The translations under genes were made by a program, and so were the position numbers. A DNA stretch of 64,000 nucleotides from Yuukianura sp. NJ FZ-2021 (taxonomy: Eukaryota): contig CM102289.1 of the NCBI GenBank assembly GCA_046563655.1, forward strand, positions 6,076,001-6,140,000, in the 5' to 3' direction. The number at the start of each line of letters is the position of its first letter. Positions within the stretch are counted from its first letter, which is position 1. Shown piece by piece: positions 1 to 64,000 of the stretch. Under the pieces are notes generated by a model, which did no database searches, was not told the origin of the DNA, and worked only from the letters and a program-made list of their open reading frames with translations.

Positions 1-1792
1 GTCGTCTACAACGCATTTTGTAACTGTAAGTGGTGTAAGTGTCCTTGACACATTCTATTTCTTGTATCTAACTTGAAGCCAAGCACCTCAGCAGGAAACT
101 TTAATTTACAGACCTTCTGTCATTAACTAACAACGACATGAGAGTTGGAGCTACAAAGTGAAAGCACTTTTCTCTGATCTTCTCATAAATCAAAAATAAA
201 CGTAGAAGAAGCGACGCTGTGAACCGATGAAACGACTCTGTCGTGTTTATATACTTTACTTTGTTACGCTGAAATGTTTGTGGATACATTTCAGTTTCAG
301 CAACATCCCATCAACACTTCAAAACGAAAAGGCAAGCTATACATCAACATCACTCACTCCATTCAAACTTTGAACTAAACTTTTTAGTAATTTAAGCTCA
401 AGACGCTTAAGCAACTTCAGTGTTTGGAAAGTAATCTTGTAAGGAAGCATTTTAGCAAAAAGGAACTTGCTTCATATGTTTCCACGCAGTAATCAAATAT
501 TTACTAGATCCATCAGACTTTACCATCGTTCTTCATTTTTAACTTGTAGTTGGGCTGACTCCGTACAAATGAAAACAGAAACCCAGAAGCTTAAAAGTTT
601 TTTTTTGAAATTGGATGGAATTGGATCTTGATTTCTATTTTTAGAATTTGCTTCAATCTGACTTGTCCTCTGCTCTGCTCAATTTGAACAAGAAGCTCAT
701 TGGAAATCAGAGACGCCTCTTTCGATTTGTTTCAAATTCAGCAGAGTAAGCATACCCGTGACACTTTTTAAGTAACGTACAACTTCTTTTTTGTTTGAAC
801 CCAGAAATTTAAACTTTTTCAGAACAATCTTGTTTTGTCTTGCTGTTACAAACTTTTCGGTGAGTAAAACTCCTTCTGTTGACATAATTTTTTTTTGTCG
901 AGAGACAACACGGGAAAGTTTCAAACCCAACCTTAACCAATCTTGAAGTTTTGAGACAATGACGCATTGCCAATTTTGAAACCCTTGTTACAAACATTTT
1001 TCAGTTAAAAGTTTTTGGAAATAAAGTTTCCTTTCTAATGAAGTTTTTTTCTGCCAACAAATTGCAAAGTTCAAGCCACATTTTGTAGAGACGCGTAACT
1101 AATTTCACGGCTTTTTGTTAAAAAGAAGCGCCGCTGGAATTGATTGCAAGGAAAACAGCGTTGCAGTAATGAACAGCAACTGCTGGAGGCAAATCAAAGT
1201 TAAAATTTAAAAAAAATTAAAAGCAGCGGAAAAAGTGATGTGACGTTTAATTTCCGTGTGTTTGAAGTCTAATACATCAGCATTTTTTTTCTGTCGTTTT
1301 CTAGGAATATTGAGTAACCCTAAAGTGACTGTAGTGAGTGTGGAGTTAATTAATTAGTTTTGTGGCTGTGACTAAGTTCGTCAGTGATTTATCCTGCCTT
1401 AACCCCTTGACACTGGACGTTCTGGAGCATTTTTGGACTGTTAAGATAAAGTGGGCGTCTTCTGGTTGTTTATTTGGTGAAGAGGCCAAAGGGAACACGG
1501 CGTAACCACAGGAGGTAACCACAGAAAGAGGAGACATTCATTCTTATCGCCAGTCTCTTATGAAATAGCTCTTTAAAACATAACTTAGCTTTTACTAACT
1601 TTAACCAACTTAAGGTTACGCTTAATGTGGATCATGATTAACGTCTTTGTGACAGGATACATATACAAGGGAGTGCTTAAACGAACAAAATAAAGTTCAG
1701 GGTGTGGAAAAATACTCAAAATTTGACACGACGTTTAAATCCCTGCATTCATAAATCGAGTTTTCAAGTTTAAAAACAATAATATTTCAAAA

Positions 1793-1856
1793 ACTACTGC
1801 TTAACACAGTTAGTTTACTACAGCTTAACACTGTTAGTTTACTACTGCTTAACACT
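1793..1856. repeat. 24-bp minisatellite, about 2.7 copies (ACTACWGCTTAACACWGTTAGTTT)
   Basis: Units read directly at 1793-1816, 1817-1840 and 1841-1856 (partial). Confidence 0.85.
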
Positions 1857-4800
1857 CTGGTAGCACAGCACTGTTAAAAACGAATCTAAAAAGTCATAGT
1901 CGAACCTAAACTCAAAAGTTTTAATCTGACGAAGTCGCTGAAAATGTTAGCCTAACAAAAGTTCTTGGATTGGTTAATTCGAATTTACTGTCGTCACAGT
2001 TTCCAAAGTTTTATCTTCACGAAAACTTTCCTCTCTTTCTCTTCCTTCTCTTTTTGAAAAGTTGCAGATACTCGACAGAAATTGAATAAAACTGGTATTA
2101 ATCGTTGCGGAATGACACGCTCCTTACAGTCTCTGCTGTATGCAGTGTTCAACGACATTTCAAATTGAAAACCTAAATTAGTCTGACTTTAAAGTTGGCA
2201 CGGCACAGAGGCTATGAAGAATTTGCAGAAGAGCTTCCATCACCCGAACCTAACCTAACCTCTAATCTCAGTGGAGAAAGTGGAAGTGACAAATCCGTGC
2301 ATCGAAGTGTGAAATTTTGCTAGTCGGAAGTGAAAATCTCCGTTGAGGTGGAGTGCACCGAAGAATAAAAGCGTATGGAACTTCCTACGTAAAGCGATTT
2401 GTGGGACTCGTGAAGTGAAGTCTTCGTCTTTGCTGGAATTCCAAGTTTTTCGCAAAATTTTGGAAGTTTGCCAAAAGCCAAGCTGGGCCTGCGGCCTCTT
2501 CGGAGCTGGAACGTTAAAAAAGTAGCTTCTGTGAGACTCAATCCACCAACCTCTGCGTATAGTTCTCACAGTAGTTGGTAGCTTGGTGTCTTCGTTGGCT
2601 CCCAACGTATAAGTTCTGGATGACCCAAACATACTGGCCTCAGTCGGTTACCAGAATTGGTTCTGGAGTGGAGGCTTAGCATACTAAAGCCCCTTCCACA
2701 CTTTATCTTATTGTTCTTCCAAAATATTTGGAAATCACATGCAGAGACACACCTCCTAACTGAATTTAAATCAAAACTAAACTTAAAACTTTGCATCATG
2801 TGAGCAAAACCGCCTAAATTCTTGCAAAAAATATTTTGCAAAAACTTGCGAACATTCCAGGACGTTTTTTAGTTGAGCCCAATGGGCCATATCATCGCTA
2901 TGGTAGCAGTGTCAGTCGATTTACTGCCGTCGTCAGTCACGTGACAAGTCAATCAAACGTCAACGAATTAATCGATCTCAGGACATAAAAGGTAAGAATT
3001 TGCCTAAAAACAAAATTTTGAAAATCTATTTATAGGGAAAAAACAGGGAAGTTGCAGAATCTGAACGGTTTTGCCAAAATGAGTTTGATTTTGCCAAATT
3101 TTTGTTTGTAAAGACGCATAACATGGGCGTCACCACGTTGATTTATTTGTTTGTTCGTTTTTAGATTCTTTCAGCTTGACTTGTACTATAAAATTTCTGG
3201 TCTACTAAACATAGACTACACAATTATACTTAAGTCTAGGAAACAACAAGTGCTGATGAGTGCCAAGATCAGATGGAAAAAGAACAATGTTGCATCTTTG
3301 TATTTATGTTAGGCTCGTGTTAGGCTAAACCTAACGTTACGAAGGTTTTGGATTCTGAGCAACTTTTCAGAATAAGTTGGCTACTTAAGAGGGCATAAAG
3401 ATTTGACCTTGTGTGAGAATCACTGATACTACGACTACACTACACCCTTACTTTATGCCTCTGTCATCTGCATCTGTGGAAAACTTCATTAGGCTAAAAA
3501 CTTGATACAGTCGAGTATCCTTAACACTCTCTGCCTATTGTCATCCTCTGGAACGCACACACAAACACTATTCGCATGTATCTGGCTTCCACAAGTTTTG
3601 TTAACCTAACTTTTTCATGGAAAAACATAAAGTGAACACACATAAAGTTACCAAAAGTTTTTGAGTGGAAAGATCATGGTTTTCTAAGTGGTTTTGGTGA
3701 GAGGTCATAGCCTTTTACTGCTAATTTGGACCAGAGGTTACTAATGAGCCCACAGATGCACACGGCTAACCTTAAATGAAAAAATTTTGACCAACTTTAT
3801 GATAATACGTTGTCACTCTGCTCCTCTGCTCGACCAGTTCCTAACCTAGTTAAATGCGAAATGCAGCAAACCATGACCGTACGCCTAGGTCAGGTTAGTA
3901 ACGTGACAATTTCATGATAAAAATTATTGGCGCCACTTTTGGCCATTCTGGTTTCCAAAATTTTCCAGAATCATTGATACCCTGAATTCAAATTTTTGGA
4001 GTGTTTGTATACTGAAGAGTAGTCCATGTTTAGGCATTTTTGTCATGTTTGCTGAATCGCGGAGGTGTATAACATGAAAAAATTTTCAAAAATGAAAAAA
4101 TTTCCTTCAGATGTCAAACCTGTTCCATACTTTTTATGATTCAACTCGTTACTACTGCCGTGTCGCTAGGTTTCCACTTTCGCTTTGTTTCATCTTTCAC
4201 TATTCCTTTGAGCTTTTGCTTTGAAATTGAGTAGTTTCTGGAACACAAAGATGGCAAGATGACATTTTGGAAACTTTTTTTAATCAACTTGCGTTGTTAG
4301 GATACAACACGTTTTGAGTAGCCGAGCCTCAGATAAAGTGCTAATGCTAATCCTCAAACTGATTAAAAACAACTTCTGTGTTAACTGTTTAACTTGCAAA
4401 AGATAAGTTACGTCGCGTTTTGTAATATAAGATGCGTGTTTCTATGATTTATGAATGGAATCATTCCAACTACCACCATCATTGATTCCCAAATTTAAAG
4501 TGTCAAATGTCAGTTAATTTTAAACTTCGAAGAAAGTTAACATTCGAAACGGACTTTGCCTTCTTCGGTTAGAGTAGAAATAAAAACCTAAAGTGTTATG
4601 TTATCCGGTTGCTCAGGAATAAAACTAAACTGCGTCCGTTCAGCATTCCATGCAAGTGCTAATGGTTTCCATTTGCAAAGTTAATTGACGTTTTGAGATG
4701 CGCAGAATGACATAAAAACAAAATAGTAAACAATAAATGTAAGGAGCGTCGTTTGAGCTTTATCTCTTAAGTACAGGCAAAATGAAAACGTCACCCTATT

Positions 4801-7697
4801 TCGTTTAATACTTAAAGCTTTATAGTTTTTTTTTCAGTTTAGTCATTTTTAAATTTCTGAAAAAAAACTGCGGACGAAATTTGATCGAACTAGTTGAAGT
4901 TGTTGAACTAAGTTTGGTCGAGGTCATGAAATTTGAAATGACTAATGAGGTTGGTTCGTTTGAGTTAGTTTACACGGGTTAGTTTAATAGAGAAACTTTT
5001 TTTTTCGAAGTTTTGTTGAAATTTTGAGAAGTCTATTAAGATCTTATCCAAATCCACGTCGGAAAGCAAAAGTTCCTAGTCCTTGGCTTTTGTAATTTGC
5101 GTGGGAGAATTAAGTCAAAAGTCACATTTTAGTGTCCATAGCTACACGGGTCCAAAAGTCATACTTTTGTACATGATGATCATGATGTTACTACACTTTT
5201 AATCTAGAAATACACAGAGAAAGGAAATTCTGAGAAAGCAATCTTAAGATCAAACTGCATTAACGGCCTTTGTGGTTTTACATTCAATTTGGGCGAGAAC
5301 TGAGATTATAGCCTTTTCAAGAAGTTTTCATATTTTTGGATCTTGTTTTTGTGAAAAGTGTAGCTGAAGAAGTCAAATTAGGGTAGAATTGTGTTAGAAA
5401 CATCAAAGCCAAAGAGACTTTCCTTTGGAAAATGTCTTTGAAGTTGGACTAAGCGTCTTAATTATAATGAAAAGCCAGGCGCTTTCTCCTTAGAAAAACT
5501 TTGTGAATTTTCGTGGAAATGTTTTTTACTTTAACGCTAACCTGCCTACACAATAATATTCTTGAGGATTTTCAAGATTAAAAGCTAAACCTACAAAGAT
5601 TTTTGTAATTTCATGCTTCAAGTTTATAAGAAAACTGCTTCATAAAAACTTTTGAAGGTTAGAGTTAGGTTAACCTGAAAAGTTATGTTTTTGACTAACC
5701 TAACATAACTAAAAATAGGTTGGAGAAAGAACTGTAAGGCTGTGAATTCTGGAAATGAATATTTGTCCTATCAGGTGATTTATTCGCTCTAAAAAAAATC
5801 CTGGAGAAAGTGACAACTGGGAGCCGTTTTCCGCTTTTTTTAAAGGAAAAAAGACAAATGGAGTTCAAATTTTTAAAGATTCATGTTCGGTACACACAGA
5901 AATTTGAAGTGCACTTCAACCAAAAACGTTTTTGTGGAAAAACACAAACTTCTTTTGATCTGAGAGTACGCAATTTCTTCAAAGTTCTCTTCTTCTCGAA
6001 CGCGGATGCTTAAAAAATAAAATTTCAGGCAATCTTTTTTCTCCTTTTTCCATTTTCTTCTTTTTATGGAAAAATCCTTGTTCAAATATGTGCTTTCGAT
6101 CGAGTTTGTTACGATAGAGTTTTCAATTTCGGGAATATTAGACTGAACTTTGAGTTTTAGGTTACGCGTGCCAGTAGCTTCTTTCTATCTTAAAAGAAGC
6201 GTTGTGCACCGACTAAAAAATGGGGGACATTGTCTTTCACAAAGAAGTCGTTAAGGTTTGTTTTATGTTCGAAGGTTAATTACGTGGATAATGTTTATGG
6301 TAGTTTGTGAAGACTAGGAATGGCATGACTCGGTTACACGTGGATCCTGGATATGCAGTGCCGTTACGATCAAGTTCATGGTTTTAGTTTGAATTTTTGC
6401 GCGCTTCTATCTTCTTATGAATTCCACCGAGACCAGAATGAGTGTAGATCATGCTGTTACTATAGTGTATCCTTGGCACTGAAGATCATGTTGAGAATTC
6501 TAAATCTGATCTGACAAAAATCCGTCTCAACTGTTACTGTAATCTACTCTACGCTATCGTTAGCATCACTATGGCCGCTACAACTGCCGGTACAGAAACT
6601 ACTTTGCTCATGAATGCATCCACTGTGGCGGAATATCTATCGACAATTCGTGACTGCTTGAAGCTCCCTGGTGCAAGCCTTACTTCGCGCCTTATGTCTC
6701 CTCCAATTTATTTTACGTTACAGAATCAACATTCCTTTTAGTTCTCATTTGTATGAAACCTTTTGAAGAAAAACCACAAGCTAAACTTTAGCGTTGGTTT
6801 ATGAAAATTCTGGGAAAGTTCAAACTTTCCCGCCTTTCGGATATCATACTGACGGAAACCAATCCCAAAACGCCATAGAATATTCATAAGGACTCGTAAT
6901 TTTGAGGCGTGCGAAAAGTTGCTTTCACCCGCTGAGACTCAAGCGGTCACAATCCGGTTCACAACTTTTCCACTTCAGTTGTGGCATTTACGAATAAAAA
7001 TATGAGGGCAAGAGAACTTCCAAAATTTTTGTTCAAAAATTTACATGATACGGATTGAAATTTTTTTGAGCAAATAGATATTTCGAACTAAAGATTTTTT
7101 TTCATTTTTTATTGAATTAATGAAACGTGTGGGTATACAAACCGTGGGAAGTAAACCGTTGAAACATGTGCCTTGCATAATTTTTCAAATCTGAAGATTT
7201 GAATGTGAACTTCCAATTCAACAGGAAAATGGCGTCTATTTAACTTTCATTTAAGCAAAGAATTTGAAATTCACGGCTCGAAGCTCTTGAAGAGTTAGGA
7301 ATTGCAAATTTGCTGGAACTTGAAAACAATGTTCTCTGGATTTTTCAAACTTCCTCTCAATTTTTTCTTATGTGCACGCTTTAACGACTTTTGGTCCTTA
7401 AATCCAAAGTAGTAAAGCCGAAAGGAGTAAAGTGGAACAGTAAACTTAAATGGTTACGACTATAAAAGGCGGGAGAGTGAAAATGGGACCCTGAAAAATG
7501 GAGTTTTTCAGCTAATACTAAATTCCTTCGTTTCAATTGAAAATTTTTAATCAATTTGAAACTTTTTTTTATTTGATTTTCAGGCTTCTAAGTGTGTTCA
7601 CACTTTGAGACAAAACGACATACAATTACTTTCTCCGACTTTAGTGCTCCACTAATCCTAAGAATCGTCGTACCTGGATCGTACCTGTGCATTTCCA

Positions 7698-16326
<8,629 letters not shown>

Positions 16327-18337
16327 AAACAACCGCCACCACAACCATCACTTACAAAGTTATTTTGAACAAAAAGTCTTGCCAAAAAAAGTACTCTTCA
16401 AGAATTCTGAAAAATGACAAAATTACTCTTTATATTTATAAACATTTAGAATATGTTAAAAAGTTTTCATTAGATTAAGGTATATACGTCATTAGGTTAT
16501 CTTTACGTTACGACGCTTAATAACCTAAGAACGGTTTTCTCATATTTTGTTATACTTTGACTGTTTAGGTTAGCCTAACGTCAGGCTAGGTCATGTCCTG
16601 TGCTGGATTAGCCTAACTTTAGGCTAACTAAAACTAGATTAGATTTTAGAAGATTTGTAAATTGTTAAAAAACTCACTTTAAGTTCCTTTTTCTCTGTAA
16701 GTGTTTGTAATATGTTTACACTGGAGAAAGTTCAAATGTGATATTTTCTTATTAACCACGCCCAGAGTTCATAAATCTCAAACATATAGTTATGGTCACC
16801 ATAACTCAGCGTTCATTCATTGTTGCCATTTTTTGTGTGTTTGAAATGTGAAAATTTGCAAAGTGGGTCATTCGGTTAGGCCTCAATTCCTGTTTGGCTA
16901 CTTTTCCGCATCTCTGAACTCGGACTCTCTTCCTGCTTGGAATCGAATGGGCAGAAGGATGATCTGTTCCCATGGTCCTCCGCAGCATCTTTGTATTATA
17001 CTAAAAGATGATGATGAAGTTGAAGGTAGTGGAAGATTCCGTGGAGGTAAGGTGTGACATGGGCGGATAACGGGACATCATCACAAGAATTCCAATCAAC
17101 CATCATCGTGTCCAAATCAACCCACCAGTCATCTCTCACTCGTCGGCCAATTAAGACTCTTTTCCCCCCAAATCAGTTGTATTTTGTTCCAAGAAGGCTC
17201 CCGGGTACATGCGCACAGATTTTTTTTCTAGTATCTGCGCATATCCATCGTCGAGAGAAAGCAGCTCCAGACTTTGTTTAACAAAAAGTTTCTACACTGA
17301 AATAAAGAAAGAAGTGGTAAAGCGTGTGCAGTAAATGTGGACCACTGCTGTGCAGTCGTCAACAGGATCAGTTTTCTACGCAGACGCAAAGTGCACGCGT
17401 TGGCTGCTTGTCAACCTAAGTAATCATAAACGACCTCCCATGGATACCTTGTACATTGATCATAAAGTGTTGACAACTGATACACACGATTGACACCCGA
17501 GGCTTCAATGCGCATGCGTCGACGCATTTCACTCAGCGATTATTTTCAACCTAAAATCTTCCTTCCTGTATTATGGTTACGGAAATTTTTGACATTTTCA
17601 CAAAAATTCTGAAAGAGCTTTTCCATAATGTAAGAATTTCCTGACAACGTCAACAAAGGAACAATGACAAGCGGAACAAGAAGTGAAAACTAACACTAAA
17701 AGTGCCTTCACCTTGAACGTCAAATTTTTGGCGGGAAACTCAGAAAGTTCGAATTTTTCCAATTAGGAACATGTTAATGTTAGTAGTGCTCGTGTTCTAC
17801 ATTGGAATTCCTCTGAATGTACTAGTTCAAGGAGTATTGTTCTTTTTCAAATGAAACTGACCCATGCGACCACTCCCAAAAACAAAAACAACTTTTGAAA
17901 AAAAAGAGTGAAAAAAATGCTCTCATTTTGAGTGCGATAAATACTTGTTACTTTGACCTCAAAGTGTCACCGTGTTTCCCACAGGCAAATTGAAAGCTTT
18001 TCAGAGGTTGAGAATTATCTTCACACGATTTTATGAAAATTTATTAAAATTTTTACTTAACACAAAAAAAGTGAAGTGGTTGACTTTCCTTAACCTCAAC
18101 AAACCAGAATTTGCAAAAAGAACAAAAAAAAAACCTGTTTGGATTTTTTATCAATTGTTGTGCTGAAATTTTGAATTCGTCCCAAACAAAAAGAAAAACT
18201 TTGAAGAAAGCATTTTATTTGGTTACTGTAAGTTGTTGTGAACGTGATTTCTAACATATACTGCCAAGGATCACTTTCAAACGAAAGTGTAATCATCAAC
18301 AGGAAACCATTTTTCTGCGTTTGCGCGTGAGTGAGAA

Positions 18338-21300
18338 ATGGGCGTGGAAGCTTGTGAAGGGCCGTTCGTCACGGTCGTGTCAGTTGACGGCGGAAGCATC
18401 TCTGGAAACAAGTTAACCGTTAAAACTCCCGCGGCGTCTCCAGTTTGTTCACAGGGTGACGATTCCGCTGAATCGCCGACAATTTGTCATCGTTATGCAG
18501 TAAAACCAGAGTGTTCAGAAACATCACCGTCTCCGACTCCGCCTTCTGAAAGGTGCCGCGGTGGAGCTTATGTGACAGTAGTGGCTCTAGGAAAAGACAA
18601 AAAGCCATCGGGTGAAAATACGTCCGTTGTTAACATTTTAAACGAAGTTGAAGAATGTCTCAAAGAAAATTTTCCAGAATTTTTTCCACTGCTGGAACAA
18701 AAATCCAGAAAATCGTTTGTGTCAATTGAAGATTTAGAAGAAGATGTCGTCATTTACCGTCTTCCAGGAGAAAGGCTTGGACTTGGCCTGAGATTTGAAG
18801 GGGGCGAGGACCCTTCGATTCCCATCGATCGACTTTTTATTGATTCAACTGCAGAAGCAAGTCCTGCAGCAAAAGCTGAGGGCTCATGGGGGCCCTTGGC
18901 CGCTGGAGACGAAGTTCTAGCCATCGGTGGGCATCCGGTGTCACTCTGCAGTCGTCAAGGCCTGATTGACACTCTGCGCGAGTCACCTGTCGCTCTGACC
19001 ATCAGAGTTCGACATTTGTTGACGCATGCGCAAAAGCCAGAACCACTGCCAGTTATCACCGAAGATGAAGACGACGACTGTCATCAAGACATTCTGAGCG
19101 TCATTGAAGAAAGTCTGCCACTGCTACAAGAAGAGTCGCTTCGTGGTGACCCCTGGGTCGATGAAATTCTGAATTTGGCCAAAAAGGAACCTCTGTTCGT
19201 ATGGACCGGCGAGCATGAAGAAGTGTTTCCAGTTGCCCCACCAAGACGGCTCAATGCTCGTGACTCCCTCAAGTGCCACCGCTACCAACGACCATTGTCA
19301 CTTCATCTGGATCCGCCAGAGGGCTTTGCCGATTTTCAATTACGCATGAGGACACAGTCCCTGGAGAGTCTTGCATCCACAGTCATGCGCAGTCGTTCTT
19401 CACTTGGTCACGCCGAGTCACCTTTAGAGCCACCCCTGTCGTTTCAGGATCCACAGGACGAGGTTGTCTTTGGTGGGAAGCGGTTGGTGGTGAGGAGTCG
19501 AAGTCTTGTGAATATCAGCCACGAAGAGCCTGAGGATCCCAGTGGACCTAATCACCCAGAAGATGAGGTTGAACATGAAGATGCAGAAGATGAAGCAGGG
19601 GATGTTGAACTGGATGGTTTAGTTGAGGATTTTGTAGGAAGTGGATTCAGTAGACACGAAGACGTTGAAGTCGACGGAGAGGGTGGCAGTGGTAGTGACG
19701 AAGGGCTGAGCAGTGATTCGACGGGTGAAGATGGTGGGGAGGTGACCATTCGAATTGAATGGCTTCATGAAATTCAAGAAGAAGCCTCGTCTGTACCGTA
19801 AGTTTTTGAACAAACAGTTTTATGTTCCCCCAGAAGGGATTTAACATTACCGTAAATATTCAAATATTACCCCACCGGGCAATTGTTGTTTCTTGGACCT
19901 TTGAGGTGTACTCAATAGAAAGACGGGGTTACTTAGGGCAGTGGTACTATTAGGAAATTTACGGTAACTATGCTGCACTTCAGGTCTGGTTAACTATCAC
20001 GAGCATAACTGTAAAAGTAGTTAGGCACTCTAATTAGTTTACAATTAATTTACAACTTGTCAGAGTTCTCCTTTGTCAGTAAGTTCCACAACCTCAACCA
20101 TTGGTATTTACAAAAAAAAAACTGGATTTCTCCACCGTTTTGTTTTAAAATTTTGAATTTTCCCTCGATTTTCAAATTTTAGCGCGAGGAAGGAATGCCA
20201 GTGGCCGTTTCCTTTTGTTATGGCGGAAAACAGTAAAAATTTGAATTGTGTCAGTTGCACTAAAAGTTACCGGCGAGTATAACGGTTCTCTCTGCAAAGT
20301 CCAACAACAGCCGTTGTTACGTTGGAATTCTCAAGATAAGAGACCGGCTTCTTTACTTTCGCCTCAAGTTAATCAGTTAACTTGTCTGACTAATTAACTT
20401 TTTGCTTTACGGGTGACGATGATTAAAACTTATTTTTTTTGGAGGTCAAAAACCGTAGTCATTGAACATGACATTTGTTTATATCAAACTTCAACGATGA
20501 CGATTGTTCAAAGCGTGACTGTCAAAAAACTCAAGGAATTTGAAATTCGCACGCAAACATTAATAATTCACGGTTTCCAATTACTAAATCATTCGTAACG
20601 CAGCATAGGGTCTCTCCTACACGGTTTAGTCCAGTTGACAACTCGGCCTTTAACGTTTTGAAATATTTCATATCAGTTTTGACACTTTGACGGAAGTCCG
20701 AGCATGAAACCGATTATTGACATACCTTGCGTTTAAAAAATTACTTTTGACACGTAAACTTGAACTCTTTTTTACTGATTGCAAAGAAAAAGCAATTTTA
20801 CAAAAGGTTTACTAATCTTTAACATTTAACATGTTTTTTTTTATATAAACGTTTAACGGCGACGTTAGAAAAACATTTTATAAACAAGTGTTAGGCCGTT
20901 TGAGATAGTAATACATGCTTTGACGTTAACAAAAAATGTGGGTGGCGTTTTGCTTAGTGATATAATTCAATGTAATCTGTAATCTGTAACATTGACATTA
21001 CTTAAATTTGTGTATAATGTTAAGATTATTTTACGAACGTTAGTTACCTCATCCATTTTTTTTTGAAAAATCACGCTTTTACAAACTTTGAACTGATTTG
21101 CCCAGATCGGATAACACGGTGAAGCGAGATTGAAAAGTGACTTTTAGTGTGACATGTAAATAAGCTGAAATCTGACAGATTGAAATTATCATTTCGAATT
21201 TGTGATTCAGTGGTAGTGGATGTATTGTGGAAGTGGGAGAACTAAAAAGAGGGTAAAGTACTGCTTGCTAAATATCAATTTCTCTTTCTTTTGTGTTGTT

Positions 21301-24300
21301 AATTAACTTTTGTTACTCAATCGTTGCTAGCATTATTTGTAAAAGTACTGTTGTCATTTCATAACTCCGCCTAATTCTCATTTTATATTGTACAGATCTG
21401 TTGACGAACGATTGCCAACCATATCCCCACATTCGGAACAAGTCCAGTTGTTGCTTTCATCATCCGTTGTTGCAGACGACATAACGTCCAAGAACACGAT
21501 TGTTCATCATAACCTAGGCTCAGGAGGTATCACCACCCGTGGAGTCCAAGACAGCGAATCTGTAAATATTGAAGACCAAGCTCGACATTTTACAAAGGAA
21601 TTGATTCTGCGACCTCTTCCACTTGCTACAATCCAACTAGATCAACGGGAGGATCCTACAATTTTTCCAATTAAGGATGTCGACAGGCTGCCAACTCTGA
21701 GCTGTTCAAGTGGTAAGAACGATGAACGAAAGATATTATACCATTTAAATAGAGTTTAAGGTACTGAGAGGTACCACTGTAGCTAATTCTTCCACAAAAA
21801 CAGCATAATTAGTTAACTTTGGGCTGATGGACGACATGACTAATAAGCTTATTTTCGTTCTTTTTTGTTTTTATACTGAAAAAGACTAATGTGTCATAAA
21901 TGGACTCTTATGCCTTGGAAGGCATGACTCGCGACGAGCTAAATTACATCATTGTGGCTTTGTGGTTGAAGTTCCGGCACTTGTATCTTCGCATTCCACA
22001 AGCCAAGGTTACCTGTTTTCCTGTTGTTGATCATGATAAATCTTCTGTGCAAAAAAAAGTATTGCCAAAAAGACATTCACCTCTTTTGCCTTTGTCTTTG
22101 GCGTATTTTTTCCAATGCTCACACGATTTTTTGTGATCCTCTCAATCCACCGTGCAGCAGTGCAATTTTTAGTGGTTGGGAAATTGACAATGGGATAATC
22201 TCGTTTAAGGCTTTAACTGATACGTATCTTTTTATGTACTTCTTCTGAACTTTCAGGATTGGCGTGTAGCACTCTAAAAAAGTCCCAGGATTAAGGGAGG
22301 CATGTCGGTCGTGCATTTTTTGGTGGCGTTGGGAATGACGATTCGCAGCGCTAGGATTAGTCAGTGAACACTGAAAAATTCATTTTACGACTTCATCCCC
22401 TTTCGTTTTTGTTCCTAAATAAGTTTTTTACGCTTTTATTTTCAATAGGATTCTTAGATGTATTTTCCGTCTTCCTCTTATGACACAAAGGACCGCGAAC
22501 TCAACTTTCCAATCCCATTTTGAGATTTGGTTTACATCTCGCACTTCATGCTGCAAATTCAAGGCTCTTAATTTAATGACACAGATGAGAGGTTCCACGA
22601 AATTCTTTAGGGAACATTGCCCTCGTATACTTGGTCTCTGCTTAAAAAAACAAAGCTAGGAAGTCACACGAACGTTACCGGAAAACTTTTGACAACTTTA
22701 CATTTGTTAACCTGTGGAAAGTTCTCTCTAAAACTATGAAATCTCTCATAGGTTTAAAATTCAATTTAAACCTGAGCAATTGGAGTCATAAACATCATGC
22801 TGTGTAGCAAATACTTTCGTTTTCGCCTTTACTTTCATTCTATTTCAACTTATTCCTGCCGCTCTAATTGGAATTGCAAGTTTTAGCAAGAATTGTACGC
22901 TTGAAGCGTCATTGCTAACCCTGCGGAAAAAACAAAGTGTTTGGTATTGGGGAGTGTGGTGCAAAATACTTCCAGTAGTGTTTCTACGCTACTATTATGC
23001 TGCCAATATTTATTTCGTTTGCAATAGAAAAAATGGCTGAAGCGTAACCTTTTTTTGTGTTGATGTAATCAGTTGGGCAAATTAGTTTCGCCAAATAAAC
23101 ACTACTCCTGCTACTACTACCTTATTTCCTTATCTTGGCAATAATTCAACTAATTGCAACGTACTTGCTTCAAATTCTTTTCAATTTCGACCATTCTTTA
23201 CTCTTAACACTGCTGAAGTTTGCCCATTTGGAAAGTTCAAAAAAATTACTCTTTTTTTTTGTATAGAGTTTCACCTTTATACAAGTCAATAGTTTACGAA
23301 AACTTGCGTTGCGAAAACACCATCTTTTCGCTCCACTCCTTCCATCACTTTCTCCTTTGCACTTGCATTGCATTGCATTGCAATGTAATAAGCGATGCAA
23401 ACAAACATAAACCAGAAGCCACCGGCGGTACTAAAAATGACTTCATAATCCCTAAATAAATACTAAAAGTGCTAAGATGTACAGCACAGACGTTTTGGTG
23501 AAGGAACGCAGTTCCAGAAGCCGGATTTTACGCTTGAGTCACTCTAACTTAGTTCTTTTAACTAAAAACGTGTTTTTTTCTGTTTTAGAACTTTTTAAAA
23601 CAGGCTCACATCCGCTTTGGAAGGAAGTTACTCCCTGTTTTATATTTTTCAAGTGAACAGCTCAAGTGCTTTTTTGGACCCTCTAAACTTTTCGGATGAG
23701 TTCTTTCAGAAAAAGCTTTAGGAGAGGGATTACATCCTTTGCAAAGTTTCGTAAATGCTGAAGCATAAGAAGCAAAAGTCAGATCCACCACCAAGTCATG
23801 ACTTTCAAAATTGTTACGGACACGTAGCAGTAGTTAAACAAGCAGTTTCTCGCACCCTCCTCATCTTCGAATCACTCCGACTTATCGGATCCAGTTTTTG
23901 TTCATCCTGTGGGCTTGAGGTACTTTTTGACTTTGACTTTTTATTAAAGTCCAAAAGTACCTCACCACAACATCAGAAACTTTACTACGCTACGTGTGCT
24001 ACAAATCCATAAGGGATTCAGTGTATTTTTTACGTTGAATCACCTTGATCCTATTGTTCCTTACCTTCTTCCATCCACCCACCAAGTCAAAGGAATTCTG
24101 TACGTACTTACGTTAATTCAAGTCGAGACACCTTCAGATTCAGCACAACTTCAGTCACAGTCACAGTAAAGAAAGAACGAATTACTTTTTAGTATTCTCC
24201 CTTTTGCTTATAGTCATTTCAAGTTCAGAAACGAGTGCGCGCAAAGGTGTGCATGATTGTTGTCCGTCCTTAAGTGTTCGAGTGTTTAAGTATTAATTAA

Positions 24301-27300
24301 GTACGTATTTTAGCCGTGGGAGAGTAAAGTTATTAAATTTATAATTAAAAAGTAAGGTGAGTCTTGCAAAAAGCGGCTTTTTGTCCAATTAACCTTCATA
24401 TCATCGGCCTCATCACACGCTCATTGTTTTATAGGCTTAGGAGTTTAAGAAATTGGTTTCCTTTTAAATTAATTATGTGAAGAAAACGGGGTATAAGTTA
24501 ACTGAAAAGGAGCGTGTGTATGTTTTTTTCAATAGGTTAATGTGTATCTTTTTACAAAAATCTTAACCTTTGATCTTCTGTAGGTTTGAAGGACTTGAGG
24601 CTGCCAAGAACAAAGGAAAAAAACGTGTCCGTGAAAAAATGAGTTAACTTCGAATACGAAAAGTTGAGAAAATTTAAAGGTTAGGTACGTTGGGAACTAG
24701 AAAGTACCGTAAAACTTCTAATAACTGGCGTTGTTGCATTACGCCGGTTCTCCATTAATCAGCGGTTTTCCTTCCCCAGCAAGCGCTGGATATGCAATAC
24801 CGGGAAAAAACTTGAGATTTTGAATATACGTCCGGGCGTTTATTAGAAGTTTTACGGTAACTTTTTTAGTTTATGTTTTTCGTTTAGGGAAGAAATGATG
24901 TGGGTGGATGTTGTTTGTTGTTTAAAATCCAGTTAACTTTTTTAGTATTATTTTCCAGAACGCGATAGGAGATGAAGGAAGGAGTTGCAGGGAAGTTGCA
25001 GTAGTTGATCAATATTTGACATTCAGCTGCTGGTTTTGTGGTAGATTTATTTACATTTGACGAGCATGTTTTAGTTGCAGTGTTTAGAATTTTTTTTTGG
25101 TTTGGAAAAAAAAAACGAAGAGGGGCGAATAAGTGGCGTTTCTTCATTAAAATTCAGTTATGTCCCTATGGGCTGGGTTGAAATTTTGATCGAAAAAACA
25201 GGCGGAGGGAAGGCGAAGTCAGTGAAGAATTGATTCCAGTTTTAAGTTCAATCCTTCAATCAGTTATCCAATTGTAGAGTAGTAAACTTCTTCTTCTTCC
25301 TGTATCTGTAGGCTACTCTGTGTGCCAAAATACCGGTTTGAAAAGACCTGAAGGTGTTTTCTTAAGATTAGACTGAAAAATGCTTAAATCTCCACCTCTC
25401 GTTCTCCAGTTTCTCCGAAGAGAGAATTCTAATAGTAAAGGAACTTTGTTCTAAGTTCTAAGTTTATAATTTTTAGTTCTAGATTTTCTGAATTTTGGAC
25501 GAGTTTCTAATTTTGATTTTTGTGAAGTTTCAGATCAAGGAGGCTGGACAGAAGGACGGAGTCAAGGAATGGACACTGCGCATGATTTTGAATTTTTGCC
25601 ACCACCGACCCACGCTAGACTTCCTCCCGATGGACATGAATCACCAAATAACATGAACAACAACTGGGCAGAACAAAACTATACGCCACCACCCTTACCA
25701 GACTCAGCTCCGCCTGATGATGATCCACCACCGCTTCCTACTTCAGGTCCACCTAATGTTCCGTCCAGAACTTATCATCGTCATGCTAAAGTGGACATAG
25801 AGATGGAACCGAATGTCATGGAGCCAAGTATCAAAAGTGTCAAAGATAAAATTGCACTGTTTTCATCCTCTGCCTCATCCACGGTTGAAGATAATGTAGA
25901 CTTCCAGAAACTGCCCTTGAACAACAACTATTCTCACCAAGCGAACGTGTCAGTCGAATCAAATTGTCAAGGGACACTCCTAGAGGAAAGGAGAAAGTCA
26001 ATTTCGAGGCTTCGCGGACTTGTTCTTACAGACAAACCGCAAATGCACTCACCACTCCTTGACCTACCTACGATACGTAGCAAAGATGCACCACTCATCA
26101 CCTCTATAATTCCAAAGGTTCAACCGGCAAACAAACAGCAACGAACCAATTCCCAGACAGAAATTGAAATTAAAGAAGAACCGCCAGAAAATCAAAATCA
26201 GTGGAAAGTTCCACTTCCAAAGTATTCGCCTGCTTTCAAAAGAAGAACGCTTGCTCCATACGTTCCACCAAAACCGCAACCAAGGCTTCCAGACATTAGT
26301 TGTCAACAAATTTCGTCTTCTGCTGAAGACTTGACTGCTCCTTCTCCAACACTACCCAATGGGAAGGAAGAAAGAGATGAAAGCGACAAAGACTCGGCAG
26401 TCCCTTCAAGTCCACCCAGTTCCCTTCCTCAAGAAATTACGCCACCAAACTCACCACTTCCTGAAGTATCGGAAGAAAAAAGTTATGATCATTATGCTAG
26501 TGGAGGAGATGAGCCTGACCACAACGGCTACACGCATGCGCATGAAGAACGAACAGAGTTTATTCAGTCTCCGCTCCAGGCTATATTTGACATGGAGGCT
26601 CAAATGGCCTATGTAAACGAAATCTGTGATGCTCTTCCCTCTCCAGGAGGGGGAGACTTTTTCCATAAGCGACGTGATTCTGAAGTTACAGTAATCGAAA
26701 GACCAATTGCGCAGACGAAGGTTTCCACAAATCGAGACAGAGAGACAAAGAGTCCTGGAAGAGAAACGAGTACGACTACTACCACCATAACCTCATCAAC
26801 TTTGACCAAAGAGACGCAAATGTCATCACAATGGAGTAAAGGAACTGGAAGTAGAAGAGAGTCGCAAGATAGTACGCATGCTCCTGTTCAAGTCCAGCAG
26901 CCACAGAGTCATACCATTGCAGATAAAGTTTTGCCAAAAGTTACAGGTATTTTGGAAAAGAAAATTGAGCGGATCATTGAGAAAACGTCAACAGAAACGA
27001 GAACAAAAACTTCATCAACTTCGATTCCACGCGGCAGAAATGATTTCAAGTCATTGGCAGAAAAATGGCAACAAATTTCTAAACAAGAAAAATCGACTGA
27101 ACAGGCTCCTGCTGCTGCCAGTACAAATAAAACTTTGGTAAAAGAATTTACACCACCACCGCATGCCAGAGCAACGAGGGCTTTAAGTGTAACTGATATA
27201 AGAAAAACGTTTGAAAAGTCGGAAGATGTTGCTGACTCTTCGGCATCTTCAAATCAGTCTCCCCGTGAAGACGGTAAAGGAAGTCCACCAGAGTTGTTGT

Positions 27301-28541
27301 CACCTCCATCAGCCCACTTTCGGGTATCCTCCTTCGACAGTACTACGAGTGAAGAAAGTAGTACACCGGGAACGAGTTTCATGTCTTCAGTACCTCGTGA
27401 TCCATATGGGTCAATAACCTCATTAGCTTCTTCCACAAGCCTCATATCACCTCAGGTATTGTTGTCAACATAACTTGCGTAAAGTAAATGTTGTCGCAAT
27501 ACTAAACTTATTGACGTTTAATTGTAGGAACTTCAACAATTAATTGAAGAAGCAAACCAAAGTTTAGAGGAGGCGGGAACTCCAACACATGAAGTCAGTG
27601 TAGTGATTTTACATCGAGAATTCCCTGGTGGAAGCCTTGGGATCACGCTGGCCGGTGGAGCAGATTACGAAACTAAAGAAATAACAGTAAGTTTTCGAAA
27701 CTGGTGTTATCATGTTTTCACTTTTGTATTTAAAACGTCTTGAGCATGATTAATTTTTGAATGGATTCTTGCTAATTACAATAAAATTTTCATAGGTCCA
27801 TAAAGTATTGTCTGGGAGCATTGCAGATCGTGATGGTCGAATTCATCGAGGAGATCGTGTTCTTTCCATCAATGGTTACTCAACATTCAAAGGACTAACG
27901 CATAGAGAGGCACTTAATCTTCTCAAGGTAGAAATGAAAGAAAAGGTTTTGAGAGGTGCTATTAAATGGAGGTTTTAAAATGAGATTTAAATAAATTGTG
28001 CTTTGTTTAGGCCCCACGGTGTGAAGTGGTTTTAGTAGTGTCGAGAGGGCGAAGTGGAACAAATTCTTTCTCGACTATTGATGAAACTATGGTGTGCCTC
28101 GACCGTGCCGTGGAACCATTGCTGAATGGAACAGTCGTTTCTACTTATGAAAATGAAGAGGAGCATTTACAGGCATGGGGACCTACTAAAACTGTGATCC
28201 TGCACAAGGACGGGGCTGGACTCGGATTTAGCCTGGATGGAGGCAAAGGGTCCATCTTGGGAGACAAGCCGCTGACGATCAAGAAAATATTTGTTGGTAC
28301 GGTTTTAAAAGATTCTGGAGAATAACAGAATATTTGCAGCGATTTCGATGACATCGAACTTTTTTGTGTGTTTGTAGGAGGACCGGCTGAGAAGTCAAGA
28401 GGCCTCTGTGTTGGTGACCTCATAACAGCGATTAACGGTACGAAAATGAGTTCAAAGTCACGGACGGAAGCTTGGAATTTTATGAAGAAGTTGGGAGATG
28501 GTGAAGTGAGGGTATCCGTCCGATCACCGATTCTGTCCTAA
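18338..28541 (+). CDS. Large multi-PDZ scaffold protein (big bang / PDZD2 / pro-IL-16-like)
   Basis: Phase-compatible exons 18338-19797, 21396-21712 and 25534-27455, then four short exons to TAA at 28539-28541. PDZ carboxylate-binding loops [17 protein letters not shown] and GLGFSLDGG, separated by long Pro/Ser-rich disordered linkers. Confidence 0.85.
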
Positions 28542-29122
28542 GAAAAATACAACTGTAAACCTACAAAATCAAGTGCATTTTAAAGACGCCTTCCAATTAA
28601 TAATTATGTTAACAAAAATGCTAGAAAATGTCCGCAAAGTAAAGTTAAATTAATGAAGATTCTCTTAAGATGAGAGCAAACAAATCGTGAATGACATTTT
28701 CTGAGTTTGATGAAATAAATCGCGCATGATTACTATAATTATTATTAAATAATTTATTATTGTTGAACGGAATGCCTCTTTTTTTTAACTTAGTGACCTT
28801 TGACTTGCAAATAAACTTTTAGTCGAATTTCTCTAACAAATTCACAAAATGTTTCACTAACAGTGAGATATGCCAACATCTGACTGGGCGGTAAAGTAAA
28901 AACTCCAAAGAGAAAGACAAACGACAAAACATTACTGCATACACAAAAGAAAACAAAAAGTCGTCAAAAGAGGTGGGGGTAACGAGGTTAGAAAGTTATA
29001 AAATTAAACCAGCGATTTAATTGGTTAACTCTACTCAATTAGCGAATCTGGTTCAATATCTAAGCAAAAACGAAGGGCGAAGATCGATCCGAACACGAAG
29101 GGCATGCAGAAGTTCGGAGATA

Positions 29123-31387
29123 ATGGAGGTAAGTACAATTTCTCCGAATTTAAAACACTCCTTGTTTTTGCCTGTTATTGTGTTTTGCTAAAAAATTTTT
29201 CATTTATGCATTTTTCAGCAATGATTCATCGATCCGAAACTGCAGAGACTTCTAGCAATTAATTGATACCTTCTCCAGCATCTACCTACTAATTTGTTGG
29301 TTTAACCAACGAAGCATTACGAACGAAATTAGATCAAGAAACCGGCTAGATTGGGGCAAGTGTCAAGCAGCTATAATGTTGTAAGGTTAGGTTTTTAAAA
29401 AACTCGAAGTCCACGCGCATTTTAGAGCGAATATGAATCTCTCCTGGCTGCGCACGGACTTTGTCTTTCTTACTGCTTGACACTTGCCCCAATCCACCCC
29501 AAGAAACCAGACCGGTTGAAAAGTACGGTAAATACTTACACTTTCACAATATCGTCACAATTTTAGTGATATACAGATGTACCTACAACGTAATCGCATT
29601 TGTGCTCCCAAGGTTTTTCCCTTCAGTGTCAGTCAATATTATGTTTGTCGGATTGTGAATTTGTGCTAATCCGAATACAACACTTATTTTTAGGACGACA
29701 CGATGAGGCGGCAGAGGAAACAGAATAATGTACCAGCACCCGTGAAAAGTATTCGGCCGAGCAGAGTGGCACGGTTGTCGTCTAGTTCTGACGATAGCGA
29801 TCAAGGCCAAGGTAATGAGGCATATACCATGGACACTGCAGCCTCTCTCAGCGCCCTCAACATCGACGATGAAGATGAGCCAATGCCGTCAACCTCGAGG
29901 GGAGGACCAAGATCATCCCAGTCTCAGGGCTTGGTTACCATGGGCAATGGGTCGGGTCTTGGGGGGCGAAAGGAAATTCGGAAGCAGTACAATACGCTGA
30001 TTGAAAAATGTCAAGGTATGGTTAAAGAATCTCCATAAAGCTAAAGCAAATATTTATCGTTGAAATTACATACGTTTTTAGAGTTCGAGGAGAAGGACGG
30101 GTTTGATAAGACCATGGAAGAACTGATGAGTAAGAACATTGGCAAAGGACAGAAACTTTTTGATGAAATTTCTGGTAAGCACTTTTGCCTTAACGATACA
30201 ATTTACTGATAAAGGTTCATAACTCTATGGTGTAATTCATATTCGTTTTCAGGCGGCCCTGGTGACATGTTCCTTGCCTTCATGCATACTCGAATTTGCT
30301 CGAGCATGCTAAAGAGCAAAACTGCGAACATTGGCAGCAACACTTCTGCTTTCAAAGTGGATTTGTTCCTTAGCAGTTTGGTAACGTGCAATCCAAATCC
30401 AACTTGGAGTCATTGGATGTCAGTCAGTTTTTTTGCAGCGTGTTTCCTTTTGTAAATTTTTCAGTTGGAGAAGTGTGTCACTGCTGGGGGCGAGTACGAT
30501 CCGCGTCAGGCGGTCAAATGTATCTCATCAAGTGCCACAGACTGCTGCAGAACGCTGAATCCTATGACTGTCATAGTTGGTGCAATCGAGCAGAAAGCTC
30601 AGGACCCCGCAGCCTCTAAAGAAAAAGAAAAGAAGCAGCGTGCTCCAATTCGCAAGCGACAGTTTGATGACACCGCTGCCTCTCAGGCAACCCACCGTGA
30701 ATTGATGACCAAAATGAATTCTCAACCCCAATCTTCTCAAAAGGGGGGCCACGAATCCTTTTCGAAGGAAATTCTTGCAGTGTTGAAGACTCGGTGTCGA
30801 AGTGCACCGGAGAAGTCAATGAATATCTTTGAATTTATTTTGGACAAGTCATCTTTTGCAAGCACAATTGAATCACTTTTCTATGTTGCCTTCTTGGTAC
30901 GAGATGGAGAAGTGAGTTTCTTTCGTCAAGGTAAATTCGGCCCGTCATTGTTAGATCATAGTTCAGCCCTTTACATATTTTTCAAAAATTAACAATTTGA
31001 GTCTTGACAATAGATAATCAGCCGAACCATGACTACACGATTTCAATTAAGCCAGAAACACCACCGGCAATCGAGAGTGAAACTGTCCGCGACAAGGTTC
31101 GTAAGAAGAAGAAGAAAAAGAAGTCCAAGACACGGGCATCTGAGAGGTCACAGTTTATCCTTTCATTTTCGGTTCAGCAGTGGAGGGTAAGTGTGAAGAA
31201 TTTAATCAAAAGTATTGTCGGTCTCACGGCTCACACAAAGTTAATCTTAACATAACTATAGGAACTATGTGCTTTGTCAACTGGTGAGAACATTATTTCG
31301 GATCATAAGCAACGCATGAACAATGCAGCTGATGACGAAGAAATTGAACGAGGTCATATTGAAGAAATGGATGAAGATGACGAGTAA
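29123..31387 (+). CDS. Nse4: Non-structural maintenance of chromosomes element 4 (SMC5/6 kleisin)
   Basis: ATG GAG|gtaagt at 29123 splices in frame to 29694. Nse4 C-terminal signature IFEFILDKSSFASTIESLFYVAFLVRDG and QFILSFSVQQW. N-terminal RKEIRKQY motif. Stop at 31385-31387. Confidence 0.8.
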
Positions 31388-31991
31388 TGGAATTCTAGAA
31401 AACTTTCTACATTTTGGAGTTTAGCTTTTAACATTTTAGTACATAATATTGAACAGAACACCTGTTAGCCAGTCAGTTCTCGTCCACCTAAACCAGCATT
31501 CGAAATTAAGCTTAATTAATTAGTTTTCTGCCACTTATTATCGTAAATATATTAGGAACAAATCACTGTGAAAAAATGTTTACTTTTTCAAGTATAAAAT
31601 CAATACATTTTAGGTAGTTCGGAAAAATAAATTAATATATGTAAGTTTTTTCTTCACTTCCGGCATTCAACTTCAACATCACTTTAATTGTTAACTGTTA
31701 CAATACAATAATTAGAGGTTGCGAAAACTCATTGTCATTCAATTTTTATACCGTACCCGTACCGGACGGTGAACTTATTTGAATTAGAAATATTTTTTGG
31801 CACCAATTTGATTTTATAAAAACATGTTTTGGAAAAAAATAAAAAGAGAAACAAGAAATCTCGTTAGTTCCGCGATAACGTAACAACTCATAGTCGTAAC
31901 GTCTAATTTGCAATAAGAAAATTGAAAAAATTAATTCCAAGTTGTGGTGTGGTCGACGACAGTATTTTAAACCCTGGAATTCCAATTCACG

Positions 31992-33621
31992 ATGCTAACT
32001 GCTAGAATCCTATTTCGTGGTTTTGCCAGAATGTCACCGCGTGGCCAGGATATGACACCGATTCCCTCGTTGGGAAAACAACCTCGACTTCTAAAAGTAG
32101 CCATAATTGGTATGCCAAACGCTGGGAAAAGCACACTGATCAATCGCCTTATGGAATTGGACGTATGAAATTATTCGTTTTGAATTATGTAGTTAAAGAA
32201 TTACTAATAAGTTGGACTAATTTCCTAGGTTTGTCCAGTTTCGAAGCGTGTCCATACCACTAGACAAACTCAAAAAGCGATTTTTCTACAGAACGATACC
32301 CAAATTGTATTCGTTGATACTCCTGGTGTTGTAAACAGGAAAGAAATCAAAAAGTAAGCACTGCAATACAATTCTTTTAAATGTATCGAAATTTTCGATT
32401 CGAAATGCAGAATCCTTTTCAGCATACTGGTGTTTTTATAATATTAGATTTCAGTTGTCGACGGAATTTGCAACGGCTCCTGAAACAGCAATAAAGGATG
32501 CAGATGTAATTGGTGTTATCCACGATATTTCAAACAGAATTTTAAGACATAAATTAGATCCGCGATTGGTAAACGTATTGAATCAGTTTCCAGAGAAGGA
32601 TTCAATACTGATACTGAATAAGGTAGATACTTTGGATTTTTTTTCATGAAAAGTGTAGCAGAAATTCTTAAAGATTGTTATTAATTTAGGTAGATGCTGT
32701 AAAATTCAAACGCAGTCTCTTAGATGCTGTTCGATATTTAACTGATGGACTTGTCGGCGGTAAACCGATTTCTGTGACGGTACCAAAGGTTCAAAAACGT
32801 TTGTCGAAGGAAGACTTATTTGCCAGAGCAAGTATACGACAACAAGATTTACCAATGCAAGAAAAGGAAAAATTACTTAGGAATCAGTCCTCCGACCTTG
32901 AATCTACTGACGATCGTAGTGAAAATGATACACGTAAGTATTCAAATGGAGATAACTTATCACTCAAGGCGACATTTTCAAAAATGCTTTTGAATTATAG
33001 AGGAATTTGAGGTAAACGGATGGGGTGGTTTTAGAGACGTCTTCATGATCTCTGCTCTTTCTGGTGATGGAGTGAATCTGTTACAGGTAACAGCGTTAGC
33101 TAACTTAATTCCATAACTCATCAAAATAAATCCATTTCCGAAAATCTGATTTTCTTATCCCAGGACTATTTCGTTAGCAATGCTCAACCGGCTGCTTGGG
33201 AATTTGATGAAGAAGTACTGACTGATTGCCCACCGATGGACCTCGCCCAGAAAATACTTAAAGCCAAACTCCTGGAATTTCTTCCACAAGAAATCCCATA
33301 TACTGTAACGCCTTCACTAGATTTTTGGGAGGAAAATGCTGAAGGTATAGGAGAAGCTTTCAACTTTTAATCATAATGACTATTTTCCATTAAAAAACAA
33401 TGGTTTTTTTTGTAACTTTAGGTACACTTCGAATCGTATTCGGACTCCATTGTCCCAAAGAACGATACGCCAAAATCGTCATAGGTCAAGGTGGCTCCAA
33501 TATTAATCAAATTACAATCGCAATGGAAAAGGATCTAACTAGAATTCTTCAAAAAACAATCGACCTTCACCTCAAAGTTATTCTTCCAGAAAAATCTTCG
33601 ACTAAAAAGACGACCAGCTAA
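31992..33621 (+). CDS. ERAL1: Mitochondrial Era GTPase
   Basis: Arg-rich targeting-like N-terminus. G1 GMPNAGKST, G2 VSKRVHTTR, G3 DTPG, G4 NKVD, G5 ISA, QEIPY, and KH domain IGQGG. Confidence 0.92.
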
Positions 33622-33781
33622 ACTCTAAGCTAAGTTTTATGATTTTGTGTGGCAATGATTTATATTGACATTTATTTTTTATAATGCTTCCGTAAGCAAT
33701 TCTAGTAAACTTTCGTTGTAGATATTAAACACTCCCAGAGTTGTTAACCCTGACGTCAGCCAAACTTTATCATGATGATGT

Positions 33782-34102
33782 TGCACTGCAATAACAACGC
33801 TTGTACTGTACCTACTCCTCTGCAACAAACTTCGTCACGCTGAAAATGGTAAAATGGCGGTTGGTATGCAACCATCGGCAGCTTCGTGTGTGGTAGTGAT
33901 GGGAGACAAGGAAACGGATTCATTTTTTTATTTTATTCCGCTTCTCCATTTCCTCAGTGAATGAAATTCCTTTTCCTTGTCTCCCATAATACCCACACAC
34001 GAAGCTGCCGGTGGTTGCATAACAACCGCCATTTTACCATTGTCAGCTTGGCGAAGTTTGGTGTAGAAGAGCAGTAGCAGAAGTTTTCTTGACTGCACTG
34101 CA
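33782..34102. repeat. Long imperfect inverted repeat (arms about 33810-33923 and 33960-34075) flanked by a 9-bp direct repeat; possible MITE or hairpin-RNA locus
   Basis: AATGGTAAAATGGCGGTTG...GGCAGCTTCGTGTGTGG...ATGGGAGACAAGGAAA pairs with TTTCCTTGTCTCCCAT...CCACACACGAAGCTGCC...CAACCGCCATTTTACCATT. TGCACTGCA occurs at 33782-33790 and 34094-34102. Confidence 0.8.
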
Positions 34103-34293
34103 CATCTGATTTTGAAAAAAGAATTAGCCGTTAGTAGATTAGATACGCCTATTGCGTGTTTAACGAATATTTTATCTCTTTAAGCTTTAAAAACGAATGT
34201 AAAAGGATACAAAAGTATCAGATCCGAAACGAGAAGCCATTTATTACAAAGAACCTCAAGATCAAGTCCGACTGAGTGGTCCAAAGATCCAAT

Positions 34294-34815
<522 letters not shown>

Positions 34816-34954
34816 AATTTTTAATCGTAAGGTCTTAATCTCATAAATTAGTAAAATAAAATTAAACTAAACAACTATAGTTGTTCCATATCAGTCTAAG
34901 ATATATTTTGTGTAAATCGTAAAAAATGAGCTCCATTTGCCGAACAATTGAAGG

Positions 34955-37390
34955 TTATAGTTCCGGCGTAGAGTTCACACTTTCTGAAGCTGAATTTTCG
35001 GTAACAACCAACGTTGTAGTAAAAGTTCCATTTTGAATCAGAATAGGATCGCTTCTAGAGCCATATGATGGCACAGGTTCATAAGCGACAAAGCTACGAT
35101 GCTCTCTGCTTCCAAATACTTGCGAACTGCCACTGCTTCTGTCCTCTTCGGATGAGGTCAAGTTTGGTGTCACTGACCCAACGGTACTGTCCTCCGTTGA
35201 CGCTGATGAAGTTGACATTTTTTCCGAAAGGCAAATACAAGCTGACGGAAGAAAAACCGAGCGAATCAGAGGACATCGTTCTTGATTTTCTGGATCCAGA
35301 ACAGCCAATCGTTGAGCAGTAAAACGCTGGACACATTTGGTTCCAGCACCGTTGTTGGCCAGTTGACGCTTGAATGTTGGCGAGTCGTGAGCAAATGAAC
35401 AAATACTGATTTGTGCTTCTTGTTTCCAAATTTCAGTCTTAAAAAATGTAGATAAAATTGAATTTCATTTTGTAAAATTCAAAATTTCAGAACGACTTAC
35501 CTGCAAAATTACGAGCCACTCCCCATCTTCATTTTTGGCCCAGCCAGGCGTAATTTTTATTTCTTCCGTGTCACAAATTGGACTGCCTTTGAAATCTTTC
35601 CAGCTCCACCCTTTGTTCTTTGGTAGTTTTTGGCGGGAAGAGAGGCGTGGCGTTTTGCGACTGGTGTTCCGCGTCATGACAATGTCGTAATGTACTTCTG
35701 TCCGTGGAAGTGGTGCAATCAGATGAGCTAGCAGAGCTGAACAGCGACTTGCTATTCGTTCTACTTGGGCTCTAAAAAGTTTCAACGTACTTCAAACTTT
35801 GAATTAACCTCAAAAAATATGTTTTTAGACTTACAGTGGGTAGTGGACCGATACCGGACAAAATCCGTACCGATGAAACTGTTCGCATTTTGCCGGACGC
35901 ACGCGTACGTGCGGCTTGATTTTACTGTAAACTGGAAACTTGCTTTGTTTGGCCTTTGAAGTTGGCATGAGCAATGACGACATCGTACCCGTTTTCCATT
36001 CATTTGAAAATCCGGTTCCGGAAACAGTCGGAGATTGGAAATTGTCGTTTTGGAAATTTGATTTTTGAATTTGAAAATTTTTCTTATTCGGTTTCACCCA
36101 ATCTTCAATTCGTTCACTAGAAGATCCTGTCGTTGTTCCGAATTGGACACTATCGGTGTCGTAGTACCGTCCACGATCCGGTTCCGACGGAACCATTTCT
36201 ATGCTGGATGCGGATGGTGGAAAGGAAGGTGGGGATGGAAATGCTGGAACAGTCGCAGCAGTCCACATTTCGGAAGTGGTCGGCTCTGGTTCTGGAGTGA
36301 TCGACGTTGGAGTTGTGCTTTGTGCAGCCAATTGACTGGTGTTCCACTGCGCATAACTATTTGTGTAAACTTCGTGTGATGCCGTAGTTCCATAATGTGA
36401 AGCGTACTGATGGTATGAAACTGGTTTAAATCCAGATTCGAATCTTGGCGCGTCTTTGGCATCCGAAGCAGAAAACGAACTGGATGCCTTGGAATCTATA
36501 CCAGCTTCTAAGGGATAATTTCTGGAATAGTCTCTATGGTACTCTACAGCTCCGGAATCGCTAAGCATCGGAGAAGGTCGGAAGTCACTCGGCGCAGATG
36601 ACCCACTACCGCCATTTTCAAATTTCGGTTTTGAAAAATGTGAATTCGAACTAAATGAAATTGGCTGTGGAGCTTTGAAAGTGTTATCGGGAATTTCCAT
36701 TTGTGTCTCACTTTCATGCATTACATGTATTTGCGTCGGCGCAGAACTTTCCACTCGTTCTTGTGCAGCTCCTTCAGCATCCTTCCCGCCAGCCATTGGT
36801 AGTAGCAGCGAAGATGTCGTTGTTGTTTCAAAAAAATTTTGTGGAACATCCATTGGCGGTTTTGGAGCCGGAGGAGTTGCAATTATTGGGGTAAAGTGAG
36901 ACTGCGTTTGAGGCCTTTGGGCATGCGAGACTGTATTTAGATTGTTGATTTGAAGCGACGGAATGAACTGATTTGGGCCTTGGATTTTGTAGCTATGAGA
37001 AGGAGGATGCGGATATTTTTGCGGTAAAAACTGAAACTTACTCGGTTTTCTTGCCGACATCGGTTGAGCAATTAGAATTCCTTTCTTCCCATTGGCTGAA
37101 GCACTGGCCATTAGAGCTTGAGGAATTGGCAATGCATTTTGTTTACCAAAACCTGCAAAGCGATTATTTCCATGATTCTGATTGACGGAACCTGCAACTT
37201 GTTGGTCCGCATGCGTAGAGTAAATGTTCGGCCATGGTGGACGAGCACGAAACAGAACTGCTAAGGAATTCAAAAATGGCGGTGAAGAACCGTTCACGTT
37301 ATTTACTAAAACCAGTATTACCATTCCAATCAAAAAACGTTTTAACGACAGTTTCCTCAAACTAATACTAAAATTCCAAAATATCTTCAT
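34955..37390 (-). CDS. Spaetzle/neurotrophin-like secreted cystine-knot protein
   Basis: Hydrophobic N-terminus and long low-complexity prodomain (exon 37390-35835), then FC-x-YP motif (YGFCPVSVHYPL). Exons 35771-35501 and 35437-34955 encode PICDTEEIKITPGWAKNEDGEWLVILQ...C...KCVQRF...FLPSACIC, a spaetzle-type cystine-knot pattern. Confidence 0.8.
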
Positions 37391-37808
37391 TTTAAAAACT
37401 AAAATTTTAATTCGAAATTATTTTAACTCAAAACTCCAACAACAGAAAATGGTCGCCTTTTGTTGTTAGCCAAGATCAAGTTCAATGACAAATGATTAAG
37501 AAAAGGGAAAAGTGGAAGTTTCAATTTCATTTGTTCAATTTTTTTTTACAAAGGAAACAAACGTTCCGTTTCTTGAACTCCATTGTTTTCAAATTTCAAT
37601 TTCACTTTAAGCGAGTTGCCGGTAAAATATGAATTTAAACATTTCCGCCTGTTCGCACGCTCTTATGCTCTCATTTCTACGGTCGCTTCCGTCGATTTCA
37701 TTTTCTTTTCCCTTTATGGTCAACTGCTGTCGCTTCTTCAATTTGGAATTTAATTTACTTTCGTTGACGTCGCGTGCAAAATAAACCGCAAAACCTCAAC
37801 TCCACCCA

Positions 37809-37880
37809 TGTTGTTTTTCTCAGAGACTTTTATTAAGACGAATGCTGTTGTTTTTCTATGAGACTTTTATTAAGACGAAT
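37809..37880. repeat. Tandem duplication of about 35 bp (TGTTGTTTTTCT..GAGACTTTTATTAAGACGAAT x2)
   Basis: Copies at 37809-37843 and 37846-37880. Confidence 0.85.
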
Positions 37881-38541
37881 ACAATGCTTTGTCTTAGATT
37901 TTCAGATTACGAAGAAGGTGAAAGTTTGTTGCTGTTTCATAAAAAATTGTATGTCAAGGTCAACATTTCTTCACCAAAAATTGAGTTTCAGTTGTTCTGG
38001 TTTTATATTACGCTAAATATAATCTGCAGCCTCGATATTGTTACATTTAAAAAATCTAAAACAATGTGGGGGCAAAGTAATTAACAAAAAAACAAAAATA
38101 AAAAATTCATTATTAGAAGCAATCGAGATCAGGTTTTAATTTAAATCGATGTAATTTTCTGTCTGTTTTCTTTTTTCATTTTTTCCATTTTTAGACGCAA
38201 AACTCTAAATTCGTTTAATGAAATTTTTGTCTAAATTATGCCTAACCTAATCTTCCAAAACTTTCGAAACATAAGTTGACTTTTGATGTCTGCACAAAAA
38301 GCCCAGTCTCGAACTTCGCCATATTAAAAACACATAATATTTACAAGGTTGGTGATGATGAAATTACATCGATCAGGTTTTTGATTTTCAAAATTGTCCT
38401 CTGCTCAGACGCAGATTGAAACCATGAAATCGATATTGGTTCGCAAGTTTAGCAATTGTTTCGTAATTCATTTTTCTTCTATTTCATTGTCGGGAACGTT
38501 GGCAAAAAAAGTGCTAAAATTGTTCAAAAATGGCAATACTT

Positions 38542-40244
38542 TTAGCTCATTTGACTTAGCACAACAATGTAAGTGGAAATAACACTTAGACTGGCCAAAA
38601 GTGTTCCGCGTGTAATGGGAAAGAAGCCCCATGCATTAAAGCAAATTGGATTTGCAGAAAAGACGTTCAAGTGACCCATGATGGGGTTGAAGAAAGCGGG
38701 ATCCAATTTTTTCGCTTCAGAAATCATGAATTTTGCAATTCTTAAGTTGACTTCAATTCCTGCTGGATACACATCGCCAAGACATATTGTGAGCATGACT
38801 AGGCGAAGTGTAAAGACAAAAGCATTTCCACCAAATAAAATTGCATTTCTCCATTCAAAATCTTCCCAGTACTTGATTGGTAGAAATGATAGTGCGCAGA
38901 TCATCACGATGAGCTGCCCGAATTCGACAAGGAGCAGCGGTCCAGTGGCTCGGTTTACTTGGCTAACCAATTGCGACATTTCCTGGAATTCGTTCAGCAG
39001 AACCATCATTTTATTGGCGCATTGAGACTCCGGTACTGTTTCGTTGCGGTTTTGCTCGTGGTTCCAAGCGTCTCCGACTACATGGTTTATTTTTCTGGTT
39101 CCAAGTGCATCTACGGTCGGTACGGAGTTGTTACTGTACGATACCACGTCGGTACCGTTCGAAAGCTTCCCTGTAGCGCATATTTCCTGCAAAGAAGATC
39201 TCATGTTAAGTTCATCTACATTCTACGGCACGGTGCCAAACGGTTCGGTAAGGCACAAAGTTATGCATATTTGAAAAATACTTTGTCAGAAAAGGACAAG
39301 TTAGACAATGCAAATTTCCACGACTTTGAAATGTTTTAATTCAAGTTTGAAATTTTTAAAACGTTTTTTTTTTGAAAAGTGCTTACGCTTACTGGACTAC
39401 TTGGTTCCTGACAAAATACTTGTGCTTCCTCGTTTCTATCACGAGTTTCAAGGACGCCATTTACATTATTCAGTGTTGCCGTCATGGTTACTCCGATGAC
39501 ATATCCATAGAGACAAAGTGAACAGTCCATCATGGCGGATCCAATCCATTTCCAAAGCACAAACCATGTTTGACATGCCGAGTGAATCCAAATTTCCAAG
39601 TCGCTGAAGTTGTGCTTCATTGCCGCCCAATTTCGCATTCTTCCGCCATCCACTGGAGTTATGCTGGTAAAATTTGGATTTCTGTACATCTGAACGTAGT
39701 GAAGAACATAGGCGGGATACAGAGGCATTGCATAACTATGATATCCTACAGTTAAGGCTGAAGCGACTCCCAGTACAGCGTAGAACAGAAACATGTTCCG
39801 GGTGAAACGTTTGACATTTGGCGAGGTAAAGACTTGACCACAGTCGCGTTCCACGGATCTCCAGTCCTTGGTGTATAAGTCAATCATGGACTGCGGACAA
39901 GTCAATAGTGTAAGTGACACCAAATAGCTCATGATTGACCCTTGGAACCAGAGAGACTGACCTATGAGCTCAACAATGCTAAGGCCACTCCAGATAGAGA
40001 TGGCCATCGAGATTAAATGAAATAAGAGGTATGCAGTAGCGAGGCAAAAAATTAAAACCGAACGAAAGTAGTTGACGGAGCATTTTTTCTGGTAAAGTCC
40101 GTTATCCGGATCGTCCTCGTTCAATTCAAGTGGAAAAACACCGAACCACTGGCCGATTCGAAAGAGCGGTTTTAATAAAATGACCATTTCGGCTCTTGGC
40201 ACTACTTTTTCACTGGTGTACATTTTGGAACTTGAAACTCTCAT
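38542..40244 (-). CDS. Gustatory receptor (7tm_7 family), two exons
   Basis: N-terminal LKPLFRIGQWFGVFP, multiple TM segments, and C-terminal GR signature FNAWGFFPITRGTLLASLSVISTYIVVLSQ. One intron at about 39281-39392. The start ATG is uncertain (40244 or 40223). Confidence 0.88.
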
Positions 40245-42002
40245 TTCACTTTCACACTGAAGACTGAACTTTATCCTCCTAGTGATGCGGAAAAAGTACT
40301 GAGAGAAAGTTTTGCCCAAAACACGCCCTTTTGCTTCTTCTAGTTTTTCATTTGGGGCGATTATACCAATTGTCAAAACGTCAATTATTTTCAGACGTGT
40401 CCCACCCAAATGCAAAATTTAGAAATTAATCTAAAGACAAGTTCAGTACGGAGTACTAAAACTGAATTTCATTAGTGTCAAAAAAGAGTAAAGGGGAAGG
40501 ATTTTACAACACCCTAGTGGATATTTGACGACCATTTTCTCATTCTAATAGGTAATTCGATTTTCTTTTCATTTCCGTGACTTGTACTACTATTTCATTG
40601 ATGAAATGAGAGTAGAATGGCAGGCGGAACCCTAAATTGACCATAACGTCAAAACTGATCAAAAGTAAGCAATTATTCTAATTGCCATTTTTCACAACTA
40701 CAATGATTCAAGTTAACTGTTATTGTACTTGACAAAAAAAAATGAGCAGATTAATTTCTCAAGTCTTTTTCTTTTACAAAACTAATCCGGAATCTAAACG
40801 CAATTCTCAATGTTAAATTGTTCCAGGCCACCGAGAATTTTGTCCAATTTTCATAATCCGACTCCAAGTCTTGTTTAATCACTTAATATTGTTACTAATG
40901 TTAACGTAGTATGCCAATACTCTTCGTGTCCTGGCTGCAAGAAATCAAACAAGCCATGATTTCCTTCCAGAAATTGTGCCCTTGTGCAAACACGTTTTCG
41001 TTGATGCATGCATGTTTTTTTTTTTGCATGAAAGCCAAAATTCGATTGCTAGGTATTTAAAAAATAACTGCTGTGTATAGGCGGCTACATAACTACTCAA
41101 CTAATTAAGCTAAAAGATGCGTTTAGTACAGAGTAATAAAGTTATATCCCATTAGTGTCAAAACTGAACAAAAGCGGATGGATTTTGCAACAAATCGAAT
41201 TAGTTCGATTTTATTTTCATTTTCATTGTTTCTTAAATGAGGATTTGAAAATAATCAGGAAACTATAGCTAGATCGATCATAGTTTCGAAACTTATCAAA
41301 AATTCGAGAAAACAATTCCTATAATTGCAATTTCCCTGAGCTCGAATTCCGAAGGCTAATTTTTAAGCATGTTAGCCATGAATTATTAGCTAAGAAACAA
41401 ATAGAACAAAAAAAGCCAAGCGCGTCGTTAGTCCTAAAATAAAAAAACAAAGTTTAATTGAAGAAAAACAAGGTTCAATTGCATTGCAGGAGAAATCAGT
41501 TTTTTCCTGCAATTAACTTTTTCTGCAATAAACGTTTCGCCAATTAAAAAAAGTTCTCGTGCATTGTTTTAATTGGTGAAAAATGCTGTTTTAATGCGCA
41601 AAACATTTTTTAACACGCGAAAATTTAAAATAATTTAGCCACCATAATGCCTCCATAACAAACCGGTTTTTATTGACTTGAATGTTCGTTCCAAGGAATT
41701 TAATATAAATGCATCCGAATTGGAACTTTATTCTCGTTAAAGCAACAGCGTTTAATTCATTTTGCCAACATACTCATGAATTTGACTCTCAGAATACTGA
41801 CTTCGAGAATCAGACTTTCGTTGTAATTTGATTTTCGTTGTAATTCGCCTCGGACAAATTCAACTTTTGTAGTAATTTGTTCGATGAAATGGCGTGGGCC
41901 CTATTTTAAAAACAACGAACATCGAATTTATTCGTTAACGCTGAAAAAAGTGGTATTTAATTAAGTATATGTTTGGTTTGTCTGCTTTTTTTAGAAACCA
42001 TA

Positions 42003-43115
42003 ATGAAACTGGCACAGGTCACGCAGAAGACACTGGAGTTTAATTTTGGAACATATTGTGATCCTGTATCTGGAGAGGCAGTTCATGTCACCGGAGAATT
42101 TCCAGTAATTACATCTCACCTGAAAAGACATTTGTATCTGAAGATTTGAAATCCAGTTTCCAGTCGGAAGTTCCTACAAATTTGGGTAGAACAATTTTTT
42201 GAAACGACTTTAAATCCCAAATATGTTGAAGAAATTGTCAATACGGCTACAATATTTGTAGCCATCACGTATCCAATTCAACCCATCGACAGCCCAAAAT
42301 TCAATTTATGTCTTCAGTGGTTCGTGTTCCTATGGATCATGGATGACATTCTGGAGTCATGTGTCAGTGACAAAATCATTTCTGAAGAAGTGTATACCAA
42401 CGGTGCGAAATATCTGCTAGGAATACTCGCCAGATCTACAACAAGCTTTGACAAACAAAAAGTAGAAAATTTTCCTTCGTTTCATGGTTTGTTCAACGCT
42501 TTCTCCGACATTGTCAAAAACCTTGAAATATTTGACACTACCGACGGAACCAAATCGAAACAATTTTACTCGTTTCTAAACGAGTATTTTGAAACTCTTT
42601 CTCGCCGGAATAAAATAGATGGCGCTCTGTCAGAAGAAACGTTTCGGAAATGGCGAGGAACCTCATCGTTTTTTATGGGAAGTGTAGAATTCTACTGGAT
42701 CTTGGAAAGTGAAAATGGGCTACCTTCTGAAATTTTGGAGTCACCCACATTGATTTCCATTTGGTCTGTTCTTGATTCTATGGCGGCATGTACAAATGAT
42801 TTGCTGGGTATCGTCACTGACTTCCTGGGTGTCAACAAACAAGCTAAAAATTACGAAATTGACAATTTAGTTGTTTTCAAAGTTGTTCAAAAAGGGATTC
42901 GATTTTGTGATGCCGTTACTCAAGTTTGTAATTTAATTAAGAACGATGTTTCTGAATATTTGAAGTTGCGGGACAACGTTTTGGAAGAATTTTCAAATTG
43001 TTCAGAACTTGCAAGGTACATTGACCTGATTGAGGCAGTCATACATGGGCACTGCCGATCCTACATGTACATACCACGATATCAAGCTATTGGTTATGTA
43101 AAACTTGTAGACTAA
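42003..43115 (+). pseudogene. Microbial-type class I terpene synthase, copy 1 (intronless; in-frame TGA at 42147-42149 inside a short frameshifted patch, so either a pseudogene or an assembly error)
   Basis: ATG at 42003 is in frame with ORF 42324-43115. Motifs WIMDDILE (DDxxE), CTNDLLGIVTD (NSE-like) and C-terminal RY. Collinear with copy 2 (DPVSGE..GEFPVITS vs DPISGE..GEFPVITS). Confidence 0.75.
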
Positions 43116-43748
43116 TTTTGAATTTGGGAAACTAAGGAAGATTATTACTCAATGATTTAAATGTACGAGTTATAAAATTAATTAAATTTTTGAATTATTA
43201 CGGAATGCTTTTGATAGGATTTACTGGTACTAATGTAAACTTCGGTGGCTTCGGTTAAAGCCGAACTGAAATGTTGCAAGGACACAACCAATATGCAAAA
43301 ATTGTTTAAAAAAATCATTTTGTTGCTGAATGTTGTTTCTTCGTATCCTCGGTTTTGACGACACTTCCTTAATAAAATTCTGTAAATTTTTACTCTCCTT
43401 CCAGTAATTCTTTTGCCATTTACATACCTGTCTGTATTCCTGTTTTTATTCAAAACTGCTTTTAACAATTTAGTAAGGCAATGCATCGGAATTGAGAATT
43501 CATTCTCACTAAAAAGCAACAACTTTTCATTCATTTTACCAACTACCAAGCAATTATTGCTACACGCGAGAAAAAAAACATAACGTTTTTATGGTATTTA
43601 AGTCTTTATTAAGCTTAGGCCAATAGTTAGTACAACAATTGACATCTTCGCTTTTAAATCAAAACCAACATAATAGATACAATAGGAGAATTTAGATTCA
43701 ATTGAAAGTTTTTTAAATACGAAGTTTGTGTTCAATTTTTTTAGAAGT

Positions 43749-44888
43749 ATGGTTACAAAACTTAAAAAACTAAAAGTGCATTACGGAAGTTCAATGCGTA
43801 CTATCTCAAATACCACACAAGGAAGAACGCAGTTTGATTTTGACGAAATTCGTGATCCCATATCTGGTGAATTTATTCAAGTAAAAGGAGAGTTTCCTGT
43901 AATTACATCACGGTTTCAAAAAGGCTTCGCGTCTGAAAAACTGGAACATGTCCAAAAAGATCTCAGAATTTGGCTTCAACAATTTTATGATACCAGTTCA
44001 AATCCAAATTTTTTTGAAGGTATTGTTCAAACAGCTACGCAGTTTATAGCTATCACATATCCACTTCAACCAATTGGCAGCCCCAAGTACAATGTGGCTA
44101 TGAAATTTGTTGCCTTCCTCTGGATCATCGACGACACTCTGGAGTCATGCGTCACAAACAAAACTATTTCGGAACAAATTTTAGTCAACGCTGCGACCTA
44201 TCTGCTAGGAGTACTTTCAAAAACAGTAACAACTTTTGATCCACAAAAAGTAGAAGCCTTCCCGCATTTTCAAGGCCTGTTCAATTCACTTTTGAATTTC
44301 GTTCACATTTTTGAAGAAATGGATCCCACCTACGAACAGAAATCAAAACGATTTTACTCGTTCGTCGAAGACTACTTTCAAACATTTCAATTTTGCTTCA
44401 AGCATAATATGGATGGCACTATGTCAGAAGAAGCGTTTCGGTTATGGCGCAGAATTATTGCGTTTTATGGCGGAGGTTTGGAGTTGTACTGGATCCTGGA
44501 AAGTGACAATGGCCTTCCATCTAAAATTTTGAAATCTCCCGCTTTTACACAAATTTGGCCTCTCCTTGACTCCATTGGGGCTTGTACCAATGACTTACTG
44601 GGCATGAAAAAAGATTTTGGAAATAATGAATTTGATAGTTTACTTGTATTCAAAGTGGTTCAAAAAAGAATTCCGTTTTATGATGCCGTTGCACAAATGT
44701 GTGAAATAATGAAAGACGACATGACGAAATACTTGAAGTGGCGGGAAAACGTTTTGCAAATTTTTTCAAACTGTACGGAGCTGGTCAGGTACATAGACCT
44801 AATAGAAGCTGCTATGCATGGGCACTGCCGTATGTACATGCACATGAAACGATATAATGTTGTTGGTTCTGTAAAAATAGTAGACTAG
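43749..44888 (+). CDS. Microbial-type class I terpene synthase (terpene cyclase), copy 2, intronless
   Basis: About 380-aa single-exon ORF with WIIDDTLE (DDxxE), WRR (candidate pyrophosphate-sensor Arg), CTNDLLGMKKD (NSE-like) and KRY near the C-terminus. Motif spacing is typical of bacterial/fungal alpha-domain-only terpene cyclases. Start ATG is 43749 or 43794. Confidence 0.85.
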   Translation: MVTKLKKLKVHYGSSMRTISNTTQGRTQFDFDEIRDPISGEFIQVKGEFPVITSRFQKGFASEKLEHVQKDLRIWLQQFYDTSSNPNFFEGIVQTATQFIAITYPLQPIGSPKYNVAMKFVAFLWIIDDTLESCVTNKTISEQILVNAATYLLGVLSKTVTTFDPQKVEAFPHFQGLFNSLLNFVHIFEEMDPTYEQKSKRFYSFVEDYFQTFQFCFKHNMDGTMSEEAFRLWRRIIAFYGGGLELYWILESDNGLPSKILKSPAFTQIWPLLDSIGACTNDLLGMKKDFGNNEFDSLLVFKVVQKRIPFYDAVAQMCEIMKDDMTKYLKWRENVLQIFSNCTELVRYIDLIEAAMHGHCRMYMHMKRYNVVGSVKIVD

Positions 44889-46083
44889 AGATACTTTATA
44901 TTTTATAAATCAATATAGTACGCACTTTGTCCAATTCAAATTTCAATAATTTTCGTTAATGGTTAATGATTTATTCTTTAGTTAAGCAAAACTTTTTCAA
45001 TTAAATAACAACGAATTATTTCTCTAATTAAATACAATTTATTCGATTTTTTCTCCTTTCAAAATCTCTTCCTGTTCTTATCACTCAAGGAAAAGTTTTG
45101 GTGACTTTGTCATTGCGGAGTGAACTAAAGCTCAATCCGTTGCACACACGCAGTGTAACTTGCACCGTGCTTTCCTTAACCAGCCGATAACAATCCTGTG
45201 GTGGTGACAAGATTAGAAAATTTCCATTATGATGTCATTGGCGCCGCCTACTACATTCATTCAGCGGATACTAAACTAAAAAGAGTGGTGGTTACATTTC
45301 TAGGGTACACGGGTACACCGGTTACAAGAGTTTCGTTTGTCATTCTGTTAGGACGGCGCCGGATTGACTAGTTTATAATATAGACGCGATCAATGTTGTT
45401 AGAAATTCTACAACAGGTTAGGTTGATCCTTCGAAAATCCTTGGATGCGATAGTGACAATATCTGAGATACTTTGTATGGATAAAGGTATTCAAGGGTAA
45501 TGAAATTTATGGCGTAACTTTGTTTTGAAAGTTTTTCAATAAAACAATAGCGACTGATTACTCTATCTGTCAAGCCATCATTTATTTTTTTTCAAAATTC
45601 TTTGCAAAAGTTGAAGTTGCATGAGATCATTTTGGGAAACCTTGCAATTCTATTGGCGTTCTTCATTAATCTGATCGCATTAACGAGGGCAGGGTATTTA
45701 ATTGTTTGCAACTATTAAATTGCTAATTTTGCTTTGGTTTATGCAATTCATTTCACAGATTTTTCCGGTTCGATACGCGTTCTAATATGCTTGTCGTCTA
45801 AAGCTCAAACCGTTTAATTGTTGAAGTAAGAAGCATAATTAATTACCAACAGCCTATGAACTGGCCTTAGTTTGGCGATTTGATTTTAGATAACGATTAT
45901 TTGGGTAAAGTCTAATCAAGGGCTTTATTTTATCAGTATTGACAAATTCTAACACAATTTGAGCTAGGAGCTGAATCTGCATTTAAAGTCTTTATTAAAT
46001 TTCCAATTCAATTCGAGTTTCCAATTTTAAGTCAAAGCCTTCAATTCTCGCTGCACAAGTAAAGTTACTCTCAGCAAAGGAAA

Positions 46084-48249
46084 ATGATTTTTGAGCTTTG
46101 TGGAATTTTTGTTTTGGCGTACTTGGCTTGGTTCTACTTTGAAAATTATGGAAATGTGGACAAAAGACAACCACCAGGTTAGTGTATTAGTGTAATTATT
46201 AATTACTTTGTAATTAAGAATTGGCCAAAGACTGTTTTACCAAAACATTTTATAATTTTAGGACCAATACGAATTCCACCATTTGGAAATTTAATACAAA
46301 TTGGACTCACGGATCGCGTAACACATATGGCTCTGCAAAAAATGGCCAAACATTATGGCGATGTAATGAGCATCAAAATGGGACTCCTCGAGACCGGTAT
46401 AGCTTCAGATTTTTACATACTTAAAAAAATTATTGATTAATAGTATTTGGTTGCAATTAACTAAACTTATTCTTTTTAATTAGTTATACTTTCTTCCTAC
46501 GAAGCAGTTAAGCAAGTGTTGAGTAAAGAAGAAGCCGCTGGGCGGGACTGTACAGGATTTATTCTGGACAGAAATCTACATAATCCCAGAAATGGCAAGT
46601 TCTAGCGTTGTAGTTTAGTTGAATTAATATGAACGTTGTAACAAAATATTATAAAAAGCTAATCACTTCTTGTCTTAGGTCTAGTATTTTCTGATGGACT
46701 TGTTAATGACACTACCCGAAAATTTTGTTCCGATACGCTTAGAATGTATGGCTACCGAAACCGCCAAACAGTTCAAAATATGTTATTGGATGAACTGACG
46801 GACTTTGTACATTTGATTGAAGACGAAGCCAAGAGCAACGCAGAACATCGCGTACATTTCGGCTCGTACTACTTTAATCCCGCCTTCTTGAACATCATGA
46901 GCACCTTGGTTATGGGAAAACGCTTTAAATATAGTGACCCAAAGTTTCAAAAACTGTTAAAGCATGAAGACGAATTTATGAGTTCTGGGCTTTTGGGTTC
47001 TGGACTCATCACGGCATACCCATTTCTCAGACACATTTTCCCAAAACTTCTTAGTTACGATGTTCAGATGAGTGGAATGAAAGGATTTCATGAAGTTGCA
47101 ACGGTAAAACTGACATTATTACAATTTCGACGCTTGATTTTCAAATTCTCATGCAGAAAAAAATTTTGTTGATGCGGTTTTAGGAAATTTTACAAGAGAA
47201 GAAGAAAGGAAAGTACGACACGAATCCAACTTGTTTTACCGACGACTTTCTACAAAAGATGGACGTAGCGAGTACATTAAAACCGGAAGCAATATTTACA
47301 GGTTTCTAATGCATTTCTTATAATTGATATATATATATGTTGTTACTATACATTTTTTCGTGCTTTCTATTCCAGAGGATCAATTCAAAGTTTTATTTTG
47401 TGACCTCATTCAACCTGGAACAGATACGTCAAACAACGTTTTCAATTTCATTCTGCTGCACCTCACTTCTAATCAAGAGATTCAACAGAAAGTTTACGAC
47501 GAAATCATGAATGTTGTTGGTCCTTATCGAATTGCCAATCTCGATGATAAGGCATCGTACGTTTTTAATTGGAAATTTTAAAAACAAAGGTTTAAACCTA
47601 ACCGCGCGCGAAATTTAAACTTAAATTCGTGAATTACAGTATGCCGTATACAACTGCTGTTACTCTAGAAGGGCTCCGTTGGAATCGAGTAGTTGTTTTA
47701 GGTGCACCACGGAAGGTCTTGAAAGATTTTACCTACAAGAATTTCAAGATTAAGAAGGCAAGAAAACTGACTTTTTATTTCATTATTTTGAATAGAGTTT
47801 TTAAACAATTTTCATTATGAGACTATAATTTTTTTGAAATTTCAGGGCACGGTGCTTCTGTATAATATGCAGAGCGTGTTTTTTGACAAAGAGTTTTGGG
47901 GAGATCCAGAAGTGTTTCGGCCAGAACGATTTTTAGATGAAGAGGGAAAATTTATTACTAAAAAAGTCGATTGTGCTCAATTAGCATTTGGAGCAGGTTG
48001 AAAACATTTACACTTTTGTCTAATGTTGTTTTTTTTTATTAATACCAACTGTATTTTCTGTTAGGAAAACGAAGTTGTTTTGGTGAAACCATGGGCCGTG
48101 ACAGTTTGTTCATATTCACTACGTATCTGATTCAGAAATTCAAATTCACACTCCCGCCAGGACCGAAACCAAATTTGCAACCCAAAGTTTGTTTGAATTT
48201 GTGTCCATATCCTTACGACGCCATTGTCACGCCCAGGAAACCCTCGTGA
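46084..48249 (+). CDS. Cytochrome P450 A (clan 2-like, CYP15/303/305-type), multi-exon
   Basis: N-terminal membrane anchor + PPGP, I-helix QPGTDTS, K-helix EGLR, WGDPEVFRPERF, heme motif FGAGKRSCFG. Stop at 48247-48249. Confidence 0.93.
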
Positions 48250-48783
48250 GTTGGATTTTGTAGATTTTACGAAAATATGATTGTAATAAAACTAAACAAA
48301 ATAAACTCAAATAGAATTTTGTTCTTATCAAACTCTACCACACAATTGAATTGAGTTGAGGTCAACAATGGTTTCATACCCGACTCGAATTGTAGCGAAT
48401 TTTTTTGACAGGGATCTATTTCTTCGTAAAACTCGGTCCGTTTTTATAAGCGAAAGTCAGCTTATATTTATTTTACGATTGACAATACAACCGATTCACG
48501 ATTTAATATGCATCACTATACACAGCGTATTCACTATCTTACATAATTCAAAAATTCAAAACGCTACCGCCAGGAGCATGAGCCGACGCTGCAGCCAAAA
48601 ATCGCGATGAATTTTTGTGTGCATCTCTACGACGCTATTGTGATTGTGACCTGACATTGTACATGTAATGTAAGTTTTTTCTGCTTCAAAGCTTTTATAC
48701 ATAAAAATGAGCTAAAATTCGGAAAGCTGCAGCAGATATTACTGTAAGTAGTGTATGTGATAATTCAAGTATAACGTTTTGAA

Positions 48784-50071
48784 TTAACAGTAATTATTAT
48801 TGTTAAACGTTTCAGATCTTATCACGTCAACCTTGAAAATGGATTTTTGTAAACGGTTTTTCACTTCCGTCGGAATAAGGGCTCTACAAAACACACAAAC
48901 AAAAGTGATTAAAAACATTTTAAAATGAGAAAAGTAAAAGTATTATTGTAAACTAAATTTACTGGAAAAGCGGAAGTGCTGCTGCCATCTTGGGAATAAA
49001 TAAATGCTCCACATTTTGGCGAATGCCTTTAACGATTTCCGCTCCTGCAAATTCCGGTGTCACGACAGGCAAACTTGATGCAAATCTGTATCAAGTTTAA
49101 ACTCAAATTTTTAGTGTTTCAAAAAATTTGATTTTTGCAAGTTTTCACCATTGGGCATGCGCAGTAGACTTACTTTGACTTCAGAGTCACTCCGTTCATA
49201 ACTCTCGTGCTGACCAAGCATGGATAAACAGTTGTAAAACGGATGTTAGATGTGTCAAATGGACTGGCTTCCAACTCTTGTTTAAGTGCTTCAATGAAAC
49301 CGTAATTAGCATGTTTACAAGCCGTGTAAGTTGTAAGTTCTCTGGCGGGAAAGAATGAAGCAATGGATGCAACAGTCACGATGTGACCATGGTTCTTTTC
49401 TACCATTCCCGTCAAAAATTCACGCAGAATTTGAAAATGAGAGAGGACGTTGACTCTAAGCATTTTCTCCTCTACTTCCGACCTCATTTGAAGAAAGTTT
49501 CCGTTGGGAATAATTCCGGCATTGTTCACTACCATCGTCACTTCCCCTACTTCCTTCCGAACCTAGTTTTTGAAAAAAGAAATCACAAAAAATGCTAAGT
49601 TTTTCAAAATTTTGATTTTTTTTGTACTTTCGAGGATGCTTCTTTAATAGCCGCCATATCCGAAATATCCACTGTGTAATTGTAAGCCTTCGTTCCGGAG
49701 TTACATAATTCAGTGACTAATGTTGAATTTGCTTCTGAATCAATATCCCAGCAAACAAGTTTTGCTCCAAGATTTCCCAAATTTAGTGCAATTTGTCTTC
49801 CAATCCCATTTCCAGCTCCTGTTATCTGTAAATTCAAAATATTAAATTTTCTTTGATTTTTTTAAAATTTAAAGGTGTCAAATTCTAGAAAGTGAAATAC
49901 ACTTACAAGAATTACTTCTCCTCTGAGGCATTTCAGTTCCGGAGGAATGAAAAATTGAAAAATCTTTTTTACAATTACAAATGTCCAAATTAAATTCACT
50001 ATTGTGATTTCCCACAAGTATTCACATCCTTGTTTCAAATTTTTAAGAACAACCACGCTTAGGTCATCCAT
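48784..50071 (-). CDS. Short-chain dehydrogenase/reductase (SDR16C / 17-beta-HSD11/13 / retinol dehydrogenase-like)
   Basis: N-terminal hydrophobic anchor, TGAGNGIG Rossmann motif, NNAG, GHIVTVAS, YTACK (YxxxK). Five exons to TAA at 48786-48784. Confidence 0.92.
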
Positions 50072-50879
50072 TTTGAGTTTAATTCAAGAATTAACTTTAA
50101 AGTTTAGGGTACAATTAGAACGCACTCACAAATTAAAATTTGAAACAACAAGCAAATCTTTATTGAAGCTAAACTTCAGAATGAAAGTTAAGGAATGAAA
50201 CAGAACTTTACAAATGTAGTCTTACTTTTTCTACTGAAAAAAAAAGACAATGCAAGAATGCAACACAGATGAAGGAAAAAACACTGTTATTTACATCCGT
50301 TGATCGTACACATTCTCATGCTTTTAGAATTATCATTAAAACTTAACGCTGCGTCTAATTAGCCAAAGAGGGAAAATGAGACACATTTGAAAAAAAAAAT
50401 ATATGCAAAAAAAATTCCACTCATGCGGTAAAACTAATACAAAAGCCATGAATTATTTGTTATTTTCAAAGTTTTCTTGGAAAGTGACTTGGGAAACCTT
50501 CATTTACTAAAATAGTGGTTTTCCGTAAAAATCCCTATGTAGATAATACAAGACAGACGCCAAGTGTGTTTTTGTGGGGGCAGTTTTGTTGACCAACCAG
50601 TTTGTAGCTTGATGAGGAGGATTTTTTTCAGCATAATAAATACAAAATCAAGCCCTAACATAACACAACCCTATATTAAGTAAATAAATTTTGACCTTGT
50701 AATGTCAGCGGCTTTTTTGATTCTGGGAAGGTTAATTTCTGATCAGCTTGTTAAACTTCTTCGTAAGTTCAGTTTAGGATCCGCAACAACTTCCAGTTTA
50801 TTAATTGCTTTCAAGAAGATTTAACCTCAAAAGTGAACAAAACGTCAATTCATCCAGTACAAAAAATTTAAAAAGTAAA

Positions 50880-53080
50880 ATGATTGTGGAACTGGCATTG
50901 CTGTTAGTTGTGGCGTATTTGATTTGGTTTTATGTTGAGAATTTCTTCGATACGGACGGGGCGCCTCCGGGTAATAACTTTGTTATTAATTTAAAAACAA
51001 ACATAACTAATAACTCTGATGTTATACATTTCATCGGTAACTTGAATTTTGTTTTTAAAAACAAGGGCCCATACGCATTCCTCCATTTGGAAACTTGATT
51101 CAAATTGGATTTGCACATAACAAGAGTCATATTGCTTTTGCGAATTTGTCAAAAAAGTATGGAGATGTCATGAGTATTAAAGTGGGTTTGATGGAAGCAG
51201 GTAGAATTGTTTATCAGAAATATATTTAACTAATATAATTTTAATTACTTTTCATTTTTCAAAAGTTATTTTATCTTCATACGAAGCTGTGCGAAATGTT
51301 TTCACCAAAGATGAAACTTGTGCCCGTCTCATTGCATCATTCGTTTGGGAGAGAAATTTAAGACAAAAGATAGGCAAGTAACAATAAAATTATGTTAGAA
51401 TGCTCGTAATTTTGAACTGAAAAAAATTTTTCTTTTAGGCTTGGTATTCTCTGAAGGACAATTTCACACAGATACTCGAAAATATTGCAGAGATGCTTTA
51501 AAATGCTATGGGTTTGGAGATCGTATTGCAATGCAGACCATGTTGCTAGAAGAATTGAACACCGAATTTATAAAGATTATAGACAATGAAGCCAAATCCA
51601 GCCCAGAGTCCACAGTTCATTTTGACCACTTGTTTTTTCAAAAATGCTTTATGAACATAATGGTAACTTTACTGACTGGCAAAAGATGGAGCTACACTGA
51701 TGAGAACTTCCAGGCTCTACTGCATCATAACGAAACAGTTATCAACAATGGAGCTTTAGGAACAGGCCTGCTAATTGCATTCCCTTTTCTAAGATACGTT
51801 TTCCCAGAGGCTTTAGGATACAACGCTATGATGACAGGATTTGCAGGGTTGCGTGATGTTGCTCTGGTAGTACAAACAATTTATCAAAAAAAAATATATT
51901 GATTTGCAAGCTTTCCCTGGGAAATTATGAAAAAGCCTTTCTTGAAATTTAGGGCGTGTTGGATGAAAGAGAAAAGCATCGTCTGAAGAACAGTCCAGAG
52001 TGTTTCACGGATAATTTTTTGGAAGAAAAAGACAAAGAAAAAGCGACTGGCAAAGGAATATTCACAGGTATTAAAAAACTAAGAAAAAAATTGTTAAGAA
52101 AAAACAATACTTTTAAAATCTTTTGGTTGCTTGGTTTAGAAGATCATTTTGTCGTTACCTTCTGCGACTTCGTCCATGCTGGCGGTGAAACTACAAGCAC
52201 CGTGGTTAACTTCATCATTCTTCTACTTACTGCATATCCGGAAGTGCAAGAAAAAGTTTACGAGGAAATTCTGGAAGTCATAGGACCTTCAGTGTCTCCG
52301 GCTATTGAAAACAGACATTTGTAACAAACGCCAAAAGTAATTTATTACTTTGATGAAGTTTACTTCTATCATATTCGTTTTTCACCATAGAATGCCTTAT
52401 ACTCAAGCAGTTATTCTGGAAGGACTTCGTTGGAACAGAGTCGTCGTAATTGGACCTCCAAGGAAAGCTACAAGCGACTTCTGCTATAAAAACTACAAAA
52501 TTAAAAAAGTAAGCAGCAAAAAAAGGAATTCAGAAGAACAGATTTTTTTAATTAGAAAAACAGATATTAGATATCGTAAAAGTAAACCTTTTTGTTACGT
52601 AAGATTCCCTTCTTAACCAAGTTTCAATTTTTCATTACTTTTTCTAAACAGGGGACTACACTGATGTTTAATCTCCAACCAATTTTTTTCAACAAAGAAT
52701 TTTGGGGAGACCCAGAGGTGTTTCGTCCTGAACGCTTTCTTGACTCGGATGGAAATGTTGACACAAAGAAAGCGGAAATTATTCAAATTGGATTTGGTGC
52801 AGGTGAAAATGATACACAATTGCTAAAAATTTAAAAAAAAATGGCTTTCATCCCACTCAAATCGTTTTTCAATCAATTTTTGTTTCCAGGAAAGCGTAAT
52901 TGTTTCGGTGAAGTTTTTGCTCGTGACAGCCTCTTCATTTTCGTGACGACTCTCATTCAAAGATTTAAATTTTCCCTCTCGCCTAAAAATCCGAAGCCAA
53001 GTTTGGAACCTATAGTAACTGCTACTCTGGCTCCAGAACCTTATGATGCGATTGTTACACCGCGACTGCAATTCCAATGA
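50880..53080 (+). CDS. Cytochrome P450 B (clan 2-like), paralog of A and C
   Basis: MIVELALLLVV anchor, PPGP, I-helix HAGGETT, EGLR, PERF, FGAGKRNCFG. Same intron positions as CYP A and C. Confidence 0.93.
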
Positions 53081-53794
53081 ATACATGAAATACTCAAATA
53101 GATGTGATATGGAAAGCAAAAACAGTTGCAAACGCCGTAACGAAGTAGTGAAACGGACAGTAAGCATATGAGTGTGAGAGCGACAATAATTTGACTCCAG
53201 AAAAACGGACGGACAGACGAACAGGCAAACACGAGCAAAAGCAGTGACAAAAACTGTTAAGCATCATTCTATTCGCTACCTAATAATTAAATCTTGCCTC
53301 AAATTTCTATTTTAATGTAAATCATTGTTTATAAACCAAATCCGAATTAGGAACAGCGACAGCGGCAGCGGCTCTATATTTTGAAATGTCTAGTACAAAG
53401 TGTTTTTTTTTCTTGGATTTACGATGGGTCGCTTCAAAGTCCAGAACAACACTGTAAATGGTCTGTATAGTTTTGTATTTTCGCGAGTCACAGTCAATGT
53501 TATGGCATGCGCATGACGCTTTTTTTATCCCAATGCAAAAGCAAACACGCACATCAACTAGACACAATCTGGAGAAAATTGACCTTGTCGTGTCAGCGGT
53601 TTATTTTTTTTGTTTTTGGTTGTTCCGTTGCTGATTTAATTTACCAAACTTCACACTCTCTCAGTTGAGTTTATGATATTAAAGAAGTTGCAGCTAGGTC
53701 CGTTTTGATTTCCAGAAGACCCAGTTTCTAGGCCTTGTTTTCAAACGTAACTGAATAAAAGTTTTGACAATCAACCTTAGAAATAGCAAATATA

Positions 53795-55983
53795 ATGTTT
53801 TTGGAACTATCATCACTGTTAGTTGTATTGTACCTGTTATGGTTTTATTTTGAAAACTTTGCCAAAAGGAATAAGGCACCTCCTGGTAATTTATTCATTT
53901 TTAATGTATAAAGGAAATTCAAACTTTCTAACTACTTGTAACATTAACTTTGCTGTTTGTAAATTAGTGTTGCTTTTTGTATGCAACAGGGCCAAAATGT
54001 ATCCCGCCATTTGGAAATCTGCTTCAAATTGGATTTGAACATAAAACGGCTCATATTGGCCTTGACAATCTGGCCAAAAAATATGGAGATGCCATGAGCA
54101 TTAAAATGGGGTTGATGGAAACTGGTAAATTCTTACTTAACAACACAACCAGAGTTGATATTCAATTGGTTAATTTTTATTTTTCTCCTTAAAGTTATTC
54201 TTTCGTCATACGAAGCTGTACGAAATGTTTACACCAAAGACGAAGCTTGTGGTCGTCTCTGCTCTGCATTTATTTGGGAAAGGAATCTCAAGCAAAATAT
54301 TGGCAAGTGAAATATGGATCTGCTGGCCTTTAGCTTTACAGATTTTTGTGTCGTATTTTTAAATGAGCAAATTTTTGAAATTTCTGAACCAAATTTATAA
54401 AAATTTTAGGCTTAGGCTTTGCCGAAGGACCCTCCCAGGCAGAGACTCGAAAATACTGTCGAGAAGTTTTAAAACGCTATGGGTTTGGAGATCGTATAGC
54501 CATGCAGACTATGTTGCTGGAAGAGTTAAACTCAGAATTCATAAAACATGTCGAAAATGAAGCTAAATCGAGCCCTGAGTCCATAATTCACATAGAACCT
54601 AACTTTTTCCAAAAATGCTTTTTGAACATTATGGTTACATTACTCACCAGCAAACGGTGGAGATACACTGATGAAAACTTTCAGGCTCTACTTCATTCTA
54701 ACGAAATACTTACCAACAATGCGGCTATGGGAACGGGTATAATGATTGCGTACCCTTTCCTATTACATGTTTTCCCGGAAGCGTTGGGATACAACGTTGT
54801 AATGTCAGGATTAGCCGGGATTCAAAAAGTTGCTCTGGTAATGTTCAAAATTTAGAAACTATTCTTCAACATGAGGTCATAATTCCTGATGAATTTTTAG
54901 AGCGTTTTGAACGAAAGAAGAAACTTGCGTCGCAAAAACAGTCCAGAATGTTTTACGGACAGTTTCTTGGACGAAATGGACAAAGAAAAAGAGACAGGCA
55001 CAAAAGTGTTTACAGGTTTGCTAACAAAAACAAATATTTAAAAGTTCAAAAGTGAATTATTTTGTTCTTGCTTGTTTTTTGCTATCAGAAGATCATTATG
55101 TAGTTCTTTTCTGCGACTTCATCCAAGCCGGTGCAGATACAACAAGCAACGTCGTAAACTTTACAATTCTTCAGCTTACAGCAAATCCAGATGTACAGGA
55201 AAAAGTTTACCAAGAAATTCTGGAAGTCATTGGACCGTCAGGGTTTCCAGCTATAGAAAATAGACAATCGTAATAATGACCAAAACTACAGATTTAAAAA
55301 AACAACAACATACAAACAACTTAACTATAGTTGTTGTTATTCATTTTAGAATGCCTTATACTCAAGCCGTTATTTTGGAAGCGCTTCGATGGAATCGAGT
55401 CGTCGTACTGGGACCTCCAAGGAAAGCCACAAGCGACTTTTGGTATAAAAACTACAAAATCAAAAAGGTAAAGCATCCAAAAGTAAACTTTTTCATGAAA
55501 GTAATCTTCTAACATAATTTTATCAAACAAACTTTAGAAATTTTTGCTTTTGGTTATTTTTTAAATTTTCCAAACAGGGAACTGTACTGATGTTTAACCT
55601 TCACAGCATCTTTTTCAACAAAGAATTTTGGGGAGACCCAGACGTGTTTCGTCCTGAACGTTTTCTCGATTCAAATGGAAATTTGGACACGAAGAAAGCG
55701 GAAATTATTCAAATTGGATTTGGAGCCGGTAAAACTAACAAACAAGCTAACTTTTAAAAATGAATTTATAACGTCAATTTTCTAACTAAATGTAGGAAAA
55801 CGCAATTGTTTTGGTGAAGTTTTTGCTCGTGACAGCCTCTTTATTTTTGTGACGACTCTTATCCAAAAATTCAAATTTTCCCTCTCCCCTAAACTTCCGA
55901 AACCAAGTATGGAACCCGTGGTAGGCGTTACTCTTGCTGCACCTCCTTATGATGCGATTGTCACAACACGTACACAATTGTAA
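53795..55983 (+). CDS. Cytochrome P450 C (clan 2-like), close paralog of B
   Basis: MFLELSSLLVVLYLLWFYFENF anchor, I-helix QAGADTT, EALR, PERF, FGAGKRNCFG. Stop at 55981-55983. Confidence 0.93.
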
Positions 55984-56062
55984 TTAACTACAAATTGCCT
56001 TTAAAATTATACAACAAAAGCAATAAATAAGTTTTCGCTTAAAAATTTATTCAATTTTTGAA

Positions 56063-57386
56063 TCATTGTTTATAAACGGAGTCCAGTTGTTTTTTCATAT
56101 AGTCGCGAACAGTGACAGCGTCTGTAGATTTTGAAATTTCTCCAACGTAGTTCGGTAGATGAGACAAAAGCGGTGCAATCAAAACTTCGTCATCCGGGAT
56201 AATAAAATACGCCAAGGATTGACGATCCAAGTGGTTCTTAACTTCGTGCTCTGACACTCCAACACGATGAATCTATTGTGAAGCATGAATTGACACATTT
56301 ATTAGTTTCATAAAGTTGAATTCAACTAGATTTTTCAATCTTTAATTTTTGAAATGAAACTGGATGTACCGTTGCTGGATATCTGCCACCAGACCAGTAG
56401 TTCAGCAGATTTCCCGTATTGACCAGAACTGGAGGTGTAATTTTCAAACAGAGTTTAGTTTAGTTTTAGCCTTAGTTGAAAATGCTTCAAAACAGTTTCT
56501 CACCTGCACCCGGAATGTATTTAGCAGCAATCCAAGTTCCTTCTTTGGTTAAAACCTTCAGTAAAGTAAGTTGAACTTTATAAATGTTACTGTAATTAAG
56601 TTTTAACATAAAATCGTTGAATTTCAAACAACCTCCAAACCACCTCCTTCGTCTTGCCACAAAAGCGTAAGAAGTCCAAAGTCCGCATGCGTAGAACACC
56701 GTTCCATACCTGGTTTGAGGCTAGGAACGTATGGGTAGTAGATGCTTTTGAGTCTTGTTAAATTTGAAACAGACGCGTCACTGAGCCCAAGGCATCTTTT
56801 GGCAAAATAGGATTCGTCATCTAATTTTAGCGACTTTGCAAAAACTTTTAAAATCCGCTTAATCAATGGTTCCGACTCTTCAGCCAATTTGAACATTGAA
56901 GTCACAACTGGCGAAACATCGGGATTCAACTTTTCCAAAATTCCATCAAAAGGATATGGTGGCATGTTGAAACTTTCACGGTACTTATTTCCAATCTGAA
57001 ATCTGCGAATTTACAACAATTTAGCACAAACTAACATGATTTTTTCTTGTTTTTATGATACTGACGCTTCATTTCTCCCGTCGTAGCCAAACGTCTTGCG
57101 CTCATCGTCAATAGAGTTGCACCCATTTTTAGTTTCAAGGTCCAACTCAAAAAATTTTCTGCTTTCGCTAAAAACTTTTTCTACCTGAAATTAAAATTGG
57201 TAAAAAATAGCTAAACTTTAATTTCGTAATACATTTGACTAACAAATAAATTTGTAACGTTACGGTTTCCTTCGAAATGCCATGCCCAGTGAGGTACAAA
57301 AATCCAACTTGTGAAAGTGCTTTGTCAACTTCAGTTGACACAGTTTCCCAATCCAAAGAAATATCAACTATCGGAATAGAAGTCAT
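56063..57386 (-). CDS. 2-oxoglutarate/Fe(II)-dependent dioxygenase (DIOX_N + 2OG-FeII_Oxy; IPNS/flavonol-synthase-like superfamily)
   Basis: N-terminal IPIVDIS...VGFLYLTGHGI, HADFGLLTLL (HxD), distal HRV, and RQS (RxS 2OG-binding). Multi-exon. Confidence 0.92.
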
Positions 57387-57939
57387 TTTCTACAACTTCA
57401 AGTTCGAACTAAAACTTAATATTGGAATCGGTGATTTACCAATTTATTTGAAATCATTCCCTAAGTTCCTGTAGAGTTGTTAAGTTATCTTAATGACGTA
57501 GTTAAACCTACGTTAATCAAGTAAATAATGAAGTAAGCTATTAGGAAGCAATTGAAACTAAGGAAAATCCATACAAAGCCAAATGGCCATTAGGAACAAA
57601 GAAAATATGAGTTATGTAAAGAGACGTTGGCTACTTGTAAACAGCAAAACAGAATGAATAATAACAACTACTACATTAGATTAATGTTTTAACATTAATT
57701 CATACAATTGATGAATATTTATTAAAATATTAGTTATTAACGCCAGACAATTATTCAGCAACCCTTTTTGCATATTAGCCACATGTCTGTTTTACACCAT
57801 GATTTAAATCCACGTTTCATCCACAACCGCCATCGAATCGCTATATTATGATTAAGCCTATTGTTAGTTTAGTACTATTTGCCAAGCATTGAGCGTTGGG
57901 CGATTCGTATTAGGTTACAATATTCAAGAGTTACAAGAC

Positions 57940-60900
57940 ATGGACAAAAACGAAAACTTAAGTTTTAGGTAAATTTCATACCACAATAAGAACACTGTTA
58001 AAATTCATGTTCTAGATTTTAACAATCTTGACTTGGAACAGATGGATTTTTAGAATCATCGAGAAAGGAATTTCGGAGACGCTAAGGATGTCAGATTTTT
58101 CAAAATTGGATACAGATGAATCGGATTACAGTAGTGGAACTGGACAAAGTTCATATTTGAAAAAAAATTTAAGAGAGCATTGGGAAAAACGTAAAAACCA
58201 TCGTTACGGGTTAATGTCCGCAATCTTCCATACGTTCAAATTCCCAATACTCTTCTGCCTTGTTGTTCGGATCCTTGATAGATGTTTCTTGATGTGAGCT
58301 TTACAAAACTTATAAAAACATGATGAATTCAAGAAATTATAAAATACTTTTGTTATTTACATTTCATAGGGCGGTAGAACGGCTTTTGCTCGGAGAAGTT
58401 ATTCAAGCAGTCCGCATTTGCAAAACAGGGAGTTGCTCAAATGCCTGGATTATAATTGGCTTCGTGATGGTGACTACTCTACGCTGTGTTCTACATAGAG
58501 TATTTTATTTTATCAACAAAGCACTCTGTAAGAAAGTGCGAATCGCAGTAACCTCTTTGTTTTACAGCAAGGTAAGAAAAAAAATCTAAACCCTGAATTT
58601 TTTAAACTTTGTTTAATATCAGTCATTTGTTTGTTAGCTGCTGCGTCTTAGTCTTAACTCTCTTCAAAAAATACGAACAGGAGACTTGGTTTCACTTGTG
58701 TGTTCTGGTGGAATGGCAATTGAAATGTCGTTCTTCATTCCCTCTATTATAACTGGTCCGCTACAAATTTTAGCTCAGTTTTACGTGCTCTGGACGAACT
58801 TTCAAGGAGCGTCTGGAAGTGGACTTGGAGTTTTAATCCTACTTGGAGTTTGGCAAAGTTTGAATGCAAAAATTTTCCAAACTGGTGTTTTCAATATTGA
58901 AAATAATTTCAAAAATTTCTTTGATCGAAGGTTACTTAGGAAAGCTGGGAACATACTACAGAACGAAAATCGCAATTGCTTCGGCAAGTCGATTAAGATT
59001 GGTTACACAAATTCTAAGTGGAATCAAAACAATAAAGCTGCGGACATTGGAAAATTTCTTTTACAATAAAGTTGCTACAGAACGAAGGTGAGTTTCTTTG
59101 CTCAGCATGTTTGAAAAATTTGAATGAAAACGTTCAAACAGTTTTGTATTTTTAGAAAAGGATGTATTGAACTTGGGAATTCAAATATTTTAGAAGCACT
59201 ACGTTACATAACGGCCTCATGTAGTCCGATCCTAGCCATGATCATTACCGTTTCTTGCTACGTGTTGTTTGGAAATGAAAAGTCTCCAGAACAAGTCTGT
59301 TTAAATTCCAAAACGAAAGGTCAAATTTCATTTTAAGAACACTGAATTTTTAAAAAAACTTATGCACTTTTAGATAGTCGTGGCTTCTACAATTTTCTAC
59401 CACCTTCGAGCAACTATTTTCGTGGATATACCAACCGGACTGAAACAACTTGGAAGTTTGAAAAACGTAGTGTGCCGGTTCCAAGTAAGTGTTAAAAATA
59501 AGCTTCAAATTTTCGAATAATACCCGAAAAAAATGAAAGTCAATTTTCAGGAAATCTTGCTTTTGGAAGAAGTAAATTCTCGTGTTCAAACTGATTTTGC
59601 GAAAGGCAACATTTCAATTACGAATTTAGTTTTGAAGTCGGATTGTAACAAACTGACTTTGGAAAATAGTATAATCAGAAACGGAAACTTGGATGTTGCA
59701 TATGGAGAATTTTTACAAATTGTCGGCAAAACTGGAAGTGGAAAGGTTGGTATGAAACTGATTTGTTAAACATCAGTGGCGTACACGCAGTAAATTTTAT
59801 GCTTTCAGTTTTTCTGGCCGAAAATTTTATGTTTCTTTAATCTTTTGTAGACTGCTTTGCTAAAAGCCATTTTGGGAGAACTGGCTTTGGACAGTGGTGA
59901 AATCAAAGTTGGTGGTAAAATTTCATATGCTTCGCAGGATCCTTGGATTTTTCCGGGAACAATTCGGCACAACATAACTTTCTATTCAAAATTTGATACT
60001 GCGAGATACAGGAAGATTATCGAAGCATGCGCACTCGTTGACGATCTAAACGCAATGCAGTTTGGTGACCTTACTGTCGTAGCTGAAGGTGGAGGTGACC
60101 TCAGCGGAGGTCAAAAGTCAAGAATTGCTTTAGCAAGGTAAAATGATGAAACGAATTCGAAAACAAAAGACATGATTTGAATTAAGTTAAAACTAAATTC
60201 TACGCTAAATTCTAGAGCCATCTACGCAGATGTGGAAATTTACATTCTGGATGACGTTTTGAGCAACATAGATGCTCATGTTGGAGCTCATGTTTTTAAC
60301 CACTGCATCAACGCCTTCCTTAAAGATAAAACTGTTATTCTCTGTTCTGGAAACAAAGTTTCTAGTGAACACCATAATGGAACGTTTGATAAGTTTGAAA
60401 AACAAATTCAACGTTTGAATGGAAATGCGAACAATTTAGCTCCAATTTCTGGAAGGACTGATTATCAACGAAGAATTCTCAAAAACTCCTACCTCGGAAT
60501 TGGTAAAAATGAAATTGAAAATTTGGAAGCTGAGAAAAAATCAAGTTCCAGCAGCACCGTTGAAGTATATTGGCAGTATTTAGCGATTGGATCTGGATAT
60601 AAACACTGTTTTCTTTACTGTGTTTTTACTATTTGCTTTATGACACTCTACCACCAAATGGAGTTTTGGTTACAACAAAGGTAACAAAATAAATAAAAGT
60701 CGTTGAAATTTTGAATTTTAAAAATGTTTTTTTGTTTCAGTTTCAAAAATCTCTCAACCGAACTGAACGTTAACTATGATCACATCGGATTTGCACTCGG
60801 AGTCATTTGCTTAATATTAGTAGCTGCGGGACAGCAAATATTTTTGCTAAAAATTATTAAAAATGGACGTGAACATTTTCATAACAAAATGCTTTCTTCT

Positions 60901-62894
60901 GTCCTTGCCGCTCCGCTTACGTATTTCACTAAAACGCCTCGAGGTAAAAAAAACGACCTGGTAAAATTGAGTTAAAGACAGGATTTTTTATCACTTTTTT
61001 TTTGAAAATTTACTTGTTTAGGTGAAATTTTGGAACAATTCAGTTCGAACTTGGCAGTGATTGATGAAATTTTTGCATTCAAGCTTCATGATGCCATTCA
61101 TGTAAGACAAACTTCAAATTTGTGTTTCATGCAAATTATTTTTAGTAAAATGTTTTTCTAGATTTTTTTGATGTACTTGGCTGGTTACTCAATTTTGGTC
61201 TACAAAGTCGGTGCAACTGCAACCGCTCCTCTTGTAGGGTTGTTCACCGTTGGTTTTTACGTGCAAAAGTTCAACATCAAAATATGTCAACAGTTGACAG
61301 TTTTGTCACAGAAAGGTTAGTGTAAGCCGCAAAAAATAAAAAATTATTATATTTATGTTGTTATACTTTTACAGCAAAAATTCCAATTGTATCGGGAATA
61401 ACATCTTCGATCAATGGAATAACAACAATAAGGGCACTGCGGAAATGTAAAGAAGTGGAACAACATTATGACCATTGCCTTGACACTAGGTTTTGGATTG
61501 ACCTTGCCCACTTGGGAGTCGATGACCTCGCGACTTTGGTCATTGACCTTACAACGATTGGACTTTTAAACGCTGCAGTGATTGCTGCCGTATTTTTTCC
61601 AACATATGGAATTGAGGCGGCACTTTCACCATTGTTGTCGTTTGGAGCTACAGTCGGATTTGCATTTTCACTCGGCGTTGTACTCGTGTCAAATGGAAAA
61701 TGCGCTGAAGGCATTCTGAACGTCCACCAAGTTCAACCTGAATCTTATTGTAACTTCAAAGAATATTTTTACCTCACTTGTTAAAAAAATGCATTTTAAA
61801 AAAAAATACGTTTGTATTTGCATTATAACCTTACAGCGTGTGTTAAGCAACAAGAAACAGACCTTACTCAGTGGCCGTGGAAAGGAAAAATTGTGTTTTC
61901 AGACGTTTCAGCCGAATATGAACCTGGGATTTCTGTTTTAAAAAATTTGAACTTTACTATACAACCTGGAGAAACTGTAAAACTCTTTTTATGCATTCAT
62001 AACTTCGTTTTTTTTATCAGTTCAAGCTTGCACTTTTTGTTTATGATAACAATCTAGGTTGCGATTATTGGGAAAACGGGATGCGGAAAATCAACTCTAA
62101 CCTCAACTCTTGTCCGATTAATTGAAATTTGCACTGGAGAAATCCTGATTGATGGTATCAACATTTGTGACGTTCCTTTGAAGCAATTGCGGCAGAAAGT
62201 GTTCGTTGTACCACAAGACCCTTTCGTTTTCCATGGAAGTTTGAGAATTTTCCTGGATCCAGTTGGAGAGTTCAGTGACGATGAAATCTGGGAGGCCCTT
62301 CACACAGTACAATTGGACAATATGTTTTCAACATTTGAAAATGGACTTCAAACTGAGGTTTCTGCAGTATTTTGTTAATTTCGAAAATGCAATATTTTGC
62401 AATAAATCCAAGAATTTCAACATCGATTTTTTTCAGATTGGTGAAATGCAAAGCGTGTTAAGTTCTGGACAGTTGCAACTCTTGAATTTGGCGAAAGCCG
62501 TTCTAGTAAAGCCGAGAATTTTGGTTTTGGACGAGTCAATGGCTTATATGGATGAAAAGTAAGGTTTTTTTTTTTCAAGTTTTAAAAATTGGTTTTTTCA
62601 AAAAACATTGATTTCAAACAGTACCAGTCAAATCGTCTCAAGGAACATTAGGAGTGTTCTGCCTAATACAACAATTGTGACAGTTTTGCATAGACTCACT
62701 TTCATTCATACCTTTGACAAGGTTATGATTATGGACAATGGGGAAGTTACCGTAAGTTGTATTTCTTTAAATTATGATTTATATTGATATGGTAGTTAAA
62801 TTTTTGCATGTTTAAGGATTATGGTTCTCCAGAATCTATCGCCAGTTTGTCATTGCCTGACGACAATTCAAAAGACGTCATAGACGTCAAGTAA
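57940..62894 (+). CDS. ABC transporter subfamily C (MRP4-like, TMD-NBD-TMD-NBD), multi-exon
   Basis: NBD1: GKTGSGKT, SYASQDPWIF, LSGGQKSRIALAR, IYILDD. NBD2: WPWKGKIVF, GKTGCGKS, VPQDP, LSSGQ, ILVLDE, HRL. Stop at 62892-62894. Confidence 0.9.
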
Positions 62895-63156
62895 AAGGAA
62901 CCGTAGATGTTTTTACAGTAATCAGTAACTCAAAAATACCAGAAAATTGTTGAGCTCGAATTTGATAAACAACTTTGCGGTTAATTTCGGCAACTTTTTT
63001 CCTACATTCAAATCAAATTGTTTGAGGTTTTCCTTGAGAATATAGAACTGCGAGTAGCGGATTTCTTTGATAAATGGAATAAACTAGTTTTAATTACTAA
63101 AATTTGAAGAAATAATTAAAGTCATTCAGTGATTTTTCTTTTTTTCAATTTGAAAA

Positions 63157-63474
63157 ATGAATTTCAAAATACTAATTCTGTTAGCATTGGTAATGGTATT
63201 TGCCTACACGAACGTCGCTGGTAAGATCTAATTCATAACTTAAAAACAATAATTAAATTAAGCGAGCTATTAAATTGCATTGAGTTTTAAAAATCTAAAA
63301 GGTTCCTTCATTCTTTCTTTTATTTTTGAAATTGAAAAAAATCCAGAGGCCCAAACATACAGTCGTCTTTGCAGTTCCGGATGCCGCCGAAAGTCAGACC
63401 AAATTTCAAAGTGTTGCAAAGCACATCAGTGGCAAGGCGGATGGTGCCAAGGATCAGCTGCCTTCTGCATTTAA
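63157..63474 (+). CDS. Secreted 6-Cys diapausin-like (antifungal-type) peptide
   Basis: Exon 1, 63157-63220, encodes the signal peptide MNFKILILLALVMVFAYTNVA. Intron 63221-63346. Exon 2 gives EAQTYSRLCSSGCRRKSDQISKCCKAHQWQGGWCQGSAAFCI: C-x3-C-x9-CC-xAH...C-x6-C, the diapausin spacing. Confidence 0.78.
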
Positions 63475-64000
63475 CCACTTTTAGTTTTTAATTAACAGAA
63501 TTAAAGAAACGCCTTTCCTTTAACCTTACAGAAAATTCAACTTGGTTGTCAAGGGCGCTTGGAATTACTACTTAAAATTAGAAAATATAATTTTGAAATT
63601 GAATTTTTGAACAATTTTGTGAAAATTGCTTATGTACAAGGAACTCAAAAACAAGTGCTTCATTTTTTGACAGTAAAGATAAGAAAAGACGACGTCATTC
63701 TTGACTTTGACATTTCCAGTGATAACCTTGAAGCCATTTCTTTGGTTTACTAAAGTTAAGAACATAAAGCATTCTACTGATTCTGAACTCTACTGAAAGC
63801 AGGAGACTAGGTCAGACGGTTTGGTTCATCCGCTTCAAACTAGGTTGACCAAATAAGAAAAACAAGGCTATTCCAGAGAGTGCATCTGACTGAACAAACA
63901 GAGAATCATTTCAAAACGGACTTCCAAACACTCAAGAAGTCAATTCAAAGTTTGCTGTGAAATCTACTATGGCATTTGCTGGTAAACGCGTTTTGATTAC

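Follow-up and report, generated by a model that had tools for sequence, protein, structure and literature searches.

The question raised by this locus is whether a terpene cyclase, the oxidative enzymes beside it and a membrane pump serve one pathway in an arthropod, or only lie side by side. Non-homologous metabolic gene clusters are rare in animals; the terpenoid ones found in the searched literature are those of octocorals, and no description of an arthropod terpenoid cluster was found there. The window, i.e. the whole stretch of DNA that was analysed, is 64,000 nucleotides long (Yuukianura sp. NJ FZ-2021, contig CM102289.1). We give somewhat less than an even chance to the reading that it holds a true pathway cluster, namely a lineage-specific specialised-metabolism cluster in a springtail-type arthropod, in which the shared pathway is read from adjacency alone. 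At a minimum, our expectation is that TPS2 shares a pathway with one or more of the oxidoreductases beside it.

Table 1. Genes of the locus and its flanks, in window coordinates
Feature	Positions	Strand	Description	Pfam evidence
Whole locus	42003-62894		Order TPS1, TPS2, CYP-A, SDR, CYP-B, CYP-C, 2OGD, ABCC; 20.9 kb	
Left flank	38545-40418	-	Two 7tm_7 gustatory-receptor-like ORFs	7tm_7, E=2.4e-8 and 7e-8
TPS1 (copy 1)	42003-43118	+	Intronless terpene-synthase-like gene; in-frame TGA at 42147-42149	Terpene_syn_C_2 on 42150-43115, E=1.8e-4, 21.7 bits, below 23.7 cut-off
TPS2 (copy 2)	43749-44891	+	Intact intronless class I terpene synthase; start Met 43749 or Met 43794	Terpene_syn_C_2 on 43686-44888, E=6e-7, 29.8 bits, above 23.7 cut-off
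CYP-A	46084-48249	+	Cytochrome P450, 9 exons, 505 aa	p450 on exons, 46183-48246
SDR	48784-50071	-	Classical short-chain dehydrogenase, 5 exons, 324 aa	adh_short on exons, 49861-49173, E=2.5e-25 and 4.7e-12
CYP-B	50880-53080	+	Cytochrome P450, 9 exons, 505 aa	p450 on exons, 51059-53077
CYP-C	53795-55983	+	Cytochrome P450, 9 exons, 504 aa	p450 on exons, 53968-55980
2OGD	56063-57386	-	2OG/Fe(II) dioxygenase of DIOX_N type, 6 exons, 310 aa	DIOX_N (32.5 bits, cut-off 27.3) and 2OG-FeII_Oxy (weak) on exons, 57389-56325
ABCC	57940-62894	+	Short (no TMD0) ABCC/MRP4-like full transporter, 19 exons, 1231 aa	ABC_membrane and ABC_tran on exons, 58864-62559
Right flank	63274-63471	+	Diapausin-like antimicrobial-peptide ORF	Antimicrobial_6, E=3.3e-5, 24.3 bits, cut-off 25

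The eight consecutive genes named in the sequence-only reading were confirmed by a Pfam scan of open reading frames (ORFs) and by gene models, and the proposed boundaries correspond to the ATG of TPS1 and the stop codon of ABCC. The scan took in stop-to-stop ORFs that overlap 44900-64000 and are 45 aa or longer (163 of 167; the four left out are minus-strand ORFs over ABCC exons). Five families of enzyme or transporter (TPS, CYP, SDR, 2OGD and ABCC) were found, with no other recognisable gene between them by Pfam, so that at least three non-homologous pathway-type genes are physically adjacent. The remaining Pfam matches in the scanned region are five single-ORF matches, each below its own Pfam cut-off. 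Gene models were built from coordinates with GT-AG or GC-AG junctions, and those of the three P450s, the SDR, the 2OGD and the ABCC each yield an uninterrupted protein; frames and catalytic motifs are intact in seven of the eight genes.

The ORFs on both flanks are non-metabolic, which gives the locus sharp edges. Five non-homologous families within 20.9 kb, bounded in this way, count in favour of a pathway cluster. Two further expectations of the sequence-only reading also held. An arthropod host is supported by the Pfam matches of the window to Spaetzle, two 7tm_7 gustatory-receptor genes and the diapausin-like ORF; and no prenyl-diphosphate synthase was found among the 79 ORFs scanned in 1-42100, out of 157 there that reach 62 aa, or in the ORF scan of 44900-64000. 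A shared promoter motif was also sought. The 7- to 10-mers common to six upstream or divergent intergenic regions did not exceed those of 200 first-order shuffles; for example, three words of k=7 were present in at least five of the six regions, against 1.7 on average and at most 7 in the shuffles.

Two terpene cyclases had been counted at the left end of the locus. TPS2 is intact, while TPS1 is interrupted by the TGA, in the same frame as its N-terminal part, and is structurally polymorphic. DNA contigs of runs X1, X2 and X3 carry a TPS1 allele with a 288-base skip (42786->43075), and in DNA runs X1, X2 and X5 a form skipping 41769->43323 was found in which the whole of TPS1 is gone. Because of the in-frame TGA and these deletion and absence alleles, TPS1 is probably a decaying duplicate of TPS2, and a broken copy among two cyclases counts against a pathway cluster. 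The two copies are 56% identical over 314 aligned residues, with dN 0.28 and dS 1.0. Together with the dN/dS of 0.19 between CYP-B and CYP-C, these values indicate long purifying selection, which, like the intact frames and motifs of the other seven genes, counts for a pathway cluster. An intron rescue of TPS1 was considered and rejected, since the GT...AG pairs checked by eye around the TGA fail to restore the frame.

Both cyclases are intronless, and their microbial class I type was borne out by Pfam, an AlphaFold model and Foldseek. The model of TPS2 (pLDDT 90.5, pTM 0.89) gave 271 matches in the PDB at E<=0.001. Every entry among the listed top ranks is a class I cyclase, and the leading ones are bacterial enzymes that form sesquiterpenes and diterpenes, with TM-scores, normalised to the target, that reach 0.85. 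The fold of TPS2, as modelled, is thus the all-alpha class I terpenoid cyclase fold of bacterial type. Its first Asp-rich motif is DDTLE, with D113 and D114 invariant in all 14 aligned sequences. The second metal-binding site, NDLLGMKKD, has invariant N266 and D267 but departs from N/D-D-x-x-S/T-x-x-x-E by Gly for Ser/Thr and Asp for Glu; the Gly form occurs in most members of the family, and the canonical S...E is kept in some. In the C-terminal RY pair, the Arg (R353) does not vary, and the Tyr (Y354) is kept in at least 90% of the sequences. From the Pfam score, the predicted fold and the DD, ND and RY residues held by the family, TPS2 is a credible candidate cyclase.

An exhaustive search of a 1.84-billion-protein library found 47 relatives of TPS2, and its identity to any protein there is at most 32%. 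A word-based homologue search with TPS2 returned nothing at E<=1e-3, which is weak evidence. Organism names were obtained for 4 of the 20 relative clusters looked up, and all four are Folsomia candida. With these as its sole organism-named relatives, TPS2 appears to be a member of a collembolan terpene synthase family. The cyclases had been called horizontally derived, which is overstated, since the main text of PMC13638087 calls the origin of the springtail TPS clade unresolved.

Intronless cyclases of microbial type could also have been mis-joined to arthropod sequence through contamination or an error of assembly, and the DNA runs that bridge the two cyclases represent one sample, which may be the assembly's own source. 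We regard such an artefact as very improbable. GC content is 0.34-0.36 in cyclases and neighbours alike, one contig joins 41615-44913 and other contigs tile the rest of the region, and those TPS relatives that carry an organism name belong to the nuclear genome of F. candida. Separate DNA contigs link TPS1 with TPS2, CYP-A with the SDR, CYP-B with CYP-C, and CYP-C with ABCC by way of the 2OGD; these bridged pairs also count for a pathway cluster. In addition, a DNA run of a second organism from a second study (X5) contains TPS2, CYP-A, the SDR, CYP-B, the 2OGD and ABCC at roughly 93-96% identity, with no contig there that bridges them.

As had been expected, the neighbours of the cyclases have introns. 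Judged by best PDB sequence matches, the P450s appear CYP2-like, the SDR is 17beta-HSD11/13-like and the ABCC is ABCC4-like. The three P450 genes of the sequence-only reading are all present. Their Pfam exon matches span profile positions 3-460, and the heme-binding Cys loop (FxxGxRxCxG), ExxR and PERF occur in every model; intron 3 of CYP-A is GC-AG, and junction 7 of the CYP-B model is the second candidate, consistent with the paralogs. Pairwise identities are 54%, 53% and 75%, the last between CYP-B and CYP-C. The three genes are tandem paralogs of one array with an identical exon pattern, and should therefore be counted as one recruitment. A query with CYP exon 4 gave only weak PDB matches (CYP2B6 and CYP2C8, E 0.05-0.09). 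Exons 5-6 of CYP-B, compared with longer proteins, found no word-sharing relative at E<=1e-3 among 5.8 billion proteins, again weak evidence.

The SDR gene is divergent from CYP-B at a distance of about 0.8 kb. Its model has a hydrophobic N-terminus, TGAGNGIG, NNAG and the catalytic YxxxK as Y-T-A-C-K. The best PDB sequence matches are 17beta-HSD13 (HSD17B13) and HSD11 (HSD17B11), with E from 2e-19 to 2e-18, which suggests an SDR16C-type enzyme of the kind acting on lipid alcohols.

The 2OGD gene converges on CYP-C with an 80-base gap, and its spliced model contains HxD as H-A-D, the distal His in I-H-R-V and RxS as R-Q-S. In the PDB it has only weak sequence matches, with thymine dioxygenase (E=3e-4) and further 2OGDs, and exon 3 gave nothing at E<=1e-3 in a word-based search against longer proteins, which is weak evidence too. 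In the Protein Atlas, the nearest clusters to exon 3 are eukaryotic, most often from Ascomycota, and some of them are DIOX_N/2OG-FeII_Oxy; we take this as a lead and draw no conclusion on origin from it. The DIOX_N type is, to our knowledge, not a common animal family. All the tailoring enzymes had been taken as recruited host enzymes. For the P450s and the SDR, and likewise for the ABCC, resemblance to animal families agrees with this, but the 2OGD may not be an ordinary host enzyme because of its DIOX_N type and the lack of a close relative in the word-based search.

The proposed exporter is present as a short full-transporter gene, divergent from the 2OGD at about 0.55 kb. Its domain order is TMD-NBD-TMD-NBD, Walker A, signature and Walker B are found in both NBDs, and all 18 introns are GT-AG with lengths of 44-105 bases. 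The NBD1 exon has ABCC4/MRP4 as its best PDB match (E=4.9e-33). The H-loop (switch histidine) segment of NBD1 was not found: the alignment with ABCC5 ends before the H-loop, no downstream segment was seen, and the open exon continues into the linker with no room for one. For this reason the encoded pump may be atypical or impaired, which counts against a pathway cluster.

These resemblances bring in an endogenous lipid or hormone locus, in which the P450s, the SDR and the MRP4-like pump would process endogenous isoprenoid or steroid signals, for instance of farnesoid, retinoid or ecdysteroid type, without involvement of the cyclase. The lipid-droplet 17beta-HSD13 and the HSD11 as best matches of the SDR, the closeness of NBD1 to ABCC4, and family 2 enzymes as the best P450 matches, though weak, all fit, and the arthropod CYP2 clan includes hormone-pathway enzymes. 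On the other hand, hormone-pathway P450s are normally conserved single-copy genes, when here there are three lineage-specific paralogs whose exon 5-6 query had no word-sharing relative, and the 2OGD is likewise without a close relative in the word-based search. We consider a lipid or hormone locus improbable.

The specialised-metabolism reading can be set out as a series of steps, whose order, substrate-product links and co-expression we infer. TPS2 would ionise a host-made prenyl diphosphate (C15-C25) and cyclise it to a hydrocarbon or alcohol scaffold. Hydroxylation of this scaffold would fall to at least one of the three P450 paralogs, which are taken to be anchored in the ER. The membrane-anchored SDR would convert an alcohol to a carbonyl, the soluble 2OG dioxygenase could add a further hydroxylation, desaturation or oxidative cleavage, and the MRP4-like ABCC would carry the resulting compound, free or conjugated, out of the cell or to a site of storage. 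Oxidised springtail terpenoids are known, i.e. sclareol, drimanediol and the nor-diterpenoid ketone curvisetone (PMC13638087). They would need such tailoring, which makes a pathway cluster chemically plausible, as do the lipid-alcohol type of the SDR and the DIOX_N type of the 2OGD.

The same gene content can be read as a coincidental neighbourhood, in which an old tandem TPS pair lies beside a xenobiotic-metabolism stretch (CYP array, SDR, 2OGD and ABCC) that handles dietary or soil toxins, with no substrate in common. In F. candida, stress families including the P450s and ABC transporters have expanded, and these two are stress-responsive (PMC5490193), which raises the chance of such neighbours. 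DNA contigs reveal joints of copy-number or hybrid kind within the CYP array; such joints are typical of detoxification arrays and count against a pathway cluster. The first 41 kb of the window, which are non-metabolic, are just as dense in genes, so the compactness of the locus is not special. The synteny check suggested with the sequence-only reading could be made only on eight short metagenome contigs with a related TPS: by tblastn, CYP, SDR, 2OGD or ABC neighbours were seen at 0 of 8, with flanks of only 0.2-4.9 kb and hence low power, and this too counts against a pathway cluster. From the 120 ORFs of at least 55 aa listed on them, 66 flank ORFs, away from the TPS match, were scanned, and one had a Pfam family, a methyltransferase.

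Against coincidence stand the four further families that follow the cyclase without one unrelated gene and with sharp boundaries. Arthropod detoxification arrays usually consist of one family, and a DIOX_N-type 2OGD is, as far as we know, unusual as an animal detoxification enzyme. Under independent placement of gene families, a run of five different metabolic ones would be very unlikely; detoxification genes are not so placed. A coincidental neighbourhood is a serious possibility, though still below an even chance.

When the locus is compared with known systems, momilactone-type plant clusters and fungal terpenoid clusters share its architecture, with a scaffold synthase, P450, SDR, 2OGD and transporter in a few tens of kb. 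The differences are that the P450s, SDR and ABCC here are animal-like by best PDB matches with short spliceosomal introns, and that the window shows neither a class II cyclase nor a prenyltransferase nor a regulator of the pathway. For the pump, the arthropod parallel is CpMRP, reportedly an ABCC of the leaf-beetle defensive gland that sequesters plant-derived glucosides. CpMRP is said to be dedicated to moving defence-compound precursors, its cargo is of plant origin, and it is not known to lie in a biosynthetic cluster, whereas the ABCC here is known from the gene alone.

The terpenoid biosynthetic gene clusters of octocorals are said to have been described by Scesa et al. in 2022 and Grayson et al. 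in 2025. In octocorals, cyclase, P450 and SDR are reported as clustered (PMC12685057), which gives a precedent for an animal terpenoid cluster. As in the springtail locus, a class I cyclase of a distinct clade of unresolved origin lies beside P450s and short-chain dehydrogenases in an animal nuclear genome (PMC12685057); the phylum is different, the cyclase lineage is unrelated, and the springtail locus has the DIOX_N-type 2OGD and the ABCC pump in addition. The octocoral clusters are also conserved across species and biochemically validated (PMC12685057), whereas the springtail locus is known from genes alone.

Active springtail terpene synthases have been reported, three in PMC11665903 (PNAS 2024) and four in PMC13638087 (Angew Chem 2026). 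These collembolan microbial-type enzymes are like TPS2 in family, single alpha-domain class I fold and motifs, and both the lack of introns and the tandem duplication that have been described in TPS genes of arthropods recur here. Both papers treat the synthases alone, and the present locus adds the neighbouring genes. A term search of their main texts gave no mention of P450 neighbours, synteny or clusters, and this silence on P450 clustering counts against a pathway cluster. The F. candida genome paper (PMC5490193) lists 36 antiSMASH regions, two of them labelled terpene, and a beta-lactam (ACVS/IPNS) cluster. Secondary-metabolite clusters that include foreign-type genes are thus reported from a springtail genome, a parallel to the cluster proposed here. 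The make-up of the two terpene regions is absent from its main text, and a term search of two of its supplementary files found no occurrence of terpene, antiSMASH or P450.

A stronger form of the proposal would make this the first gene cluster for terpenoid biosynthesis in Arthropoda. It would have arisen separately from those of octocorals and plants, with a microbial-type cyclase acquired long ago at its core, and would have drawn in a second enzyme of non-animal type (the DIOX_N 2OGD) together with P450s of the host, an SDR and an ABCC pump devoted to the pathway. The compound made, an oxidised terpenoid and possibly a nor-terpenoid, would serve the springtail in defence or as a pheromone. 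We consider this form rather unlikely as a whole. If the locus is only a detoxification neighbourhood, it would be a caution against adjacency-based pathway calls in genomes with large P450 and ABC families. Springtails make unusual terpenoids, and of the enzymes behind these the synthases alone have been studied so far. If the cluster works as proposed, every candidate gene for the tailoring and export of one such terpenoid would be named at once, cluster formation around a foreign-type cyclase would have happened independently in arthropods, and there would be a direct way to test how such clusters are assembled in animal genomes.

The sequence-only reading had described eight genes in 42003-62894, namely two terpene synthases (TPS1 and TPS2), three P450s (CYP-A, CYP-B and CYP-C), an SDR, a 2OG/Fe(II) dioxygenase (2OGD) and an MRP-type transporter (ABCC). 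Both of its limits were reproduced exactly, 42003 being the ATG of the first synthase and 62894 the transporter stop. The gene families and coordinates were also confirmed, but TPS1 proved to be interrupted and the three P450s to form a single tandem array. The Pfam scan was performed on stop-to-stop ORFs, with a minimum length of 62 aa in 1-42100 (79 of 157 scanned) and of 45 aa for those that overlap 44900-64000 (163 of 167 scanned, the other four being minus-strand ORFs over ABCC exons). Among the ORFs scanned, ordinary animal genes occupy the first 41 kb, as listed in the table, and all recognisable genes in 42003-62894 are metabolic or transporter genes, in the order two terpene-synthase-like ORFs, a P450, the SDR (opposite strand), two P450s, the DIOX_N/2OG-FeII_Oxy dioxygenase (opposite strand) and the ABC transporter. 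The Spaetzle, 7tm_7 and diapausin matches fit an arthropod host. A repeated element appears to lie at the left cluster edge. In the public DNA runs, word depth here is roughly tenfold higher than elsewhere in the stretch (run X1, for instance, has 3412 compared with some 300), and many DNA contigs terminate there.

Features of the window and of one related metagenome contig (L001)
Feature	Position	Strand	Remark
Receptor with ANF-receptor and kinase domains	first 41 kb		Pfam
PDZ protein	first 41 kb		Pfam
Nse4	first 41 kb		Pfam
KH protein	first 41 kb		Pfam
3CxxC zinc-ribbon protein	first 41 kb		Pfam
Spaetzle	first 41 kb		Pfam
Two 7tm_7 gustatory-receptor-like ORFs	first 41 kb		Pfam
Open frame, 667 aa	25470-27470	+	no Pfam match at E<=0.001
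Open frame, 528 aa	35834-37417	-	no Pfam match at E<=0.001
Repeated element (apparent)	41500-41650
TPS1	42003-43118
In-frame TGA of TPS1	42147-42149
TPS2	43749-44891
N-terminal beta-hairpin of TPS2 model	~43818-43904		residues 9-37
C-terminal strand of TPS2 model	~44871-44882		residues 360-363
GC donor of third intron, CYP-A	46595		GCAAGT
GC donor of third intron, CYP-B	51374		GCAAGT
GC donor of third intron, CYP-C	54303		GCAAGT
P450 joint region	50399-53000
P450 joint region	46307-55345
P450 joint	53000 back to 50455
P450 joint	55234 back to 52389
P450 joint	46307 to 51142
Diapausin-like ORF (antimicrobial-peptide family)	63274-63471	+	24.3 bits vs Pfam cut-off 25; directly downstream of ABCC gene
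SAM-dependent methyltransferase	L001:542-1576	-	Methyltransf_25/11, CMAS-like
TPS2 relative	L001:3099-4166

TPS2 is an intact intronless ORF whose Pfam score exceeds the curated cut-off. When 1.84 billion representative proteins were searched exhaustively with HMMER, 47 relatives were found at E<=1e-3; 21 of them reach E<=1e-10, 4 reach E<=1e-30, and the best match has 32% identity. Four of the 20 relative clusters looked up carry an organism name, in every case Folsomia candida, and one of these proteins is annotated as germacrene D synthase. Across an alignment of 14 sequences there is no variation in the Asp pair of motif one, the N-D of motif two or the Arg within the RY pair. The AlphaFold model (pLDDT 90.5) resembles bacterial and fungal class I cyclases in a structural search, with target-normalised TM-scores up to 0.85. 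This confident model has an N-terminal beta-hairpin and a C-terminal strand besides the helical cyclase core, and family members share a conserved N-terminal stretch resembling G-x-x-P-R-I and a C-terminal end resembling V-K-L. One metagenome-derived relative, P0028 (755 aa), combines in a single polypeptide a Terpene_syn_C_2 domain (E=1e-12) and, after it, a domain of the cis-prenyltransferase type (Prenyltransf/UPPS, E=1.3e-16); judged by its domains, it is a synthase, of the family to which TPS1 and TPS2 belong, fused to an enzyme that may supply its substrate.

Over 314 residues TPS1 and TPS2 share 56% identity. TPS1 is broken by a TGA that falls after its conserved N-terminal portion and before the catalytic domain, with the same frame on both sides, and DNA contigs of the public runs contain variant forms that skip either 288 bases inside the gene or the whole of TPS1. 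Between the two copies dN is 0.28 and dS is 1.0, which indicates that selection constrained TPS1 during most of its existence. It is probably a recently disabled duplicate.

By gene models built on coordinates and canonical splice sites, CYP-A, CYP-B and CYP-C (505, 505 and 504 residues) each have nine exons, with all eight intron positions in common, and each carries the heme Cys loop, ExxR and PERF. Identity is 75% between CYP-B and CYP-C (dN/dS 0.19) and 53-54% between CYP-A and either of them. On these sequence comparisons the three are one tandem array and do not count as three separate recruits. The third intron is GC-AG in all of them with its donor at the same position, and so the non-canonical donor is older than the duplications. 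Joints between paralogous P450 positions in DNA contigs suggest extra or hybrid copies in some haplotypes, or chimeric assembly of short contigs.

The SDR is modelled with 5 exons and 324 aa, with a hydrophobic N-terminus and the motifs TGxxxGxG, NNAG and YxxxK; its best solved relatives by sequence match are 17beta-HSD13 and HSD11. The 2OGD model (6 exons, 310 aa) contains HxD, the distal His and RxS, and its solved relatives are all distant (thymine dioxygenase, ethylene-forming enzyme and plant 2-ODDs). ABCC is a short form without TMD0, modelled as 19 exons and 1231 aa with all introns GT-AG. Its first nucleotide-binding domain (NBD1) is nearest to ABCC4/MRP4 by sequence match and lacks the H-loop segment, and its predicted transporter activity is uncertain for this reason.

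It is very improbable that the cluster is an artefact. Separate Logan contigs join TPS1 to TPS2, CYP-A to SDR, CYP-B to CYP-C, and CYP-C through 2OGD into ABCC, and these contigs may come from the same sample as the assembly. In run X5, from a second study, pieces of TPS2, CYP-A, SDR, CYP-B, 2OGD and ABCC were found at roughly 93-96% identity, and no contig there joins any of these genes to another. Against contamination, the GC content is uniform and the neighbours of the synthases carry short introns. The window is AT-rich eukaryotic DNA, with GC of 0.34-0.46 in 2-kb windows.

That TPS2 and at least one neighbour act in one pathway is plausible, falling a little short of an even chance, with adjacency as its sole basis. 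In its favour, five families lie in an unbroken run with sharp boundaries, the genes are intact and constrained, the P450s and the SDR have predicted ER-type anchors, and the presence of a DIOX_N dioxygenase is unusual. Moreover, the part of PMC13638087 consulted describes oxidised terpenoids of springtails, among them sclareol, drimanediol and curvisetone, and they need the chemistry of such enzymes. On the other hand, P450 and ABC genes form families that have expanded in a springtail and are linked to stress, according to the portion of PMC5490193 consulted, the P450 array appears to vary in copy number, one synthase is broken and the pump has an odd NBD1. A coincidental detoxification neighbourhood is a real possibility, somewhat under even, and an endogenous lipid-metabolism locus is improbable.

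Scanning metagenome contigs with the TPS alignment gave eight related loci of 1.0-6.2 kb. None of the eight showed CYP, SDR, 2OGD or ABC similarity, a result of little weight given such short flanks; out of 120 ORFs of at least 55 aa at these loci, 66 flank ORFs were scanned and one had a Pfam family. This one, a methyltransferase on L001, is divergent from the TPS2 relative about 1.5 kb away and is the only recognisable neighbour among the ORFs scanned. Words shared upstream of the cluster genes did not exceed those in shuffled sequences.

Microbial-type terpene synthases were reported from springtails, mites and fungus gnats in 2024 (PMC11665903), and 277 synthase genes from 21 of 26 springtail genomes in 2026 (PMC13638087), 125 of them (45%) without introns and their origin called unresolved, as far as the portions consulted go. 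Neither P450 neighbours nor synteny nor biosynthetic clusters came up in a term search of the main texts of both papers. In the consulted part of PMC5490193, 36 antiSMASH regions are counted in the F. candida genome, two labelled terpene with composition not given, and a term search of two of its supplementary files returned nothing. Clusters of a class I cyclase, P450 and SDR are established in octocorals (PMC12685057, seen in part). No arthropod terpenoid cluster was found in the literature searched, nor an arthropod cluster of the present composition; terpenoid clusters in animals and terpene synthases in springtails are already known separately.

Follow-up and report, generated by a model that had tools for sequence, protein, structure and literature searches.

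A springtail-type terpene synthase gene, predicted to be active, beside its decaying tandem copy in Yuukianura sp. NJ FZ-2021

Canonical terpene synthase (TPS) genes have been reported in Collembola, Acariformes and Sciaridae, and three of the springtail enzymes were found to be active (Chen et al., 2024; PMC11665903). Springtail TPSs are described as acting on GPP, FPP and GGPP (PMC11665903), and activity is recorded on substrates from FPP to GFPP (Wang et al., 2026; PMC13638087). The latter study covers 26 springtail genomes and counts 277 terpene synthase (TS) genes in 21 of them; 152 of the genes contain introns and 125 (45%) are intronless. These genes form a distinct clade of presumably horizontal origin, a question left unresolved in that paper, and oxidised springtail terpenoids are also noted there. 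Its consensus for the NSE/DTE motif is (N/D)Dxx(S/T)xxxE, and the five characterised Sinella enzymes (ScTC1–5) are described with NDxxSxxxE (PMC13638087). One of these five was inactive in vitro despite intact motifs, as was the fungus-gnat enzyme BcTPS4 (PMC11665903). These two studies already cover the family together with its distribution, intron status and activity (PMC11665903; PMC13638087), and the gene described below, TPS2, is of a known kind.

TPS2 lies in a 64,000-nucleotide stretch of contig CM102289.1 (assembly GCA_046563655.1, positions 6,076,001 to 6,140,000), referred to here as the window. It occupies positions 43749..44888 of the forward strand as one uninterrupted coding exon, a 379-codon ORF that runs from ATG to TAG. 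The frame is closed at its 5′ side by an in-frame TAG at 43683–43685, 64 nt before the ATG, and M16 is an alternative start. In DNA of ~38% GC, with ~0.066 stops per codon, the chance of a 400-codon stop-free frame is estimated at ~1e-12. Full-length relatives measure 334–386 aa, and the whole domain is found within the ORF. Because the ORF spans the entire length of these relatives and of the fold, the coding part of TPS2 consists of one exon, as a sequence-only reading of the locus had stated. The same reading held that all other genes in the window have introns. This is true of the P450, SDR, gustatory receptor and ABC transporter genes, which are split over several ORFs, but not of a second single-exon terpene synthase copy at 42003–43115. 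Taking sequence and structural model together, TPS2 is very likely a host-encoded class I terpene synthase, by prediction probably an active one, from a family of microbial type that underwent expansion in springtails.

The TPS2 protein matches the Pfam family Terpene_syn_C_2 (PF19086) with 30.0 bits (cut-off 23.7; E 5.4e-7), residues 119–325 aligning to profile positions 1–197 of 199. PF19086 is the sole family found there, and the Pfam scan returned no match to polyprenyl_synt (PF00348) at E<=1. The comparison of these two profiles had been proposed from the sequence, and its outcome agrees with the proposal that the protein is microbial-type and not derived from isoprenyl diphosphate synthases (IDS), as do the single DDxx[DE] motif and a fold resembling bacterial and fungal cyclases (Z ~30). 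By its sequence and its modelled fold, TPS2 encodes a class I terpene synthase of the microbial, alpha-domain type, as opposed to one derived from IDS. IDS-derived insect TPSs and trans-IDS use the same substrates and share the broad alpha-helical terpenoid synthase superfold, whereas TPS2 has one DDxx[DE] motif instead of two, its second motif is of the NSE type, and it carries an RY pair. The collembolan enzymes FcTPS and AfTPS (PMC11665903) and ScTC1–5 (PMC13638087) likewise belong to PF19086 and comprise a single alpha domain of ~330–400 aa. Among solved structures, the best match to TPS2 by sequence is epi-isozizaene synthase, a weak but real one (E 0.008), while the ten best named clusters near TPS2 in a protein language model are all PF19086 terpene synthases.

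All three motifs reported from the sequence (DDxxE, NDxxGxxxD and RY) are present. The Asp-rich metal-binding motif DDTLE (44130..44144, + strand; residues 128–132) is the only DDxx[DE] motif in TPS2. D128 and D129 are invariant in the 26 aligned family members, and position 132 is occupied by D in 14 members and by E in 11. The variant NSE triad NDLLGMKKD (44589..44615, + strand; residues 281–289) keeps the first ligand N, with Gly for Ser/Thr in the middle and Asp for Glu at the end. In the family alignment, N281 is found in 25/26 and D282 in 24/26 members; position 285 is G in 19/26 and S in 7/26, and position 289 is D in 15/26 and E in 9/26. Since Gly and Asp are the majority states among the 26 relatives, NDxxGxxxD is characteristic of the family and no sign of damage, although it differs from the NDxxSxxxE of the characterised Sinella enzymes (PMC13638087). 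The C-terminal RY pair (44850..44855, + strand; residues 368–369) is conserved at each position in 24/26 members. A candidate pyrophosphate-sensor arginine is found in R234–R235 (44448..44453, + strand), 46–47 residues before N281, and R234 is kept in 20/26 members; its sensor role would correspond to that in bacterial terpene synthases. In its DDxx(D/E) motif, candidate Arg sensor and RY pair, TPS2 resembles the collembolan TPSs.

An AlphaFold2 model of TPS2 was obtained from the 26-sequence family alignment, with pLDDT 91.0 and pTM 0.90. Foldseek against the PDB (probability 1.00) gave 293 matches to this model at E<=1e-3, and the best 50 of the 293 are bacterial or fungal class I terpene cyclases, save for one TS-fold N-prenyltransferase, DabA. 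In VIA-align, 765 of 995 chains reach Z>=8 against the model, and all ranks to 50 have Z>=27.5. The Sorangium 10-epi-cubebol synthase (7zrn_A) aligns with Z 31.0 and an rmsd of 2.5 Å over 297 residues, the fungal Copu9 with Z 30.2, and many others with Z 27.5–30. The bacterial class I synthases ScCubS (7zrn), 1-epi-cubenol synthase (9hqa) and epi-isozizaene synthase (3kb9) share both fold and motif order with TPS2 (Z 28–31, rmsd 2.5–3.2 Å over ~300 residues) at 10–19% identity. TPS2 differs from them in its ~25–45 extra N-terminal residues, its Gly/Asp triad and its location in an animal genome. Two conserved N-terminal beta strands (residues 25–35 and 42–51; pLDDT 85–96) are predicted in the model, paired with a C-terminal strand. 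These N-terminal strands (residues 25–51) lie largely beyond the core matched to the solved bacterial enzymes.

TPS1psi (42003..43115, + strand) is an interrupted, single-exon tandem paralog of TPS2 (BLASTP E 5e-134; tblastn 41997–43112), which was absent from the sequence-only reading. The two share 55% protein identity over 318 aa, and their DNA forms the direct repeats D3 and D9 with 73–74% nucleotide identity. Against PF19086, TPS1psi scores 17.2 bits, under the cut-off of 23.7. Codon 49 is a premature in-frame TGA (42147..42149, + strand). Over the ~16 codons around it, similarity to TPS2 is gone in that frame, another frame nearby keeps collinear 5/10 identities to TPS2 (score 24), and two compensating indels are a possible reading of this sequence. 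A 288-bp stretch (42787..43074, + strand) is absent in a deletion allele of TPS1psi, the joint 42786→43075 being found in contigs of the runs X1, X2 and X3, which represent one sample. The deletion allele is without the metal-binding motif NDLLGIVTD. Another joint, 41769→43323, occurs in contigs of X1, X3 and X4 and would remove TPS1psi, with short sides to the match. Both TPS copies are preceded by a common upstream element (41708..41769, + strand, and 43480–43543; blastn E 7.8e-12), which is 80% identical over 64 nt, is positioned 206–295 nt ahead of each start codon and may belong to a promoter that was duplicated. Between TPS1psi and TPS2, dN/dS is 0.28–0.38 at dS 0.7–1.0, which indicates that both copies were long maintained as coding genes. 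Judged by these features, TPS1psi is probably a young pseudogene in which the damage is recent.

The decay of the sister copy could be taken to mean that TPS2 is itself a relic, whether unexpressed, catalytically dead or given over to another reaction such as prenyl transfer. This is improbable. It would be in keeping with the departure of G285 and D289 from the canonical S/T and E, with the inactivity in vitro of some family members whose motifs are intact (PMC11665903; PMC13638087), and with the two TS-fold N-prenyltransferases, DabA and KabA, among the top 50 VIA-align rows (Z 28–29). However, a variant that is the family majority at both positions would not be expected from decay, the 379-codon frame is still open in AT-rich DNA, every other catalytic residue is present, and the dN/dS given above also speaks against it.

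As an active terpene synthase, TPS2 would be expected to hold an Mg2+ cluster through D128, D129 and E132 and through N281 and D289 of the variant triad, as suggested by the family. The cluster, R234 and R368–Y369 would together bind the diphosphate of an isoprenyl diphosphate. On the model of the characterised springtail enzymes, the substrate would most likely be FPP, with GGPP or GFPP as further possibilities. Ionisation would give an allylic cation, and cyclisation or quenching of this cation within the alpha-helical barrel would yield a terpene hydrocarbon or alcohol, or several such compounds, the specific product being beyond prediction.

An exhaustive profile search through 1,835,955,588 representative proteins yielded no more than 50 relatives of TPS2 at E<=1e-3, 6 of them at E<=1e-30. 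Thirty of the 50 were looked up: seven are from Folsomia candida, one of them annotated as '(+)-germacrene D synthase', one is from Sorangium, and 22 are from metagenome (JGI/IMG) or Logan assemblies without an organism. The Sorangium terpene synthase is the sole named bacterial relative among these 30 and is remote (E 6.9e-6), and no named mite or sciarid protein is found among them. A word-indexed homology search with TPS2 gave no match, the method being too insensitive here, and with the 26-sequence profile it returned three F. candida proteins only. Independent relatives, located on metagenome contigs whose gene spacing is eukaryote-like, are likewise single ORFs.

The maximum-likelihood tree comprises 33 rows, namely the two window copies, 29 relatives of at least 240 aa and two further cluster members; it is midpoint-rooted, leaves out the 21 of the 50 matches that are shorter than 240 aa, and was made without mite, fungus-gnat or fungal rows. 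TPS2 and TPS1psi are sisters (100/100) and group with metagenome sequences (96/85). They fall in a 15-row clade (95/90) that also holds F. candida P0007, P0016 and P0032, while Sorangium, the only named non-arthropod, sits on a branch of length 2.74. A phylogeny had been suggested in the sequence-only reading, and the present one places TPS2 with F. candida terpene synthases, Sorangium being the sole named outside group in the 33 rows, and by this sequence comparison TPS2 groups with the springtail terpene synthase clade. This grouping is a further likeness to the collembolan TPSs, although identity to the aligned named F. candida proteins is only 16–23%. The mite and Sciaridae TPSs resemble TPS2 in being microbial-type, in lying in arthropod chromosomes and in their tandem duplications, but the published trees separate them from the springtail genes (PMC11665903).

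The absence of introns, together with the microbial-type fold and Pfam family, could also suggest a recent and independent horizontal acquisition directly from a bacterium or fungus. Such an event is extremely improbable, since TPS2 nests among F. candida genes and its sole named bacterial match is distant in both search and tree, and since the exhaustive profile search returned no bacterial or fungal sequence markedly closer than the springtail genes. Its composition is host-like, the tandem duplicate is old (dS ~1), and its relatives in eukaryote-like contigs are also single ORFs. Intronlessness is common in the family itself, 45% of springtail TS genes being without introns, and TPS2 shares with the collembolan TPSs both this trait and species-specific tandem expansion (PMC13638087). 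The horizontal acquisition put forward in the sequence-only reading has to be divided: according to published opinion the family is foreign by origin (PMC11665903; PMC13638087), but TPS2 is neither fresh nor isolated, as it belongs to an expanded clade with F. candida and has a host-like GC3 and a tandem duplicate at dS ~1. TPS2 would have been born by duplication within the host lineage, the upstream tandem copy TPS1psi now decaying, and the family would ultimately derive from an old microbial transfer, as proposed in both studies (PMC11665903; PMC13638087), and not from a recent event in this genome.

On the upstream side, the nearest gene is of the gustatory-receptor type (38542..40418, − strand), with at least two exons and Pfam 7tm_7 matches of 34.1 and 32.6 bits (cut-off 26.6). 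Spaetzle, Nse4 and PDZ genes are found by Pfam further upstream. On the downstream side, the multi-exon P450 gene CYP-A (46183..48246, + strand) begins 1.3 kb from TPS2, with five ORFs on successive parts of PF00067. It is followed by an SDR gene of at least two exons (49170..49858, − strand; adh_short 89.5 and 46.3 bits) and by two further multi-exon P450 genes, CYP-B (51059..53077, + strand), in which five ORFs match PF00067 in order, and its tandem duplicate CYP-C (53968..55980, + strand), with 79–84% nucleotide identity between the two. A multi-exon ABC transporter gene (58864..62559, + strand) comprises membrane and ATPase regions, two of each, and has ABC_membrane and ABC_tran matches on five ORFs, some of them, as single exons, below the Pfam cut-off. 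In a homology search for placing the host, an exon of the SDR gene drew only unnamed, vertebrate and fungal matches; a springtail host is suggested by the relatives of TPS2 and by the arthropod type of the neighbouring genes.

Contigs from runs of two studies, covering organisms A and B, carry TPS2 and its flanks at ~95–99% identity, and one contig of 3,040 nt covers both TPS copies. None of the 32 Logan contig pieces listed bridges 41530–41615 or 44913–45685, and as 1071 further pieces exist, this does not speak against the joins. The receptor–TPS and TPS–P450 joins are accordingly those of the assembly alone, as the listed contigs bridge neither. The linkage to arthropod genes claimed from the sequence thus stands insofar as the window contains multi-exon neighbours of arthropod type, while the joins themselves depend on the assembly. 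A high-copy repeat at 41.4–42.0 kb has a depth ~10x that of the flanks. In run X4, the depth at TPS2 is 147 against ~6 in the flanks, and a gain in copy number was considered; it was rejected because this depth is a whole-contig mean and the contig carries part of the high-copy repeat.

The unbridged joins and the nearby repeat would be compatible with TPS2 being a microbial contaminant or the product of a chimeric assembly join, placed outside the arthropod chromosome, but this is very improbable. TPS2 has a GC of 0.38 and a GC3 of 0.36, in line with the GC3 of 0.32–0.45 in neighbouring exons, and no island is seen in the GC profile. Its GC is far under that of the lineage of the Sorangium relative, which is itself compositionally deviant. 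A pattern scan, of low sensitivity, found no relative of TPS2 in the genomes of 185,579 prokaryote species, nor in metagenome contigs. Among the named relatives, those nearest to TPS2 are F. candida chromosomal genes, found on contigs of 1–28 Mb, and the tandem duplicate and the shared upstream element lie in the same DNA as TPS2. In runs X1–X3, moreover, the depth of TPS2 equals that of the flanks, as measured by contig depths.

Within 18 kb downstream of TPS2, three P450s, an SDR and an ABC transporter are found. A co-regulated terpenoid biosynthetic gene cluster made up of TPS2 and these genes (43.7–62.6 kb) is a tentative and rather doubtful reading of this gene order. In such a cluster, the cyclase would build the scaffold, the P450s and the SDR would oxidise it, and the ABC transporter would export the product. 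P450 arrays are also common in arthropods. The 10.9-kb metagenome contig of one relative, L001, carries an intronless TPS, and no P450 match was found among its four largest neighbouring ORFs, all of them no more than 6.5 kb upstream or 3.2 kb downstream. The gustatory receptor in the window has no similarity to the multi-pass membrane ORF beside the TPS of L001. Octocoral and sponge terpene cyclases (PMC12685057; PMC9992776; PMC11784711) are animal-encoded class I enzymes with neighbouring tailoring genes, and TPS2 resembles them in having P450s nearby, although the phyla differ. A literature search combining Collembola, terpene synthase, P450 and gene cluster found no report. In the accessible text of PMC13638087, P450s are unmentioned and 'cluster' denotes a tree grouping only. 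If the cluster reading is true, it would account at the genetic level for the oxidised terpenoids of springtails that this paper notes (PMC13638087).

Obtained with independent tools, these results confirm canonical terpene synthases of the springtail type as animal genes that are chromosomal and have been maintained for long. Copies are seen to be born and to die at a single locus, where the intact TPS2 has next to it a duplicate in decay, in which a deletion segregates. The locus also offers a concrete candidate enzyme, together with candidate tailoring neighbours, for studies of terpenoids in soil microarthropods, whose chemistry in this respect has received little attention.

TPS2, the intact single-exon microbial-type terpene synthase gene, has a tandem paralog, TPS1psi (42003–43115), which the sequence-only reading did not mention. 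TPS1psi, probably a pseudogene of recent origin, carries an in-frame TGA at 42147–42149, and one sample has reads of a deletion allele lacking 288 bp (42787–43074). Directly upstream lies a high-copy repeat (41406–42056), over which contig depth is approximately 10 times that of the flanks in sequencing run X1 and elevated in all four runs. Contigs are interrupted within this repeat, and numerous loose ends and joints are located there. In run X4, from an organism with a different label (organism B), TPS2 is found at approximately 95% identity (window 43323–44579). An X4 contig joint from 41769 to 43323 would leave out TPS1psi; its sides are short, and the intervening letters are not known.

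In the AlphaFold2 (AF2) model of TPS2, four predicted N-terminal beta strands pair with a C-terminal strand (residues 8–51 and 375–378; window 43770–43901 and 44871–44882), with pLDDT values of 85–96 from residue 21 onwards in the N-terminal strand region. The GEFP-I--R motif is kept across the family, and for most solved bacterial cyclases the alignment to TPS2 starts only at residue 28–48. A distant family member from a metagenome, P0038, is 755 aa long, approximately twice the usual length, and may be a terpene synthase-prenyltransferase fusion. Its source labels it “undecaprenyl diphosphate synthase”. Another relative, an intronless terpene synthase gene, is found on the eukaryote-like metagenome contig L001, 2.7 kb from an ORF of 421 aa (2574–3839, minus strand) that is rich in hydrophobic segments. 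No Pfam family was found for this ORF, nor any similarity to the gustatory receptor of the window.

Upstream of the terpene synthase locus, further host genes occupy 18335–37417, comprising a PDZ-domain exon (18335–19801), an Nse4 exon (30456–30992), a Spaetzle exon (34955–35464, minus strand) and long low-complexity exons (25470–27473 and 35831–37417). Towards the other end of the window, a plus-strand ORF (63274–63471) matches the Pfam diapausin family of antimicrobial peptides at 24.3 bits (E = 3.3e-5), which falls below the cut-off of 25. Diapausins have a patchy distribution in arthropods and fungi.

Directly downstream of the cyclase are three tandem multi-exon P450 genes, followed by an SDR gene in the reverse orientation and a complete ABC transporter gene (46183–62559 in all). 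The P450 genes CYP-B and CYP-C share 79–84% nucleotide identity, compared with 61–70% for CYP-A. This P450/SDR/ABC layout beside the cyclase resembles a biosynthetic gene cluster.
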